From NCBI GenBank assembly GCA_963730935.1, contig CAVSTP010000003.1, forward strand, positions 800,001 through 864,000: 64,000 nt of DNA, in the 5' to 3' direction. Of the stretch, positions 1 to 64,000 are shown piece after piece. This DNA is from an uncultured Nitrospiraceae bacterium. GTDB lineage: Bacteria > Nitrospirota > Nitrospiria > Nitrospirales > Nitrospiraceae. Both the position numbers and the translations under genes were made by a program. Below the pieces are notes generated by a model, which was given only the letters and a program-made list of their open reading frames with translations, was not told where the DNA came from and did no database searches. The first letter of the stretch is position 1; each line of letters begins with the position of its first letter.

Positions 1-67
1 TACGCACGCCACCGCCCACTGAGGAGCGTCATTGTGGGCCCGACTGGCCATAACCGGAACGCCGTTC

Positions 68-841
68 ATGCCCCCGATCATCAATCCGCTGGCCGCACAC
101 ATTCAGACCATCAAACGGCGCTTGATTATCATCGGAGTTACGCTGCTCGCGTCGCTGATGGTTGCCTTCGCCTATTCGGCCGAGATGGTGGCGTGGTTGA
201 ATCGTCCCTTCCCCAATCCGCTGGTGTTCTACGGCCCGACGGAAGCGCTATTCGCCTCGATCAAGGTGTCGTTTCTTGCGGCGGTGCTAGTCAGCCTGCC
301 GGTCGTGTTCTATCAGTTCTGGAAGTTCGTGCAACCGGCGCTGCTCCCCAGGGAGCAGCGCTGGGGCATTCCGCTGATCCTGCTTGCCGGGGTGCTCTTT
401 AGCCTGGGACTGCTGTTCTGTAACCTCGTTATCCTGCCGCTCGTCATCGATTTCTTCGTCAGCTTCGGCATGGATCGGGACATTACGCCAGAGCTGAGCG
501 TCGGCACGTACATCGATTTCAACGTCAAGTTTCTGCTGACGTTCGGGTGTGCGTTTGAATTGCCGCTGGTGCTCACCATCCTGGCGCGCGTCGGAGTGGT
601 ATCCGCGCAGCAACTCGCGAAATATCGCAAACACGCCATTCTCAGTGCCTTGATCATCTCGGCCATCATCACGCCGGATGCCACACTTTTTACCATGATG
701 CTAATGGCCGTTCCGTTGATGGTCCTGTACGAGATCGGCATCCTTGGCGCCCGGCTCTTCGGTCGCGATCAACCCACCGACGTGGATCTTCCTCTGGATC
801 CCGACTTACCGATCGGGACAGCAGGGCATCGAGTTCGATAG
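68..841 (+). CDS. tatC: Twin-arginine translocase subunit TatC
   Basis: Six-TM pattern with TatC motifs (PTEALFASIK, YQFWKFVQPAL, FGCAFELP, SAIITP-D). ATG at 68 preferred over the ORF-track start at 32. Confidence 0.95.
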   Translation: MPPIINPLAAHIQTIKRRLIIIGVTLLASLMVAFAYSAEMVAWLNRPFPNPLVFYGPTEALFASIKVSFLAAVLVSLPVVFYQFWKFVQPALLPREQRWGIPLILLAGVLFSLGLLFCNLVILPLVIDFFVSFGMDRDITPELSVGTYIDFNVKFLLTFGCAFELPLVLTILARVGVVSAQQLAKYRKHAILSALIISAIITPDATLFTMMLMAVPLMVLYEIGILGARLFGRDQPTDVDLPLDPDLPIGTAGHRVR

Positions 842-850
842 GATAGTCCC

Positions 851-1864
851 ATGACGAGACGAGTGGTTACGGCGGTCATGACGTTGCTCTTGCTGTCGCC
901 GACCTATCCGGCGTCCGGCCAACCCGGTCCGTTTGATCCACAGGCCGCCAGTATTCAGGCCCTGACAGTGGTCGGGACGGATGTGCTCTACGCAGGGTCC
1001 TTCGGGCTCGGCCTGTTTCGCAGTGAAGACCGCGGCACGACCTGGATGAAGTCCGGTGAAGGCGTGAGCGACCCGTTCATCTTGTCTCTGGCGACGGCAA
1101 AAGACGGAACAGTGTATGTGGGCACGTTTCGAGAGGGAGTGTTTCGAACCACGGATCAGGGCAAGAGCTGGCAATCCGTAAATGCCGGGCTCAAGCGCAA
1201 GGAAGTGAAGACCTTGCTGGCCGTTGGGGATCAGATGTATGCGGGGACCGCCGACGGCGCGTACCGGTTAAATCGGGTCGATGGCCGGTGGACGGTGGTG
1301 ACCAGCGGCCTCGATGAGATCCTCGTCCATGCGCTGGCGCAGTCGGCGGACGGCACGTTGTATGCTGGCACTTCCGGCAAGGGGGTCCTACGCTTCAAAG
1401 CCAATTCCAGCGGGTGGGTGCGTTTGCCCCATGGATTGAAAGATCACGAAGGAATGATCGAGAATTTCATCCGCGTCCTGACCATCGATCCCGAGGGCGG
1501 CATTTACGCCGGGACATTCGACGGCGGGGTTTTTCGAAGCAATGACGGCGGCACGACTTGGCGTCCGATCAGCCGCGCGTTACCGAATGATTCCATACGA
1601 GGGATCGTGTTCAACAGCCGTGGCCTGTTTGTCGCCACGGGCCACGGGATCTTCAAAACTACGGACAAGGGGCGGCAATGGGTTCCGCTGAACAACGGCT
1701 TGAGCAGCATGGCCATACAGGTCCTCGTCGAGTCATCCAATGGATCGCTGTATGCCGGGACCAACGCCGGCGCATTTCGCAGCGACGATGATGGGAAAAG
1801 CTGGAATGCCATCAATGCGGGGCTAGAAGGGGGCGTCGCTCCGCCGCCATTTCTGTTTCGGTAA
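851..1864 (+). CDS. Exported beta-propeller protein with BNR/Asp-box repeats (YCF48/sortilin-like)
   Basis: Signal peptide; repeated LYAGT..G(V/L)FRSxDxGxTW Asp-box units. Confidence 0.85.
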   Translation: MTRRVVTAVMTLLLLSPTYPASGQPGPFDPQAASIQALTVVGTDVLYAGSFGLGLFRSEDRGTTWMKSGEGVSDPFILSLATAKDGTVYVGTFREGVFRTTDQGKSWQSVNAGLKRKEVKTLLAVGDQMYAGTADGAYRLNRVDGRWTVVTSGLDEILVHALAQSADGTLYAGTSGKGVLRFKANSSGWVRLPHGLKDHEGMIENFIRVLTIDPEGGIYAGTFDGGVFRSNDGGTTWRPISRALPNDSIRGIVFNSRGLFVATGHGIFKTTDKGRQWVPLNNGLSSMAIQVLVESSNGSLYAGTNAGAFRSDDDGKSWNAINAGLEGGVAPPPFLFR

Positions 1865-1906
1865 GATACGCGCTGTTCAACAGATGATAAGAAAGGGAAG
1901 GGAGCC

Positions 1907-2416
1907 ATGGCTGACGTGACGGAGAAGACTAGAGCCACGATTTCGATCACCAGTAAGGGACAGCGAATCGGAGATATCGTCCTCCGATTCTTTCATGATG
2001 TCGCGCCCGGCCATGTGAAAAACTTCATCGACCTGGCCCAAAAAGGGTTTTACAACGGCACCACCTTTCATCGAGTAATTCCAAAATTCATGATCCAGGG
2101 GGGCGACCCGAACAGCAAGAATCCCGACCGCTCCTCTCATGGCATGGGCGGCCCCGGACACAAGGTCAAAGCAGAGTTCAACAGCAAACCGCACAAGCGG
2201 GGCGTCCTCTCGATGGCGCGCGCCAACGATCCGGACAGCGCCGGGTCCCAATTCTTCATCTGTGTGGCCGATTCGCATTTTTTGGATTGGCAATATACGG
2301 CGTTCGGCGAGGTCGTGAGCGGGATGGAGGTGGCCGATGCCGTCGTCGCCATGAAGCGAGACGGCCGGGACAACCCCCTGGAGCGGGTTGAGATGACGGT
2401 CACCATCACCGACTGA
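1907..2416 (+). CDS. Cyclophilin-type peptidyl-prolyl cis-trans isomerase
   Basis: FYNGTTFHRVIPKFMIQGGDP, LSMARANDPDSAGSQFFIC, YTAFGEVVSGM. Confidence 0.97.
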   Translation: MADVTEKTRATISITSKGQRIGDIVLRFFHDVAPGHVKNFIDLAQKGFYNGTTFHRVIPKFMIQGGDPNSKNPDRSSHGMGGPGHKVKAEFNSKPHKRGVLSMARANDPDSAGSQFFICVADSHFLDWQYTAFGEVVSGMEVADAVVAMKRDGRDNPLERVEMTVTITD

Positions 2417-2417
2417 C

Positions 2418-3167
2418 GTGATGATGGCGGAGGCCGCACAGGAATGCGGATGGAACCGGCTCGCAAGGGGCGGCTCCTCCTTGACACTGTTCCCGCAACT
2501 TCTCGTTTGGCTCCTGGTCGCCGGCTGTGCCATTCCGTACGTTCCCTACCGCACGATCTACGAAGACCCGGTCAATTACGTCCGCTTGGAGGAAGATGAC
2601 GCTGTGCTCCCGGAATGGCCACCGGGGCACCATGCCCATCCAAAGGCCTTCACCGTCGATCAGGTGACACGCCTGCTCAACGGCATGACCGTGAAAGAGC
2701 ATCGCATCTGGCTTCAAAAATTGTTCCAAGGTGAGGCGCCGCTCGTCCCCGTCTTTAAGGATGAGGAGGTGGCATTACTGGCTCCCCAACTGGCCGAGGC
2801 CTTTGCTGTCTCGACATACAACGAACGGGTCACCTTTTATCTGAGCCAGCCCCAAACGTCGGTCAAGCGGGTGATTACGTCAGGCGGAATGTACGTGCAC
2901 GGAGACCAGTTGCACGTCCTCCTCGGCAACTGGCAGATTGTCTACGGGATTCCGACGTACGGCATGATTTACGACCGCCGGTACCCGATGCGTCCCACGG
3001 CGGCCAAGGGATTTGATCTGTATTTTGAACCCTCCGAAGCGGTGGTGAGGCAAGGCAGCAGCGTGTGGGACACCATCTTCGCCAACACGAAGGATGAACT
3101 CGTAATCGACATGAGCCGCTGGCACGCGTCGGTGGACCCTCGGTCCGTCCGCAACCACGCTCCATGA
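2418..3167 (+). CDS. Uncharacterised lipoprotein (paralog of 28077-28802 and 33849-34511)
   Basis: Lipobox LVAGC; shared HP..FxxEE..LAP.L..ERVxF..TSG motif pattern. Start uncertain. Confidence 0.75.
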   Translation: MMMAEAAQECGWNRLARGGSSLTLFPQLLVWLLVAGCAIPYVPYRTIYEDPVNYVRLEEDDAVLPEWPPGHHAHPKAFTVDQVTRLLNGMTVKEHRIWLQKLFQGEAPLVPVFKDEEVALLAPQLAEAFAVSTYNERVTFYLSQPQTSVKRVITSGGMYVHGDQLHVLLGNWQIVYGIPTYGMIYDRRYPMRPTAAKGFDLYFEPSEAVVRQGSSVWDTIFANTKDELVIDMSRWHASVDPRSVRNHAP

Positions 3168-3188
3168 TCACGATCCCGCGACGGCTAT

Positions 3189-4559
3189 CTACCGTATGGT
3201 GGGATCCACCGCGAGTTGTGTGCCGCCTGCCGAGGCATAGGCAAGGGTCACTTCGGCAATCTTGTAATCATATTGGGCTTCCGCCAGCTTCGTCTGCGCA
3301 CCCGTCAGCGCCACTTCCGCCTGGGTCACCTCCACGATCGAGCCCAACCCCAATTTATATCGTTGCTTGGCAAGGCTTAGTGCCTCCTGAGCGGTTTTCA
3401 CCTGTTCCTCGCCGAGTTTGATCTGCTGGGCGAAGGAGATCGTGTCGAGATACGAATTCGTCACCTGCTGCGTCAGGGCCTGCTCGATGTTCAGGCTGGC
3501 GGCCTCGGCGGCTGCCTTCTGGGCTTTGGCCTCACGGACTTGGTTCTCGATCATGAAGCCCGTAAACAACGGCATTGACACGAATCCCCCAGCTGCCCAC
3601 CAGCCGCCAGTCTGGTTGGCCTGGGCCCGCGTGTTGTCATATACCTGGAAGTCGCCGCCGCTCGCATAAGCGGACACGGTCGGCAAGTATTGGCGTTTGG
3701 TGGCGGTGATTTTGGCGTCCGCCGACGCGGTCAGTTCCTTGGCTTTGCGGAATTCCGGATGGGAGAGGCTGTCGCTGACGAGCGAGTCGAGCGGACGCTG
3801 GGGACGCACTTCGATCGGGAGATCCTCCAGGACGTAATCCTCCGCTCCCATGATGCCCATCGCCCGGTTCAAATTGGCGAATCCGGATTTCAGTCCGTTC
3901 CGCGCCCTCACGAGCAGGGACTCGGCGTTGGTCAACTCCACCTGCACGAGATCCACGTCCAATTTCGATTTGAGCTGTTGTCGATAGAGGGCCTCGATTT
4001 GGCCCTTGATGATGCCGCGTTCACGGACGGTTTCCTCTGCAATCTGCACCAATCGCTGGTGTTTCAGACTGATGAGATAGGCCGTCCGCACGTTGAGTAC
4101 CACGAGCGCCTGCCGCGCGCTGATGTCCTGCTCCTGTGCCCGTTCGACCAAGTGGGCGGAGTCCACGGTGTGTTGCGAGAATCCGAAGTCAAAAATCCGC
4201 TGGCTCACCGACACGCCCCCGACGTATTGACTCAGATTTTGTTGGACCAGGAATCCGCCGACCAAAAAGCGGGGATTGAGCCGACCTGCTCCTGCCGCCG
4301 TATCGAAGTTTGCTTCGATGCGTGGATAGTAAATGGCCCGCGCCTGGTCCGTTCGCGCGCTGGCTGCCTTTAAGCTGGCGCCGGCCTCCTGCACGAGGGG
4401 GTGATTGTCCAGCCCCAATTCAATCGCCTGTTGCAGACCCAAAAAACTTCCGCGCGGCGGCGGTTCCGAGGCGCGCGTCGCCGGTTGCGACCGTGTGAAA
4501 GCGGGGGTGAACAGCGCGATCAGGACTACGAGGAGCGACACTCGCATGATGGCAGACAT
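3189..4559 (-). CDS. TolC-family outer membrane efflux protein
   Basis: Signal peptide; two OEP helical repeats (QRYKLGLGSIVEVTQAEVAL); last gene of the RND operon. Confidence 0.92.
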   Translation of the reverse strand: MSAIMRVSLLVVLIALFTPAFTRSQPATRASEPPPRGSFLGLQQAIELGLDNHPLVQEAGASLKAASARTDQARAIYYPRIEANFDTAAGAGRLNPRFLVGGFLVQQNLSQYVGGVSVSQRIFDFGFSQHTVDSAHLVERAQEQDISARQALVVLNVRTAYLISLKHQRLVQIAEETVRERGIIKGQIEALYRQQLKSKLDVDLVQVELTNAESLLVRARNGLKSGFANLNRAMGIMGAEDYVLEDLPIEVRPQRPLDSLVSDSLSHPEFRKAKELTASADAKITATKRQYLPTVSAYASGGDFQVYDNTRAQANQTGGWWAAGGFVSMPLFTGFMIENQVREAKAQKAAAEAASLNIEQALTQQVTNSYLDTISFAQQIKLGEEQVKTAQEALSLAKQRYKLGLGSIVEVTQAEVALTGAQTKLAEAQYDYKIAEVTLAYASAGGTQLAVDPTIR

Positions 4560-4592
4560 GATGAATCCTCCTGGGTCTAGTAGATGCTGACT

Positions 4593-5810
4593 CTACGGTT
4601 TTAGGGTCGGGTCAGCCTTGGGCGGTACGGGAGGCTGCTCTCCCGCGGCACGCCGCTCGAATTTCTGTTGAGCCGGTTTGGCTTCAGGCAACCGGAAGGG
4701 AGACGCCCGCACCGGACTTTCATCCAGGAGTTGCCGTTTCCCAACGACCACCACATCTTCGTCTCCCCGGAGACCGTCGGTGATTTCGATCCACTGTCCG
4801 TCCGTGATGCCCGTGTGGACCGGCACGGCTTTGGCTTTGCCTTGTTCGACGATGAAGACGGATTTGCCCTTGGCGCCGGTAGTGATCGTTTGGGGAGGCA
4901 GCGCCAGGGCCTGAGGGATCTCCCGCAGAGCAATGGCCAGTTCGGCGAAGGTACCGGGCCGCAAGTCGTGGTCGGGGTTCGGGAGGTCGACTTCGACCAA
5001 CAAACTGCGCGTCGAGGGATCGAGCGCCAGCGTCGACCTGGTGATGGTGCCGCTGAAGGAGCGCTCCGTCATTTCCTGCACTCGTACGGTGGCCTTCGTC
5101 TGTCCCGGGCGCACCCATGGCGAGTCGTCCTGGGGCACATTGGCATAGATGCGGACCGTGTTGAGATCCATGATGGTGAACAGCGGGATCGCCGTCGTGG
5201 CCGACGAGGTGGCGATTTGAATCAAGGCGCCGGGATCAGCGAACCGCGCGGTAATGGTGCCGTCGTACGGCGCGCGTACCTTGGTGTAATCACGCAACAC
5301 GGCGCGTTGCTGCATGAGCGTCCTCGCGCCTTCATAGGCGGCTTCGGCCACATCGACATCCTGTTTGGCGATGACATCCGGCGACTCTTTCCAGACACTC
5401 CTCAGCCGGTCAAAGGTGATTTTTTTGATTTTGTAATCGGCCGCCGACTGCAGATATTGCTCTTCGACTTCAGGGGCGTCGATGATGGCCACGATCTGCC
5501 CCTTCTTGACCTGATCTCCTTTGTCCGGACCGATCCATTTGAGGTACCCCGACACTTTCGCATACAGGGTTGTCTGGTAGAGCGGCGCAATATTCGCCGG
5601 CAGCGTAATCGTGTAGGCGAGATCCTTTTTCAGGGGCTTCGTGACCTGCACGTCAACCGGCTGATTCTCAGAGGGAAGCACGTTGTTGTCGTCGTAGGTG
5701 CCGTTCACCGGCGGCTCCGCCTTCTTGGCTGCCCGTTGTGGCTCTTCGGGCTGGCAGGCCGCCAGCATCACCGCCAGTGCCAGAGCGATCGTGACGAACG
5801 GGTGGCCCAT
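4593..5810 (-). CDS. RND efflux periplasmic adaptor (membrane fusion protein)
   Basis: Lipobox LAAC; biotinyl-lipoyl-like halves (AKVSGYL..GDQVKKGQ; VRAPYDGTI); LRPGTFA. Confidence 0.93.
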   Translation of the reverse strand: MGHPFVTIALALAVMLAACQPEEPQRAAKKAEPPVNGTYDDNNVLPSENQPVDVQVTKPLKKDLAYTITLPANIAPLYQTTLYAKVSGYLKWIGPDKGDQVKKGQIVAIIDAPEVEEQYLQSAADYKIKKITFDRLRSVWKESPDVIAKQDVDVAEAAYEGARTLMQQRAVLRDYTKVRAPYDGTITARFADPGALIQIATSSATTAIPLFTIMDLNTVRIYANVPQDDSPWVRPGQTKATVRVQEMTERSFSGTITRSTLALDPSTRSLLVEVDLPNPDHDLRPGTFAELAIALREIPQALALPPQTITTGAKGKSVFIVEQGKAKAVPVHTGITDGQWIEITDGLRGDEDVVVVGKRQLLDESPVRASPFRLPEAKPAQQKFERRAAGEQPPVPPKADPTLKP

Positions 5811-5813
5811 GGC

Positions 5814-8800
5814 CTAGATTTCCTTCGCAGAGGCGGCAGGCGTCGCCGAAGTCTCTTTGTGAGTCCGAGCCGACAGCACCAGCGCATGCATGACCGGTAC
5901 GACGAGCAGCGTCATCATGGTGGAGACGGCGAGGCCGCCGACCACCGCACGGGCCAGCGGCACCATCGTTTCATTGCCTTCGCCGAATCCCAGCGCTAGC
6001 GGGAGCAGGCCCAGGATGGTGGCGAGCGCCGTCATGACGATCGGACGGATCCGCCGTCGTCCAGCTTCCAAGACCGCCTTCTCCGCTGTGGCTCCGGCCC
6101 GCACCATTCTGTTGGAGAAATCCACGAGCAGGATGCTGTTCGAGACCACGATGCCCATCATCATGAGCGTTCCGATCATCGACTCGACGTTCACCGAGGT
6201 CTCGGTCAAATGCAGCAACAGTACTGTGCCGATCCATCCCAACGGGACCGCCACAAGAATGATGAGGGGATCGACCATCGAGCGAAACAAGCCGACCATC
6301 ACGAGATAGATCAGGAGCACGGCCAGCGGGAGGGCGAGGGAAAAGTTGTTGAACGCCGCACGCATGTTCGCCACTTCCCCTTTGACGTCGATGGTCACGT
6401 CTTTGGGCAGCGGAACGGTTGCCAGCGCCTGTTCAATGTCCCTGGCGACCTGCCCAAGGTCATTGCCGAGGGGCGTCACCAGCACATCGATCAGCCGAGA
6501 CAAGTCGTAGTGATCCACGCTGTCCGGGCCTGTCTTGATCTCGAGTGAGGCGACGTCTCGAAGAAGCACGGGCGGCCCACGCCGGTCATCGGCGGCGAAA
6601 AATCCAGCGGACAGATCGAGATTGCGGCCGGCGAAGGGGGTGTTTTGGAGGGCGATTGTCGAGCCGGTGGATCCGGCCGTCGTAAGCGCCGAAGTGGGAT
6701 TCAACGCCGTGCGCGCGCCGATGATCGGGATGTTCAGCAGATCCTCGGTCTTCGTGAGCGATTGTTCCGGATATTGCGCCAGCAGGAAATAGCCGTTCGC
6801 CGTCTTGGGATCGAGCCAGTAATTAGGCGACAGGGCCAGATTCGAGCTGATGCCGGTAATCACGTCCACGATGACACGGTCCTGTGTCAGGCCGTAGTAG
6901 GCGGCCTTGGTCCGGTCGACGTTCACATGGAGTTCTGGATAACTCTTGCCTTGTTTGATGCGAACGTCGGTTGTATTGGCCACTTGCGCCACTTGCTGCC
7001 GGATGCGCTCGGCCACCGGGCGAATGAGATCGAGGCTCGGCCCTTTGACCTGGATGTCGATCGGAGCCCGCAAGCCGAAATTCAGGACGTCGCTGATGAT
7101 GCCTCCGGTTTGAAAACTGATCTCCACGCCGGGAAGGGCCTTCCGGGTCTTTTGGCGCAAGGTCTCGATGTAATCGTTCGTACGGCCCTCGTGACCGGTG
7201 ACCAGGTTGACCAGCACGAATGCCGTATGATTCCCGGTGTTGGGAGCAAAGCGGGCCGCATCGCCGAAATAGAGTCCGGTATTGGACACAACCTCTTCGA
7301 GTTCCTGCTTCGGGATCGTGTCCTGGATCAGCCGTTCGATTTCCGCGACGATGGCGGTTGTTTTCTCGATTCGGGATCCTTCGGGTGCGATGATCAGCAT
7401 TGTAAAATTTCCCGCGTCCACTTTCGGAAAAAATTCGGTGTGCAGTCGGGGCAGTAGCAGCGCCCCGACGATGAGCAGGGCGAGCAGCGCTGCGACGAGC
7501 ACCAGGAATTTGAAGCGGAGGCCGATGCGAAGCACTTTGTCATATCCCGCCAACACGAAGCGGAACCAGCCCTCGGCAGCCGAGCTTTCCTCCTGAGACC
7601 CGTCGCCGTGGCCACGGGTATAGAGGCGGGCCAGCACGACCGGTGTCACCGTCATGGAGACGGCATAGTCCGCCAGCATCGCGAAGGCGACCGTCAGCGC
7701 CAGAGGCACGAACAGGTACTTGACGATCCCGGCGAAAAAAATGATCGGCAGATAGACGATCAGGATGCAAATCGTCGCGACGAAAATCGGAAGGGTCAGT
7801 TCGGTTGCGCTGTCTTCCGCAGCTGATCGACCGTCTTTGCCCATCTCAAGGTGACGATGCAAATTTTCCTGGACGACGATGTTGTTGTCGAGGAGCGTGC
7901 CGATCACCAGGGCCAACCCTCCAAGGGTCATGATATTGACGGATTGGCCGCTGAGAAAGAGCGCAACAAGCGCCGCTGTCAATGAGAGGGGAATGGCGAG
8001 GCCCACGACCAAGGCTGCCTTGAGGCTCCGCAGAAAGATGAAAATCATCAGGCCGGCAAGACCGGCCCCCAGTAACCCTTCCTTCTGGAGATTGGCGATC
8101 GCCTGCCGAATGTAGAGCGATTGGTCGTAAATGAATTTCACGGAGGTGCCGGCCGGGATTTCCGTCAGTTTGTGCAACTTCGCGCGGACGCCGTCCGTCA
8201 CTTCCAGAGTATTGGCGCCTTCCTGTCTCGTGATCGGCAGGTAGGTCGCTTCACGACCGTTGACCCGCACGATGGACGTTTGGATGGCGGCGCTGTCGGC
8301 TGCGGTCCCGATGTCGCGGACGAGGATGGGCGTTCCGTTGACGACTTTGATGGGAATATCGTTGATCTTCTCCACCGGCCCGACGAGGCTGTTGGAGTAC
8401 ACATAGTAGTCCAGGTCGCCGATTTTGATGTCGCCGGCAGGGATGATCGCGCTTTGCGCATTGATCGCTTTGACGACGTCGGACGGTGAAATGCCGCGGG
8501 CCAGCATCCGCTGCTGATCCATGAAGACGGTGATCTGACGGACCTTGCCTCCCAGCGGCGGGCCGAACGAGATGCCCGGGATGCTGGCGATCTGGTTCCG
8601 CACCGTAAAATAGGCCAGGTCACGAATCTCTTTGGGGCCCAGGCTCTCGCTGTTAATGGACAGGAAGCCGATCGGCAGGCTGGCGACGCCGAACTTGTAG
8701 ACGGAGGGCGGATAGACGCCCGGTGGCAACAGCCGGATGATGCTGTAGGCGAGACTGGTCAACTCCGATTGCGCTGCGTCGATGCCGTATTCGGGCTGAA

Positions 8801-9080
8801 AGAAGACCTTGATATAGCTCATCCCGGCGAGCGACTGCGATTCGATGTGTTCGACGTAACTCGCTTCCACAAACCGCTGCTCCATGCGGAGCGTGATCGC
8901 GCCTTCCATTTCGCTCGGGCTCATGCCGCGGTAGAACGTGGTGACGAGAATGGTTGGAATCTTGATCTCAGGAAAAATATCGACGCGCATCTTCTGGTAC
9001 GAGACCCCACCGAGCACAAGCGCGATCATGCACAGGGCAAACACGGCGTAGGGATTCTTCAGGGCGGCTCGCGTCAGCAT
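5814..9080 (-). CDS. RND efflux transporter permease (AcrB/CusA family)
   Basis: About 1088 aa; DIFPEI, LDNNIVVQEN, SNSILLVDF, RIRPIVMTALAT. The ATG at 9080 overlaps the upstream gene's stop. Confidence 0.95.
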   Translation of the reverse strand: MLTRAALKNPYAVFALCMIALVLGGVSYQKMRVDIFPEIKIPTILVTTFYRGMSPSEMEGAITLRMEQRFVEASYVEHIESQSLAGMSYIKVFFQPEYGIDAAQSELTSLAYSIIRLLPPGVYPPSVYKFGVASLPIGFLSINSESLGPKEIRDLAYFTVRNQIASIPGISFGPPLGGKVRQITVFMDQQRMLARGISPSDVVKAINAQSAIIPAGDIKIGDLDYYVYSNSLVGPVEKINDIPIKVVNGTPILVRDIGTAADSAAIQTSIVRVNGREATYLPITRQEGANTLEVTDGVRAKLHKLTEIPAGTSVKFIYDQSLYIRQAIANLQKEGLLGAGLAGLMIFIFLRSLKAALVVGLAIPLSLTAALVALFLSGQSVNIMTLGGLALVIGTLLDNNIVVQENLHRHLEMGKDGRSAAEDSATELTLPIFVATICILIVYLPIIFFAGIVKYLFVPLALTVAFAMLADYAVSMTVTPVVLARLYTRGHGDGSQEESSAAEGWFRFVLAGYDKVLRIGLRFKFLVLVAALLALLIVGALLLPRLHTEFFPKVDAGNFTMLIIAPEGSRIEKTTAIVAEIERLIQDTIPKQELEEVVSNTGLYFGDAARFAPNTGNHTAFVLVNLVTGHEGRTNDYIETLRQKTRKALPGVEISFQTGGIISDVLNFGLRAPIDIQVKGPSLDLIRPVAERIRQQVAQVANTTDVRIKQGKSYPELHVNVDRTKAAYYGLTQDRVIVDVITGISSNLALSPNYWLDPKTANGYFLLAQYPEQSLTKTEDLLNIPIIGARTALNPTSALTTAGSTGSTIALQNTPFAGRNLDLSAGFFAADDRRGPPVLLRDVASLEIKTGPDSVDHYDLSRLIDVLVTPLGNDLGQVARDIEQALATVPLPKDVTIDVKGEVANMRAAFNNFSLALPLAVLLIYLVMVGLFRSMVDPLIILVAVPLGWIGTVLLLHLTETSVNVESMIGTLMMMGIVVSNSILLVDFSNRMVRAGATAEKAVLEAGRRRIRPIVMTALATILGLLPLALGFGEGNETMVPLARAVVGGLAVSTMMTLLVVPVMHALVLSARTHKETSATPAASAKEI

Positions 9081-9505
9081 GTGGTTTCCACCCAATACGG
9101 CGTTCGATTCCTCGTCAGCCAATACCGGCAGATATCTCCGACGCAGAGCACAAGATCCTCGAAGGTCTCCGGTTTGACGACGTAGCCGTTCACGGCGTTC
9201 GCATAGGCGGCTGAGAGATCGGTTCCGTCATCCGAGGTGGTAAACGCGACGACCGGAATCGCCGCGCACCGTGGTTCTGAGCGGATACGCTTGAGGAAGA
9301 CATCGCCGCGTTCATGGGAGAGATGCCAATCGAGCAGGATCAATGCAGGGAGTTCACCCCTGTGTCTCAAGAAATGCAGGGCCGCCTCGGCATCCTGCTC
9401 CGAGTAGAGGACAATATCGAGACCGGTGCGTAGCAGCGCCTGGCGGAAGAGTTCCCGCTCGCCCGGACTATCGTCGATCAAGAGGACAGAGGCATGACGG
9501 TGCAT
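9074..9505 (-). CDS. Single-domain response regulator (CheY/Rcp-like receiver)
   Basis: VLLIDD, LILLDW (phospho-Asp), FTTS, GYVVKP. Confidence 0.9.
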   Translation of the reverse strand: MHRHASVLLIDDSPGERELFRQALLRTGLDIVLYSEQDAEAALHFLRHRGELPALILLDWHLSHERGDVFLKRIRSEPRCAAIPVVAFTTSDDGTDLSAAYANAVNGYVVKPETFEDLVLCVGDICRYWLTRNRTPYWVETTC

Positions 9506-9633
9506 GGAGAAGCACTTCAGCAGAGACCATGCCGGGATAGACTAAAAGAAGGAAGGGGTTGACTTGTTTCGAGAGATCAATTGCTTAGCGACCAGACCCC
9601 GCTACAATCATGGTGGTGGGAAGAGGGGAGCCC

Positions 9634-9667
9634 TGGAAAACCTCCATAGGACCATGGAAGTTTTCCA
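9634..9667. promoter_or_regulatory. 14-bp-arm inverted repeat in a divergent intergenic region
   Basis: TGGAAAACCTCCAT-aggacc-ATGGAAGTTTTCCA (1 mismatch). Confidence 0.5.
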
Positions 9668-9692
9668 TAGCTGCGGCTCATGGAGAACACCC

Positions 9693-9962
9693 ATGCTGCT
9701 CCTGACATTATCCGTTCTGGTGATGCTTGTGATGGTCGGTTCCATCGCCTGTTTCCGATTATCGCGGAATGCGGCGCTATGGGTGGCCGCGAGTTTGTGG
9801 CTGCTCTACATTCCCTACGAGTACCTGATGTATCGCCGTGTGCTGTGCTCCGGCGAGTGCAATATCCGCGTCGATCTCCTGGTCATTTATCCAACGCTGT
9901 TGTCCGTCACGCTCGCGGCCTTGGGGCGGGCGTTCTGGACACGGTGGCAACGTCAGCAATAA
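9693..9962 (+). CDS. Small membrane protein, hypothetical
   Basis: GGAG RBS before the ATG at 9693; three hydrophobic segments; CSGECNIRVDLL motif. Confidence 0.7.
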   Translation: MLLLTLSVLVMLVMVGSIACFRLSRNAALWVAASLWLLYIPYEYLMYRRVLCSGECNIRVDLLVIYPTLLSVTLAALGRAFWTRWQRQQ

Positions 9963-9987
9963 TTCGCAGTCCCGTGAACGACATCGC

Positions 9988-10884
9988 TCACTGCTGTTGA
10001 GCGAACGGCATTTCCTTAGCCGCACCGACCGGCGGAAGATGCGCGACGGGTGCCTTATCCGCTTTATTGTACAGTGCGAGGGCTTCGGGCATCTCTTCGG
10101 TGAGTCGTTTAATTCTTGTCTCGTGCCCCGGGTGGGTCGACAAAAACTCCTGCGGCTGTTTGCCGTCGGATGACTGCTGCATCCGTTGCCAGACGCGAAC
10201 GGCTTCCTGGGGATCATAGCCGGCGTCCGCCGCCAGCAGCAGGCCGATGTAGTCCGCCTCCGATTCGTGGGCCCGGCTGAATGGCAACAGCACGCCGACC
10301 TGCGTGCCCACTCCCAGCGCGGACATCGCCGCCTGGCTGGTCACCGGACTGAAACCTTGGGTTTGCATGGCGATTGAGGCCCCAACTAGACCGATCTGTG
10401 CCAGGATCCCCTGACTCATCCGTTCAGATCCATGTCGGGCGAGCGCATGGACGACTTCATGCCCAACGATGGCGGCCAGTCCGGACTCATTGTCAGCTAC
10501 CGGAAAGATTCCGGTGTAGACGGCGATCTTCCCTCCCGGCAAGGCAAAGGCATTCTTCGTACCGTCGTCTTTTATCACTGTGACTTCCCACTTGAATTCG
10601 TTTGCCGCCTCGGCGTACTTCGACCGCTTGGCCGCCTCGATGATGCGGGCGGCGATCCTCTGAACCGGCGCGACCTCGGAGGGATTCTGGGACATCTTGA
10701 CCTTCGGATCACTGAGGACGTCCTGATAGGCTTGAGCGCCTAGATTTGCCTCGTACGATCGGGGGACCATGAGCAATTGCCAGCGCTTGGTATAAGGATT
10801 CGTCGCGCAGCCAGTTGCCTCCAAGAGGATGAACGGAAGAAGAAGTAACCAAGGTGATAGCCGAAACGTCATTTCAGCCTCCAT
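9988..10884 (-). CDS. M48-family zinc metallopeptidase lipoprotein (LoiP/Oma1-like)
   Basis: NAFALPGGKI, HEVVH (HExxH), ESEADYIG, FLSTHP. Confidence 0.95.
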   Translation of the reverse strand: MEAEMTFRLSPWLLLLPFILLEATGCATNPYTKRWQLLMVPRSYEANLGAQAYQDVLSDPKVKMSQNPSEVAPVQRIAARIIEAAKRSKYAEAANEFKWEVTVIKDDGTKNAFALPGGKIAVYTGIFPVADNESGLAAIVGHEVVHALARHGSERMSQGILAQIGLVGASIAMQTQGFSPVTSQAAMSALGVGTQVGVLLPFSRAHESEADYIGLLLAADAGYDPQEAVRVWQRMQQSSDGKQPQEFLSTHPGHETRIKRLTEEMPEALALYNKADKAPVAHLPPVGAAKEMPFAQQQ

Positions 10885-10985
10885 GATTCACAAGACTACC
10901 CACTACAGAACATTGTATGTGGCTCTGAGCGGCCATCGTGATTAGGACATTCCCTAGAAGACTCTCGAGAAGGCAAGGGAGCGCC

Positions 10986-11014
10986 TTGACACGTTCACTC
11001 GGGGGCACTACCGT
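10986..11014 (+). promoter_or_regulatory. Putative sigma70 promoter
   Basis: TTGACA-17 bp-TACCGT upstream of the gene at 11052. Confidence 0.5.
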
Positions 11015-11051
11015 GTCAGGACGTACGAACCCATTGCGAGGGAGGCTCAAG

Positions 11052-11276
11052 ATGAATCAGAAAAGACGCTTGCATGATGCCATTGTCGGCCTGCTGGTCA
11101 CGATTGGCGTCGCATTGGGACATTACGTCAGCGCCCACTGGCTGCTGTTGCCAGCCGCCATCGGCCTCACGCTGCTCCAAAGCGGAGTGACCGGCTTTTG
11201 CCCGGTGTACTTCGGGTTGGATCGTCTCCTGCCTGCTGAAGGCGGGACCGACTCCGCCAGTTGTTGCGCGAAGTAA
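11052..11276 (+). CDS. DUF2892 / YgaP-like membrane protein
   Basis: GGAGG RBS; two TM helices followed by LLQSGVTGFCPVY. Confidence 0.85.
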   Translation: MNQKRRLHDAIVGLLVTIGVALGHYVSAHWLLLPAAIGLTLLQSGVTGFCPVYFGLDRLLPAEGGTDSASCCAK

Positions 11277-11283
11277 CCGGCCG

Positions 11284-13038
11284 CTACGAGGTCTGGTTGG
11301 CCTGGATGATGCGGAAGCGTACTTCGTCCGCTTGCGTGTAGGCGGAGGTCCGTTCGCCGGCGAACAGGCCGCAGCGGTAGAGACCAGGCGTCCAACCCCG
11401 TTCAGGAGCCGCCAATCGGAAATAGCCTGATTGATCGCTCATGGCCATCAGCACCTGGTCCTGCGCGATCATCCGCGGATGTCCCATCGCTTCAGCAGTT
11501 TCCAGGAAACACTGGGTGGCGAGAGGCACGGCGTCATAGGAGTCGGACACGAGCCGGAAGACCAGATAGATTTCTGCCTGTGTGGTGGGAAAACTGTCGC
11601 TAGGATTGAGGGGAATAAAGTCATGCTGGCCGGTGGGCAGATCATCGCGCATCACCTTGGCTGCCGGAATGACGAAGCGAAACCAGCTGAAATCAGCATC
11701 CCGTCCCACCAATGTCCCTCCCGTATCCAACGCCCGCTCGGGTTTGAGCCGGTTCAGCACTTCCTCCACTTCCTGCTTGGTTGCGCCTGCGTCAGGATTC
11801 GTGCGGTTCTGAGGTGAACTCGATTGCAGTTCCACTCCGGTCTCCAGAGCGGCCATTTCGGCCGGTACGTGCGGGCGGACCTTTTCCAACCAACGTGAGA
11901 TTTTGTTCTTGTCTAACACGCGGGTGCCCGGGGGAAGCGCGTTGTCTTTGTTCTGAAGCTCGAACAGCACGGCCTTCTCATAGAGGGTGTGAAAGTGCAA
12001 GTAGGCCTCGTCCCACCTTCCCAATTCCACGAGACACTGTCCCATCCGGAAGACGATATCCGAGTACTGGTCTTCCGTCGGATCGAGATCGGAGACCTTG
12101 CCGAAGACGGGGAGGGCCTCTTCGCATTTGCTCAGCTGCATCAGGGTCAGGCCGAATTGATGGGTGGCTGATGGATCGCGAGGATTCAATTCCAGCAGCT
12201 TACGATACATCGGCTCGGCTTCTCTGTAGCGGCCGGCGACAAACAATCGCCATGCGTCCGCGCGCATGAGCGCCCACTGTTTCAGTTGATCCGGAGTGAT
12301 GTCCTTCGGTGTAAATACGGGATCGAAGCGCCGCCCGCGGTCCTGCGAATGTCCATGGAAAACCGTCACGAGCGTATGAGCCGGTAGTTCCAGCGGTGAG
12401 CCCGGCGGGATGCGATCGAGGACGTATTGCACATCGCTCGCAGCGCCTTCGTAATCCAGGACGTCAAAGCGGGCACGCGCCAAGGCCAATCGCCACGCAT
12501 GCATCTCCGGCGCGAGGGCGACCGCCTGTTTGTATGATTCAAGAGAGGCCTCGAGGCGGTCGAGCTTGCGGAGTTCGCGTGCAAGGCGAAAATGAATCAG
12601 AGGATTCTGGGCGTCGATCGACGCAATGCGTCGAAGCTCCTCAATCGACTCGTCCCCGTATCCGGACCGGACCAACAGGCTCCACTTGGCCCATCGCACA
12701 TCCAGGGCTGTGGGCTGTCGGCCAAGCACGGTGTCATAGGCTTGAAGGGCTTGCTGGGAAGCGCGAGAGGTCGTCAGGATGTCGCCGCGGAGCTTGTGAA
12801 GCGTCACCGCATCGGGATTCGCCTCGATGCCTTGATCGAGCGCTTCAAGTGCAGGCGTGATCGCCCCGCTCTCCCAATCCGTCTTTGCACGATCGACAAT
12901 CTGCCGGTCTGAGAGCTCCTGCGAGTCGCCCGAGATTACAGGCGGTGCGGGCAGAAATGACCACAGGCAATAGAGTGGCAGCCACAGCAGTCGGCTTCGG
13001 AAGAACGCTTGATGCGTCCGCGTGTATGGCATGTCCAT
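11284..13038 (-). CDS. Exported tetratricopeptide-repeat protein with a C-terminal beta-sandwich domain
   Basis: Multiple TPR units; C-terminal DSFPTTQAEIYLVF..GWTPGLYRC. Start uncertain. Confidence 0.8.
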   Translation of the reverse strand: MDMPYTRTHQAFFRSRLLWLPLYCLWSFLPAPPVISGDSQELSDRQIVDRAKTDWESGAITPALEALDQGIEANPDAVTLHKLRGDILTTSRASQQALQAYDTVLGRQPTALDVRWAKWSLLVRSGYGDESIEELRRIASIDAQNPLIHFRLARELRKLDRLEASLESYKQAVALAPEMHAWRLALARARFDVLDYEGAASDVQYVLDRIPPGSPLELPAHTLVTVFHGHSQDRGRRFDPVFTPKDITPDQLKQWALMRADAWRLFVAGRYREAEPMYRKLLELNPRDPSATHQFGLTLMQLSKCEEALPVFGKVSDLDPTEDQYSDIVFRMGQCLVELGRWDEAYLHFHTLYEKAVLFELQNKDNALPPGTRVLDKNKISRWLEKVRPHVPAEMAALETGVELQSSSPQNRTNPDAGATKQEVEEVLNRLKPERALDTGGTLVGRDADFSWFRFVIPAAKVMRDDLPTGQHDFIPLNPSDSFPTTQAEIYLVFRLVSDSYDAVPLATQCFLETAEAMGHPRMIAQDQVLMAMSDQSGYFRLAAPERGWTPGLYRCGLFAGERTSAYTQADEVRFRIIQANQTS

Positions 13039-13116
13039 TCCAGCGTGGTGAAGGGTTAGAAACGTTACAGTATCATTATATCGTAGGCATCGCCTGTCGC
13101 CTACCACGTCTCGCGC

Positions 13117-14478
13117 TCACAATTCTTTCGACCAGAAGATAAAAAACCCGTTACGCCCCGGCAGCGGTGGACCACCCCCATGGTCGCTGTAAATCCCAAA
13201 ATTGTAGCTATAGTTGATTTCTATTTGTGAGCGCCACGGCGCTCCAGTCACGACGCCGCCGCCCACCGCGGGCATGGCATCCATTTGAAACTTGATAGAG
13301 CCGTCAGGCTGAAATCGCGCCTGTTCCACGAGGCCCCAGGAACCGCGTATGTAGGGATAAATAAAGAAGATCGGTTCGTAGCGGTATTCGAGATGCCCGA
13401 TGGCGTATTTTCGTGGATATAATTCGTTGAAAGCGACGCTGGGCATCATGGGCAGGGCCAGGGCCTCCCATTCATACCCGGTTGGCCGTCCAGGTAGGCG
13501 GAAGGTCGAAAACCGGTCAAGGTGCTGTCCGATGCCCCCATAGACCGAGGCCACCAGCCGATGCCGCTCACTGTTGACGAACGGCACACCGGCTGCGCCG
13601 ACGGCAAACACGCTTCCCATCAAGTACTCGTGCTCGTCTGAAAGCCCGAGCGGAGGTCCTCCCCAAGCGCTCCACTTGGCGCGGTGCCCGTAAATAAAAT
13701 CGCCGCCAAATGCAAAGCCTCGATGCGGGAGTTCCATCAGATTGCGTTCCAACGCATCCCGGCGGACACGCGCGTGCACGCGCCCCTCATAGGTATCTTC
13801 GGGAACGATGAAGTTCGGGCTCGATTTGCTGGTGCCCTTGAACCACCGATAGCCCGGTTCATAGGTTAAGGACAGCTCCAGCGCGTTGTCCTGATGTCCA
13901 GGATCCAAGAGTCTCCGATAGGCGATCCCCAACCCTCCGAACACGTAACTCCATTCCACTTCGACTTCTCGGATGATTTGTCCTTCGACATATTCCGATC
14001 GACCGAGCGGAATGATCATCGTATTCAATGTCATCCGAAGCTCCCAGCCGCTGGATGAGTGTGACCCGACGTTGTACGTCAAGTCGTTCACCGGACCGGA
14101 AAAGGTTCCGCGAAAGCGCTGTTTCAAATCATCCGAATTGCGCCACACATACAAGGCGCCGAACGGCAAGACCTGATAAAAAGTCGGGCCATTGGGAAGG
14201 TACTCCACCCCGAAGCTTGCGGCAGTGACATTTTTACGATCCCGGGCTTGCACTTTGACAGGCTCGCCCATCACTTCGGTATCGAACTCCTCCCCGGCCA
14301 GCGGCGTCGGCGTCTCTTCTTCCTGGCCATAAGCCGGGGAATTGAAGACAAACACAAAGACAGCTATTAGAAAGGCGACATGTGCGAGGGGAAGTTGGAG
14401 CCTATTGGTGGCGAGCTGACCTGGAAACAGCAGCTTGTTCATCGATTCAGCATCCGTTACGGTAGGAACCTCAGACAC
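13117..14478 (-). CDS. Putative outer-membrane beta-barrel protein
   Basis: Signal peptide, amphipathic aromatic-rich strands, C-terminal FFIFWSKEL. Alternative start at 14442. Confidence 0.65.
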   Translation of the reverse strand: MSEVPTVTDAESMNKLLFPGQLATNRLQLPLAHVAFLIAVFVFVFNSPAYGQEEETPTPLAGEEFDTEVMGEPVKVQARDRKNVTAASFGVEYLPNGPTFYQVLPFGALYVWRNSDDLKQRFRGTFSGPVNDLTYNVGSHSSSGWELRMTLNTMIIPLGRSEYVEGQIIREVEVEWSYVFGGLGIAYRRLLDPGHQDNALELSLTYEPGYRWFKGTSKSSPNFIVPEDTYEGRVHARVRRDALERNLMELPHRGFAFGGDFIYGHRAKWSAWGGPPLGLSDEHEYLMGSVFAVGAAGVPFVNSERHRLVASVYGGIGQHLDRFSTFRLPGRPTGYEWEALALPMMPSVAFNELYPRKYAIGHLEYRYEPIFFIYPYIRGSWGLVEQARFQPDGSIKFQMDAMPAVGGGVVTGAPWRSQIEINYSYNFGIYSDHGGGPPLPGRNGFFIFWSKEL

Positions 14479-14558
14479 TAGGGAGCGCCCTAGGTGGGCA
14501 TGGCAATGTGACTTTGCCAGTGAAAGAGGGGCCGGGCAACCATCGGAGGAAAAGCAGC

Positions 14559-15023
14559 ATGTTTGACGTCATCCTCTATCAGCCGGAGATTCCACCAAAT
14601 ACGGGCAACATCATACGGCTCTGTGCCAATACCGGGGTGCGACTCCATCTCGTAAAACCGTTGGGATTTTCTCTAGACGACCGGCAGATGCGGCGGGCGG
14701 GCTTGGACTATCACGAGTATGCGACGGTCGAGGTTCATGACGATTGGCCGAGCTGCGCGGCGCACTTCCTGGAGAGACGGCTGTTCGCGGTCTCAACAAA
14801 AGGTGCCCAGCGCTACGATCTCAACCGCTATGGCGCCGGCGACGCTTTCTTGTTCGGCCCAGAAACCAGAGGATTACCGGCAGAGTTGCTCGCGCAGTTT
14901 TCCCCTGAGTGTCGTATCCGCCTGCCAATGCTGATGGACAGTCGCAGTTTGAATCTCTCCAACGCGGTGGCGGTGATCGTCTATGAAGCCTGGCGGCAAT
15001 TGGATTTCGGAACTGCGGTCTAA
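14559..15023 (+). CDS. trmL: tRNA (cytidine/uridine-34 2'-O)-methyltransferase
   Basis: LYQPEIPPNTGNIIRLCANTG, RRAGLDYH, FGPETRGLP, RSLNLSNAVA. Confidence 0.97.
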   Translation: MFDVILYQPEIPPNTGNIIRLCANTGVRLHLVKPLGFSLDDRQMRRAGLDYHEYATVEVHDDWPSCAAHFLERRLFAVSTKGAQRYDLNRYGAGDAFLFGPETRGLPAELLAQFSPECRIRLPMLMDSRSLNLSNAVAVIVYEAWRQLDFGTAV

Positions 15024-15037
15024 TTGACGATGGTTCT

Positions 15038-16270
15038 TCAAGACCCAATCGCGCGTGCGTCGGTGAGTTGGAACTGTCCCCGTGCCGTCACGGGATAGAG
15101 GGAAAAGATCGGCGTGTGGGCGGGCACGACGGCCGTGGTCACATTCGGCAGCAATTGAAGATGCATGTTCACGTAGTTAAAGCTCAAGCCATCCTGCCAC
15201 GGTTGGCTGCCGGCTCCCGCATAGGTGGCGGTTTTTTCCGAGGCGTACGTTCGCGTGAGTAATCCCGCTCCTCCCTCCAGCCCGTATTCATGCAAATCCG
15301 GCGCGCCCTGGACCAGCAAGCTGACGGCGTTGGCATCGAACCACACTTTGATGTTGCAGCCGACCTGGACATAGGGGCCCAGTGAATTCGTCCCGTCAAG
15401 GAAGGCGCGCGGCAGCCCGATCTCGTAGGGAACGTCGTCAGGCACTGGCCGATCCACCTTGCCGAGATTGGTTTCCTGCAGCGGTCCGACCGAGACGAAC
15501 AGCAGGTGCGGATCATTCATTTCGATATCAAGCACCTGGTCATCATAGTAGCTGCAGAGCCGTCCCATGTCGTAGCGAAGCGGAAACGAGTACCCGATCT
15601 TCGCGTACCAGATGCGCAAGGCGGCGTCCAACGGATCTTCCGGAGAACGGCTGATTTTGAGATCAAACGGCAGCATCACATACCACGCTCCGGTTCTGGC
15701 GGCGACGAAAGGGGCGCAGGCTCCCGGGAATTCCTTCTGGACGGCCGAGGTCTCGGGCTCGAACCTGCGGGTGGCGGCGGTGAAGTGTTGGGCGATCTTC
15801 GATTCCTTCGAGAGCCGATACTTTTCCTGATAATAGGCGGCAGCTCGCTGCTGGGCAATGGACAGGTAATAGTCCGGCATGTCGGTCTCGACGATGATCC
15901 GTTGGGGTGGACTGCCTGACCCATGACGTTCAGGCTTCATTGCCGCTGAATATATGTCCAGCTCGGCCTTCAGCCGCTGGATGTCTTGATGGATCTGACG
16001 AGCCAGTGCCGGATCGAAAAAGCTTGTCCCCGGCAGGATGTCGAGCGCTTTCTGCAGGCAGTCCAACTTGTGGGTGTAGCGCTTTGGCTCGTCGGCAAAG
16101 GCCTCGGCGGTCGCGACGAGCAAATTGAATTGTTCTTCCGGCACAAGGCCCAAGCTGTTCAGGTTGTGGTCTTTGATGAACGCAAAGGCCAATGGGCCGA
16201 AGGTCTCAGCCTTCCTGATGCACAGCGTCAAGAGGAAATTGTACTGGGCGCGCGCCTCATCCCGCGTCAT
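15038..16270 (-). CDS. Hypothetical protein (helical N-terminus, possible dUTPase-like/DUF6065-like C-terminal domain)
   Basis: 410-aa ORF with normal codon usage; CAPFVAARTGAWYVMLPFDL and VPAHTPIFSLYPV segments. Confidence 0.65.
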   Translation of the reverse strand: MTRDEARAQYNFLLTLCIRKAETFGPLAFAFIKDHNLNSLGLVPEEQFNLLVATAEAFADEPKRYTHKLDCLQKALDILPGTSFFDPALARQIHQDIQRLKAELDIYSAAMKPERHGSGSPPQRIIVETDMPDYYLSIAQQRAAAYYQEKYRLSKESKIAQHFTAATRRFEPETSAVQKEFPGACAPFVAARTGAWYVMLPFDLKISRSPEDPLDAALRIWYAKIGYSFPLRYDMGRLCSYYDDQVLDIEMNDPHLLFVSVGPLQETNLGKVDRPVPDDVPYEIGLPRAFLDGTNSLGPYVQVGCNIKVWFDANAVSLLVQGAPDLHEYGLEGGAGLLTRTYASEKTATYAGAGSQPWQDGLSFNYVNMHLQLLPNVTTAVVPAHTPIFSLYPVTARGQFQLTDARAIGS

Positions 16271-16606
16271 GGCCGGCCATCATAACGGGGCTGCATTCGA
16301 GGGGGCAAGGGCCGGAGTCGGCGAGACACTCGATGGAGTTGGTGTGAAACTTGGGCAGCCGGCAACCAGCGAAGGGCGCCTTGGTGGCGGTGCAGAGGCA
16401 CAGAAAGAACCGATCCAAATCTATGCGTATTATGGTCGTATAACCCCAGTAGATTGACAGCGGAGGGTGTCATTAGTAGTCTAAGCGCCCTGTCATTCCC
16501 GCCCGGAGATGATCGTATGCTCCCCTTCAGGTTTGATGCGGTGAAACCTTGTTCGACCATCAGGACGATACGACAAATCTGCGGCCTGACCTGGCGCAAA
16601 CCAACG

Positions 16607-17851
16607 ATGCGCATGCTTCTTCTGCCACTGTTTTTGTGGGCACTCATCGCCAATTCTACGGCAGCCGACAGTTTTCTTGAGACAGAGTGCCTCCACAAGG
16701 CGCCGGCTGGCATTGCGCTGACCGACCATATCGCCAAGGCCAAGACGGGCAATGTGCAATCGATGTTCTGCGCGGGGGCCATAAAGCTGTACGTATCTAA
16801 GGAATATGACAACGCGATTCCCTGGTTGGAACGAGCCGCCAATGCCGGGCACATGCGAGCGCCGCTTGTCCTCGGTATTCTTTATGAGCAGGGGAGTGGC
16901 GTGAAGGAGGATCCGGCGACGGCAGCCAAGTGGTACCAGAAGGGAATCGATAACGGCAACGCTGCCGCGGCGAGGCGGCTCGCCAATCTCTATCATCTCG
17001 GCACAGGCGTTCCTCACGATGAAGCCAAGTCGAATGAACTACTGAAGAAGGCGGTCGAGATGGGTGACAAAGCGGCTCCTGCTTTTATCGAGAAGCGGGA
17101 ACAGGATCTGAAGGACACGAGGCCCGGTATGACCATCAAAGCGGAGGCATACCGTTTATACAAGCAGAAACAGTTCGCGCAGTCAGCCAAACTGTATCGA
17201 CAATGCGCGGATATGGGAAATGACGCCTGTCAACTTGCGATGGGACAGTTGTATGAGTTCGGCGATGGTGTGCCCAAGGATGAGCGTCAGGCCGCGGCGT
17301 GGTATCGCAAATCTGCGGATCAAGGTAACCCCATCGGTCAAAAAACCCTCGGACTGCTGTATGAACTTGGCAAGGGCGTTCCCGAAAATTGGGCCGAAGC
17401 CGCTCGACTCTATGCCAAGAGCGCTGATCGGTATGGAGAGTCGGCGTTTCTCATGGGCCGTTTGTATGAGTTCGGCATGTCGGTTCCGCAAAACCGCGCC
17501 ATCGCAATCGAGTGGTTCAAGAAAGCCGATAAGATGGGCCATCCCAAAGGCGCCTATTGGGCCAAGTGGCTCAACGATTACAGCAACTGCATAGGCTTTC
17601 GAAATCAGCAGGAACAGAATGAGATACGAGGTTTGCGCTGCCCTGCCGATCCGGTGGGTGTCATATTTCACACCAGCGGCGAGCGGACCGCCTACATTCG
17701 ACAGATGGCCAAGGAGTTCGATCGGTTCGATGCGGAGCGGGCAAGGGAGCAGGCGGCTCTCACCAACGCCACCACCGACACCGCCTGCACGATGGCCGGC
17801 GGCAGATGGACACCGGACAGGCAGGCCACCTTCGGCGGTTCCTGCAATTAG
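16607..17851 (+). CDS. Exported Sel1-like repeat protein
   Basis: Signal peptide from the ATG at 16607; repeated LGxLYExGxGVxxD..A..WYxKxA units. Confidence 0.9.
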   Translation: MRMLLLPLFLWALIANSTAADSFLETECLHKAPAGIALTDHIAKAKTGNVQSMFCAGAIKLYVSKEYDNAIPWLERAANAGHMRAPLVLGILYEQGSGVKEDPATAAKWYQKGIDNGNAAAARRLANLYHLGTGVPHDEAKSNELLKKAVEMGDKAAPAFIEKREQDLKDTRPGMTIKAEAYRLYKQKQFAQSAKLYRQCADMGNDACQLAMGQLYEFGDGVPKDERQAAAWYRKSADQGNPIGQKTLGLLYELGKGVPENWAEAARLYAKSADRYGESAFLMGRLYEFGMSVPQNRAIAIEWFKKADKMGHPKGAYWAKWLNDYSNCIGFRNQQEQNEIRGLRCPADPVGVIFHTSGERTAYIRQMAKEFDRFDAERAREQAALTNATTDTACTMAGGRWTPDRQATFGGSCN

Positions 17852-17933
17852 CCGGCAGAATCGAGTGCAGCAAGGAAGGTACGTTGGCGCAGCGTCGGAG
17901 GTCATGAAGATGCAGAGCTGTCTCGCCGCCGCC

Positions 17934-18449
17934 TTAATCCCCGCGGCTTTGATAGGGCGTGGGATAGAGCAGCCTCAACAGCGAGATGTCATGGTGCCAG
18001 AACCATACTCCGGCAGCAGACACGAGCAGAATGGTGGGAAGGAGAAGCAGCGCCAGCGCCGTGATGTCGCGGAGCGACAACGGCTTCGTCAACAAGTCGC
18101 AGTGTCCGTCGTCGCCGTGCTTGATGGACCGGACCAACAAGGCCGCATTGAGTTGATGGCTTTTGAACACGAATGAATAAAAATCGCCGAGGAGTGGAAT
18201 GGTGCCGATCAGCCCGTTCTTGAAGAGATTATAGGCCATACGCAGCTGCACCTCCCAGGGGACCTGCAGCTGCCGCGCCATGACCAGGATTGCCGCGCCG
18301 CCAATCGTCGCCATCGTATCGCCCACGATCGGAAACAGGCCGACCACCGGGTCGAGGCCGATTTTGGGACGCAATCCTGGGAGGGCCATCGCATTGTCGA
18401 GCACTCGAGCGATGGTTTCCGCTTGTACTTCCTTGTCGCGAACGTTCAT
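17934..18449 (-). CDS. DUF4112-family membrane protein
   Basis: IARVLDNAMALPG..IGLDPVVGLFPIVGD..IGTIPLLGD. Confidence 0.85.
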   Translation of the reverse strand: MNVRDKEVQAETIARVLDNAMALPGLRPKIGLDPVVGLFPIVGDTMATIGGAAILVMARQLQVPWEVQLRMAYNLFKNGLIGTIPLLGDFYSFVFKSHQLNAALLVRSIKHGDDGHCDLLTKPLSLRDITALALLLLPTILLVSAAGVWFWHHDISLLRLLYPTPYQSRGD

Positions 18450-18512
18450 CCAGGCAGCCTAGGCCGTCCGGAGCGGGGCCTGACACTGGTCAAACCCCCA
18501 GGGAGAAGGTGA

Positions 18513-19115
18513 TTACTTCATCTTGTTCGGATCCTGGTAAATCATCAAATGCGAATACGGACTGTCCTCGAACATGATGTAGACGCCTGAGGGATTGGGA
18601 ACGGTCGGCAGGTGAGAGGCGTTGGAATCAAACGGCCACATGACCATCCAGTGCGGCGGTTCCTTGACCACTTTCGCACCTTCGCCCGCCATGACAACTT
18701 TGCCGTTCTTTTCAAGGTGGGATCCCCCCCGCGCCATATAGGCAATGCCAGGCACCGTATTGGACGGTTTGGGAGCATTATTCATTACGTCGGTCATCCA
18801 TTGGTTGCTGGCGGCATCCATACAAATGGGATCGGGGACCGGCAGGTTCATGACCGTGGGAATACAGGTAAAGCCATTCGTCCCCTTTTTCGCTTCCGTC
18901 AGTTTGCCGTCAGCGCCATAGATCATGACACCGGCATCCTTCGAGATGCGGGCAGGGGCCGCGCTGAGCGCCAACGCCGTCTGATCTTTTTCGGACATCG
19001 TCTTGACGTCCTTGACGGTGGATTTTTTGTGGGAGGGCTTGTCGCCAGCCGACGCGACTGCAGGGACAAGGAGCGAGCACGCTATCAAAAGGCTGAAGGC
19101 ACAAAAGCGGATCAT
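18513..19115 (-). CDS. Exported hypothetical protein
   Basis: AGGAGGAG RBS, signal peptide; ALSAAP, GTNGFTC, GIAYMARGG, PPHWM motifs. Confidence 0.8.
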   Translation of the reverse strand: MIRFCAFSLLIACSLLVPAVASAGDKPSHKKSTVKDVKTMSEKDQTALALSAAPARISKDAGVMIYGADGKLTEAKKGTNGFTCIPTVMNLPVPDPICMDAASNQWMTDVMNNAPKPSNTVPGIAYMARGGSHLEKNGKVVMAGEGAKVVKEPPHWMVMWPFDSNASHLPTVPNPSGVYIMFEDSPYSHLMIYQDPNKMK

Positions 19116-19160
19116 GTCTCTCCTCCTGGGCCGGGGTGAACTGCTTTCATCTGAAGCTTG

Positions 19161-20525
19161 TCATTGATCATGCGCGCTCTCGCTCGTGAGGCCGTACTTC
19201 TTGAGCTTGCTCAAGAGTGTTTTGTAGTCGATCTCGAGCGTTTTGGCGGCCTGACTCTTGTTCCCGTCATGCGCCTCGAGGACTCGTTCGATATGCCAGC
19301 GCTCGATGTCTTCGAGGGAGCGCTTGGAAAGCTGACCAGTCTCAGAATCGCGTCTAGGCGCCGGCAGCACCGCCCTGACTTCCTCGCCCGAGATGGCGGC
19401 CGTTCCGGTTCCCATCAACATCAACCGTTCGATGACGTTGCGAAGCTCACGGATGTTGCCGGGCCAAGAGTAGGCGCAGAGCGCGGCAGTGGCCTCTAGA
19501 GACAGCGTTCGTGTCAAAGATCCCGCGGCGCGAAGATTGTGGAGAAAATGTTCCGCCAGCCCAGGCACGTCTTCTTTGCGCTCTCTGAGCGCTGGGACGT
19601 GAAGCGTCACGGCGTTGATGCGGTAGAACAAGTCCTCGCGGAAGCGGCCTTGTGCGACGAGCGTCTGAAGATCCTGATTGGTGGCTCCCACGATGCGAAC
19701 GTCCGCATGAAACATGCGCGTACTCCCAACCGGTCGATACTCACCCCGATCCAGGAACCGCAGAAGACTGACCTGCATGGGAGCCGGCATTTCGGCCAAC
19801 TCATCGAGAAAAAGCGTACCCCCACAAGCGGCCGTCACGAGCCCCGTCTTCGCTCCAACGGCACCCGTGAATGCGCCTTTGTCATGACCGAACAACTCGC
19901 TTTCCAGCAGTTCGCGGTTCATGGCGCCGCAGTTGATTGCGAGGAACGGTCCTTGAGCCCTGCCGCTCAATTCGTGAACGAGACGTGCCACGACTTCCTT
20001 CCCCGAACCGGTTTCCCCCTGGAGGAGCACAGGGGCTTTCGAGGAGGCGGCTTTGCCAATGTGGGTTTTCAGCGTTTTCCAGACCGGACTGAAACCCTCG
20101 ATGATGACATCGCGTGTGTATCCGCCCCGGCGTGCAGCCAGGTTTTCCTGTCGCAAGGCGCGGACCGTCCGGAGTTTCGCCAGAGCCGCTTTCACGGCCG
20201 CTCCGTCAAATGGCGTATCCTTGATGAGGAAGTCCCAGGCGCCTTGCTTCATCGCTTCGACCGCATCCTTCACGTCGCCATGCCCGGTCAGCATCACCAC
20301 CTCGACTCCCGGCTGATGATCAGTCACCCATGCGAGGACGTTCAATCCATCAATACCTGGCATACGCAGATCCGTAATCACGCAGTCGAAGGTCTCGCCT
20401 TGAAGCGCGGCAATACCCGCTTTCCCGTCTGAAGCGACCACGACATCGCAGCCTTCTTCCCGCAGGGTATGTTCGAGCACAAGTCGCACATATTGTTCGT
20501 CGTCGATGATCAGGGCCCGCATCAC
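19161..20525 (-). CDS. Sigma54-dependent response regulator (NtrC/AtoC family)
   Basis: Receiver domain, GETGSGKE, GAFTGA, WPGNIREL, Fis-type HTH. Confidence 0.96.
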   Translation of the reverse strand: MMRALIIDDEQYVRLVLEHTLREEGCDVVVASDGKAGIAALQGETFDCVITDLRMPGIDGLNVLAWVTDHQPGVEVVMLTGHGDVKDAVEAMKQGAWDFLIKDTPFDGAAVKAALAKLRTVRALRQENLAARRGGYTRDVIIEGFSPVWKTLKTHIGKAASSKAPVLLQGETGSGKEVVARLVHELSGRAQGPFLAINCGAMNRELLESELFGHDKGAFTGAVGAKTGLVTAACGGTLFLDELAEMPAPMQVSLLRFLDRGEYRPVGSTRMFHADVRIVGATNQDLQTLVAQGRFREDLFYRINAVTLHVPALRERKEDVPGLAEHFLHNLRAAGSLTRTLSLEATAALCAYSWPGNIRELRNVIERLMLMGTGTAAISGEEVRAVLPAPRRDSETGQLSKRSLEDIERWHIERVLEAHDGNKSQAAKTLEIDYKTLLSKLKKYGLTSESAHDQ

Positions 20526-22039
20526 GAGGCTCCTTGCGGCAAGACGAGCGAAAAGGTACTGCCACGCTCCGGCGCCGAATCGACGATGACCCGGCCTCCG
20601 TGCTTGTCCATCACGAGTCTCACAATCGCCAAGCCGACGCCGGTGCCTTCATATTCGTGGGGACCGTGCAATCGTTCGAACAACCCGAAGATCTTGTCCG
20701 TCTGAGCCACGTCGAATCCGATCCCGTTGTCCGTGATCCGCAGGATGCACTCCCTGTTGTTCCGCGTTCCATCGATCCGGATGTCCGGTTTCGGCCGGTT
20801 CCGGGAAAACTTGACGGCGTTGTCGAGCAGGTTGGCGAGGGCCTGTCGGATGCTGACCGGCTCGCCGTAGAGCTCGTCGAATGTCAACTCAACGTGAATG
20901 GCCGGCGCTGACTGCTGCGTCGAACTCATCCGGTCGTTGAGGAGGCTGGTCATCATTTCTCGCACGTTGAACCACTGTTTTGGCAGGGCTTGCTGTTCCA
21001 GCCGCGAGTATTTCAAAAGTGCGTCGATCATGTGCGTGAGGCGCAATGCGGACTGCCGGATGACGCCGATGTGATGTCTCACCTCTTGATCGCCGGTTTC
21101 TGAAAACTGCTTTTCGAGCAGGGAGGAAAATCCCTCGATCTCTCGGAGCGGCCCCTTGAGGTCGTGGGCGATCGAATAGGTAAACGCTTCCAGTTCCTTC
21201 GTTTTGCGCCACAGAGAGGTACTGTGTTCACGCAAGCTCGCGAGCATTGTTGTCAGCGAGCCTGCAAGCGTGCCGACCTCATCGCGACTGGGCCAAGAGG
21301 GGAACTGCGCTGACAGATCGTGATGGGCCACGCGGTCGGCGGTGGCGGCCAGACTCATCAAGGGGCGGACGATATGTCTAGTTGCGAGCCCGTAGGTGGC
21401 TGCGATGACCAGACCCAATAGGAGGGCGAGAGACAGAGCGATGAGGCGAGCATGCCCCAGCAGGCGATCGCCCTCATGCTTCATTTCAATATCGATCTTG
21501 GTATGTGCATCGACGAGTTCATCGAGGGCGGTCGTTACATGTGCCATCAGGCCGTCAGTGTCGGACATCGCCATCGTTTTCCAGTCTTTGGTCAATGCGG
21601 CCAATGAGGTGGCAATGGTTTCGATCGCACGGTCTTCCTGCTCGGCAAGATCGAGCCGGTGGTGATCCGCCAACATCCCGTACAAAATCGGATGCGTGCG
21701 CGCCGCGTGTGTATCTTTGTAGACGTCAAGTTGAACTCTGATGAAGGTAGTATGACGGTCAAAGCTGGCAGACACCTCCTCGCTCGGCTTTGAACGGTGA
21801 TTACCGGAGAAGTGCAGGGTGAACTTCAAATCATATGCCTCGCGCCGCATGTTGGCCGCCGTGACGATGGCCGGAACAGTAATGCGCTTGTGTCGGTCGA
21901 CATAGCTGTTGATCCTGGCGAGATAAAAGAGCAACGCCGTCAAGCTCAATGCGAGGAGGCTGAGAATGAGTCCAAACGAAATGAGAAGCTTCTGGCCGAT
22001 CGACAGGTGGCGAAACCACCCGGTGGGAGAGCGGTTCAT
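20522..22039 (-). CDS. Membrane sensor histidine kinase with HAMP domain
   Basis: Two TMs, HAMP (DEVGTLA), H-box YSIAHDLKGPL, NLLDNAVKF, GTGVGL; overlaps the response regulator start. Confidence 0.95.
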   Translation of the reverse strand: MNRSPTGWFRHLSIGQKLLISFGLILSLLALSLTALLFYLARINSYVDRHKRITVPAIVTAANMRREAYDLKFTLHFSGNHRSKPSEEVSASFDRHTTFIRVQLDVYKDTHAARTHPILYGMLADHHRLDLAEQEDRAIETIATSLAALTKDWKTMAMSDTDGLMAHVTTALDELVDAHTKIDIEMKHEGDRLLGHARLIALSLALLLGLVIAATYGLATRHIVRPLMSLAATADRVAHHDLSAQFPSWPSRDEVGTLAGSLTTMLASLREHSTSLWRKTKELEAFTYSIAHDLKGPLREIEGFSSLLEKQFSETGDQEVRHHIGVIRQSALRLTHMIDALLKYSRLEQQALPKQWFNVREMMTSLLNDRMSSTQQSAPAIHVELTFDELYGEPVSIRQALANLLDNAVKFSRNRPKPDIRIDGTRNNRECILRITDNGIGFDVAQTDKIFGLFERLHGPHEYEGTGVGLAIVRLVMDKHGGRVIVDSAPERGSTFSLVLPQGAS

Positions 22040-22114
22040 GGCGCTACGGTACCACAGGGAGTCAAAACGTACCACTGCTCTCTCATCCAACTTGCACGGC
22101 GTATTTGTCAAGAT

Positions 22115-22162
22115 TGTTGGCTGAGCAACACAGCAGACGCATCTTTTGTTCCTTCAGCAACA
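22115..22162. promoter_or_regulatory. Tandem TGT-N10-ACA upstream activating sequences
   Basis: TGTTGGCTGAGCAACA (22115-22130) and TGTTCCTTCAGCAACA (22147-22162), 32 bp apart. Confidence 0.65.
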
Positions 22163-22202
22163 GCGCATGCTTCTGTGCTCCTAAATTCCTTGCAAACTGG
22201 AA

Positions 22203-22218
22203 AGGCACGCGTTCTGCA
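22203..22218 (+). promoter_or_regulatory. Sigma54 (-24/-12) promoter
   Basis: AGGCACGCGTTCTGCA fits GG-N10-GC (consensus TGGCACG-N4-TTGCW). Confidence 0.75.
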
Positions 22219-22277
22219 CTGACGTCATCTGCAGGCGGTTACTAATTTACTCACAACGGCAAGAAAGGATGGTTGTC

Positions 22278-22643
22278 ATGGCAAAGTCGTTAGATGAATT
22301 GCTCAAACTCAAAGGTGTTGTTGCGTCCGGAGAGTTTTCTGCAGATGGCAAACTCATCAATCTCCGGTCGAATAACAATCAGCTGTCGAACGAGGTGGCC
22401 GATCTCACGGCACAGTTTGCTGCGGCCGTGAGTCAACTGCTGGGCGCGCTGGCTTCAGCGCATTCCAAAATTAGCGGTTACAACTGGTTGCCGGAACATG
22501 GCTGGACCTATTCGGGCGGGGACCTCACCATTGCGGTGGGAGGGAACCGGGGGGTCTTCGTCAAAACTGCCGAGGCTGATTTTAAACAGCTCTTTGAGGC
22601 GCTGATTCAGTCGCAGCAACTGGCTCATGCGGGCGCTCGGTAA
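22278..22643 (+). CDS. DUF2173-family (roadblock/LC7-like) protein
   Basis: LDELLKLKGVVASGEFSADGKL..NWLPEHGWTYSGGD..GVFVKTAEADF. Confidence 0.85.
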   Translation: MAKSLDELLKLKGVVASGEFSADGKLINLRSNNNQLSNEVADLTAQFAAAVSQLLGALASAHSKISGYNWLPEHGWTYSGGDLTIAVGGNRGVFVKTAEADFKQLFEALIQSQQLAHAGAR

Positions 22644-22736
22644 GCACGAGTTCACGCACTGCCTTGGATACAGGCACAACCAATCAAGCGACGGCTCGGG
22701 CGCATCCGGGCCGTCGCTGGAGGTAAGGAGAAGCAG

Positions 22737-22943
22737 ATGACGTTTCGCACCATTCCACAATCCATACTCCTGTTGGAGCAGCAGTCCATCGACGATCGTA
22801 TCCTCGAGATTTTGGACAGAACAGGGGGCTCAATCACTCGACTATTTGGACAAGAGTCTCCCGGACGTCGGAAGTACACCGTTATTGTTTGCTATCGATC
22901 GTTTGAGCCGGACGGGGAAAATCTCGATCGGACCTCCCAGTAA
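22737..22943 (+). CDS. Small hypothetical protein
   Basis: AAGGAG RBS; 68 aa; co-oriented inside the sigma54 unit. Confidence 0.5.
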   Translation: MTFRTIPQSILLLEQQSIDDRILEILDRTGGSITRLFGQESPGRRKYTVIVCYRSFEPDGENLDRTSQ

Positions 22944-23043
22944 AGGAGAATATCTTGTGTCGGCAACGCCCGTGACGCGTTCCGTCTATACAGCATTTTG
23001 AAAACATTCGTGCCATCGGTATGCGAGAAGAGGTGATGCGAAC

Positions 23044-23503
23044 GTGAAACGTATTGGAGAAGGCGCTGACATTTCGACTGCCCGCCATGATGGATGGAGG
23101 TTTGAACTTCATTGATCCGGACGAATTCCTGGGACAATGGGTCGTCCTGAGCTTTGTACTGGCGCTTGGGGAATTCGATTCGGCGCTTTGGAATGAGCAG
23201 GGAAAGGAGATGGAGTCGCTCGGAGCGACGCTGCTTGTGGTTCCATGGGAAGCGAAGATGCTTCACGAAGGGCAGCTCAATCCACCTGACAAAGAACATT
23301 TCACGATTGTAGGAGATCCACTCAGGCGGTTGCAGCGTCTCTATGGTAATCCGACGCTGCTGTCATCCGGACGGGCACGTACATTTTTGGTCGATCCTGA
23401 CGGATGTCTTCGATTTCACGTCCTTCACAGCCTTAGCGAGAGAGGAATGGGCGTGGTCATGGAACTGCTTCAAACATACCAGACTGAAGAAATCCCGGCC
23501 TGA
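23044..23503 (+). CDS. AhpC/TSA redoxin-fold protein lacking the peroxidatic Cys; 5' end possibly frameshifted
   Basis: FRLPA..FLGQWVVLSF..IVGDPLRRLQRLYG..ARTFLVDPDGCLRF. The SD GAGGTGA points to the GTG at 23044, which is out of frame with the body (body ORF starts at 23054). Confidence 0.65.
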
Positions 23504-23655
23504 TCACGGAGCGATTATTCCATGAATATCTGATCGGAGTGCACGAGTGGGCCCCTTGTTTTCGGCGTGGTCCTGTTGATGATATCGATCGGGCGTGATT
23601 ATGGTTGAGCTGGACAGGGAAGGAGTAGGGGGTTGGCCACGAACGAGAGTGTTGG

Positions 23656-24720
23656 TCACGAAGGTTTGATTATCCTGTATCTCATCAACCGGTCACGTAC
23701 GATGTTTCGGCTGATGCCTAACAGACGGGAGGTTCGGACTTGATTGCCCTCGCAGTACTCATACGCGACACGAAGCACCGTCTCGTCGATCCGCTGATAA
23801 AGATTGGGCGTGTTGGCATTAAAAAGCGCTTCGAGAACGTCCTCTAAGGACTTCGTGGAGCCGGTCGACGGTGCTCTTTCGAGAAGCCGTTCGGACCGAG
23901 GAGTAGGAAGGCGGAGGTCTTCGAAGCGCACGCTCGTGCCGGCGCACACGAGAAGCGCATGATGGATTGAGTTTTCGAGTTCCCGAATGTTGCCGGGCCA
24001 TTGGTATGAAAGGAGTGCTTGGACAGTTTCGGGCGCCAGTTCAACGCTGGCATACCCGAGGCGGGCGCCGTACACCTTCAGAAAATGCTGAGCCAGCGGT
24101 AGGATATCGTCGGGGCGTTCGCGCAACGGGGGAAGGTGGATCGACGCCACGTTCAGCCGGTAATACAGATCTTCGCGAAAACGGCCCGCGGCGACGGCTT
24201 CATCCAGTTTGACGTTGGTCGCAGTGATCAGCCGCACATCGATGGCAATCGCTTGACGTGAGCCGACCCGCACCACTTCTCGTTCTTGAATCACACGGAG
24301 TAGTTTGGCCTGAAGGGGAGGCGGCAGGTCGCCGATTTCATCGAGAAATAGCGACCCTCCTTGCGCGGTTTCGAACCATCCGGCCTTGGCGGTGACAGCG
24401 CCGGTGAACGCGCCGCGCTCGTGACCGAAGAGTTCGCTCTCCATGAGTGACTCGCTGATCGCGGCACAATTGAATGCCACGAATGGACCGGATCGACGAT
24501 CACTCAGTTCATGGATCTGTCGCGCGATCAACTCCTTTCCGGTCCCGGTTTCTCCGATGATGAGGGCAGTGGCCTCGCTTGGTGCGATGCGCTGGACTCG
24601 CTCCAAAAGGGACTTCGATGCAGGATCCTCAAAGACGAGACAACTGGCACGGACGGATAGAGCCAGGGCGTGCGGATCGGCAGCTGTGACAATCTTGATT
24701 GGGTCTTGAGTGGGAGGCAT
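23656..24720 (-). CDS. Sigma54-dependent activator without an N-terminal sensor domain (SfnR-like)
   Basis: LVFEDPASKSLL..APSEATALIIGETGTGKE, GAFTGA, AGWFETAQGG, NQVRTSRLLGISRNIVR; resembles Pseudomonas SfnR. Confidence 0.88.
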   Translation of the reverse strand: MPPTQDPIKIVTAADPHALALSVRASCLVFEDPASKSLLERVQRIAPSEATALIIGETGTGKELIARQIHELSDRRSGPFVAFNCAAISESLMESELFGHERGAFTGAVTAKAGWFETAQGGSLFLDEIGDLPPPLQAKLLRVIQEREVVRVGSRQAIAIDVRLITATNVKLDEAVAAGRFREDLYYRLNVASIHLPPLRERPDDILPLAQHFLKVYGARLGYASVELAPETVQALLSYQWPGNIRELENSIHHALLVCAGTSVRFEDLRLPTPRSERLLERAPSTGSTKSLEDVLEALFNANTPNLYQRIDETVLRVAYEYCEGNQVRTSRLLGISRNIVRDRLMRYRIIKPS

Positions 24721-24773
24721 TGTAATGGTGTGAAGATATTACGATGATATGAAGCGGGCCTGTGAGGCCACCG

Positions 24774-25544
24774 TTACTGCTGGGCTGTCCCCCATCGCTG
24801 GTGCATGAAGCGTTCGGTTGGGGCGAACAGTGATTTGTCGACTGCCAGGCCAATGAAAATGATGATGAGGATGACGCCGATGACTTGGTCCATGGCATGG
24901 AGTTCCCGACCATAGTGCAGGAGTTGGCCAAGGCCGAAGCCGCTCAAGATCGTCACGTAAATTTCTGCCGCCATAAGCGAACGCCAGGCGAATGCCCAGC
25001 CCTGTTTCATGCCACTGAGTAAAAAGGGAAGCGCCGCCGGAACGACGACGTGAGTCCAGGTATGCAGGCCGGTGGAACCCATGGTGCGGGCTGCGCGGCT
25101 GTAGATCGGCGGAATAGTCCGCACGCCATTATCCGTGGCGATGACCAAGGACCAGACCGTACCCATGACCACGACAAAGAGCATAGCGGCCTCAGTCTGC
25201 CCGAACCACAGCAGAGCCAACGGCACCCAACAGACACTTGGGAGTGTCTGGAGTCCTAAGGCGAGAATGCCAATTGTGTCATGGCACCATCTGAATGATG
25301 CGGTCAAGAACCCAAGTGGAAGTCCCACGAGAATACCCAATCCATAGCCGATGAGCAGCCGTCGTACCGTGACTACGGTGGCTTCCCACAGCGTGCCGTC
25401 CTGCGCGGCAGTTCGCAGGTACTCGAAAACGCTCGCAGGCGAAGGCAGCAACAGAGGCGACCAGATTTGGGCTTTAACGACCAAATGCCACGCCACCACG
25501 AGACCCACGAAGAATAACGACGCAGCCAACCATCGTGTGATCAA
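24774..25544 (-). CDS. Sulfonate/nitrate/taurine ABC permease (SsuC/TauC-like)
   Basis: LLPSP, LQTLPSVCWVPLALLWFG, AWRSLMAAE. Confidence 0.93.
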   Translation of the reverse strand: MITRWLAASLFFVGLVVAWHLVVKAQIWSPLLLPSPASVFEYLRTAAQDGTLWEATVVTVRRLLIGYGLGILVGLPLGFLTASFRWCHDTIGILALGLQTLPSVCWVPLALLWFGQTEAAMLFVVVMGTVWSLVIATDNGVRTIPPIYSRAARTMGSTGLHTWTHVVVPAALPFLLSGMKQGWAFAWRSLMAAEIYVTILSGFGLGQLLHYGRELHAMDQVIGVILIIIFIGLAVDKSLFAPTERFMHQRWGTAQQ

Positions 25545-26347
25545 CCAGCCACCTCCGGCTGAACGTACCCTTTCAAGACACGCGTGATCTCCGTGGCGTA
25601 ACGGGCAAGATCCACACTGTTGATGTCACGCGGCCGGGGGAGCGGGATGCTGAATTCTTCGCGGATACGCCCGGGGTGGGGTGAAAAAAGAATGACGCGA
25701 TCTCCCAAACAGACGGCTTCGCGCACGTTGTGGGTGACGAACACGATGGTTTTCCGATGTTGGCTCCAGATCCGTTGGATGTCGCCGTAGAGTTGCTCAC
25801 GTGTCAATGCGTCCAAGGCCCCGAACGGTTCGTCCATCAACAGCACGCTCGGATTGGGCGCCAGAGCCCGCGCAAGCGCGACGCGTTGTTTCATTCCTCC
25901 CGACAGCTCATGGACATTCGAGTGCATGAACCGCTTGAGTCCCACGAGTTCGAGAAAATACTCCGCTTTTTCCCGGCGTTCAGGGGCGCTCAGACCATTG
26001 CTGAGTTTCAGGCCGAAGAGCACATTCCCGAGAACCGTGAGCCACGGAAACAGTGCCGACTCCTGAAACATCATCAGCCGGTGGGGACCGGGTTCATTGA
26101 CAGGCTTGCCGTCGGCCTGGACGATGCCACGATCAGCATGGTCAAGCCCGGCAATGATGTTCAGTAACGTGGATTTGCCGCAGCCGCTCGGCCCGACCAA
26201 GCAGACGAACTCTCCCTCTGCAATGCGGAGGGTCACATCATCGAGGGCGTGCACGTGCAACGAGCTCGTTTGGAACCATTTCGAAACATGTTCAAGGACC
26301 AGCTTGGCGGCCAGCGATGGTGCTGGCGGGTGCTCAGTCGTCAACAT
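25541..26347 (-). CDS. Sulfonate/nitrate/taurine ABC ATPase (SsuB/TauB-like)
   Basis: GPSGCGKST, LSGGMKQR, LLMDEPFGALD, LPRPRD. Confidence 0.95.
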   Translation of the reverse strand: MLTTEHPPAPSLAAKLVLEHVSKWFQTSSLHVHALDDVTLRIAEGEFVCLVGPSGCGKSTLLNIIAGLDHADRGIVQADGKPVNEPGPHRLMMFQESALFPWLTVLGNVLFGLKLSNGLSAPERREKAEYFLELVGLKRFMHSNVHELSGGMKQRVALARALAPNPSVLLMDEPFGALDALTREQLYGDIQRIWSQHRKTIVFVTHNVREAVCLGDRVILFSPHPGRIREEFSIPLPRPRDINSVDLARYATEITRVLKGYVQPEVAG

Positions 26348-26348
26348 G

Positions 26349-27317
26349 TCAGTTGAGCCTTTCGATCAGGCGGGAGAGGTCGGGAGCCGACCGGATGAAA
26401 CCGGCTCGTTGCGCATCCGCGACGAAATGCCGGTACTCCTCTATGGAGGGATCATTGGTCAGCACGATCCGCTTCCATGCTTGAGCAATCAGATCGGGCG
26501 ACACGTCGGCTTTCGTTTCAGCGGCCAGTTCCTGCCTGACCATTTGTTTGGCCTCGTCCGGATGCGAAAGGATCCATTCCGTCAATTCACGATGGGCACG
26601 GACGAACTTCGCCGCGAGGTCTCGCTTTTTCTTGAGAAACTTGACGCCCGAGACCAATACCGTGATGCTGTCCTTGGACTGCTCGACGAGGACTTTTCCA
26701 CCAGCATCACGCTCTAAACGCGACACCCAGGGTTCGACTGTCCACACGGCATCAAGCTTCTTGTTTTTGAACAAGGCAAGCTGATCCGGGTTCGGTGTTG
26801 GAATGATGAAGGCATCGCCTCCAGTCTGCGTAATCTTCAGTCCACCGTTGCTGAGCCAAGCCCGGCAGGCAATGTCCTGCGTGTTGCCCAGTTGGGGAGT
26901 CGCAATCGTCTTTCCCCTAAAGTGAGCGGGCTCCTTCAGCCCTGACTCGGGCTGTACGACCAGCGCTGCCCCTCCCGCGGCGGCGGCGGCGACTATTCTA
27001 ATCTCTTCACCATTGGATTTTGTATAGGCATTCAAGGCGGGGCTCGGCCCCACATAGGTCAGGTCGATGGAATCCGCGAGAATGGCTTCCATGGCGCTCG
27101 GACCGGCGTTATAGATGTACCACTCGATTTTCACATCCGGGCCCAACCGGTGCTCGAACCAGCCGCGCCCCGTACGGGACAAATGGTGCGCGACCAGACC
27201 TTGGACATGCGTGACATTGGGAAAATGGCCCACTCGGATCGTGTCCCCTGCTGCAGCGAGAGACGGAGCAGTGGCCATGAAATACGCGAACAAGAGGCTC
27301 CACATTATGATGTGCAT
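26349..27317 (-). CDS. Aliphatic-sulfonate-type ABC substrate-binding protein (SsuA-like)
   Basis: RVGHFPNVTH, YNAGPSAMEA, YVGPSPA, ATPQLGNTQD, VEPW. Confidence 0.9.
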   Translation of the reverse strand: MHIIMWSLLFAYFMATAPSLAAAGDTIRVGHFPNVTHVQGLVAHHLSRTGRGWFEHRLGPDVKIEWYIYNAGPSAMEAILADSIDLTYVGPSPALNAYTKSNGEEIRIVAAAAAGGAALVVQPESGLKEPAHFRGKTIATPQLGNTQDIACRAWLSNGGLKITQTGGDAFIIPTPNPDQLALFKNKKLDAVWTVEPWVSRLERDAGGKVLVEQSKDSITVLVSGVKFLKKKRDLAAKFVRAHRELTEWILSHPDEAKQMVRQELAAETKADVSPDLIAQAWKRIVLTNDPSIEEYRHFVADAQRAGFIRSAPDLSRLIERLN

Positions 27318-27337
27318 GCGTTCACCTTGATTATGAA

Positions 27338-28063
27338 TTATGGGATTGAGACCAGAAGGGAAGTGGTCAATGCCGCGGTCGCCAAAAGCCGAGTAGAATC
27401 CAACAGCGGAAGACTCGATGGCCGCTCCTCTGACAGCAGTAATGGCAGCTCAGTGCAGCCCAGAATGACGGCCTCCGCGCCGCTCGCCGCCATCGTCGAG
27501 ATGATGTCCTGCACATGCGCCCGAGCTTGAGGCAAATAACGTCCTCGAATGAGTTCGGTTCGGATGATTCTGTCCAGTTCAATGCGCTTAGGAACCGGCG
27601 GCAGCACGATTTCGATTCCATGATGTTCAAAGATCGGCTGGTAGATAGTTCCCTGCATGGCCACCTGAGTGCCAAGCAATCCCACTCGCCGGTAATTCCG
27701 GCGGGTCGTTTCGGCCACAACCGCGGCGGCGATGTGCACCCATGGCACAGGGGACACGACGAGATCGAACGCTCGATGCAACGTATTGTTCGGGCAGATG
27801 ATCAGCTCCGCTCCGGCCTGTGCCAGGAGCGAAGCCGATCGGGACATCAGCGCGGCCACGCCGGGCCAATCACCAGCGTCGATGGAGGCCAGGTAGGCCT
27901 CGAGCGGCAGTGCGTGCATCGTGATTTCAGGATAGGCATGTCCGCCTGTAAGCCGTTCGGCTTCATGGCACAGGGTTCGATAGCAGAGCGCCGCGCCGTC
28001 TGCAGTTCCCCCGACGATGCCGATATGGGGCATGTGGTTCAACCGTCCTTCCGTCATGAACAT
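27338..28063 (-). CDS. Aspartate/glutamate racemase family protein
   Basis: IGIVGG, ICPNNTLH, VGLLGT, ILGCTELPLL, LLDST. Confidence 0.9.
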   Translation of the reverse strand: MFMTEGRLNHMPHIGIVGGTADGAALCYRTLCHEAERLTGGHAYPEITMHALPLEAYLASIDAGDWPGVAALMSRSASLLAQAGAELIICPNNTLHRAFDLVVSPVPWVHIAAAVVAETTRRNYRRVGLLGTQVAMQGTIYQPIFEHHGIEIVLPPVPKRIELDRIIRTELIRGRYLPQARAHVQDIISTMAASGAEAVILGCTELPLLLSEERPSSLPLLDSTRLLATAALTTSLLVSIP

Positions 28064-28076
28064 TTCCTCATCTCAA

Positions 28077-28802
28077 TCACGGTTTGTTTGTGAGACGGGG
28101 CTCGAGCCCCGGAAATCCTGGAAGCGCGGACAGCGCCTCGCGATACTTGATATAGAGTTCTTCCCGCTGGTCCGGAGCGAACAACTTTCCTCCGGACTTG
28201 ACCTTGATCAGGTATTCCTCCGGCTCAAAGGTGACATCAAACGCCGACGACCGTTCCGGTACGTTCGGCATCTGTCGGTCATATTTGCTGATATCCGGTT
28301 CGGGCCCATGACGGTCATGGACCTCGCTGAGGGCGAGCACCAACGTCTCCTGCCGGATCGAGAGCCATCCAGACGTGCTCTCCTCATCGCCCTGCTCGGT
28401 CGCATGACTGAGATGAAAATAGACACGTTCGTCCGGCGAGGCCTGCGCCAGTGCCTTCGAGAGCGCAGGCGCCAGGAATGTAATTTCTTCATTACGAAAC
28501 GCTCGAGTCTTTTCGGCCTCTCCCGAAAGCAATCGATGGATGAAGTTGCGGCTTTCCCAACTACGAACACCTCGCAGTAAGGTGCCAATTTCTTCGGGCG
28601 AGAGATTCGCCGGGTGGCCGTTGGTCGTGACCTCGGGGTCTTTCTCGAGCCAAATCTGGTTTCTCCCCGATTCGTAAATGATCTTTGTCGGTGGGTGAGG
28701 AGCGCCCGCGCAACCAGCACCGCCCATCAATCCCATCATGACGAACAGCGGCCAGATGAACCAGCCGACACGTTCATTGTGCGATATTGTCCAGCCCTTC
28801 AT
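28077..28802 (-). CDS. Uncharacterised lipoprotein (left-arm module copy)
   Basis: GAGC lipobox-like; HPANLS..FRNEE..LAPAL..PDERVYF..TSGW; start overlaps the upstream stop. Confidence 0.8.
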   Translation of the reverse strand: MKGWTISHNERVGWFIWPLFVMMGLMGGAGCAGAPHPPTKIIYESGRNQIWLEKDPEVTTNGHPANLSPEEIGTLLRGVRSWESRNFIHRLLSGEAEKTRAFRNEEITFLAPALSKALAQASPDERVYFHLSHATEQGDEESTSGWLSIRQETLVLALSEVHDRHGPEPDISKYDRQMPNVPERSSAFDVTFEPEEYLIKVKSGGKLFAPDQREELYIKYREALSALPGFPGLEPRLTNKP

Positions 28803-29623
28803 GGTCTGACCTCCTGCCGCAATACCAACCCGGTTTTGTCTAACGCCTGATCGAACCCATACTTTTTCAATTCATCCTGAGTGCGTGAAGAAAGAAGGAA
28901 TTCGATAAAATCTCCGGACCCCGAAATGTTCCTCGCCGTCCAAACAATGGCAACCCCGTACTGAATCGGCGAATGGGATTCGGCTGGCGCCGTATCCAGA
29001 ATGCGCACGTGGCTGTCCGTGATGGCGTCCGTCCGGTAGACGACGCCGATTTCGGCCTCGCCTTTCGCGACAAGATCCAGCACAGCACGAGAATGTTCAC
29101 CGTAGACGTATTGGGACTTAAGTGCAGGATCGAGCTTGCTGAATTTGAGAAACTGCGACGCGACTTTCCCCACCGATGAAGTCTTCGGATCGCCGACAGC
29201 AATACGCCGGACGGGAATCGTGCGCAAATCTTCGATGGAACGGATCGGAGCGGGGAGCACGGGACCTGTGATCAAGACCAGCGAAGTGCCGGCATAGATG
29301 CGTTTGGTGCCTTGAATGATCAACCCTTTCTTGTCGAGTTGATCAATCTCCTCGGACAGTGAGGGCAGAAACACATCTACCGGCGCCCCTTCCTCGATTT
29401 GTTTGCGGAGAGACTGTGAGGGACCGTAGATGACACGCACCGTCACTGCCGGGTGCTGCGATTCGAACGCAGGAAGCAGCGTGCGGAGGGCATCTTTGAG
29501 GCTATTCGCCGCCGCAATGGTCAGAGTTTCTGGCTGTGCAAAGGCACGATCGGGAATCCATGCCAGCACGGCAAGCAGACTCAGCACGATGATAGACAAG
29601 TGAAACACGCGATGCTTTTTCAT
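28799..29623 (-). CDS. ModA-family periplasmic oxyanion-binding protein (divergent)
   Basis: LTIAAANSL, QIEEGAPVDVF, IAVGDP..VG, GVVYRTDA, HSPIQY; start at ATG 29623. Confidence 0.88.
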   Translation of the reverse strand: MKKHRVFHLSIIVLSLLAVLAWIPDRAFAQPETLTIAAANSLKDALRTLLPAFESQHPAVTVRVIYGPSQSLRKQIEEGAPVDVFLPSLSEEIDQLDKKGLIIQGTKRIYAGTSLVLITGPVLPAPIRSIEDLRTIPVRRIAVGDPKTSSVGKVASQFLKFSKLDPALKSQYVYGEHSRAVLDLVAKGEAEIGVVYRTDAITDSHVRILDTAPAESHSPIQYGVAIVWTARNISGSGDFIEFLLSSRTQDELKKYGFDQALDKTGLVLRQEVRP

Positions 29624-29636
29624 GGTGTCCTCGCTG

Positions 29637-31271
29637 CTAGAAATAGAACTGGTATTGGACGTTGATGCGGTTTTCGACCAGCTTCTGGCCGAATCCCGGT
29701 TGCGATTCAAATGGAAAGCGATCAGGGGCTCGCCCGCCGCTTCCCATGGTGATGTTGGAGTAGTCGATCACCAGTCGGTTGTTGTACGTGCCGTCGAAGC
29801 TGTAATTGAGAGCGGCACCGAATTCATAGGTGAGGTCATGTGTTTGCTTCGTTGAGGGATCGAGCACCCCATAACGGAGAGCGAGTTCGATTTTGCGGGG
29901 GATGATGTATTTCCCACCTTGGACATACCAGCCCCATGCCTGACCCAAATCTACCGGAGGGCCCTGGATTGCAGTTGACGGGATCGTTGTCAGATCGAAG
30001 GGTTGAGTCCCGCTGTCTTTGTTCCGGACTCGTTGATGCCGGTAATAGACTTCGCTATGTAAAGACCATCCCTGATATTTGGCGACGAAATCCACTTCGT
30101 AGGTCTGAAAATCGTAAATGCCTCCGCCGAGGAGTCGGCCATTCATAGCCTTCGTGACGGCTTGACGGTAGGCACGGTCGACGATGTCAGAACGTGTCGA
30201 GCTCAGATAATTCTGTGCGGGATCATAGGCATAGCCGAAGCCAATGGCGGACTGAGGAGTGCGGGAGTTTACAATGTCTCCCCAACCGTAACCCGGGTTG
30301 CCGGCGATCTTGTACAGCAGACGAGCGGTGTACATGAGTTCCCCGCTCATGAAGCGAGTGTCATAGTTATACGTACGCGTCACTCCAGAATTGACTCCAC
30401 CGCCTCCCGTTGGCGGCAACACATTTTGGCTCACGGATGTTCCGTCCCGTGCCAGGTTTGGCCCGACGCCGCCCCACACGCCGAACGCGTAATTGAACTT
30501 GTATTGCTCCTCGTCGCTCAAAATGCTAATGCCGATGTCGCGCGTGTTTTGAAGGTTGGCTGCAAACATATTCTGGACGATCATGTTGTCCGAAAAACTT
30601 GACGTGGCGACTGGGCTGATGAGCGCGCGATTGAACCACACCTTTTGTTGCCCGATTTGGATGTTGGCCCAGGGGATGTGCCAGGACGACACATAGGCGT
30701 CCAGGAGTCCGGCTTTGCCGTTGCTTCCTTCTTGATTCGATGGCGTCGAATCCATCTGCAGGGAGACGTTGTAGCGAAAATTGGGGTCAAAGGCATAACC
30801 CATGAATTGAAGACGGGCGCGAGGAATCAAGAATTGGCTAGAATCGGATTCCCGCCTGAAGGCCCGAAATTCGACCTGACCTCCCAGGATTTCTTCATTC
30901 CGTGAGTCACCGATGGATCCCCACGCCTTATTATAGGTGCTGTAGGTGTAGCGAGTCTGCACCAGCAGCCGCATTTTCAAAAAGAATCTGTCACCGACAC
31001 GGATGTTCAACCCATTGTTGACATCAATATTGAAATTCGGTTTTGCGAGACGCTCCTTCGTTTCCAATGTGCGAAGGCCTTTGTTGTACTCTTCCTGTGA
31101 GATGATGCCTTTGAGATAAAGGTATTTCAGTCCTGGATCCTCGCTCGAAGAGTATTCCCATTTCCCTTCTTTTTTGACGAACTGGCCCTCTTCAACTGCC
31201 CAGGCAGCGCCGAGGTGAGCGAACAGGATCGTTCCTGTCACGATAAACATAAACCATCCGGAAATTCTCAT
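29637..31271 (-). CDS. OprO/OprP-like anion-selective porin (left copy)
   Basis: Signal peptide; RARLQFMG, LLDAY, QIGQQK, RDIG, ELALRYG; C-terminal QYQFYF. Confidence 0.82.
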   Translation of the reverse strand: MRISGWFMFIVTGTILFAHLGAAWAVEEGQFVKKEGKWEYSSSEDPGLKYLYLKGIISQEEYNKGLRTLETKERLAKPNFNIDVNNGLNIRVGDRFFLKMRLLVQTRYTYSTYNKAWGSIGDSRNEEILGGQVEFRAFRRESDSSQFLIPRARLQFMGYAFDPNFRYNVSLQMDSTPSNQEGSNGKAGLLDAYVSSWHIPWANIQIGQQKVWFNRALISPVATSSFSDNMIVQNMFAANLQNTRDIGISILSDEEQYKFNYAFGVWGGVGPNLARDGTSVSQNVLPPTGGGGVNSGVTRTYNYDTRFMSGELMYTARLLYKIAGNPGYGWGDIVNSRTPQSAIGFGYAYDPAQNYLSSTRSDIVDRAYRQAVTKAMNGRLLGGGIYDFQTYEVDFVAKYQGWSLHSEVYYRHQRVRNKDSGTQPFDLTTIPSTAIQGPPVDLGQAWGWYVQGGKYIIPRKIELALRYGVLDPSTKQTHDLTYEFGAALNYSFDGTYNNRLVIDYSNITMGSGGRAPDRFPFESQPGFGQKLVENRINVQYQFYF

Positions 31272-31411
31272 GTCGGGACTCCTTCATGACATGGGAACTT
31301 CCGGTGGTCCGGTCAGTCCGTAACGTAAATTGTAGGTCCATCTCGATCACCACCTTTAGTTGTCTGGCAGGCGGTGAGTTCCTTCCCTAAACGAACAGGT
31401 CAATGCGACGC

Positions 31412-31585
31412 TCATCCAACAAGTGATGCGCGGCGCGACGGCTCCAGCTCCACGCGCACCTTTTCTCTGCGCTCGATCTGGACGACCTTCGAATCGTGGA
31501 CGATGATTTCCACCGATCCGAAACGCAGGTCTTTCAACGCTTGCAAGATGGTTTGTTCGATTCTGTAACCGTCGTCAGATCGCAT
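31412..31585 (-). CDS. YezD/DUF2292 small protein (OscA-like sulfur-starvation protein)
   Basis: ILQALKDLRFGSVEIIVHDSKVVQIERREKVR; GAGG RBS before the ATG at 31585. Confidence 0.9.
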   Translation of the reverse strand: MRSDDGYRIEQTILQALKDLRFGSVEIIVHDSKVVQIERREKVRVELEPSRRASLVG

Positions 31586-31620
31586 AAAGAACCTCAACTC
31601 AAATGGCGTGAAAAGCGGTT

Positions 31621-31683
31621 AATCTACAGTATTCCGCTAGATTTTATGTGCTATATATAAATTAACATTATCTACATTGTCAA
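31621..31683 (-). promoter_or_regulatory. Leftward sigma70 promoter plus AATCTA-N11-TAGATT operator
   Basis: Minus-strand TTGACA (31683-31678), AT-rich -10 at about 31654-31660; palindrome at 31621-31643. Confidence 0.6.
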
Positions 31684-31759
31684 CAATTATTTTACGACCC
31701 TTGTTGCTGATCTAATCAAGAACCCATGTCAGATAGGACCTACCGGGATGAGAGGACAG

Positions 31760-31794
31760 TATACTTGACTAAAAGCAAGTATAAATGGTATCTG
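31760..31794 (+). promoter_or_regulatory. Rightward promoter overlapped by a TATACTTG-N8-CAAGTATA operator
   Basis: Perfect 8-bp arms at 31760-31767 and 31776-31783, overlapping a TTGACT -35 element. Confidence 0.65.
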
Positions 31795-31804
31795 GTCTGC
31801 CAAC

Positions 31805-32977
31805 ATGGGTCAAAACAACCAGGCCGAACCTGCTCATTTCTTTCAGAATCGTCTGAAGAACGTCCGCATCGCCAAAGGATTCTCGCAAGCGGAACTTGCC
31901 GCGAAATCCGGAATCACCAGACAAGCCGTCTCTGCCATTGAATCTGAAGTCTATCTTCCCACCACCGCAGTTGCCCTGCGATTGGCTTCCGTTCTCGCGT
32001 GCCGCGTGGAAGATCTCTTCAGCCTCGCCGAACCAGATGAGGTGATCGAGGGGACGTTCATTGGGACTTCACCACCGATCGACGCGCGGACTGTGCCGCT
32101 CCGAGTCAAAGTCGCGACGGTTGGGACAAAAACTATCGTTCGTCCGGTCAACGGACTTGGCGACGTGCTGTCGTACACGGTTCCGGCAGACGGATATTTA
32201 ATCGATACCCTCTCACAGCGTTCGGGTGTCAAAGCCCGGGTGCGTCTCTCCCGCGATCGGCAATCTGTCGAGCGCGACATATCCGTGGCCGGGTGCGATC
32301 CCGCCATTTTCCTCGCCGGAGAACATTTGCGTCGCCAAAAAGATCAGGCCTCTGTGATCGGCTGGACCATGGGCAGCACGGCTGCGTTGCAGGCGCTTGA
32401 GCGGGGAGAAGTGCATGTGGCGGGGCTTCACTTGTTCGACCCTTCGAGCGGCGAATCCAACCTGCCCTTCCTGAAACGCGTCCTGAAAGGAACGGCGTAT
32501 GACGTCGTGACCTTCGCAACCTGGGAGGAAGGATTTCTCGTTCGACCTGGCAATCCAAAAGGGATCCACGAAGCTGCTGATCTTGCCGAGTCGAACGTGA
32601 GATTGATCAATCGTGAAGAGGGATCCGGAGCCCGCCTTTTGCTCGACCAACGTCTGCGCGCTGCCGGTCTTGACCACACTCAGATACAAGGCTACGACAC
32701 AGTCCTGTGGTCACATTTTGACGTGGCTCGTGCCATTGCGGGCCATCAGGCTGATGTCGGTATCGGCATCCGATCGGCCGCTCAGCTGTTCGGATTGGAT
32801 TTCGTCCCGGTCCAAGCCGCCCGTTACGACCTCGTCGTGCCGACGCCCTACCTCAGGTCTCATCCGACGCTCGCGAATCTCTTCGACACGCTCGTCAGCC
32901 GGTCGTTCCGAAATGAGATCGAGGCGCTGGGCGGCTACGACACACGAGACACAGGCAAACTGCATTCGCTGCGATAA
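31805..32977 (+). CDS. XRE-HTH + PBP_like (molybdate/tungstate-binding) transcriptional regulator
   Basis: N-terminal NRLKNVR..SQAELA..ITRQAVSAIE; C-terminal AGCDPA, GSTAAL, HVAGLHL, LINREEGSGAR, GGYD. Confidence 0.9.
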   Translation: MGQNNQAEPAHFFQNRLKNVRIAKGFSQAELAAKSGITRQAVSAIESEVYLPTTAVALRLASVLACRVEDLFSLAEPDEVIEGTFIGTSPPIDARTVPLRVKVATVGTKTIVRPVNGLGDVLSYTVPADGYLIDTLSQRSGVKARVRLSRDRQSVERDISVAGCDPAIFLAGEHLRRQKDQASVIGWTMGSTAALQALERGEVHVAGLHLFDPSSGESNLPFLKRVLKGTAYDVVTFATWEEGFLVRPGNPKGIHEAADLAESNVRLINREEGSGARLLLDQRLRAAGLDHTQIQGYDTVLWSHFDVARAIAGHQADVGIGIRSAAQLFGLDFVPVQAARYDLVVPTPYLRSHPTLANLFDTLVSRSFRNEIEALGGYDTRDTGKLHSLR

Positions 32978-32987
32978 GGAGATAGCG

Positions 32988-33816
32988 ATGATGTGGAGTC
33001 GGCTTGTCAGTCTGAGCGTTCTGTGTCCTGGGGCTAGAGATCTCTCCCGCCGTGGCCACGGAACAATTAGTCATTGCCACCTCACCCAGTATGCGTGTTC
33101 CCGTCGAGGCGCTGGGACGTCAGTTCGAAAAGACACATCCTGAGATCCGCGTACGGCTGTTTTTCGATTCGGGCCTCGACCTTCGCCGAACCATCGCCGG
33201 CATGGAGAATAGTCCTCGAGGGCAGTACTTCATCGGCTCAGGTCCTATTCATCTAGTGGCGCCAGGCGGCGATGAGCTGATTACTCGTCTTGAACAGAAG
33301 TATTACGTCCTGCCGGGAACGAAGCGGCCCTATGCGGAGGTGCCGCTGGTCATGGTCGTGCCCGAGGCACTCGTTGATGCTCCGACGTCGTTTGAAGCCT
33401 TGGGCACGAACGAGACGTTGCGGATCGCGGTGGGTGACCCTGAACTGACCACCCTTGGTCACCAGACCAAGCAGCTGTTGACGACACTGGGAGTGTGGTC
33501 ATCCGTCGAAGGCCGACTGGATGAGGCAAGCGACACACGGTCGGTGTTGGATCATTTGCTCAATGGGCAGGCCGACGTTGGGGTCCTTTTTGGACCCGAC
33601 GCGGTGCAGGAAAGCCAACGCATTCGGATCGTGGCTGTTTCCGAGCGCGGCACGATTCCGCCCGTGGTCCATTCCATGGCGATGGAACGGTATTGTCCCA
33701 ATCGCGCACTTTGCCAAGAGTTTCTTGGCTTCATTCAATCTGCTGAAGCCCAGAAAGAACTCCAGCGCCTGGGGTACACGCCGCCGCCACAAAGCCAGTC
33801 CATGAAGAAAGACTGA
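32988..33816 (+). pseudogene. Divergent ModA-like binding protein with a frameshift in its signal peptide
   Basis: AAGGAG + ATG at 32988 reads MMWSRLVSLSVL; the body frame (AFCVLGLEISPAVATEQLVIAT..IAVGDP..ADVGVLFGPDA) opens only after the TGA at 33013. Confidence 0.7.
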
Positions 33817-33848
33817 TTACAGATGCAGCTATCTAAGAAGAGGAGGCG

Positions 33849-34511
33849 GTGATGAGTAGCCGGATAGGGTTCTTGTCAGCGTTTGGTCTTATATTTTTGT
33901 TTTTCGCAAGCATCGTGTCGGGAGGGTGCGCCAGACTCCCATACACAACGTCGGTCATTCACGAGGATCGTCGTGTTGTCGTGTCACTTCAACGGGATCC
34001 CCATGCGGTTTCCTACACTCATCCCGTCCACCTCCAAGCCAACGACCTCGCTGCTATTCTGAACGGATTTTCGTTCCGTGAAAAACAGCGATTGCCGCTC
34101 CGGTGGTTCGCGGAAGAGGTGCCGCCGAAGAAGATTTTCCGTTCCGATGAAATGCAAGCTATCGTGCCTTTTCTAATAGAAGGGCTCGAGAAGGCAGCTC
34201 CTGACGAGCGCGTCTATTTTCAAGTGCTGGCGCCAGGGATGAATCCTGCCTCGGAACGAGACACGACCGCCGGATGGATCGCTGTGAGAGAGCCCTTCCT
34301 CCACCTAGCGCTCGAGCACTACCACGCGCAGTTTCCCATCAGGAAATCCGAACAGTGGGACCTCCGCTATCCCGCCACCCCTCCGGAGCCAAAGACGTAC
34401 CTGCTGTACTTCGAGCCGGGACGGTTCTGGGAGACAGAGCCGGTGAGCCGCAGGGAAGCCGTGCAGCTCCGTGAGTTTCTCAAGGCCGCCGTTCCCGCTT
34501 CTCCGAAATAA
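33849..34511 (+). CDS. Uncharacterised lipoprotein (right-arm module copy)
   Basis: AGGAGG RBS; SGGC lipobox; HPVHLQ..FRSDE..PDERVYF..TAGW. Confidence 0.82.
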   Translation: MMSSRIGFLSAFGLIFLFFASIVSGGCARLPYTTSVIHEDRRVVVSLQRDPHAVSYTHPVHLQANDLAAILNGFSFREKQRLPLRWFAEEVPPKKIFRSDEMQAIVPFLIEGLEKAAPDERVYFQVLAPGMNPASERDTTAGWIAVREPFLHLALEHYHAQFPIRKSEQWDLRYPATPPEPKTYLLYFEPGRFWETEPVSRREAVQLREFLKAAVPASPK

Positions 34512-34583
34512 AGCACTGAACACCGTAGCGATAGGGCCATCCAAACTTGTTGCTCATTCATATTCTTTGCTTCGGGAGGGATT

Positions 34584-36341
34584 ATGGGAATGTCAAGCCG
34601 TTCAGATGCCAACGCGAGGCGGTGCCGTCGTGTACATGGCATCATCGTTCTGATTGGACTTATCTTCTGCATCCTGCAAGTGGATCCCGTTCAGGCGGTT
34701 GATTCTGGCAAACTTATCGAGAAGGACGGGCAATATGTCTTTGTCGAAAGCATGGATCCGGCCACGCGACTCTTACTGGAGCGAGCCTATGAAAAAGGCA
34801 TCATTAGTCAGGAGGAACGCGACAAGGCGATCAAAGAGTCCGAAGCCCGCGCGTATCTCATGCAGCCGAGTTTCAAAATGTGGTACGACCGCGGCTTCAA
34901 TTTTTCAATGAACGATAACGCGTTTCTCCTCAAGATCCGAGGACGCATGCAGTTGCGGGAAACGACTCGTTGGAGAAACGATGCCTGGAGAAATCCGGGC
35001 GACGCAAAAAATTATCCGGAACTCCTTGGCGTGTTTGGCGACTACCGTGCCAATCGATCGGATGATTTTGCCTCGCAATTCAATTTACGGCGGGCTAGGC
35101 TGTTGTTTCTCGGTCACCTCCTCAGTCCAGACTTCAAGTACTTCCTTCAGATCGGATTTGAAACAGCTGAAAATGCCCAAACTCCTGGATCAGCCAACTT
35201 GCTGGACTACTATGTTCTCAGCACACATCTTCCCCTCTTAAATGTGCAACTGGGCCAGTACAAGATCTACTTCAACCGCTCACAGATCAACAACACCGCC
35301 TCCATGCAATTCGCCGAACGGGCGCTGGTCATGGATGCGTTCACGGCCAACGGCATGAATCGGCGGGATATCGGTCTGACGATCATGAACGATGACGAAA
35401 TCTACCCCGTCAATTATTACCTGGGGATTTTCAACGGCGCGGGTCCACTCTTTAATCGCTATGGCACCTACAACAGTGAAGAAGCCACGGTGGGATGTCC
35501 TGGTGGGCAAACTGGCGGCAACCCTTTCCCTTCTCCGGCCGGATGCCCGGTCAATTCGCGCAATCTCAATGCCAACTTTCGCGACGAGATCGACAAGCTG
35601 ATGTATGCCGGGCGGCTCCAGTGGAATATTCTGGGACGGCCGGGATATGGCGAAGGCGATTTGGCCTATTCAGAAGCCCCGCAGATGGCGGTGGGCGGCG
35701 GGCTCGCTTACAACCCCGGTATCAATACGAGCACCGACAACGCGTTTGTCGGCATCGACTTGGCGAACCTGAATTTCCGTCGTCAGTTGGCGACGTTCGG
35801 TAATGGACGCCAATTGGGGTGGGGGGTCGTCAACTACACGACTTACGCGTTCGACGGCGTCTTCAAGTACAGAGGCTTCTCGCTTCAAGGGGAATATTAC
35901 TTCAAAAACATCGAGCGGACATTCAAAGGTGCGCCGTGTTTACAATTCAATGCGGCGGGAGCTTGTACCGCCGTGACACCTCAGCTCTTGGGGAACGCGA
36001 CCGGATGGTATGTGCAGTCGGGGTATTATCTGATTCCTCGACATTTGGAAGTGGCCGCGCGGTATGCCTATTGGGACCCCGATACCAATGCGGCCGGCGA
36101 CCTGATCAAAGAGGTCGATGTGTCGCTCAATTGGTTTCCCTTTGGGAACTATGATTATCAGCTCATGTTGACCTATACAAATCTGGCGATGGGCACGGGC
36201 GGCTATGCGATCGGCCGCAGTGCACCTTTGCCGACGCAGCCGCCTGGAGCGGTCAATCCCTCTGGAACGGTGCCGCTCGACGCGGTAGGGGGAACTTTGA
36301 TTGAAAATGCGATTCGCGTGCAGCTGCAGATCTTCTTCTGA
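34584..36341 (+). CDS. OprO/OprP-like anion-selective porin (right copy)
   Basis: FNLRRARLLFLG, LLDYY, QLGQYK, RDIG, EVAARYA; C-terminal QLQIFF; paralog of 29637-31271. Confidence 0.82.
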   Translation: MGMSSRSDANARRCRRVHGIIVLIGLIFCILQVDPVQAVDSGKLIEKDGQYVFVESMDPATRLLLERAYEKGIISQEERDKAIKESEARAYLMQPSFKMWYDRGFNFSMNDNAFLLKIRGRMQLRETTRWRNDAWRNPGDAKNYPELLGVFGDYRANRSDDFASQFNLRRARLLFLGHLLSPDFKYFLQIGFETAENAQTPGSANLLDYYVLSTHLPLLNVQLGQYKIYFNRSQINNTASMQFAERALVMDAFTANGMNRRDIGLTIMNDDEIYPVNYYLGIFNGAGPLFNRYGTYNSEEATVGCPGGQTGGNPFPSPAGCPVNSRNLNANFRDEIDKLMYAGRLQWNILGRPGYGEGDLAYSEAPQMAVGGGLAYNPGINTSTDNAFVGIDLANLNFRRQLATFGNGRQLGWGVVNYTTYAFDGVFKYRGFSLQGEYYFKNIERTFKGAPCLQFNAAGACTAVTPQLLGNATGWYVQSGYYLIPRHLEVAARYAYWDPDTNAAGDLIKEVDVSLNWFPFGNYDYQLMLTYTNLAMGTGGYAIGRSAPLPTQPPGAVNPSGTVPLDAVGGTLIENAIRVQLQIFF

Positions 36342-36358
36342 GCCAGGGAGGTCAGACG

Positions 36359-36886
36359 ATGATATTACGCAAGACGGATCTGGTCGCCTTCCAAGAAACA
36401 CACGCCATGGCGGCTCGGGGAGTCGAGAGTGGCAGTCTTTCGGCAGAAGGGACCATCATGAATTGGGTGAGGGGACTGATCCGTTCGCAATATGTCGGCC
36501 TCGTTCGATCCGGCGTTCGAATCAAGGTCGGGGCGCGAACGGATCTCCGCATCAGATGGACGAAACGAGAAGAACGATGTTTCATCGTTGGCCAACCGGT
36601 TGTCGCCATAATCCCTGCCGGCGCAGTGCGTCTGGAAAGTGGACTGTTTCGCCGGAGCAAACAGCGGTGGAATCGCTGGGTTGGCCGCATCGTGTTGATC
36701 GAGCACCTGGAAGTTGGTGTCGTGTATTCAGTAAAAGTGCATAGAGAGGAATGGACCCTCAAGAGCCTGGGGTCCGTCCTCGGAGCGAAACAGCCGAGTA
36801 GGCCGTGGGACGTCGTCAATGTGGTCGTCGATCCCCAGGTTGTGGAATTGTCGGTTGCCGCTCCATGTTTGATGAGGCATACCTAA
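36359..36886 (+). CDS. Degenerate tandem TOBE-domain-like protein
   Basis: GGGAGG RBS; NWVRGLI..GQPVVAIIPAGAVRL..NRWVGRIV resembles TOBE repeats. Confidence 0.6.
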   Translation: MILRKTDLVAFQETHAMAARGVESGSLSAEGTIMNWVRGLIRSQYVGLVRSGVRIKVGARTDLRIRWTKREERCFIVGQPVVAIIPAGAVRLESGLFRRSKQRWNRWVGRIVLIEHLEVGVVYSVKVHREEWTLKSLGSVLGAKQPSRPWDVVNVVVDPQVVELSVAAPCLMRHT

Positions 36887-36900
36887 GGAAGGATTGTTCG

Positions 36901-37704
36901 ATGAACAAGTTGAATCCCTATATCCGGAATTTATGTGTTGCAGGTTGGGCGGCGCTAATCATATGCGTAGGTGCGCAACTCGCGCTTCGTCAGGACGCTG
37001 TTGCCGAAGAGATCGTAATCGCCGCTGCGTCGGATTTGAATTTCGCAATCAAAGACGTCATTGTCGAGTATGAGAAGGCGACCGGGAACCATGTCAAGTT
37101 GTCCTTGGGTTCGTCCGGGAACTTTTATGCGCAGATTCAGAATGGCGCTCCGTTCGATCTGTATTTTTCGGCGGACATCGCCTACCCCAAGAAACTGGAA
37201 GAGGCGGGTCTCATTGTGCCTGGGTCCTTATACCGCTATGCGGTCGGTCGGATCGTTCTCTGGACCAATCATGCCTCCCGGCGGGATGTGTCCAAGGGAA
37301 TGGATGTCCTTCGCGATCCTGCCGTAAAAAAAATTGCGATCGCCAATCCGAAACACGCGCCGTACGGGAGGGCCGCCGTTGCGGCGATGCAACACTTCAA
37401 GGTCTATGACGAGGCAAAAGACCGACTGGTGTTGGGAGAAAACATCTCGCAAGCCGCCCAATTCATCGAATCCGGCGCCTGTGATGTCGGCGTGATTGCC
37501 CTCTCGCTGGCGCTGGCGCCGACTATGAAAGCGGCAGGCACCTATTGGGAAATTCCAAGTGACGCTCATCCCCCACTGGAACAGGGTGCAGGGATCTTGA
37601 AATCGTCGAAACAACAAGAGACCGCGAAGCAATTTTTAGAGTTTATGCGAGGCAAACAGGGACAGGAGATCATGACCCGTTATGGGTTTACGCTTCCGCA
37701 ATAA
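36901..37704 (+). CDS. modA: Molybdate ABC transporter substrate-binding protein
   Basis: IAAASDL, GSSGNFYAQIQNGAPFDLYFSAD, IANPKHAPYGRAA, GENISQA. Confidence 0.96.
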   Translation: MNKLNPYIRNLCVAGWAALIICVGAQLALRQDAVAEEIVIAAASDLNFAIKDVIVEYEKATGNHVKLSLGSSGNFYAQIQNGAPFDLYFSADIAYPKKLEEAGLIVPGSLYRYAVGRIVLWTNHASRRDVSKGMDVLRDPAVKKIAIANPKHAPYGRAAVAAMQHFKVYDEAKDRLVLGENISQAAQFIESGACDVGVIALSLALAPTMKAAGTYWEIPSDAHPPLEQGAGILKSSKQQETAKQFLEFMRGKQGQEIMTRYGFTLPQ

Positions 37705-37999
37705 CCCGGTCTGGCTGTTGACGCTCGTGCTGCTGGGCGGCTGTTCCGATGCGGTGCAGATGACGCACGAAACGGAGCAGGGAGGCGTGGTGACCTTTCT
37801 CTTCAAGGAAGACCGGGGCGGTCCGATGGGCTCGCCGCACCGCAAGGCCGCACTGAAACTTGTCGAGGAGAAGTGTCCCAAGGGCTATATCGTCCTCCGC
37901 GAGGGTGAGATGAAAGGCTACAGCAGCATGTCCAGTGTAGAGGGCCAGGAAGGAGAAATTGCGAATCGTCGATGGGGAATCCAATTTCGATGCAAATAG
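37682..37999 (+). CDS. Small lipoprotein, hypothetical
   Basis: LLGGC lipobox; CPKGY..IQFRCK (likely disulfide). Confidence 0.7.
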   Translation: MGLRFRNNPVWLLTLVLLGGCSDAVQMTHETEQGGVVTFLFKEDRGGPMGSPHRKAALKLVEEKCPKGYIVLREGEMKGYSSMSSVEGQEGEIANRRWGIQFRCK

Positions 38000-38007
38000 G
38001 AGCGGGT

Positions 38008-38517
38008 ATGCGATCGGTTACTATAGCGGTCGGCCTCGTTTGGTTGCTCACAGTAACGAGCGTTGGCTCCGAAGAGCATCTGAATTGTCGGCCGTCCGCG
38101 GCGGAAGGATTCTCCAATATTCAAATGGAAACATCAGACATCACGTTGCACGAACAACTGTTTGAGCAGGTATTTCACGCGCAGAGCATCCAGCGCTTGG
38201 ACCACCCTCAAACGGATCTGATTCGCATCTATTGTCTCCGTGATGTCGTTGTGGCGATCAGGCAGGATCTTCGTCAACCGCGCCAAACCGGATGGGTGCA
38301 AATCAACTTTTGGGTCAAGGATGTGGCGTCGCTGCAGGAGACGCTGTCGACGGCCGTGCGTGACTCGGCACTGGGTCAACTGGCCGACGCAGACCGAGAT
38401 AAAGTGGTTCGGTTTCGGATGAAACAGGGTGTCATGCGAGGGCAGCGAAAGGTAGACCGCTTGGAAGTCTACGGACCCGAGGGGTTTCTGATCGGCTTTG
38501 ATCAACCCACACATTAA
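38008..38517 (+). CDS. Exported VOC/glyoxalase-like protein
   Basis: Signal peptide; QINFWVKDV..EVYGPEGFLIGF resembles VOC beta-alpha-beta-beta-beta units. Confidence 0.6.
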   Translation: MRSVTIAVGLVWLLTVTSVGSEEHLNCRPSAAEGFSNIQMETSDITLHEQLFEQVFHAQSIQRLDHPQTDLIRIYCLRDVVVAIRQDLRQPRQTGWVQINFWVKDVASLQETLSTAVRDSALGQLADADRDKVVRFRMKQGVMRGQRKVDRLEVYGPEGFLIGFDQPTH

Positions 38518-38529
38518 CAGGAGGACGCC

Positions 38530-38733
38530 ATGAAACTAAGCGCGCGCAATCAATTTCAAGGCACCGTGACCCGCATCACCGAGGGGCAGGCGATGGCCGA
38601 GGTGGCGGTGAAAGTGGGTAATCTCGAGTTCATCGCGGCGATCACCGAAGGGTCGGTGAAAAATATGGGCCTCAAGCTGAACGATTCAGTTACTGTGGCA
38701 GTCAAAGCGACTGAAGTCATGATCGGGAAATAG
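38530..38733 (+). CDS. mop: Molbindin (single TOBE/Mop molybdate-binding protein)
   Basis: MKLSARNQFQGTV..AITEGSVKNMGL..VKATEVMI. Confidence 0.93.
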   Translation: MKLSARNQFQGTVTRITEGQAMAEVAVKVGNLEFIAAITEGSVKNMGLKLNDSVTVAVKATEVMIGK

Positions 38734-38767
38734 CCGGCGTTGACTATGCCGACAGCGGCTTTCTACT

Positions 38768-38797
38768 ATGGCGCCGCCTTCGGAAAGCCGGCGCCAT
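38768..38797 (+). terminator. GC-rich hairpin between mop and modB
   Basis: ATGGCGCCG..CGGCGCCAT stem; no U-tract. Confidence 0.45.
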
Positions 38798-38835
38798 GGC
38801 GGCGCGCCGTTGAATCATCCGGTTAAGGCGGCACT

Positions 38836-39510
38836 GTGAGCTGGACGGCCATTTGGGTAACGTGCAAATTGGCAAGCCTGACCTCGATGGCGCTGCTCGT
38901 CATCGGATTGCCTATTGCCTATTGGCTGACCTTTTCGAAGTGGCGGTGGAAATTTCTCGTCGAATCGATCGTGGCGCTTCCGTTGGTGCTGCCACCGACG
39001 GTGCTGGGCTTTTACATCCTGGTCGCCATCGGTCCCCATAGTCCGATTGGCCGGTTGTATACCGACATCGTGGGTCAGACCCTCCCATTCAGCTTCCAGG
39101 GTCTGCTCGTTGCTTCGATCTTGTACAGTCTTCCATTTGCCGTTCAGCCGTTCGCGACAGCCTTCGATCAGGTTGACCGCAACCTCATCGAAGCTTCGTG
39201 GACTCTCGGCCTTTCCAAAGCCAAAACGTTCTTCAAGCTGATCATTCCACTCTCTGCCGCTGGTGTAATCACCGGCGCAGTCTTGAGCTTTGCCCATACC
39301 CTCGGCGAGTTCGGGGTTGTCCTCATGGTCGGCGGGAACATCGAAGGGGTCACTCGAACGGTCTCCATCGACATCTATGATGACGTCCAGGCGCTCAACT
39401 ATGGCGCCGCGGCCAACACGGCATTGTTTCTGCTGGTCGTTTCCTATGCCGTCTTACTGTTCATCTATGCGATGAATCGCAAGGTCTGGGCGGTATGGCC
39501 GCAGAAGTAG
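38836..39510 (+). CDS. modB: Molybdate ABC permease
   Basis: ALPLVLPPTVLGFY, YSLPFAVQP, FAHTLGEFGVVLMVGGNI. Confidence 0.97.
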   Translation: MSWTAIWVTCKLASLTSMALLVIGLPIAYWLTFSKWRWKFLVESIVALPLVLPPTVLGFYILVAIGPHSPIGRLYTDIVGQTLPFSFQGLLVASILYSLPFAVQPFATAFDQVDRNLIEASWTLGLSKAKTFFKLIIPLSAAGVITGAVLSFAHTLGEFGVVLMVGGNIEGVTRTVSIDIYDDVQALNYGAAANTALFLLVVSYAVLLFIYAMNRKVWAVWPQK

Positions 39511-40586
39511 CGATCGAGATTACCAAGGCCTTTCCCGCACGCGCACCCATTAGCGCCGTGCTGAGGTACCAGCTTCAGCAAGCCACCGCACTGGTGCTGT
39601 TCGGGCCGTCAGGATCCGGAAAAACAACGGTGCTACGGTCCATCGCCGGTCTCGAATGGCCGGAGCGAGGGAGCATCCGATTCATTTCGCGCACCTGGCT
39701 CGATACCACCGCAGGGATTCGCGTGGCTCCGCAAGATCGCCAGATCGGATATATGGCGCAGGACTATGCGTTGTTTCCGACCCACACCGTTGCGGGAAAC
39801 ATTGCCTATGGATTGTCGGCGCTTCCAGCGGCCGAACGGAACAGGCGTGTCGATGAAATGGTGGAACTGTTCCAGCTGCGCGGCCTTGAAACATCCAAGC
39901 CCAGGGAACTGTCCGGCGGGCAACAGCAGCGTGTGGCGTTGGCCAGGGCCGTGGCAACTCGGCCGCAATTGCTCCTGCTCGATGAGCCGCTCTCCGCGCT
40001 CGATATCCCCACGAGGATGCAGCTCCGTGGAGAGCTCCGAACGTTGCTGAAGCGTCTGGCCTTGCCTTCGATCATCGTCACCCATGATTGGGCAGAAACA
40101 CTCAGTCTCGGAGACCTGGTGGCGGTGATGGGAGAAGGACAGGTGATACAGGTCGGCTCACCACAAGAGGTCTTTTGTCGACCGGCCAACGCTATGGTGG
40201 CTCAAATTGTCGGTGTTGAAACGGTGATTGAAGGCCATGTCATCGAGGAGGTGGATGGGCTGGCGACCGTTCGGGTGAACGGAACCTTGCTGAAGGGTTT
40301 GGGCGGCTATGCGATCGGCTCCGCGGTGTTTGTCTGTGTTCGTGCCGAGGATGTGGTGTTAGAGCAGGGTGGCACCGGACTGACCAGCGCACGAAACCAT
40401 CTGAATGGAAAAGTCATCGAGATCATCCCTCATGGCGTCATGGTCCACGTAAAGATTGACTGTGGCTTCCCACTCATCGCCATGGTCACCCGAGGGGCGC
40501 AGCAGGAGTTGAGGATCGAATTGGGATCTCCCGTGGTGGCCGTTATTAAGGCCGGAGCCGTCCATCTGGTGCCAAGAACGGAGTAA
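39495..40586 (+). CDS. modC: Molybdate ABC ATPase with C-terminal TOBE domain
   Basis: GPSGSGKTT, LSGGQQQR, LLLDEP, TSARNHL. Confidence 0.95.
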   Translation: MAAEVAIEITKAFPARAPISAVLRYQLQQATALVLFGPSGSGKTTVLRSIAGLEWPERGSIRFISRTWLDTTAGIRVAPQDRQIGYMAQDYALFPTHTVAGNIAYGLSALPAAERNRRVDEMVELFQLRGLETSKPRELSGGQQQRVALARAVATRPQLLLLDEPLSALDIPTRMQLRGELRTLLKRLALPSIIVTHDWAETLSLGDLVAVMGEGQVIQVGSPQEVFCRPANAMVAQIVGVETVIEGHVIEEVDGLATVRVNGTLLKGLGGYAIGSAVFVCVRAEDVVLEQGGTGLTSARNHLNGKVIEIIPHGVMVHVKIDCGFPLIAMVTRGAQQELRIELGSPVVAVIKAGAVHLVPRTE

Positions 40587-40911
40587 CGGCCACGACTCCT
40601 AGGGGTCTCCCCAGCTTCTGGGGATAACTCTGTGCGTAACGTTGAACCCATCACCGGAATTCCTGCATTTCATCCCTAGTACCACCTGATTGCCTATATT
40701 TTGGGCATAGGCCACTCCATTCTTCAGCTACCATATCTAGTGGTTGTTTCACGCAAAAGAGGAATAACCACTATTCCTATATTGGGCGCGGGATTTCGCA
40801 TGCAGGGTCGCGAAGTGCGAAGCCAGGCTTGGCGTTTCATCCGGAGTTATGCACAGACCACCGTCGGCACAGCCTGTTTTACTCACCATAATAAGGGCCG
40901 CAAGATAGGGC

Positions 40912-40950
40912 TTGACAGGGTAGCGGTGTCTGTGTAACCATTGGTTACAC
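40912..40950 (+). promoter_or_regulatory. Promoter with a perfect 19-bp palindromic operator directly before the start codon
   Basis: TTGACA at 40912-40917; GTGTAACCA-T-TGGTTACAC at 40932-40950; ATG at 40952 with no SD. Confidence 0.8.
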
Positions 40951-40951
40951 C

Positions 40952-41497
40952 ATGAAGCCAAACGATCTCAAACGTATTCGAGAGCAACTGGGATTGACGC
41001 AGCAGCAACTTGCTGATGCGCTCCGCACGACCCGGGTCTCGGTTGCGCGGTATGAGGCGGGGATGCGACGGATCCCCGGCATGGTCAAGGTGGCGATCGA
41101 TCGGCTTGGCCGGGTGTCTGAAATTCCAATGGCCGGCATTGTCGCCGCGGGACTTCCGATTGAACCGGTGCAACAGTCCGAACTCATCGACGTGCCGCCC
41201 AGCATGCTCCAAGGTGGAAAGACATTCGCGTTGCGTGTGAAGGGGGAGTCGATGAAAGACGAAGGAATTCTTCCCGGGGATCTCATCGTCGTTCGCAAAC
41301 AGGAAACGGCGCAGAACGGCCAAACCGTCGTGGCGCTGGTCAACGGCGAGGCCACGGTGAAAACCTATGTCAAGAAGCCGGGACATATTGAACTGCATCC
41401 TGCGAATGCGGCCATGCAGCCGATTGTCGTACAGCCGGCTGATGAATTTCATATTGAAGGGGTGCTCATCGGCGTGATTCGCCATTGTGCCATCTAA
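40952..41497 (+). CDS. LexA-like self-cleaving repressor (XRE-type HTH + peptidase S24)
   Basis: HTH LGLTQQQLA..VSVARYEAG; cleavage site VAAG; catalytic Ser GESM; catalytic Lys EATVK. Confidence 0.92.
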   Translation: MKPNDLKRIREQLGLTQQQLADALRTTRVSVARYEAGMRRIPGMVKVAIDRLGRVSEIPMAGIVAAGLPIEPVQQSELIDVPPSMLQGGKTFALRVKGESMKDEGILPGDLIVVRKQETAQNGQTVVALVNGEATVKTYVKKPGHIELHPANAAMQPIVVQPADEFHIEGVLIGVIRHCAI

Positions 41498-41525
41498 GAA
41501 ATCTCAGAAGGGAGGCGGTATACAT

Positions 41526-41765
41526 ATGAGAGCGACGAAGGAACGACTGATGGATCTGCAGCGCACGGTGGACACGTTGCAAGGACGCGTACAAGACATG
41601 CAGTGGGAGCTGCGATATGCCCAACGGCGGACGTTGAGCGAGCGGTGGTGGAGAAATCTGTTGGGGTCCAGGCAAGCCAATACATTCATGTCGTCCTGCT
41701 GTAATAGGCGGGTGCGGCCGAATACGAAGATGGTGGATTATGCTGGTACAGGAAGCGAACAGTAA
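41526..41765 (+). CDS. Small coiled-coil hypothetical protein
   Basis: GGGAGG RBS; heptad-like LMDLQRTVDTLQGRVQDMQWEL. Confidence 0.6.
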   Translation: MRATKERLMDLQRTVDTLQGRVQDMQWELRYAQRRTLSERWWRNLLGSRQANTFMSSCCNRRVRPNTKMVDYAGTGSEQ

Positions 41766-41922
41766 AACACAAGTGGCCGGGCATTGTGCCGATTGCGGGC
41801 TGCTCGTGGAGCAAAGGATCGCCTGTGTGGATGGCGTCACCCACTCAACAGTCGATCTGTGCTATGCCTGCTGGGTCGCCTGCCAACAGCGGCAGAACTT
41901 TGCGGGCGGGTGCTGCGGATAG
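41740..41922 (+). CDS. Cys-rich Zn-finger-like microprotein
   Basis: CADC..C..CYACxxxC..GGCCG; overlaps the upstream ORF. Confidence 0.6.
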   Translation: MLVQEANSKTQVAGHCADCGLLVEQRIACVDGVTHSTVDLCYACWVACQQRQNFAGGCCG

Positions 41923-41934
41923 GCGAGGTGAGTC

Positions 41935-42663
41935 ATGCAGGCAACGCTATTAAGAACAGAACCAGCGGAACTTCCCTTCGTTCCTGCTCAGCCTCAAGGA
42001 TCTCCGAGCGATTCGAATGAGGGAGGCCGGGATTGGTTTCTCGCACTGCGTCACGCGCAGATTCCCTTTCATCCGGAAGACCGGCTGCTCCTGCTGTATG
42101 GACATCCACTCGTGTTTCGATTGGGACTGTATGCCGCCGGGGAACGCGTCTTGGCCGGAGAACCGATCGTGTATCTCGACGGTGCACACACCTTTGATCC
42201 GTTTTTCATCGGGCGTATGGCTCGTGCGCATCGACGGCAGCCACGTGCGCTGTTGTCCATGATTCATGTGGCCCGCGCCTTTACGTGTCATCAGCTGGAG
42301 CGGCTGATCTCCGATTGCCTGATGGCGGCACTCGACCGGTATCAGTCTCGTATCGCCATCCTCTCCGGATTGTTCGATACATTCTATGATCAGACGGTGC
42401 CTGAGCAGGAGGCAATGCGGCTCTTTGGCCGTATGATGGATGCCAGTCACAAATTGGCCCAACACGGCTCCACATTGCTCTTTCTCTGTCCGCAAGCCCC
42501 GATGCTCACGCGTGCAAGCCGTCGTTGCCTTGATCTGATGCGTGGCCAGGCGGACCGTGTCATCCGCGTGCAGGAAGAGCATGGATTGGTCAGACTTCGT
42601 GACGAGGCGGAAAAGACCGGCACACAGTGGGAATTTCCGCGCACGGTCTTGGACCTCTCCTGA
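41935..42663 (+). CDS. Degenerate RadA/RecA-fold (ImuA-like) protein
   Basis: GAGGTGA RBS; LLLLYG (no GKT), IVYLDGAHTFDP, IHVARAFTCHQL, ADRVIRV. Confidence 0.75.
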   Translation: MQATLLRTEPAELPFVPAQPQGSPSDSNEGGRDWFLALRHAQIPFHPEDRLLLLYGHPLVFRLGLYAAGERVLAGEPIVYLDGAHTFDPFFIGRMARAHRRQPRALLSMIHVARAFTCHQLERLISDCLMAALDRYQSRIAILSGLFDTFYDQTVPEQEAMRLFGRMMDASHKLAQHGSTLLFLCPQAPMLTRASRRCLDLMRGQADRVIRVQEEHGLVRLRDEAEKTGTQWEFPRTVLDLS

Positions 42664-42698
42664 GGTCCTTCAACGAGAGTTGGTCTCACCTCGCGCGG

Positions 42699-42881
42699 CT
42701 ATCCGATCGCCGCCCAGATCTTTTTTGCATTCTCACCCGTGAACGTCATGTCGTCCTGAGAAGCTCCGCGTTCAAAGTAGAGGCGTAACAATCCGCCGCC
42801 AAAGTGCGCTTCCCGTACCAAGTCGAGATTAATCGCGACCTCACCGGGACGTTCCTCATCTTGCACCTTCACGAATTTCAT
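42699..42881 (-). CDS. Small hypothetical protein
   Basis: AAGGAG RBS; 60 aa MKFVKV..AINLDLV; own promoter TTGACA-17-TACGTT (42974-42946). Confidence 0.75.
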   Translation of the reverse strand: MKFVKVQDEERPGEVAINLDLVREAHFGGGLLRLYFERGASQDDMTFTGENAKKIWAAIG

Positions 42882-43055
42882 ACGATGACTCCTTATGAAA
42901 TGGGTTGGAGTTGATCGGTCGGACTCGCGGTCCTGAATTGTGAGCAACGTATGGGGTCAACGCGGGTATGTCAAGACACTAGCGGAAGAAAGTGAGATGG
43001 GTGTGTGTGAACAAGGCTAGTAGCGGCTGCTGTCTCGAGCCTGTACACTCACGAC

Positions 43056-43958
43056 ATGGTGCTATGTGGCGGCGTCGAGGCGGGCGGCACGAAATTCGTT
43101 TGCGGGATTGGGACCTGTCCTGAGGATCTCGAAGTCCACTCATTCAGCACCGTCGGACCAGTGGAGAGCATCAGGCAGGCGATCCAATTCTTTCGAGAAA
43201 AAGCGGGTACAAGCTTAGCAGGGCTCGGCATCGCCAGTTTTGGACCGATTGATCTCGATCAAACGTCCCCAACCTACGGGTACATCACCACGACACCCAA
43301 GACGGCCTGGCGCAACTTCGATCTTGTCGGCGCCCTATCCAAGGAATTGGCTGTGCCCGTCGCGTTTGAGACTGATGTGAATGCAGCGGCGCTCGCCGAA
43401 GCAGAGTGGGGTGCCTCTCGAGACGTGGAGGACAGTGTCTATATCACAGTAGGAACGGGCATTGGTGGTGGCGTGGTGGTCAAGGGTGAGGCCGTTCACG
43501 GCTTATTGCATCCGGAAATCGGCCACATCCGTATTGCACATGATCTCGACAAAGACCCGTTTACCGGCAGTTGCCAATTTCATGGAGATTGTCTCGAAGG
43601 CTTAGCCTCCGGTCCCGCGCTCTCACAGCGGTGGGGCCGTCCACCAGAGAATGTGCCGGCGACTCATCCGGCCTGGGAGTTAGAAGCTCACTATCTCGCC
43701 AGTGCCATTGCTATTCTCGTCTACACCTTGTCGCCTCACCGTATTGTTCTTGGGGGCGGCGTCATGCAACAGGATGCACTGTTCCCAATGATTCGCCGGA
43801 ATGTTGTGCGCTTCATGAACGGGTATATCGCGAAACCGCAGCTGCGCGAAGAGATCGACCGCTACATCGTCCCGCCCGGTTTGGGCATGTATTCTGGAGT
43901 GCTTGGAGCGATTCTACTGGCCGGCCGATGCCGCCAAAGACCTGCCGCTCAAGACTGA
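43056..43958 (+). CDS. ROK-family fructokinase
   Basis: GVEAGGTKFVC, IASFGP, ETDVNAAALAE, HPEIGH, CQFHGDCLEGLASG. Confidence 0.93.
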   Translation: MVLCGGVEAGGTKFVCGIGTCPEDLEVHSFSTVGPVESIRQAIQFFREKAGTSLAGLGIASFGPIDLDQTSPTYGYITTTPKTAWRNFDLVGALSKELAVPVAFETDVNAAALAEAEWGASRDVEDSVYITVGTGIGGGVVVKGEAVHGLLHPEIGHIRIAHDLDKDPFTGSCQFHGDCLEGLASGPALSQRWGRPPENVPATHPAWELEAHYLASAIAILVYTLSPHRIVLGGGVMQQDALFPMIRRNVVRFMNGYIAKPQLREEIDRYIVPPGLGMYSGVLGAILLAGRCRQRPAAQD

Positions 43959-44070
43959 CTGCTGCACAGGACATCGTGATTGATAGGGAGCGTTTTACGG
44001 CTGCTCAGCGAAGACGTGTTTTTTGAGGCGTTGCGACTCTCGCGGACGGAATATGCCTGGGCGTAGTTTT

Positions 44071-44856
44071 TCACTTAAGTGGAAGTTTAACGCTGATGGC
44101 CCCACCAAGCTCGCCTTCCTTTGCGCCTTCCCGAGGATAGCCCGAGATATCACGCTGGCCTTTTGGTTCTCCGTGGCAATCGAGACATGCCTTGCTGTAG
44201 TACAAGGGCAGCATGAGACGGAGAGTGTGGCCGCCCTCCGTGATTTCCCATTTTGGTTGTGATTCGCCCAAGGCTGAGGCCTGTTCGGCAAGTGCCTTGA
44301 GAACATCAGCTTCATACTGGTCAGGCTTGTTTTTGGCGTTTCTTAAAAACTTTTCTGGCGCGATTTGTCGGAGATAGATGCCCGACCACTTCTGAAAGCG
44401 TTTAGCAGTTTCCGTTCCAAAAGTTGCGGGGATCAGTCCCTTGTAGCTGATTCCAACGATATTGATGGGTGTTTGGTAACTCTCGATCGTCCGCTTACTT
44501 TCCTCCAGAAGGCGGTCAAGGAGGGGACGGGCCATGGCAGGAAGCTTATCGCTGGAATTGGACAGATTGATGTCTGTTCTTTGTTCAAACACCTTGAGCA
44601 CCTGATTCTCAAACACCGCAGGAGTAAAGCCTTTATCACCTTTGGACGCATCGTTAATGAGGTCCTGATTCATGCCCACCACAAGACGACCGGAATCGAA
44701 GAGGATGGCTAGAAGACGTGAGGTTTCTCGTTCCTGTTCATGGTCTTGTGCATGTCCCAATGAGGAAGATAAAGAAGCGATGATGACCACTGATATTGCG
44801 GCCATCAGCGTAAAACGGAGCGACAGAGGTCTTAACAACCGTGGTAAGTCAGGCAT
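44071..44856 (-). CDS. DUF3365/Tll0287-like heme c protein
   Basis: Signal peptide; RNAKNKPDQYE; LRLMLPL..ACLDCHG (CxxCH); GELGGAISV. Confidence 0.88.
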   Translation of the reverse strand: MPDLPRLLRPLSLRFTLMAAISVVIIASLSSSLGHAQDHEQERETSRLLAILFDSGRLVVGMNQDLINDASKGDKGFTPAVFENQVLKVFEQRTDINLSNSSDKLPAMARPLLDRLLEESKRTIESYQTPINIVGISYKGLIPATFGTETAKRFQKWSGIYLRQIAPEKFLRNAKNKPDQYEADVLKALAEQASALGESQPKWEITEGGHTLRLMLPLYYSKACLDCHGEPKGQRDISGYPREGAKEGELGGAISVKLPLK

Positions 44857-44930
44857 GAAGCGATAAGGTATTCTAGCGAGAGTCTGAGATCAGACGCAAG
44901 AGCACTGCGGCGGCCTGTGCGTTTTTCTGC

Positions 44931-45194
44931 TTAGAGGGTTGCTCGTACGATCCTGTACAGAACGAACACGATAAGGACCCACAGTAGACAAAGGGTGATA
45001 GAAACACCGATAAAAAGAACGAGTCGTCTGAGCCGGAAAACAGGTTCCTCTAGGGGGTTGTCTTCGACACTCGGTACTAGCCTTAAGGCGGAAAGCCTGA
45101 ACTTTGGTTTAGACCCGTCTCGCAGGCGCTCAGTGGACCGAGCCAAGTTGCCTAGTGTTTCAGGATATGTCTTGGGTTTTTTCTGCATGAACAA
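44931..45194 (-). CDS. Small membrane hypothetical protein
   Basis: 87 aa with a C-terminal TM helix. Confidence 0.45.
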   Translation of the reverse strand: MFMQKKPKTYPETLGNLARSTERLRDGSKPKFRLSALRLVPSVEDNPLEEPVFRLRRLVLFIGVSITLCLLWVLIVFVLYRIVRATL

Positions 45195-45364
45195 TGCATC
45201 ACCGCCGGCTCAGTTCTGTCCTGCGAACATGCTCTCAAAGGCCTATTTCAAAGTATAGCATTCGGGGAATGGGGCAATGGGAGATTCTGCCTACGTATTT
45301 CGGCGAGCCGTCCGAACCAGAGAAGAGTGATAGGGAGGTTTTTTCGTTGACGGTGATGAAGTTC

Positions 45365-46003
45365 TCACTTTTCTTTGGTCGGGGGTTTGAAGGTCTCGGT
45401 TTTGTTTTTCAGTTTTTTGACGAGGTCTTCGTAGGAGGAGGTGCGGATGATATTGGTGAACTGCCCGCGATAGTTACTGGCCATACTAATACCATCTACC
45501 ACAATGTCATACACATGCCATCCCCCGGAATTACTCAGCAGCCGATAATCTATCGGAAGCTCGCCTTTGCGGGCGATGAGTTTGGTTCGAACCTCTGCAT
45601 AGTCGCCCTCATTGCGCTCGCCAAGATACTGGGTCTGTTCTCCTGAGTATGCTTCAATCCTCGCCGTGTAAGTACGGAGGAGAAGCTGCTGAAACAGTTC
45701 AGTGAACTCCTGTCTCTGCGTCTCGTTCAGTTGATTCCAATGTGCGCCCAATGAGCGCTTGGCCATTTCCTCGTAGCTGAATCGATCGCCGATGATCTTT
45801 TGCAGTTGGTGTCGGCGTTCCATGGCCCGCTCAGGTTTTTTCAGCTCCTTGTCTTCCAGAAGACGGACCACTTGATCGATTGTGCTCTTCACTGCCTCCG
45901 TGGCTGTGCCGGCAGTGGCCACCATTGGTGCGAGAGAGATTCCGAGGCAAAGCGCGATGCCAAGGCCAACCACGTAACCTCGGTGGGTCCTGGCACCTTT
46001 CAT
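45365..46003 (-). CDS. MlaC/Ttg2D-family periplasmic phospholipid-binding protein
   Basis: FSYEEMAKRSLGAHW..QRQEF..IDYRL..WHVYDIVVDGISMASNYRGQF; start uncertain. Confidence 0.9.
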   Translation of the reverse strand: MKGARTHRGYVVGLGIALCLGISLAPMVATAGTATEAVKSTIDQVVRLLEDKELKKPERAMERRHQLQKIIGDRFSYEEMAKRSLGAHWNQLNETQRQEFTELFQQLLLRTYTARIEAYSGEQTQYLGERNEGDYAEVRTKLIARKGELPIDYRLLSNSGGWHVYDIVVDGISMASNYRGQFTNIIRTSSYEDLVKKLKNKTETFKPPTKEK

Positions 46004-46274
46004 GACAGTGAGGGAGTGAGACTGGTATCGCATCGAACGCACCTGTAACTGAAGTAGTCCACGCGAAGACGCCAACCGGCTACAATGTTCTCAGCCGATG
46101 ATACCTAGAACAAGAAGCTGTTGCAAAGTGGGGAGTGTCCGCTGATTGGGGTAGCTGGGGCTCCCCTAGAGATTCCAACTTCAAAAATCTTCGTGGGAAG
46201 CCGTCGCGTGAGACCCTCACAGGCTGCCACCTTTCCGCCTCTCAAGTGCGGTGAGGTACGTATGGGGGCAGATG

Positions 46275-46526
46275 CTAGGATTTGGCAATGAAGTTTGCGA
46301 GTATTTGATCGCGATGTACTGTACAAATGCCGTGGGATGGGACCTCCCAGGCTGGAGAAGGATCATCTAGGGAACTCGGCTGACGAAGGACAGATCTCCT
46401 TCCCTCCCGTTCACACCACGCACATACTACAATCAAGGTGACTTTCTTGATCGGCGAAGAATCTAGGCTGTCCAACACCGACGAGAACGATGATGTCAGA
46501 TTGCCCCATGTTGTAGTTTCAAGCAT
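46275..46526 (-). CDS. Small Zn-binding hypothetical protein
   Basis: VVCAWC..SHGICxxH. Confidence 0.6.
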   Translation of the reverse strand: MLETTTWGNLTSSFSSVLDSLDSSPIKKVTLIVVCAWCEREGRRSVLRQPSSLDDPSPAWEVPSHGICTVHRDQILANFIAKS

Positions 46527-46713
46527 ATGAGCGGTCTTGGTGGTGAACTCTCCTCAAGTCCGGTTAGGTACGAATTCACTGTAGAGGGAAGGCTGTAATC
46601 GTTGTCCTAGCTACCTCCCTAGTCGAGTAGAACAAATTCCACTAGCAACTGATGATATTGAGTGAACGTGAGGATTAAACGGCGGGGTAGTAAATGACTT
46701 AGTAAACAAATTC

Positions 46714-46968
46714 CTATGATGCTTTTGCGAGGACGGAAGGAACCTCAACCGGTCCAGCCCACATGGCGTCTACACTGTGAAGTGCTAACTCCCTGCCAGA
46801 AGTTTTTGGATAGTGGGACGCAGGAATGAGCGCCAACCAACGTCGGGTCTCACCATTGAACACGATTTGTACAATTGTCGGCAGGGTGGGCTCTTGACTG
46901 GGATCTAGCATCCAGTACCACCCAGGTGTGGTTGGCTTCTGCTGCGTCCACATCAGCATGACGGTCAT
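46714..46968 (-). CDS. Small hypothetical protein
   Basis: WTQQKPTTPGWYW..WAGPVEVP. Confidence 0.6.
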   Translation of the reverse strand: MTVMLMWTQQKPTTPGWYWMLDPSQEPTLPTIVQIVFNGETRRWLALIPASHYPKTSGRELALHSVDAMWAGPVEVPSVLAKAS

Positions 46969-47266
46969 CCAGTGATCTTTCCGGCAATATGAAACGTTTC
47001 AGCAACTAGATGCTTACGATGGTCTAAGCGCCTAAGTGACACGGTGGTCACCGCGATTACCGTCGATCCTAGATAGGTTTGGAAAGTCGACGCTATTCCC
47101 TAAAGGAGCTAGGTAAGATTATGTAACCGATTCCGAAGGGCTAAGTCACTGCTCCCCCCTAAAGTGCAATGCTGAAGTACCTCCTTCGGGTCTAGCGCTT
47201 CTCTAGCCAGACGCTATTCTATTGTCAGCTACCAGGAAACCTGTGTTGATCTGCAATGGAGGGTTT

Positions 47267-47512
47267 ATGCACTGTTCACGCTGTCACGGGCTCATGATGC
47301 AAGACCACTTGTTGGACATGGAAGGGGGCTTCGGAGAGATGTGGGCCCAATGTTGGCGTTGCACAAATTGTGGATCCCTCCACGATATGGTCATCGAACA
47401 GAATCGTTTGGCGTCGGTGGCACACGTCTCGGTATTGACACGTGGTCAGCAAATCAGTCAGGGAGATGACACGTATTTGGGCGGGGAAGCATTTGTCCGT
47501 CCCGCGGCATAA
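47267..47512 (+). CDS. Zn-ribbon microprotein
   Basis: GGAGG RBS; MHCSRCHGLM..WRCTNCG. Confidence 0.8.
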   Translation: MHCSRCHGLMMQDHLLDMEGGFGEMWAQCWRCTNCGSLHDMVIEQNRLASVAHVSVLTRGQQISQGDDTYLGGEAFVRPAA

Positions 47513-47538
47513 TAAATGTTCATTAAGGACAGGCGACG

Positions 47539-47745
47539 ATGATGTGTGGAAACTATTTACGCAACACTGCACCGGGTAATCAGCCATACCGCATTAGCGT
47601 AAGTTGTCCGTCCTGTGGTTCAAGTAGCTGCATCAGACACAATCGAGAAGGGTTGCGAGACTTTCTCTACCAATTTGTTGGCAAGTTTCCATGGAAGTGC
47701 CCGCGGTGTTTACATCGGTTTTATCTGACCAGACGCCGCCGTTAA
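47539..47745 (+). CDS. Zn-ribbon microprotein
   Basis: CPSCGS..PWKCPRCLHRFY. Confidence 0.6.
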   Translation: MMCGNYLRNTAPGNQPYRISVSCPSCGSSSCIRHNREGLRDFLYQFVGKFPWKCPRCLHRFYLTRRRR

Positions 47746-47873
47746 TTCCACCTCTCAGACCCGGTGATTCGCTGTCATCCCTCTGACTCGGTGAAGACAA
47801 AAGCACCGTGCGCGTATCAGAGATTGCTTTCTCGTAGCTTTGGGTAGTTGATAATGGAACCTTGAAGTAGGCA

Positions 47874-48278
47874 TCAGATCCCGTACCGTGTAAAGCCTGA
47901 TGAAGTGGATGGCTGTCCCTCATTCAGCCATGTAAAGGCCGCTTCAAAATCACGGAAGGCTTTCAGCTCATATCCTCGATTCATTGCGCAGAGTTCAAGA
48001 AACGCTCCTCTATCAAATCCGTCTTTCGGCCTATTCACCACTGCTACCCGTGCCCTGAGCCCAGAGTAGGTCAGCTTCCTTGCCAGAGTCCACACATCCA
48101 GCATGCTGGCGTTTGAAGTCGCCTCTCGAGTATCGATAAGAATTCGGTCTACGTTGTGGTTTTTGCACTCTTCCACCAAGTTTCGCAGAATAATGAGGCT
48201 CCTCTCCAAATCTAGGTTTCCCGAAACATCTGATCGCAGGAATTCTTTGATGGGGATTATTCTCACATCGACAGCCAT
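47874..48278 (-). CDS. STAS/SpoIIAA-like hypothetical protein
   Basis: ILIDTR..RVAVV..FLELCAMNRGYELKAFRDFEAAFTWL. Confidence 0.75.
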   Translation of the reverse strand: MAVDVRIIPIKEFLRSDVSGNLDLERSLIILRNLVEECKNHNVDRILIDTREATSNASMLDVWTLARKLTYSGLRARVAVVNRPKDGFDRGAFLELCAMNRGYELKAFRDFEAAFTWLNEGQPSTSSGFTRYGI

Positions 48279-48652
48279 AGTTCACCCCTGGTGCGCTGTA
48301 AAGTTCGATAGCCCTACGTCAAGTAGGCGAGTCCTTCTGTCGCCGCAGCATGGTAATAGATAGCAAACAGGCCGACGACTCTGGTTTGTCCTAGGCGAAT
48401 GAATGATGTTTGGAATGTGATACGAAAACAGGACAGCAGAAGCGATTTATTTGCTGCCGCGATAAGCTCAGTACCTGCTCGTACTGCGGAGCAAGATTTC
48501 CCTATTCTAATCAGACCTCTTCCGAATAGTTTGGTAGTCGCTCTAACTGATAACGGCCTTCCCTATCTAGTTTATTGCTCCAGGTTAATATCACCATCAC
48601 CTCCGCCCTACTGTGACAGCCCGATCTCTCCTGGGCATGCGCTCGGTTCTCT

Positions 48653-49048
48653 TTACATGCCCACGTGCTTCTTCAAAATCTCTGAATCCTTGATGGCCGG
48701 ATCGTTCGGGGCAAGCGCCAATGCTTTCTTGAATGAGGCCGTGGCATCTTCATGTTTGCCCATTTTGTCCAAGGTCAGTGCCACATTATAGTGCACGACC
48801 GCGGAATTGGGATCGGCCTTGACCGCCTTTTGATAGTGCTCCATTGCAACATCCCAATGACCTTGCTGGAAGTGGCCTATCCCCTCTTCATTTTCTATCC
48901 GGGCAGCCGAGCTAGCGAGGGCGACCAGGGGAGCATCAGTTGCCTTTCCAGATTGTTTCGATCCATAGCCGGTCTGGCCCGAATCGCATCCGATGGCGAT
49001 GCTGAGGATTATGAAGCCAAAAGCGTGGAATAGAGAGGCGCGTGTCAT
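48653..49048 (-). CDS. TPR lipoprotein
   Basis: AAGGAGG RBS; AIGC lipobox; two TPRs (HYNVALTLDKMGKHEDA). Confidence 0.88.
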   Translation of the reverse strand: MTRASLFHAFGFIILSIAIGCDSGQTGYGSKQSGKATDAPLVALASSAARIENEEGIGHFQQGHWDVAMEHYQKAVKADPNSAVVHYNVALTLDKMGKHEDATASFKKALALAPNDPAIKDSEILKKHVGM

Positions 49049-49576
49049 GGCATCCTCCTTGTTAAAAGTCACTGACTCACGAGGATTGAGTGTAATGCAG
49101 AGAGATGTATGAAGGCTATTCGGTGACCGTCACATCTCGAACAGGGGATATCCCGAGGGGAGGGCAGACAGCATAGCAGCGACAGCAACTATCGAACGAA
49201 TGCCAACGTGCCGAGTAGCCATAAGCGTGTTCATGACCTATGTCATTTTTAAGGCGAGGACCTTCGCCACCTGGTCGGTATAGTCGGCCGCTAGCAGTAT
49301 TTGTTCAGCAGGGAGCGGCTCATGGCTTTCGAGCGCAGCTGAAATTAGCGACTCGCTCGCCCGGAGGTAACCTTCCACTTGTGGATGGAGAGAAAACAGA
49401 TCAGCGTGTTCCATTTGTCTCGGCCTTTCTCACCGTGACGGCAATCGTTCTCTCGGCGGTATGAGACTCCGCGCCATTACGTGAATGAAGAGTGAAGGAA
49501 TGGGTGGCGCAATCTATAACGATGACCGGCGAGATGGCATGAAATCAGGAGAGCACGATCGTCAAGCCTTAGAGGA

Positions 49577-50233
49577 TTGTCATTAACGCTGCTGGCTTTA
49601 ATATGGCTTTTGCCAGCCTGCGTTGCACCACATAAAGACACTCCAAGAGTTATATCCACAAAAGTGGCATCAATGCCTTCTGAACCTCTGCCGGAAACCG
49701 TTCGGGTAGGAAAGCTGATCGATGTTTCACCACCGGAGGATAAAGAAGATGGATGGCTCTATGGCAGTGGGTGGTCTGTCACTTCTCCAGAGCGGTTGAA
49801 CGGTGAACTCGCTCCTTTACTGACTAAAGCCATCGTCTCAGACTTTCAATTTCATAATGTCTTCAAGGGCTTAACCGAGGACAGCAAAGGCGAAGCACTG
49901 GTGCTTGAAGGTAAAATTCATAGATCCGAGCAGCGAAGAGAACAATATATCTGGACGTTATGTTGTGGCCTACTCGGATTTGTGTTGCCCTTTCCACTTA
50001 TGAAGGAGGAAGGAGAAGTAGATCTGGAACTTACGCTGTCGAGAGAAGAAGGCAACCCGATAAGGTCCTATCGAGGGAAGGTGTCTTTTTTAAAACGATG
50101 TAATGCCTATGAGGCGCGTTGTTGGCAAGGTTATAACACGAGTCCTGCAAGATACCTTGATGAAGCCTTCGGCGAGTCCGTTCACCAAATTCATGAGGCC
50201 ATAAGGCAAGATAGGAATCTTATCGTTCATTAG
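49577..50233 (+). CDS. Putative lipoprotein
   Basis: LLPAC lipobox; 218-aa ORF; start uncertain. Confidence 0.65.
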   Translation: MSLTLLALIWLLPACVAPHKDTPRVISTKVASMPSEPLPETVRVGKLIDVSPPEDKEDGWLYGSGWSVTSPERLNGELAPLLTKAIVSDFQFHNVFKGLTEDSKGEALVLEGKIHRSEQRREQYIWTLCCGLLGFVLPFPLMKEEGEVDLELTLSREEGNPIRSYRGKVSFLKRCNAYEARCWQGYNTSPARYLDEAFGESVHQIHEAIRQDRNLIVH

Positions 50234-50629
50234 ACCTAAGTGACCCCAAAAGCCCGCCGCGTGCCGGGAAGAGACTAGCACAGTCTACTTTTTCCCGTCG
50301 GCGGGGTCTATCGCACCCAGCCCGCAGGCTCTCGACGCCGGACCGTCCCTCTGAAGCATACCCTCACTACCCGACAATCAGCCTGGCTCTCTTCAAATGC
50401 TTCACGAGTGAACGAGGCCATCCTTACCCGCCGATTATTTTAAGCGTTCCGGTTATTGTGTAGGAAAGCGACAGGGCTGGCCGGATCTACACCAAAGAGG
50501 TAGGTGCTGCCATACTCCAGAGGTATTGTCTGCCATAGTCCACAATACCTAAACTGTGCCACCTATGTGTAGATCCTAGTAGATAGAGTAGATGGAGCAC
50601 TCTGAGCACATCACCCTAAGACAAAGGAG

Positions 50630-51070
50630 ATGTTTATGCAGAAGTTTGGCCCTCTCGCCTCACTGCTCGCTCTTGCTGTCATGGCAGCAGGCTGCACGTC
50701 CGTCGGCCATCTTGGCATCGTCACCAAGGCCTCCGCTAATAATGCGGATAAGCTGAAATCAGGTGTCGCATTCGAAGAGTTGGGACCGGCGGAAGGAAGC
50801 GCTTGCCGGCATTTTCTCGTGGCGGTGATCCCCTTCGGCGATGCGACGTTTTCCAGCGCTGTAGAAGATGCGCTCGCGCAACGGGGAGGCGATGCCTTAC
50901 TAAACGTGACGGTGTCCAACAGCCTTTACGGTTTTGTTCCCATCTATAACGTTTACAGTTTCACATGTACGTCCGTGCAAGGAGTCGCCGTCAAATTCAA
51001 ACCGATCACTGCCCCTACTGCTGCGGATGGACCCCCCGATGTGATTCCAGTTGCCACTCAACGCCAGTAG
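50630..51070 (+). CDS. Small lipoprotein (TRL-like)
   Basis: AAGC lipobox; EGSAC..IPFGDA..GDALLNVTV..CTSVQG. Confidence 0.75.
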   Translation: MFMQKFGPLASLLALAVMAAGCTSVGHLGIVTKASANNADKLKSGVAFEELGPAEGSACRHFLVAVIPFGDATFSSAVEDALAQRGGDALLNVTVSNSLYGFVPIYNVYSFTCTSVQGVAVKFKPITAPTAADGPPDVIPVATQRQ

Positions 51071-51081
51071 ATAAAACCGGA

Positions 51082-51124
51082 CAGCGTCCTAGGGGACGTA
51101 GGAGCCATGGTTCCCTGGACGCTG
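51082..51124 (+). terminator. Hairpin downstream of the lipoprotein gene
   Basis: CAGCGTCC(T)AGGG..CCCTGGACGCTG. Confidence 0.45.
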
Positions 51125-51569
51125 TACGCGGACAAATTTGCATTGCAGACCAGGGTGGGAATTAACCGGGATTCATGTAAGTAAGTCCCCGTTCTGTCGA
51201 CCCCTAGGATCAGGCGTGATCCTCCGCGTCATCTCCTCCCAAGGCCATCTGTTTCCGAGCCGCGAGCAAGGGTGGACTAACAGGCTGGATGATGTTCCGC
51301 CGGATGGTGAAATGGCACCCCAGCCGCACCCTGGCGAGAAGGAACAAAATAAGGAGAGTTATAAGCTGCGGGAAAATTTGGTGGCGGTGAACCGGACTTG
51401 CTTTTATTTCAGCAAGAAAATCACGATTCCTCTGCGCACGCCGCTCCTGCCGGTGCGACCATCCCAGCCTCGTCAGACGGCCTCCGTGCTTGTCGCGTCG
51501 TGAGCCGTTCCACTTTGCGACCCGAAAGGACCACGCATGCACATCCAACTGCGGTGATTGTCTGGGAAC

Positions 51570-52232
51570 CTAGTCGTGGAGGACGACGTTGAGGAGGGAA
51601 CTGTGCACGCGCAGTGTGCCATTGTAATCAATGAAGCCTAGTTTGCGGAACCTATTCATGAAGAAACTGACACGGGAACGCGTCGTCCCGATCATCTCGG
51701 CGAGCGTTTCCTGACTCAGCTTTGCAATCACCGGCTCCGGTTTGGGTTCTTTGCCGAAATGGGCCAACAACAGCAGCACCCGCGCGAGCCGCTTCTCGCT
51801 GGAGTTAAAGAGATGATCCACCAAATCCTCTTCGATACGAATCGTATGCGCCAGTAGATAGGCCGTAAACAGTTCTGCGAACGCCGGCTTCTCGTGCAGC
51901 AGCTGGATCATGACTTCTTTGTCAATGCGCACGAGCTTGGAGTCTTCCGCGGTGGTCGCGGTCGCCGTCCGAAGCGTCTGTCCGGCGAGGCAGGCTTCCC
52001 CGAAAAAGGCTCCCTGTTCCAGAATCGCGACGACGGCTTCCTTGCCCTGCTGCGAGACCACGGTTAGCTTGACTTTGCCCGCTTGGATATAGAACACGGC
52101 ATCCGCCGGTTCCCCTTGGGAAAAGATCGTGTGTTTCTTCGGCGACGGCAGACTTGTTTTGCCGCTGCCGACTTCGCGGAGGAAGGTGTGAGGATTGAAT
52201 GGCGGCGTTTGCGCGCGTGTCACGCGAGTCAT
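51570..52232 (-). CDS. Crp/Fnr-family transcriptional regulator
   Basis: IFSQGEPAD..FFGEACL..SEKRLARVLL..SQETLAEMIGTTRSRVS. Confidence 0.95.
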   Translation of the reverse strand: MTRVTRAQTPPFNPHTFLREVGSGKTSLPSPKKHTIFSQGEPADAVFYIQAGKVKLTVVSQQGKEAVVAILEQGAFFGEACLAGQTLRTATATTAEDSKLVRIDKEVMIQLLHEKPAFAELFTAYLLAHTIRIEEDLVDHLFNSSEKRLARVLLLLAHFGKEPKPEPVIAKLSQETLAEMIGTTRSRVSFFMNRFRKLGFIDYNGTLRVHSSLLNVVLHD

Positions 52233-52397
52233 AGGTGACCTGCTTGGTCAGAACCTAGTGAACGACGCAGGCGAATTATCGCCCCGCTATAGTGATTAAA
52301 GCAAGGGGGTTGGAACTGGCGCGAGTGCAAAAGACACTGCCACAAAGTCGGAAGGTTCAAATAGTGCCTCCTCAACCCGCATAACTCTGGCCAGTCC

Positions 52398-52607
52398 CTA
52401 AGGCTGACTTTCGTCCTTCCAGTCCAGTAGCATCTGCGTCATCCGGCCCGTCATATCCAGCAGTAGGAGCTTGTCGTGGTCCGAAAGACCATTCTGAATG
52501 AGTAGCTGCTCAGAGACCTGAATGTATTCCCGCACAATTTGATGGGGCTCAGAAGCGGAGGTAGTCCTGAGCTTCTTTTCGGACGGGGGAAGTAAGGAGT
52601 CCGACAT
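52398..52607 (-). CDS. Small helical hypothetical protein
   Basis: AAAGG RBS; 69 aa. Confidence 0.5.
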   Translation of the reverse strand: MSDSLLPPSEKKLRTTSASEPHQIVREYIQVSEQLLIQNGLSDHDKLLLLDMTGRMTQMLLDWKDESQP

Positions 52608-52699
52608 GGGACCGCCTTTCTCACAAAGGTGTCGGCGGTCGGGCCTTCCAGGAGGCCGTCGGCAGGTGTGGTGTGTAGGGAAAACGATGGGCTCAGCCG

Positions 52700-52903
52700 T
52701 TACGCAACGTTGACAGGCTGTTGAGCGATATCAGTAACGCGTTCTCTCGCGTTTCGCCGTACATTCAATATTGCTTGAAGCTCTGCGATGTAATAGGTCA
52801 GGACACTGTACTCATCATCGGTCAGGACCGTTGTAGGCTCACGTGAAATGAGATGCTCGCAGGCAGAGGCAAACGTACGAATTTCTTTGCAGAGTGGTTG
52901 CAT
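52700..52903 (-). CDS. Small helical hypothetical protein
   Basis: AGGTGG RBS; FASACEHLI..LTDDEY..YYIAEL. Confidence 0.6.
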   Translation of the reverse strand: MQPLCKEIRTFASACEHLISREPTTVLTDDEYSVLTYYIAELQAILNVRRNARERVTDIAQQPVNVA

Positions 52904-53248
52904 GTGGCACCACCTTTCCTCAAGTGACGGCGATTCGCAGAGTGAATAGAGAAAAAGATGAAAAAGTGTGGCGAGGATAGCACCCTACTCTTTCGCAGTA
53001 TGGTCAATAGAGAACACCTCTCACGGACTCCCGCAATTGCACGTATTCAAGAAAGCGCGTTGATCGTCCTGCGGCAGGGTTACCGATGCTGTGTGGCTTA
53101 GGGGCAATAACCGATCTTGGCAGACATGCGGGAGACGCAATCGGGAGGCCATCAAGGGGGCAGAATAAAGAAAGGTGGAAGGGGGCGAGATTTGAAAACG
53201 CTCCACCCTCAGAGAGCATAGGTCACTTTCTCTTACCGGTCGGCAGGC

Positions 53249-53650
53249 TTACCGTTGAATGTCTGCCACCGCTCTTTCTATCGCGTCGTACAATTCCACC
53301 ACAGTATTCTTCTTATCCACGACCTCGAAAGCCCCCGCTTTTTTCATGGAATATGCCGTGTAATCCTTCAGGTCGCGCGTGAGTCCGACGACGGCAATGT
53401 GCGGATACTGTGTCTTAATTAGTCGGGTCGCGGCGATCCCGTCCATCTTCGGCATGACAATGTCAATCACGATGACGGTCGGCTGAACCTTTGCCACACA
53501 CGCAAGAACCTCATCACCATCACTCGCTTCACCAACCACTTCGATACTGGGATACACTTCCAAAGTACAGCGCAACCCTTGCCGTACCATGGCGTGGTCA
53601 TCTACCAGTAACACACGAATCGATCTGGCTTTGGGATGAGAGTCCGACAT
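53249..53650 (-). CDS. Stand-alone NarL-type receiver domain (no HTH)
   Basis: IRVLLVDDHAMVRQGL..VVGEASDG..DIVMPKMDGI; ends right after the receiver domain. Confidence 0.88.
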   Translation of the reverse strand: MSDSHPKARSIRVLLVDDHAMVRQGLRCTLEVYPSIEVVGEASDGDEVLACVAKVQPTVIVIDIVMPKMDGIAATRLIKTQYPHIAVVGLTRDLKDYTAYSMKKAGAFEVVDKKNTVVELYDAIERAVADIQR

Positions 53651-54276
53651 TGACGACCGCCTTATCACAATATGTCGGCGGTCGAGCGTCGGCAGTTGTG
53701 TGCTAGAGGGTGTGAAGCAAGCTTGGGCGCTAGTGAAGAAGGTGTCAACGGCTAAGGAGTAGGGCCATCCGTACCCAATGAAGGCTGCCGAACTCCGCAA
53801 GAAAAAGATTGTTCCAACGGTGACGAGCCGTATTCAACTCAGCCTTCCGTTTGAACAAGAGGCCTAGACTCCTGCACCGCCCTCATTAAATTCGTAAACC
53901 GCAGATAGTTTCGCACACCCTGTGCACTGACCGACCGGTCATTGCACATCATTAATAGGAAATCTTTGGCGAATCGTGACCTAATCCGGCCTAGCCTTAC
54001 GCCCGGAAACGTTGCTTGTTCACAAGTAGTGGAACTCATGCGTGGTTTGCTAAACCTACCATAAGCGATCCGCGGCTTGGTTGGACTATTCGATGGCAGA
54101 ACCGACGCTCTATCGCTCTTTCCTTCGGATTGGCAGCAAAGCGGTGGCAAGACTAACGAACTATGGATTTCACCATACGACTATAAAGTGGAAGTGAACT
54201 AATAAACCGCAGGTCAGGACTGGCTGTCAGCCAACAGTCAGAGTAAGATTCTCCCTTCGATTCTTCGGATGACGTC

Positions 54277-55308
54277 ATGACTTCATGCCCTGATATTTCC
54301 AGCCAGGGTAATACCTCATCCCCTAGCTCGCTCATCAGGTGCTCCTGCACCGCTCTGGGACTACTTATCGTCTTGAGCGTCCCCACTGTTGTAGATGCTA
54401 CAGGCGTCGAGGAAGCGTCAGGCATTACGCGTCTAGATGACATGTTACTGATCGTGGGGGATAAGACGCCCGGTGCATACTTCACGTATCCCCTTGCCAA
54501 AACGCAAGAGCCGCTCATTACTCTAGACCCAGCTCTTCAAACACAAATCCAACTTCCGGAAGGCGCAGTAGCCGTCGATCTGGAGGGCATCGCAGTGCTC
54601 GTCGACGGTCGGGTGGTGGTTTTGTCAGAGCGACTCCGTGCCCTCGTCGGCGTAGAGGGGATCATCGCCGAGTATGGGACACCGCTTACAGAATTCGGCA
54701 ACCGAGGGCTTGAAGGCGTCGCGGTCTCTCCCGACGATCACGGCGGGTCGCGGGTCGCCGTTCTCTGGGAAGGCGGCTATCCGGATTATGATCAAGTGCC
54801 CGAGGAACTCCGCCGCATCGTCGGCCGTACACCTCTGCGTCCTGTGATTTGGGTCCATACGATCGGCCGTGGAGAAGCGAAGCTGCATGTGTGGTCGTCT
54901 TCAGTCCACAGTATTGAGTTGCAGGTTCCCGTGCCGGATCAAACTGATCCTCCAAACGGGCAGCGCTTTCGCGCCCCCGACCTTGTCTGGCATCGCTGGA
55001 AGAGCCAGAGCCAGGACGAACTTGGATTCATTGTTCTTCTCAGTTCAGAAAATTCGCCCAGCAACCGGAAACGGGAATTTCGCCGGTACCAATGGCTCCA
55101 GCGTTTTACCCTGGACGGGAAAGCCTATGGTGAGCCGTTGGACCTGGCAACCCTCCTGCCGGAGGACCTTCGGGACAGGAACTGGGAAGGCTTGGGCTGG
55201 CAAGTCCCAAACGAAAAACTCATCATTGTCCATGATGCACCTCCGTACGGGGTGCCAAGCGCCTATGTACTCGTAATACCAAATACGTGGCGTTATCGCG
55301 ATCCCTAG
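54277..55308 (+). CDS. Exported beta-propeller-like protein (SdiA-regulated/DUF3616-like)
   Basis: Repeated EASGI / DLEGIA / GLEGVA / NWEGLG blade motifs. Confidence 0.7.
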   Translation: MTSCPDISSQGNTSSPSSLIRCSCTALGLLIVLSVPTVVDATGVEEASGITRLDDMLLIVGDKTPGAYFTYPLAKTQEPLITLDPALQTQIQLPEGAVAVDLEGIAVLVDGRVVVLSERLRALVGVEGIIAEYGTPLTEFGNRGLEGVAVSPDDHGGSRVAVLWEGGYPDYDQVPEELRRIVGRTPLRPVIWVHTIGRGEAKLHVWSSSVHSIELQVPVPDQTDPPNGQRFRAPDLVWHRWKSQSQDELGFIVLLSSENSPSNRKREFRRYQWLQRFTLDGKAYGEPLDLATLLPEDLRDRNWEGLGWQVPNEKLIIVHDAPPYGVPSAYVLVIPNTWRYRDP

Positions 55309-55666
55309 TGAGATGGAGTTGCTGTCGCCCTTGCCAACCCTCATATGTCCAGGTGGACGTACCGAACCGGATCAACGGTGAAAGGTGCATGACGGCTTCG
55401 GCGGGGAAAGTAGTTTATGTACACGAGAAAAATAGTGATCCAAGTGATGTAAATCGGTTTCTTCAAGACCTACAGAATCGCTATCGTTTTTTATGACTGG
55501 CGACTCAAGGCGGTTGCTGGTACCCGTTGGAACATGAGTCTTGCGGTCATACAAGCGGCACGCTACCTGAGCGGTCTTCCAGCGCAACAACCCCGTGAGC
55601 CTTGCAACCTACGCATACCTCTGATACATCTGCTCGCCGTTACTGTCACACAAGAAGGAGGTGTTC

Positions 55667-55978
55667 ATGTATCGCGATCTTGCCTTTTCCCTTCTTGTCG
55701 TCGGCGTCATGGGATGTACAAGCGTTCATTACAATGAAGTTGACTGTGGAACGCTGCCGAGCGATACATTCTGGTCTGGAAATATCGCGCTTCAATGTCA
55801 GGAGTATCGAAGGCTGCAAGCGGAAACGGCCTATCGGTCCGAAGTGGCCCAATCACTGAGAAGCTATCGGGAGTGCCTCAGCAAGCATGAAGGGTCTTTG
55901 ACCGGCGCCAAAGAACAGTGCTCCGTCTATATTCAAGGCCTCCGCGATTCTCCAGTAGGCTCGCCTTCGATAAAATAG
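55667..55978 (+). CDS. Cys-rich small lipoprotein
   Basis: AAGGAGG RBS; VMGC lipobox; four further Cys. Confidence 0.7.
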   Translation: MYRDLAFSLLVVGVMGCTSVHYNEVDCGTLPSDTFWSGNIALQCQEYRRLQAETAYRSEVAQSLRSYRECLSKHEGSLTGAKEQCSVYIQGLRDSPVGSPSIK

Positions 55979-56002
55979 CTGGAAAGACAACGCTGTACCG
56001 GG

Positions 56003-57139
56003 ATGCAACTGCCTTTACCGCGGGACTTCCCATGGCATTACCAGCTTTGCTGGTGTCTGCCGCGCCGCATATTCGCCCCCGGACAACTCCCGTCTTCACC
56101 AGGCGGTCCCGAACTCGTCCCGATAGCTGTCTGCTCGGCGGCCATCCTGTTGATGGGTCTGACGGCACTCGTCGCCGGCGGCTGTGCCACATCGGCCGAG
56201 TCTAGCCCTCGGCCTGAACTCCGGAACACGTCTCAAGCATCACCTGACATCCCAAGGGATGAACGGGTGGACCTCACAACAGCGTTGTCCCAAACCCTCG
56301 CCGCGCCCGTGCCTGCCTTCCACGCCGCATGCGGCATCCAAATATGCTTGCGCAGTCTCGCCAGCCCGCCCGTTGCTCGGGCAACCGGCGAATTTCAGAT
56401 GAAGAACGATGTCCCTCTGCGACCGCCTCTACGACAAACATGGTTTCATCATCCACCTCTTGTCCCGCTCGGAGATGACGAGGAGTTCGGGCTGCCTCAC
56501 AGCGAGTTCCTTGCGCACCGTGGCGCCGGCTCATTTGGGAATTTCCGGAACCCCTATGCGGGACTTCGCGATCAACCGATCCTTCATCGGGACACTTCAC
56601 GCGCACCCGTCACGGATTCGACGCTCCAGGAGGTCGGCCCTCCGCCGCCCCGCCATACGCTCAAGACGTTCGGGACGTTGACGGCCCTGAGTCTGATCGG
56701 CATCGGCGTCTATGCGTGGGCTCCGACATCGCTGACGGGAGCCGACCATGCCGATCAATGGGAGGAGGCCTCAGCGCATTTCAAAGAGGCCTGGACCAAA
56801 CCACCCGTCATTGATAAAGACCGGGCAGCCGTAAATTATCTCGGGCATCCCTATTTCGGAATGAATTTTTACCTCTCTCAGAGAAATTACGGGGAGAGCC
56901 CTTTGTACTCATTTCTGTTCGCCACGCTCACCTCGACCTGCTTCGAATATTTCATTGAGAGCTGGGCGGAACGGCCCAGCATTCAAGACCTGCTGATCAC
57001 CCCGATTGTGGGATCGATCCTCGGCGAACTCGTGTTTCGGGCCACTCAAGAAATGAGGAAGGATGGATTAACGACGAGCGAGAAAGTCATTCTGACCATC
57101 ATCAACCCACTGTATGTGTTGCAGAACGGGTACCGGTAG
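56003..57139 (+). CDS. DUF3943-domain protein
   Basis: NYLGHPYFG..RNYG..FEYFIESWAERPSIQDLLITPIVGSILGE; start uncertain. Confidence 0.8.
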   Translation: MQLPLPRDFPWHYQLCWCLPRRIFAPGQLPSSPGGPELVPIAVCSAAILLMGLTALVAGGCATSAESSPRPELRNTSQASPDIPRDERVDLTTALSQTLAAPVPAFHAACGIQICLRSLASPPVARATGEFQMKNDVPLRPPLRQTWFHHPPLVPLGDDEEFGLPHSEFLAHRGAGSFGNFRNPYAGLRDQPILHRDTSRAPVTDSTLQEVGPPPPRHTLKTFGTLTALSLIGIGVYAWAPTSLTGADHADQWEEASAHFKEAWTKPPVIDKDRAAVNYLGHPYFGMNFYLSQRNYGESPLYSFLFATLTSTCFEYFIESWAERPSIQDLLITPIVGSILGELVFRATQEMRKDGLTTSEKVILTIINPLYVLQNGYR

Positions 57140-57356
57140 GCTAATGGGATCGAAAAGCCGTGAGACTACGATGCGGCCTTCTTGATCGAGTCATACAGTT
57201 CGTGTGTCAGGGTGTTTTCGCGCAAAGGTTGGCACCATTTAAGACTAGTAGATCCCGATCGCAGTCTCTTGCACAGCTAGACCAAACCTAGATAAAACAT
57301 CATGGCGGACTTGGCGACCGGCTCGAGATCACTAGATTGAAGGAGACCTGCGGGCC

Positions 57357-58142
57357 TTGGCTCTGCTGCGTGCGACTCTCATCCTGATTGTGGTGCTTGC
57401 ACCTGGATGCTCCAGCTCCAGCTACTACGGCTGGCATGTTCGTACCAGTTCGAGCCCCCCTTCTCCGACATTTAATCGGGCGGTACTCACACAGGAGCCT
57501 GTTGCGATATTCGGAGCCTTGGCCCCGCCGAGGCTACTTGGCAGTGAGACGGGTTTAGATTCCATCCTGGCACAAGTTCTCAAAACAGTTGGACCGAGCT
57601 TCAAGGTCATCACCCAGCAGGAAGCGGCCGGCCTGGTTAATAGGAACGATCTCACAAACGAGTACACACGAATGAGAAACGATGCGCTGCAGAGTCATGT
57701 TTTGGACGGCGGGTTGCTCAAGAAGTTAGGGACGGCAATTGGCACACGCTATGTCTTTCAACCCAAACTAATTGAGTTCATGCAGATCACGAAGGATCGG
57801 TGGGAGCTTCCTCCTGTTGCCTTGAAGGTTTCCCGTATTCGTTCGAGTTACATGCGACTATCACTGCAATTATGGGACATGCAGACGGGCGAGTTGCTTT
57901 GGACCTCCCTGGCTGAGGCAAGTCTCGAGAGCGAAGCGGTTGGCCAGGACCCAGTCTACTTCGAGGATACCGCACGAGTGACCTTTGGAAGTATCATCGC
58001 TGACTTCATAAATGGCAAGACCGCCTCGTCCTACGGCCCCCTAGACAAGATCGTCGACCAGTTGATCCAAGTCCCACAGCAGGAGAAACCTGGAAACGCC
58101 GGCAATCCAGAACCAGCCCCCCTCAATGAAAAGGTGAAATGA
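57357..58142 (+). CDS. Putative lipoprotein (CsgG/LpoB-like fold)
   Basis: AAGGAG RBS; LAPGC lipobox; LSLQLWDMQTGELLW. Confidence 0.7.
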   Translation: MALLRATLILIVVLAPGCSSSSYYGWHVRTSSSPPSPTFNRAVLTQEPVAIFGALAPPRLLGSETGLDSILAQVLKTVGPSFKVITQQEAAGLVNRNDLTNEYTRMRNDALQSHVLDGGLLKKLGTAIGTRYVFQPKLIEFMQITKDRWELPPVALKVSRIRSSYMRLSLQLWDMQTGELLWTSLAEASLESEAVGQDPVYFEDTARVTFGSIIADFINGKTASSYGPLDKIVDQLIQVPQQEKPGNAGNPEPAPLNEKVK

Positions 58143-58887
58143 AAGCCTCGCTCGAGGTGAGACCCAAACCTCAGCAAGGAACCATCATCAAACCCGCCAA
58201 GACGCGCACGTAAGGCCGCAGGGAGTTTGGTGGCAGCCGCAGACAGCTTGAAGTCGCGAGTACCGAAGTGTGCCTTGTTAGCTGCACCGACTTCAGGAGT
58301 ATCCTGCTTTGAGGTCTCTTGTGGGTTTAGGTTGTCAGAAGTTGGACCTTTTGAAATCTGTAAGCCGCAGGTCAGTTAGGAAATTTCACCAAAAGACTCG
58401 CCATCATCCAAATCACTTCCACCCCTGAAAGACAGAGGGCGAGCCTCTCATCGTCGAAATGGATGACCAAGGTGGCCTTAGTTCGACCATAAGCAGTGGG
58501 CCGATGATTTTGCATGCCGTTTCTGACAAATCTTCGAGACAACCCTCCCGGTTTGTCCCATCCGACGCATCCGACACATAAGAGACGGCGGCAAGAGATC
58601 GAGAGAGGAGGGCATTCCCCTAGGCCATCTTGTGGAAGTGAAAACCGTCTGGAACTGTAATGCTATAGAGGGCGTAAGGGTTTCTCCCAGGAATCCTCGC
58701 TGAGTCAATCAGACGATTTGTCTTGTCCAGCACACTGTTTCCGCCGTTTCGGCCTCATCGCAGCACTCAGGGAAGCCACTAGCCCCTAGCCCCGCGAAGT
58801 TGCGAGCAATTTGATGTGGAGACGGACCCGTCGGTGGTCCTGGCCTTGCAAACATACGGATTGGAAGGTCTTTAACAAGGAGGAGTT

Positions 58888-59529
58888 ATGGCAAGCAGCT
58901 CTCCGGAAGTCTATGTCGAGGAGCACAACGTAATCATTGCTCCAGCCGGTATTGGTACGAGGGTCTGGCCGGTCTACTGGAGCGCCATCTGGATCGGGGC
59001 CCTCGCAGCGCTCGCCCTGGGACTCATCTTTGGGCTCATTGGTATGGCCATCGGAGCCCATCAGGTCGGCAAGAAGATCGTCAACCTGCACGATCTGAGT
59101 TTCTGGGGATTAGTGTTCAGCGTGGCCGGCGCCTTCTTTTCGTTCGTGGTCGGCGGCTGGGTCACCTCCTCCATTGCGGGGTTACGCCGGGCGGAAGATG
59201 CCACGTTGCACGGCGCCATGGCTTGGCTCGTCGCGCTGCCGATGTTTCTTGTTCTGGCCGCCTTCGGAGCGGCAAGCTTCTTCGGCACCTGGTACAGCGG
59301 CCTAGCAGGTACACCGGTCTGGGCCACCTCGTCGTCCATCACCGCTGATCCCAATGCGGCGATGGTAGCGCGCAATTCCGCGATCGGCGCTGTCACAGCA
59401 TTGCTGATTGGTCTCGTCGGCAGCGTGATCGGCGGCTGGTGGGCCTCCGGCGAACCGATGTCATTGACCTACCGGCGGATGAAGGAGGAGCCGGAATTGC
59501 CCGAACCTCGGCGTGCCCGCGCTGCGTAA
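58888..59529 (+). CDS. Four-TM Gly/Ala-rich membrane protein
   Basis: AAGGAGGAG RBS; VYWSAIWIGA..GGW..LHGAMAW. Confidence 0.85.
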   Translation: MASSSPEVYVEEHNVIIAPAGIGTRVWPVYWSAIWIGALAALALGLIFGLIGMAIGAHQVGKKIVNLHDLSFWGLVFSVAGAFFSFVVGGWVTSSIAGLRRAEDATLHGAMAWLVALPMFLVLAAFGAASFFGTWYSGLAGTPVWATSSSITADPNAAMVARNSAIGAVTALLIGLVGSVIGGWWASGEPMSLTYRRMKEEPELPEPRRARAA

Positions 59530-59577
59530 CAGAAGTGAGCATCCTCCCGTGTTTATGAAACCTAGAGGAGGTATCGT

Positions 59578-59658
59578 ATGCCGTATGTGATCATGTGGTT
59601 GTTGGGAGTGCCTTTGACTGTAATTCTTCTGCTTTGGGTGGTTGGTATTGGCCGGTGA
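59578..59658 (+). CDS. 26-aa single-TM microprotein (not in the ORF track)
   Basis: GAGGAGG RBS; MPYVIMWLLGVPLTVILLLWVVGIGR*; followed by a hairpin. Confidence 0.8.
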   Translation: MPYVIMWLLGVPLTVILLLWVVGIGR

Positions 59659-59667
59659 CGTTCGAAC

Positions 59668-59691
59668 GAGGGCACCCGCCAGGGTGCCCTC
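59668..59691 (+). terminator. Probable intrinsic terminator
   Basis: GAGGGCACCC-gcca-GGGTGCCCTC perfect 10-bp stem. Confidence 0.65.
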
Positions 59692-60182
59692 CGTTCCTTG
59701 TTCGAAGAGATTGGCCGCCTGACATCCCACACTGCGAGAGCCCATGAGTTTAGAAATACGAGGCTGCGACGGCCGTCGTTTAAGACCTTCTCCGCTTCAT
59801 TCCCATTCCTCTCCTCGGTTTCTTGCTACCGCTCTGCGCCCAGACAGGGCAAACCAACCCCACTGTGTCCACTATCGGAGCGTCTTGTCTTGTAGTTTCT
59901 TGTTCTCGACGGATGATTTCTGTTGATGGTCTGGCCGCCTCCTGGACGGTTACCTGTTGCCTCTAACAAGCAGACTGTTAGCGAAGTGGGGCGCGCAATT
60001 TTAGGAAATCCCGCAAGGCGAACGTAGGGAGGGGGTCGCACTCCTTGTCAATCGCTTTTGTCTGGCAGACTTGTTAGTCCTTCTCCAGGTTTCAGGTGTT
60101 TTACCGTGATCTTCACCCAGTGACAACCTGGAGAAATAGGAGGAGTATGTTACAGCGCCCTTGACAACTTATACTGTGCGTC

Positions 60183-60376
60183 ATGCACCTGGCAAAGACG
60201 ATCACGCGCTTGCGGCTCGCACGAGGGCTGACGCAAACGGCGCTCGCCAAGAAGATCGGCGTCAGTCAGGCGTTCATCGCGCAGTTGAAAACGGGTGCTG
60301 AGACAACCCGACGCTCGATACCCTGACGCACTTGGCGAAGGCGTTGCAGGTCAAGCTGAGCACGTTGGTGGACTAA
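60183..60376 (+). pseudogene. Frameshifted XRE-family HTH regulator
   Basis: MHLAKTITRLRLARGLTQTALAKKIGVSQAFIAQLKTGA, then in the -1 frame at about 60301 DNPTLDTLTHLAKALQVKLSTLVD*. Confidence 0.85.
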
Positions 60377-60399
60377 CAACCAGGAGGGCAAAGATCGCG

Positions 60400-61266
60400 A
60401 TGCGAGTCATCTCTCTCATATTGCTGCTGCTCAGTGGCTGTGGCGACGGTGGCATGACAACCCCCCCGCAGCCAGCATTACAACCAGCACCCCAACAACC
60501 CGCCCCTCAACCCGTGAGCCAACCGCCCGCTCCCGCCGTGACGCCCACGGCCAACGCGGGGCCAGATCAAATCGTCAAAGCCGGGGACCGGGTGACGCTC
60601 AAGGGGACCATCAGCCCCGCGGATGCCCCGGTCTGCTGGCAGATCGTGAGCATCCCTGAGCACAGTCAGATGATCCTGCGAGAGGACGAGGGCGACCAAC
60701 TGACGGCCAGGTTCACCGCCGATTTGCCCGGCGAATACATCATCAAACTCGGGTGTACCGAGCCCACCGATCCGTTCGATACCGTCAAGATCACCGCCGA
60801 GGAAACCCTGCTCACCATGCAGTTCAGTGCCACCATGGGGAACACTGGCAAGGTCGAAGGCACCTTCAGCTATGTGCCGACCCAAGGGCCCAGCGCGACG
60901 AACCTGCGCAAGCTGCACCCGAACGTGGGCTATATCTTGCGCTCGTGGCAGTTCGTGGTCGAACCCGGCGACGTGACGCTCGTGCCGCCGACCGAGTACA
61001 GCAGCAGCAAGTCCACGGACACGGCAGAATTCTGCCAAGGGATCTGCGTCTTTGCCTCAGGCAATACGGTCACGCTGATCCTGACCAATGAAAGTGAGTA
61101 TGTGTTGCGGCTCTACTTCAACACGATTGATCCAACCCTCGACACGAGCCCCCCAGCCTCACGTGCTGAATGGGGGAGCGCTCTAGAGGCGACGTATCAA
61201 CATGCTGAGCCGGTGGGCGTACCGCTGGTGATTTTGAAAAACGTGACGTTAGAAGCCGTAAATTGA
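60400..61266 (+). CDS. Lipoprotein with Pro/Gln linker and PKD/Ig-like domain
   Basis: AGGAGG RBS; LLSGC; QPAPQQPAPQP; PTANAGPDQIV..FTADLPGEY. Confidence 0.82.
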   Translation: MRVISLILLLLSGCGDGGMTTPPQPALQPAPQQPAPQPVSQPPAPAVTPTANAGPDQIVKAGDRVTLKGTISPADAPVCWQIVSIPEHSQMILREDEGDQLTARFTADLPGEYIIKLGCTEPTDPFDTVKITAEETLLTMQFSATMGNTGKVEGTFSYVPTQGPSATNLRKLHPNVGYILRSWQFVVEPGDVTLVPPTEYSSSKSTDTAEFCQGICVFASGNTVTLILTNESEYVLRLYFNTIDPTLDTSPPASRAEWGSALEATYQHAEPVGVPLVILKNVTLEAVN

Positions 61267-61527
61267 GGAGGACTGTTGAGCTGCTTCCCCTGGGAAGAAA
61301 TCCCGAAACATGGGAGCCACGTCTGCATTGTCTCCGATGCTCCGACTCGATCCTGAATTACGTCTCACCAAAGAAGGGCACCCTGAAATGATGCTAAGTC
61401 GTCTGCCTGTTCTCTCAATGGGGTGGTTCTACGAACTCGATCTGTACAGCGTGGTTGCTGTTTAGGCCTTCGCCATCTGCACCTGTAATTTCGATGGATT
61501 GCAGCTTTGGATGAAAGAACGGAGCAG

Positions 61528-61977
61528 ATGATACTCTTTATCTTGAAACTTGGTCTCCTATGTTTTTGGGGCCTGTGGTTTTTTATCGCGTTTTCCACGA
61601 ATGCATGCGAAGGCTTCAAGGCGCTAAAACTCTTTTCCAAAACATGGCCTTTCGCTTCCGGTAACCTTCATGAGGTCATCCAAAGCACGAAAACTTACTC
61701 ACTTCCCCGTTGGCTTCCTGGGCTATTGTTCTCTGGTGTGCTATTTTGGGAGCTCGTGATCGTGTTCTGCTTCGGATGGGCCATCATTTCGTCCGCAATC
61801 AACGGAGCTATTAACATGGTTCTTATGAATACTGCATTTGTGGCAGGGTTAGGGTTGTGGGGCGGCTTTATCATCGCGGATGAGATCTTCAAGCAGTATG
61901 ACACTGAGCACTCTCACATACTGTTTTTTATAGCTCAACTCGTCACGCTAGCAACCTTCTATGTCTTGCCTTCATGA
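61528..61977 (+). CDS. Four-TM membrane protein, hypothetical
   Basis: Hydrophobic ORF; FASGN and FIIADEIF..EHSH motifs. Confidence 0.75.
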   Translation: MILFILKLGLLCFWGLWFFIAFSTNACEGFKALKLFSKTWPFASGNLHEVIQSTKTYSLPRWLPGLLFSGVLFWELVIVFCFGWAIISSAINGAINMVLMNTAFVAGLGLWGGFIIADEIFKQYDTEHSHILFFIAQLVTLATFYVLPS

Positions 61978-62871
61978 GTGTGTATGAGGCTGGAGACGTT
62001 CATGAATCTACAACGTTGCTACAACGTGAGCGAGGATCTCTTTCCCTTACCGCCCCACATCAAGGAATCGTACGGCGCCTTTGGATTTCCGGCACCGGCC
62101 GTTTCCAGCCGCCCGTATATCGCATCCAACTTTGTCATGGGGCTCGACGGCAGGGCCTCCTTTCGAGAGTTGAAGGGTCGTGCTGATGGCCAAACAGTGT
62201 CCAGGAGTTGCGAAGATCACTGGCTTATGGATTTTCTGCGCGCGCACTACGACGCGCAGTTGATCGGTGCAAGCACGCTCCGTGAGGAATTAAACCCTGA
62301 GGGGCGCGGCTGGGACTACGGCATCGAGGATGAAGAGTTGCGGAGATATCGACAGGATGTTCTCGGATTGGGGCGGCAGAAAGTCTTCCTTCTCAGCGGG
62401 ACCGGAGAAATCGATGTGACGCTTCGCATCTTCAGTTCTCCACGAGTTGAACCGTGGATCGTCACCGCTCGCGAGGGCGAAAAGCGTCTCAACTCGCAGC
62501 TCAAGCGATTAGGCCGTGAAGGAACGATTAGGATCCTGACTATCGGTGAGGGAACGCGGATCGATCTTCGTATGGCCGTTCAACTGCTTCGGAAAGAGCA
62601 TGGTATCCGGACGCTCCTTTGTGAAGGCGGACCCACTACGTATGGAGAGTTCCTCAAGCTTCAGTTGATTGATGAAGACTTTCGGACCCTGTCCCTCCAG
62701 GTATTAGGTGAGTCCACCGCGCCCGGCATCGACCGGCCGACGGCGTATGGGGACGTGAAGTACATACCGGAAACGGCACCCTGGTTTAAATTGATAAGTC
62801 TTCACTATGCGCTGCCTTACCACGCATTCCTCCGCCTTCGGTACACGGGTCCAAGAACGTTTGAGAACTGA
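61978..62871 (+). CDS. RibD C-terminal/DHFR-like reductase
   Basis: RPYIASNFVMGLDG, LRAHYDAQLIGASTLR, LLCEGGPT. Confidence 0.88.
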   Translation: MCMRLETFMNLQRCYNVSEDLFPLPPHIKESYGAFGFPAPAVSSRPYIASNFVMGLDGRASFRELKGRADGQTVSRSCEDHWLMDFLRAHYDAQLIGASTLREELNPEGRGWDYGIEDEELRRYRQDVLGLGRQKVFLLSGTGEIDVTLRIFSSPRVEPWIVTAREGEKRLNSQLKRLGREGTIRILTIGEGTRIDLRMAVQLLRKEHGIRTLLCEGGPTTYGEFLKLQLIDEDFRTLSLQVLGESTAPGIDRPTAYGDVKYIPETAPWFKLISLHYALPYHAFLRLRYTGPRTFEN

Positions 62872-63049
62872 GGTCACCGTCTAAAGTCTTGTTTTCGCCA
62901 CGACCCCGCTCCGTAAGACTATGTCTTCCTTCAATATCAGACGCAAGAATCTGTTAAGCGATCAAAGACAATGTGCTAGGGATTTTACCGGTATAGTGAC
63001 TTTCATCCACTCGGTATCATGGCATTGAAGACGGGGAAGAGAGGCTGTC

Positions 63050-63232
63050 ATGTTTAAGATCGCTACATTGGTTGCGTTGGTAATTGGGTTCTTGTTTCTA
63101 GGCCCAAAGGCTCTAGCCGAATTTCGAGGAGCGCGCAAGGCTAAACGCCGACCTCCCGCCAAGAAGGCTAAACGCCGGCCCCCTGCGAAGATCGGCCCCC
63201 GCACCCAGAGAAGAAAAGCACGCGCCGCTTAG
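63050..63232 (+). CDS. Small membrane-anchored basic protein
   Basis: GAGG RBS; N-terminal TM; KAKRRPPAK twice. Confidence 0.55.
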   Translation: MFKIATLVALVIGFLFLGPKALAEFRGARKAKRRPPAKKAKRRPPAKIGPRTQRRKARAA

Positions 63233-63797
63233 TTGGTTGCCGACCTTTCCCTTAGACAACCCGCTTGAACAAGTCACCGTGTCCTATGAAACCAGTTTCA
63301 AGCGAATCTGGCTCGGGGTCAGGAATGGGAAGTAGGAGTTCGGGGAGTTCGAGTTCAGGCCAGGGATCAGGCAAAACAGGACCGCAGTCGAGTGGCAAAC
63401 CGGGGAGTGGTACAACCCGTTAGAAATGGTGCTTCGGAGACGCCATCAACGGGAGGCCCCGTAGGGAATTGCAGATTCGCAGCCCATCGCAGACTTGCAG
63501 AATTTTCCCACCATCCCATCTTCCAGCGAGAACTCTCCACCCCAATACATCATCGTCAAGGGTATTCACGAGCACTCGATCGCGGCAAGTAACTAGATCG
63601 ACGGGCCAGCCAGCAACCATCGGCGGAGTTATTAGGTCTCTGCCTAGCTTGGTGGTCTATAGGCAGGGCATAAAATACATTATTTGACTCACATTTAAGT
63701 CAGGGGCGGTCAAAGACCAATCGACACGAATGTCGACTGCACAGTCAAAATCGAAATGACGTCGACAGTCAGGTGTCGCAGTGGTTCGAAAAGCGGC

Positions 63798-64000
63798 ATG
63801 ACCATGAGTTCGTACGCGATGGTAGATTCTGCAATCCTCATCAGATGTTATTTGCTGTATTTCATTATTCCCTTATGGCTTGTCGCCGGACTGGCTGATT
63901 ACCTTCTTCATCGGCAGACAAAGATTGAAGACACAAGTGGAATTAAAGAGTCTTTGCTGCACGCTGTGCAACTTGGAGAGACTGGAATCGCAATTGCGGC
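63798..64000 (+). CDS. Membrane protein, 5' part (truncated by the window edge)
   Basis: ..YLLYFIIPLWLVAGLADYLLHRQTKIEDTSGIKESLLHAVQLGE; open to the window end. Confidence 0.7.
   Translation, partial: MTMSSYAMVDSAILIRCYLLYFIIPLWLVAGLADYLLHRQTKIEDTSGIKESLLHAVQLGETGIAIA

Follow-up and report, generated by a model that had tools for sequence, protein, structure and literature searches.

Outer-membrane channels working with dedicated partners, including a lipoprotein, are represented by SusC/SusD-type systems, in which a TonB-dependent barrel of 22 strands is covered by surface lids. The nitrite-oxidizing Nitrospira need molybdenum for their nitrite oxidoreductase and, to our knowledge, the crossing of the outer membrane by trace molybdate and sulfate is poorly defined. 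Likewise, we know of no ModA-like binding protein or lipoprotein described as a partner of the porins OprP/OprO. Features of OprP used for comparison in this study were taken from an excerpt of PMC5877670, in which ExtI, encoded in the extHIJKL... cluster of Geobacter sulfurreducens, is presented as a porin resembling OprO/P with a suggested role in handling chalcogen oxyanions. Regarding periplasmic binding proteins, an excerpt of PMC8895017 gives Ser12, Ser39 and Tyr170 as the side-chain ligands of E. coli ModA.

Within the window analyzed here, a stretch of 64,000 nucleotides from an uncultured Nitrospiraceae bacterium, two arms were found to encode the same three gene types, namely a porin, a ModA-family binding protein (binder) and a lipoprotein, as deduced from the gene map and from profile and pairwise comparisons. 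Many Nitrospira carry two such related sets, one heading a sulfur-uptake operon and the other heading a molybdate-uptake operon; the cultured N. defluvii (L161) is among the carriers of the locus. The duplication, claimed in an earlier note on this DNA, was borne out by the identities between paralogues, amounting to 36% for the porins (582 columns, E 2e-109), 28% for the binders and 28% for the lipoproteins (E 2e-26). The arms are not 'mirror-oriented', as had been stated, since gene order is permuted: in the direction of transcription, the porin precedes binder and lipoprotein (in this order) on the left but comes after them on the right. The left operon (minus strand) is headed by a gene for a DUF2292/OscA-like small protein (31412-31585; PF10055, E 6e-17; NF033785 57.5 bits, under the cut-off of 85), followed by porin L (29637-31271, 544 aa), binder L (28799-29623, 274 aa) and lipoprotein L (28077-28802, 241 aa); the reported overlap of the latter two genes is real and comprises 4 nt (28799-28802). 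On the right (plus strand), an HTH_3 and PBP_like regulator (31805-32977) is encoded by the first gene, followed by binder R (32988-33816), lipoprotein R (33849-34511, 220 aa) and porin R (34584-36341, 585 aa). The OscA-like gene, the regulator and an extra base in binder R were absent from the earlier note.

Downstream of the left trio, a sulfur context (23656-28063, minus strand) comprises genes encoding an Asp/Glu-family racemase (27338-28063), an SsuA-family binder (26349-27317), an ABC ATPase (25541-26347), an ssuC-like permease (24774-25544) and a sigma54 activator (23656-24720). The right trio is followed by a molybdate ABC context (36901-40586, plus strand) consisting of modA (36901-37704), a small lipoprotein gene (37682-37999), an uncharacterized gene (37972-38517), mop (38530-38733), modB (38836-39510) and a modC-like gene (39495-40586). 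The trio binders had been described as lacking an adjacent permease, which has to be corrected: the ssuC-like gene and modB are located in the same operons as the trios. Moreover, each of these permeases is accompanied by its own binding protein in its operon.

Both porins feature the terminal motifs DP..KGIISQEE and L[VI]EN.I.VQ.Q..F, confirming what had been noticed by eye. Porin R exceeded the cut-off of the OprO/OprP profile PF07396 (39.4 bits, cut-off 20.9); porin L gave no direct match to this profile at E<=0.01 and was classified as OprO/P-type via its homology to porin R, of which it is the sister in the tree. An L-type copy at a further locus (L136) reached 49.2 bits with PF07396. The predicted model of porin R contains 16 long strands with OprP/OprO as the closest solved fold, that is, a predicted 16-stranded OprP/OprO-type barrel for the trio porin, with an N-terminal hairpin and two helices ahead of it. 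Many Arg/Lys positions are invariant, counted as alignment columns rather than placed residue by residue on OprP. Scores of the trio porins against NF040900 were weak (17 and 28 bits, cut-off 150). Porin L also shows a weak SHOCT-like motif at its N-terminus.

The assignment of both lipoproteins to one family likewise held, as each possesses a lipobox cysteine (Cys31 in L, Cys27 in R) and the motif PDERVYF..T.GW. Pfam and NCBIfam profile searches gave no match for either protein, and the AF2 model of lipoprotein R (pLDDT 87) yielded no match in a search of solved folds. The family is restricted to Nitrospirales, comprises 1614 clusters at 50% identity and is represented by eight copies in this genome and by 3-11 copies per genome of the bacterial family. 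It is general and extends beyond trio loci: among 104 sampled copies, 14 had no known porin and no binder within 3.5 kb.

Both binders passed the ModA profile TIGR01256 (164.9 bits for L and 70.6 for R, cut-off 62.5). They form a clade of their own, separate from the ModA of the operon (tree support 0.95), and were found only where the trio porin clade was present. The trio binders did not qualify as cognate binders of ModBC, since in the loci examined modBC was accompanied by a separate ModA (47 of 50 in one set); ModA was present in 35 of 35 genomes, whether or not trio binders were absent. According to the earlier note, both binders had altered anion-binding motifs and were retuned, which applies to binder R and not to binder L. 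In the latter protein, which has a signal peptide by inspection, alignment to the solved ModA proteins 4kd5, 8zj6, 4rxl and 7tav placed residues equivalent to Ser12, Ser39 and Tyr170 in 33 of 33 sequences, suggesting a conserved ModA-type pocket. Binder R departs from this ligand set: in an alignment to 1AMF at least 26 of 38 sequences carry Phe instead of the Tyr, the second ligand site varies (FDSG, LDSG, VDTS) and a 12-aa insert is present, while segments outside the variable pocket are conserved. The ModA encoded at 36901, taken as reference in the earlier comparison, represents another subtype and itself lacks the ligand Tyr (IALSLA). Furthermore, one extra base at 33025/33026 in the assembly places the signal peptide of binder R (ATG at 32988) out of frame with the remaining part (33052-33816).

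A neighborhood survey corroborated the proposal that the trio is conserved as a unit, and moreover as a movable one. Downstream of binder R, its lipoprotein was encoded in 65 of 65 loci and its porin in 60 of 60; downstream of porin L, both partners were present in 23 of 23, and the genes keep company in two different orders and after relocation. Both trios are absent from 15 of 35 genomes of the family; in all 15, one AlgE-family porin sits between the regulator gene and modA, and five of them harbor a lone OprO/P porin after oscA. Since single porins replace the trio, the slot represents an outer-membrane entry, and binder and lipoprotein, both missing wherever another porin occupies the slot (16 genomes), therefore come and go with the trio porin clade. 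Fourteen of the 15 replacement genomes belong to one genus, and because these genomes are kin, the replacements correspond to only a few events.

Taken as a whole, these results are best explained by each trio acting as a single unit through which a tetrahedral oxyanion enters across the outer membrane, which is considered somewhat probable, and the trios point to an undescribed multi-part entry gate for sulfur and molybdate anions. Two extra copies (L048 and L093), in which lipoprotein and porin occur in the absence of a binder, count against this reading. Alternatively, the three proteins might be co-regulated independent parts, i.e., an ordinary anion pore, a free periplasmic buffer binder and a general envelope lipoprotein (e.g., for porin assembly or anchoring), co-inherited by proximity and forming no complex. 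Porins of the sister clade (family f3, 32-36% identical) had a binder or lipoprotein nearby in 0 of 7 loci, some of them ending at contig ends, and an OprP-type pore thus appears able to stand alone; in addition, some of the eight lipoprotein copies have no porin nearby and the genome holds two further, stand-alone ModA-like paralogues. Divergence of the left porin does not track that of its binder and lipoprotein (partial r 0.21 and 0.17, n=20, equal to cross-arm pairs), where distance correlations between trio members can be raised by linkage alone. Despite these points, independence of the parts is judged unlikely: binder and lipoprotein would remain useful beside another porin if they were pore-independent, yet are absent from the 16 genomes mentioned; the trio stays intact in two gene orders and after relocation; and in binder R, conserved segments lie outside the pocket, which itself is variable.

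As previously read from gene context alone, the left copy belongs to a sulfur regulon and the right copy to a molybdate operon. The genes downstream of the left trio do not represent an SsuABC alkanesulfonate system accompanied by a desulfonating enzyme; PF00296 and PF02668 (SsuD and TauD families) found no match in the genome (99.89% complete), and sulfate or thiosulfate is for this reason a more likely left substrate than a sulfonate. The SsuA-family binder barely passes TIGR01728 (164.2 versus 163.5), and across left-type loci an SsuA-like binder alternates with Sbp. Molybdate and selenate interfere with sulfate uptake and activation, and binder L could accordingly be viewed as a selectivity filter or decoy trapping oxyanions that come in alongside sulfate at sulfur starvation (molybdate, tungstate, chromate or selenate), thereby shielding the sulfate importer and ATP sulfurylase without any relay. 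The invariant ModA ligands and high TIGR01256 score of binder L, together with the lack of a sulfate-binder profile match and the Sbp or SsuA-like binder already present in the left operon, fit this explanation. However, it is regarded as improbable, as it accounts neither for the degenerate pocket of binder R nor for the lack of the binder in genomes whose corresponding sulfur operon is served by a lone porin.

Upstream of the left operon, a conserved sigma70-type promoter (31655-31683, minus strand; TTGACA, 17 nt, TTATAT) is immediately followed by a conserved operator-like element (31619-31646, minus strand), whose motif recurs ahead of the Rrf2 gene in the cys operon. This shared operator supports a sulfur role of the left arm. 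The Rrf2 protein at the head of the cys operon exceeded the Rrf2 superfamily cut-off and scored 104 bits against the CymR profile NF047409, under its cut-off of 195, and is therefore termed CymR-like. The right promoter (31760-31793, plus strand) is overlapped by the palindrome TATACTTG-N8-CAAGTATA (31760-31783), a putative operator of the adjacent HTH and PBP_like regulator. A sensor or signaling module reporting periplasmic or external anions to a regulator without bulk transport would suit the third trio copy at L136, flanked by chemoreceptor genes on one side and a PAS histidine kinase gene on the other, and the extra right-type copies L048 and L093 (lipoprotein and porin, no binder) adjoining a response-regulator-like gene and a second HTH and PBP regulator, but is very improbable since the two main copies lack a conserved inner-membrane signaling partner beside them and both are replaced by simple porins.

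For the favored entry unit, an arginine-rich, 16-stranded OprP/OprO-type porin is proposed as the pore, while lipoprotein and ModA-like protein would serve this porin clade as accessories, rather than the ABC transporters, each of which already has a binder. Most likely, the lipoprotein is anchored in the outer membrane on its periplasmic side and keeps the ModA-like protein close to where the pore opens; the latter protein may function there as a sink or a gate before the anion is handed over to the ABC binder, namely Sbp or an SsuA-like protein in the left system and ModA in the right one. The left copy, with its conserved anion pocket, would be expressed at sulfur shortage via the CymR-like Rrf2 repressor and serve sulfate or thiosulfate; the right copy would be expressed together with modABC under the HTH and PBP regulator and serve molybdate or tungstate, its degenerate binder probably being more structural or gating than high-affinity. 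More tentatively, the trio may constitute an obligate three-subunit channel, in which a new-fold lipoprotein clamps a periplasmic binding-protein domain to an OprP-type pore at its exit and which captures or gates anions without TonB, an old duplication having produced a sulfate and a molybdate gate. Because lipoprotein paralogues also adjoin porin and PstS-like genes as well as porin and urea-binder genes, the family may even represent a general porin-binder adaptor in Nitrospirales.

Compared with the phosphate porins OprP/OprO and PstS-PstCAB of Pseudomonas aeruginosa, the trios share the predicted barrel fold, the Pfam family (porin R), a putatively arginine-rich pore and the placement of a porin beside an ABC system for high-affinity oxyanion uptake that is probably controlled by starvation. 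In contrast, the trio porins reside in a sulfur and molybdenum rather than a phosphate context, have the additional N-terminal hairpin and helices (as modeled for porin R), and are genetically tied to two more genes, one for a ModA-like second binder and one for a lipoprotein that matched no known family. The trio binders resemble ModA of ModA-ModBC in their profile assignment and, for binder L, in the ligands given in the excerpt of PMC8895017, but differ in forming a separate clade occurring only with the porin clade and, for binder R, in the loss of pocket residues. ExtI is likewise encoded with conserved partner genes, and the weak NF040900 scores of the trio porins count as a further resemblance to it; the partners named in the excerpt of PMC5877670 comprise cytochromes and a rhodanese and function in selenite/tellurite reduction, with no ModA-like protein among them. 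The locus names candidate outer-membrane channels for both molybdate and sulfate, offers a natural comparison between a slot filled by a three-gene unit and the same slot filled by just one porin of the AlgE or OprO type, and draws attention to a large, confidently modeled lipoprotein family without a solved-fold match. If the complex exists, it would provide a means of making a passive pore more selective or increasing its affinity, for which a literature search found no published example. Unlike SusC/SusD, the trio has a porin of the passive type, accompanied by a protein with the fold of periplasmic binding proteins and by an unrelated lipoprotein.

As the earlier note had claimed, both arms encode an OprO/P-type porin, a ModA-like binder and a lipoprotein; their arrangement, described there as mirror-oriented, turned out to be a permutation. 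The left operon (minus strand, sulfur context) consists of a DUF2292/OscA-like gene (31412-31585), porin L (29637-31271), binder L (28799-29623), lipoprotein L (28077-28802) and genes for a racemase, an SsuA-family binder, an ATPase, a permease and a sigma54 activator, in this order. In the right operon (plus strand, molybdate context), the gene for an HTH_3+PBP_like regulator (31805-32977) is followed by those for binder R, lipoprotein R (33849-34511) and porin R (34584-36341), a gene of no known family, and then modA, two small genes, mop, modB and a modC-like gene. Identities between left and right paralogues are 36% for the porins and 28% each for lipoproteins and binders. One extra base at 33025/33026 shifts the ATG of binder R (32988) out of the reading frame 33052-33816. 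Four relatives and the contigs of three of four sequencing runs (X2, X3, X15; X1 had no depth there) lack this base, which is either an error of assembly or an allele private to this genome.

Within the mod operon, genes 36359-36886 and 37972-38517 (both plus strand) have no Pfam match and are patchy in relatives; a relative of the former (L048) gave weak TOBE matches. The Asp/Glu-family racemase of the sulfur operon (27338-28063, minus strand), missing in several relatives, reached 98.5 with the model for cysteate racemase, whose cut-off is 190. A short, conserved reading frame whose end is a Trp-rich, basic tail lies directly 5' of oscA in L039, L044, L065, L077, L080, L087 and L094 and is absent from the window.

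The relatives belong to Nitrospira or Nitrospiraceae. Porin L searches gave matches at some level in 52 of 61 genomes, and in gene maps of 40 regions both trios were seen throughout the genus, arranged as in the window. In a binder R-anchored survey of the GTDB collection (69 loci, counts limited to loci with enough DNA), the lipoprotein was located 3' of binder R in 65/65 loci and the porin after it in 60/60, with the regulator 5' in 66/67, modA downstream in 47/50 and a divergent porin L in 34/54. Binder and lipoprotein followed porin L in 23/23 loci picked by the porin query and in 33/33 longer regions, these sets overlapping in genomes and excluding porins that were truncated or below 60% identity. 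The proposed conservation of the trio as a unit is thus borne out. Moreover, the left trio remained intact after relocation (L077, L091, L096). Exceptions are additional lipoprotein-porin pairs lacking a binder in L048 and L093, and porin R of L049 has no visible partner, the contig ending there. Divergent from these extra copies (L048:12342-16634, L093:4381-8682) is a gene for a protein of 1430 aa that carries a two-partner-secretion domain (in L048, PF05860).

Each trio most likely serves as a unit for entry across the outer membrane, of sulfur oxyanions on the left and of molybdate on the right. The pore would let the anion in, the ModA-like protein, held by the lipoprotein at the periplasmic exit, would act as sink or gate, and the ABC system's own binder would then take the anion. 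This mechanism as a whole is moderately probable. The porin R model (pLDDT 74.6) comprises an N-terminal hairpin and two helices followed by 16 long strands, and structure searches placed OprP and OprO on top. Both porins possess many invariant arginines, in sets differing by arm. Elsewhere in the window's genome (G000), at G000:C4:1416409-1417696, the coding sequence of a porin seems to be broken into two frames; a PstS-like gene and a lipoprotein of the family are close by.

Distance correlations, calculated with the flanking-gene signal removed and all confounded by linkage, came to 0.42-0.66 for pairs of the right trio (72 sequences, dereplicated to 53) versus 0.16-0.33 for adjoining non-trio pairs (33 of 37); in the left trio, binder and lipoprotein reached 0.65, and porin L was uncoupled from its partners (0.21 and 0.17, n=20). 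In L035 the right trio was swapped as a block (55/51/67% versus flanks of 75/82/94%), likewise confounded by linkage. Of the links within the trio, that between binder and lipoprotein is the most consistent. A putative obligate complex of all three proteins is possible, if doubtful, and a trio of independent, co-regulated parts is unlikely.

Binder and porin clades occur in the same 20 of 35 high-quality family genomes, binder and lipoprotein being missing wherever the trio porin is missing; canonical ModA is present in all 35. All 15 trio-less genomes harbor a single AlgE-family porin between regulator and modA (PF13372 on the three scanned), as does G200, which has the left trio only, and five of the 15 carry one unrelated OprO/P porin between oscA and sbp or ssuA (three scanned); 14 of the 15 represent one genus, hence only a few events. 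Since these single porins occupy the trio's slot, one pore gene does its job. The AlgE-family (PF13372) porins immediately 5' of modA, seen in L117-L131, L095 and L132, are candidates for a molybdate channel with a second type of fold, and many share the N-terminal hairpin-helix segment of the trio porins. In the outgroup family f3, the closest outgroup porins are partner-less in 7/7 loci, with a TauE-like gene 5' in five (identified by sequence, two scanned) and an Rrf2 gene 5' of the latter in three; thus, this pore type has a sulfur-linked setting there and is able to stand alone.

Regarding the binders, the claim that both have altered anion-binding motifs held for binder R only. Binder L, alignable with solved ModA proteins, retains the equivalents of Ser12, Ser39 and Tyr170, the ModA ligands listed in a table of PMC8895017, in 33/33 sequences (not dereplicated), besides conserved changes of its own (AANS, GPSQ, SSVG, EHSR). 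In binder R, Tyr is replaced by Phe in at least 26 of 38 sequences, pocket segments are variable and a 12-residue insert is present; other segments, including a Cys pair, are conserved instead. That binder L serves as a decoy for competing oxyanions is improbable. Phylogenetically, both binders and two stand-alone paralogues of G000 form a clade separate from ModA. The latter (G000:C4:917019-917858 and C4:1043094-1043894) belong to the binder-L clade, are 36-39% identical to binder L, and neither adjoins a porin or lipoprotein gene.

A sigma70-type promoter is conserved among relatives in each direction, the right one being overlapped by a palindrome that is probably the regulator's own site. 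An operator matrix derived from 18 left-arm promoters of relatives scored 33.6 bits on the window's left site and was negative on five control promoters. In G000 and 5/5 relatives, the matrix located a site 24-38 nt 5' of the cys-operon Rrf2 gene (0-1 of 500 shuffles), and it did likewise 5' of 3/3 Rrf2-TauE-porin operons of f3 (0-3 of 500 shuffles). The products of the Rrf2-led cys operon include a sulfite reductase-like protein, CysH, CysD and CysN; at L137 (G000:C2:384734-392151), Rrf2 comes first, its promoter being followed by a palindromic site, and sulfite reductase-like, cysH, trpD/YbiB-like, cysD and cysN genes come after it. A third trio copy resides amid chemotaxis and kinase genes in L136; a sensor function of the trio is nevertheless highly improbable. 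Among 29 loci, Sbp was encoded 3' of the left trio in seven, an SsuA-like binder in 18, neither in four and both in none. The left-operon 'ssu' transporter more probably imports sulfate or thiosulfate, because G000 gave no match to the Sbp, TauD and SsuD families and has one SulP-family gene.

The trio lipoprotein gave no match to a described family in Pfam or NCBIfam, and its confident lipoprotein R model (pLDDT 87.3) matched no solved structure. Among 201 genomes of the phylum, its profile gave matches in 50, which all belong to two taxonomic families (35/35 and 14/14, plus G000). G000 encodes eight copies; some paralogues are situated beside porin and PstS-like or porin and urea-binder genes, and 14 of 104 sampled copies lack both a known porin and a binder within 3.5 kb. 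Porin, family lipoprotein and PstS-like binder are grouped in the phosphate-type loci L073, L072, L099, L103, L104, L108 and L058, and one or two family lipoproteins adjoin the urea-binder gene in L071, L106 and L109. Another family lipoprotein of the window (2418-3167, plus strand) lies 3' of tsaB/rimI/tatC-like genes with no porin near; its orthologues keep this position in L097 and L110, and in the tree they cluster with lipoproteins of L101, L105, L107 and L112.

A literature search for the three-gene set yielded no account of it. In its manner of working, the trio would resemble OprP/OprO with PstS; in contrast to that system, its binders are not the cognate ABC binders and a lipoprotein without a match to described families is added. 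Binder R departs from the ModA ligand set.
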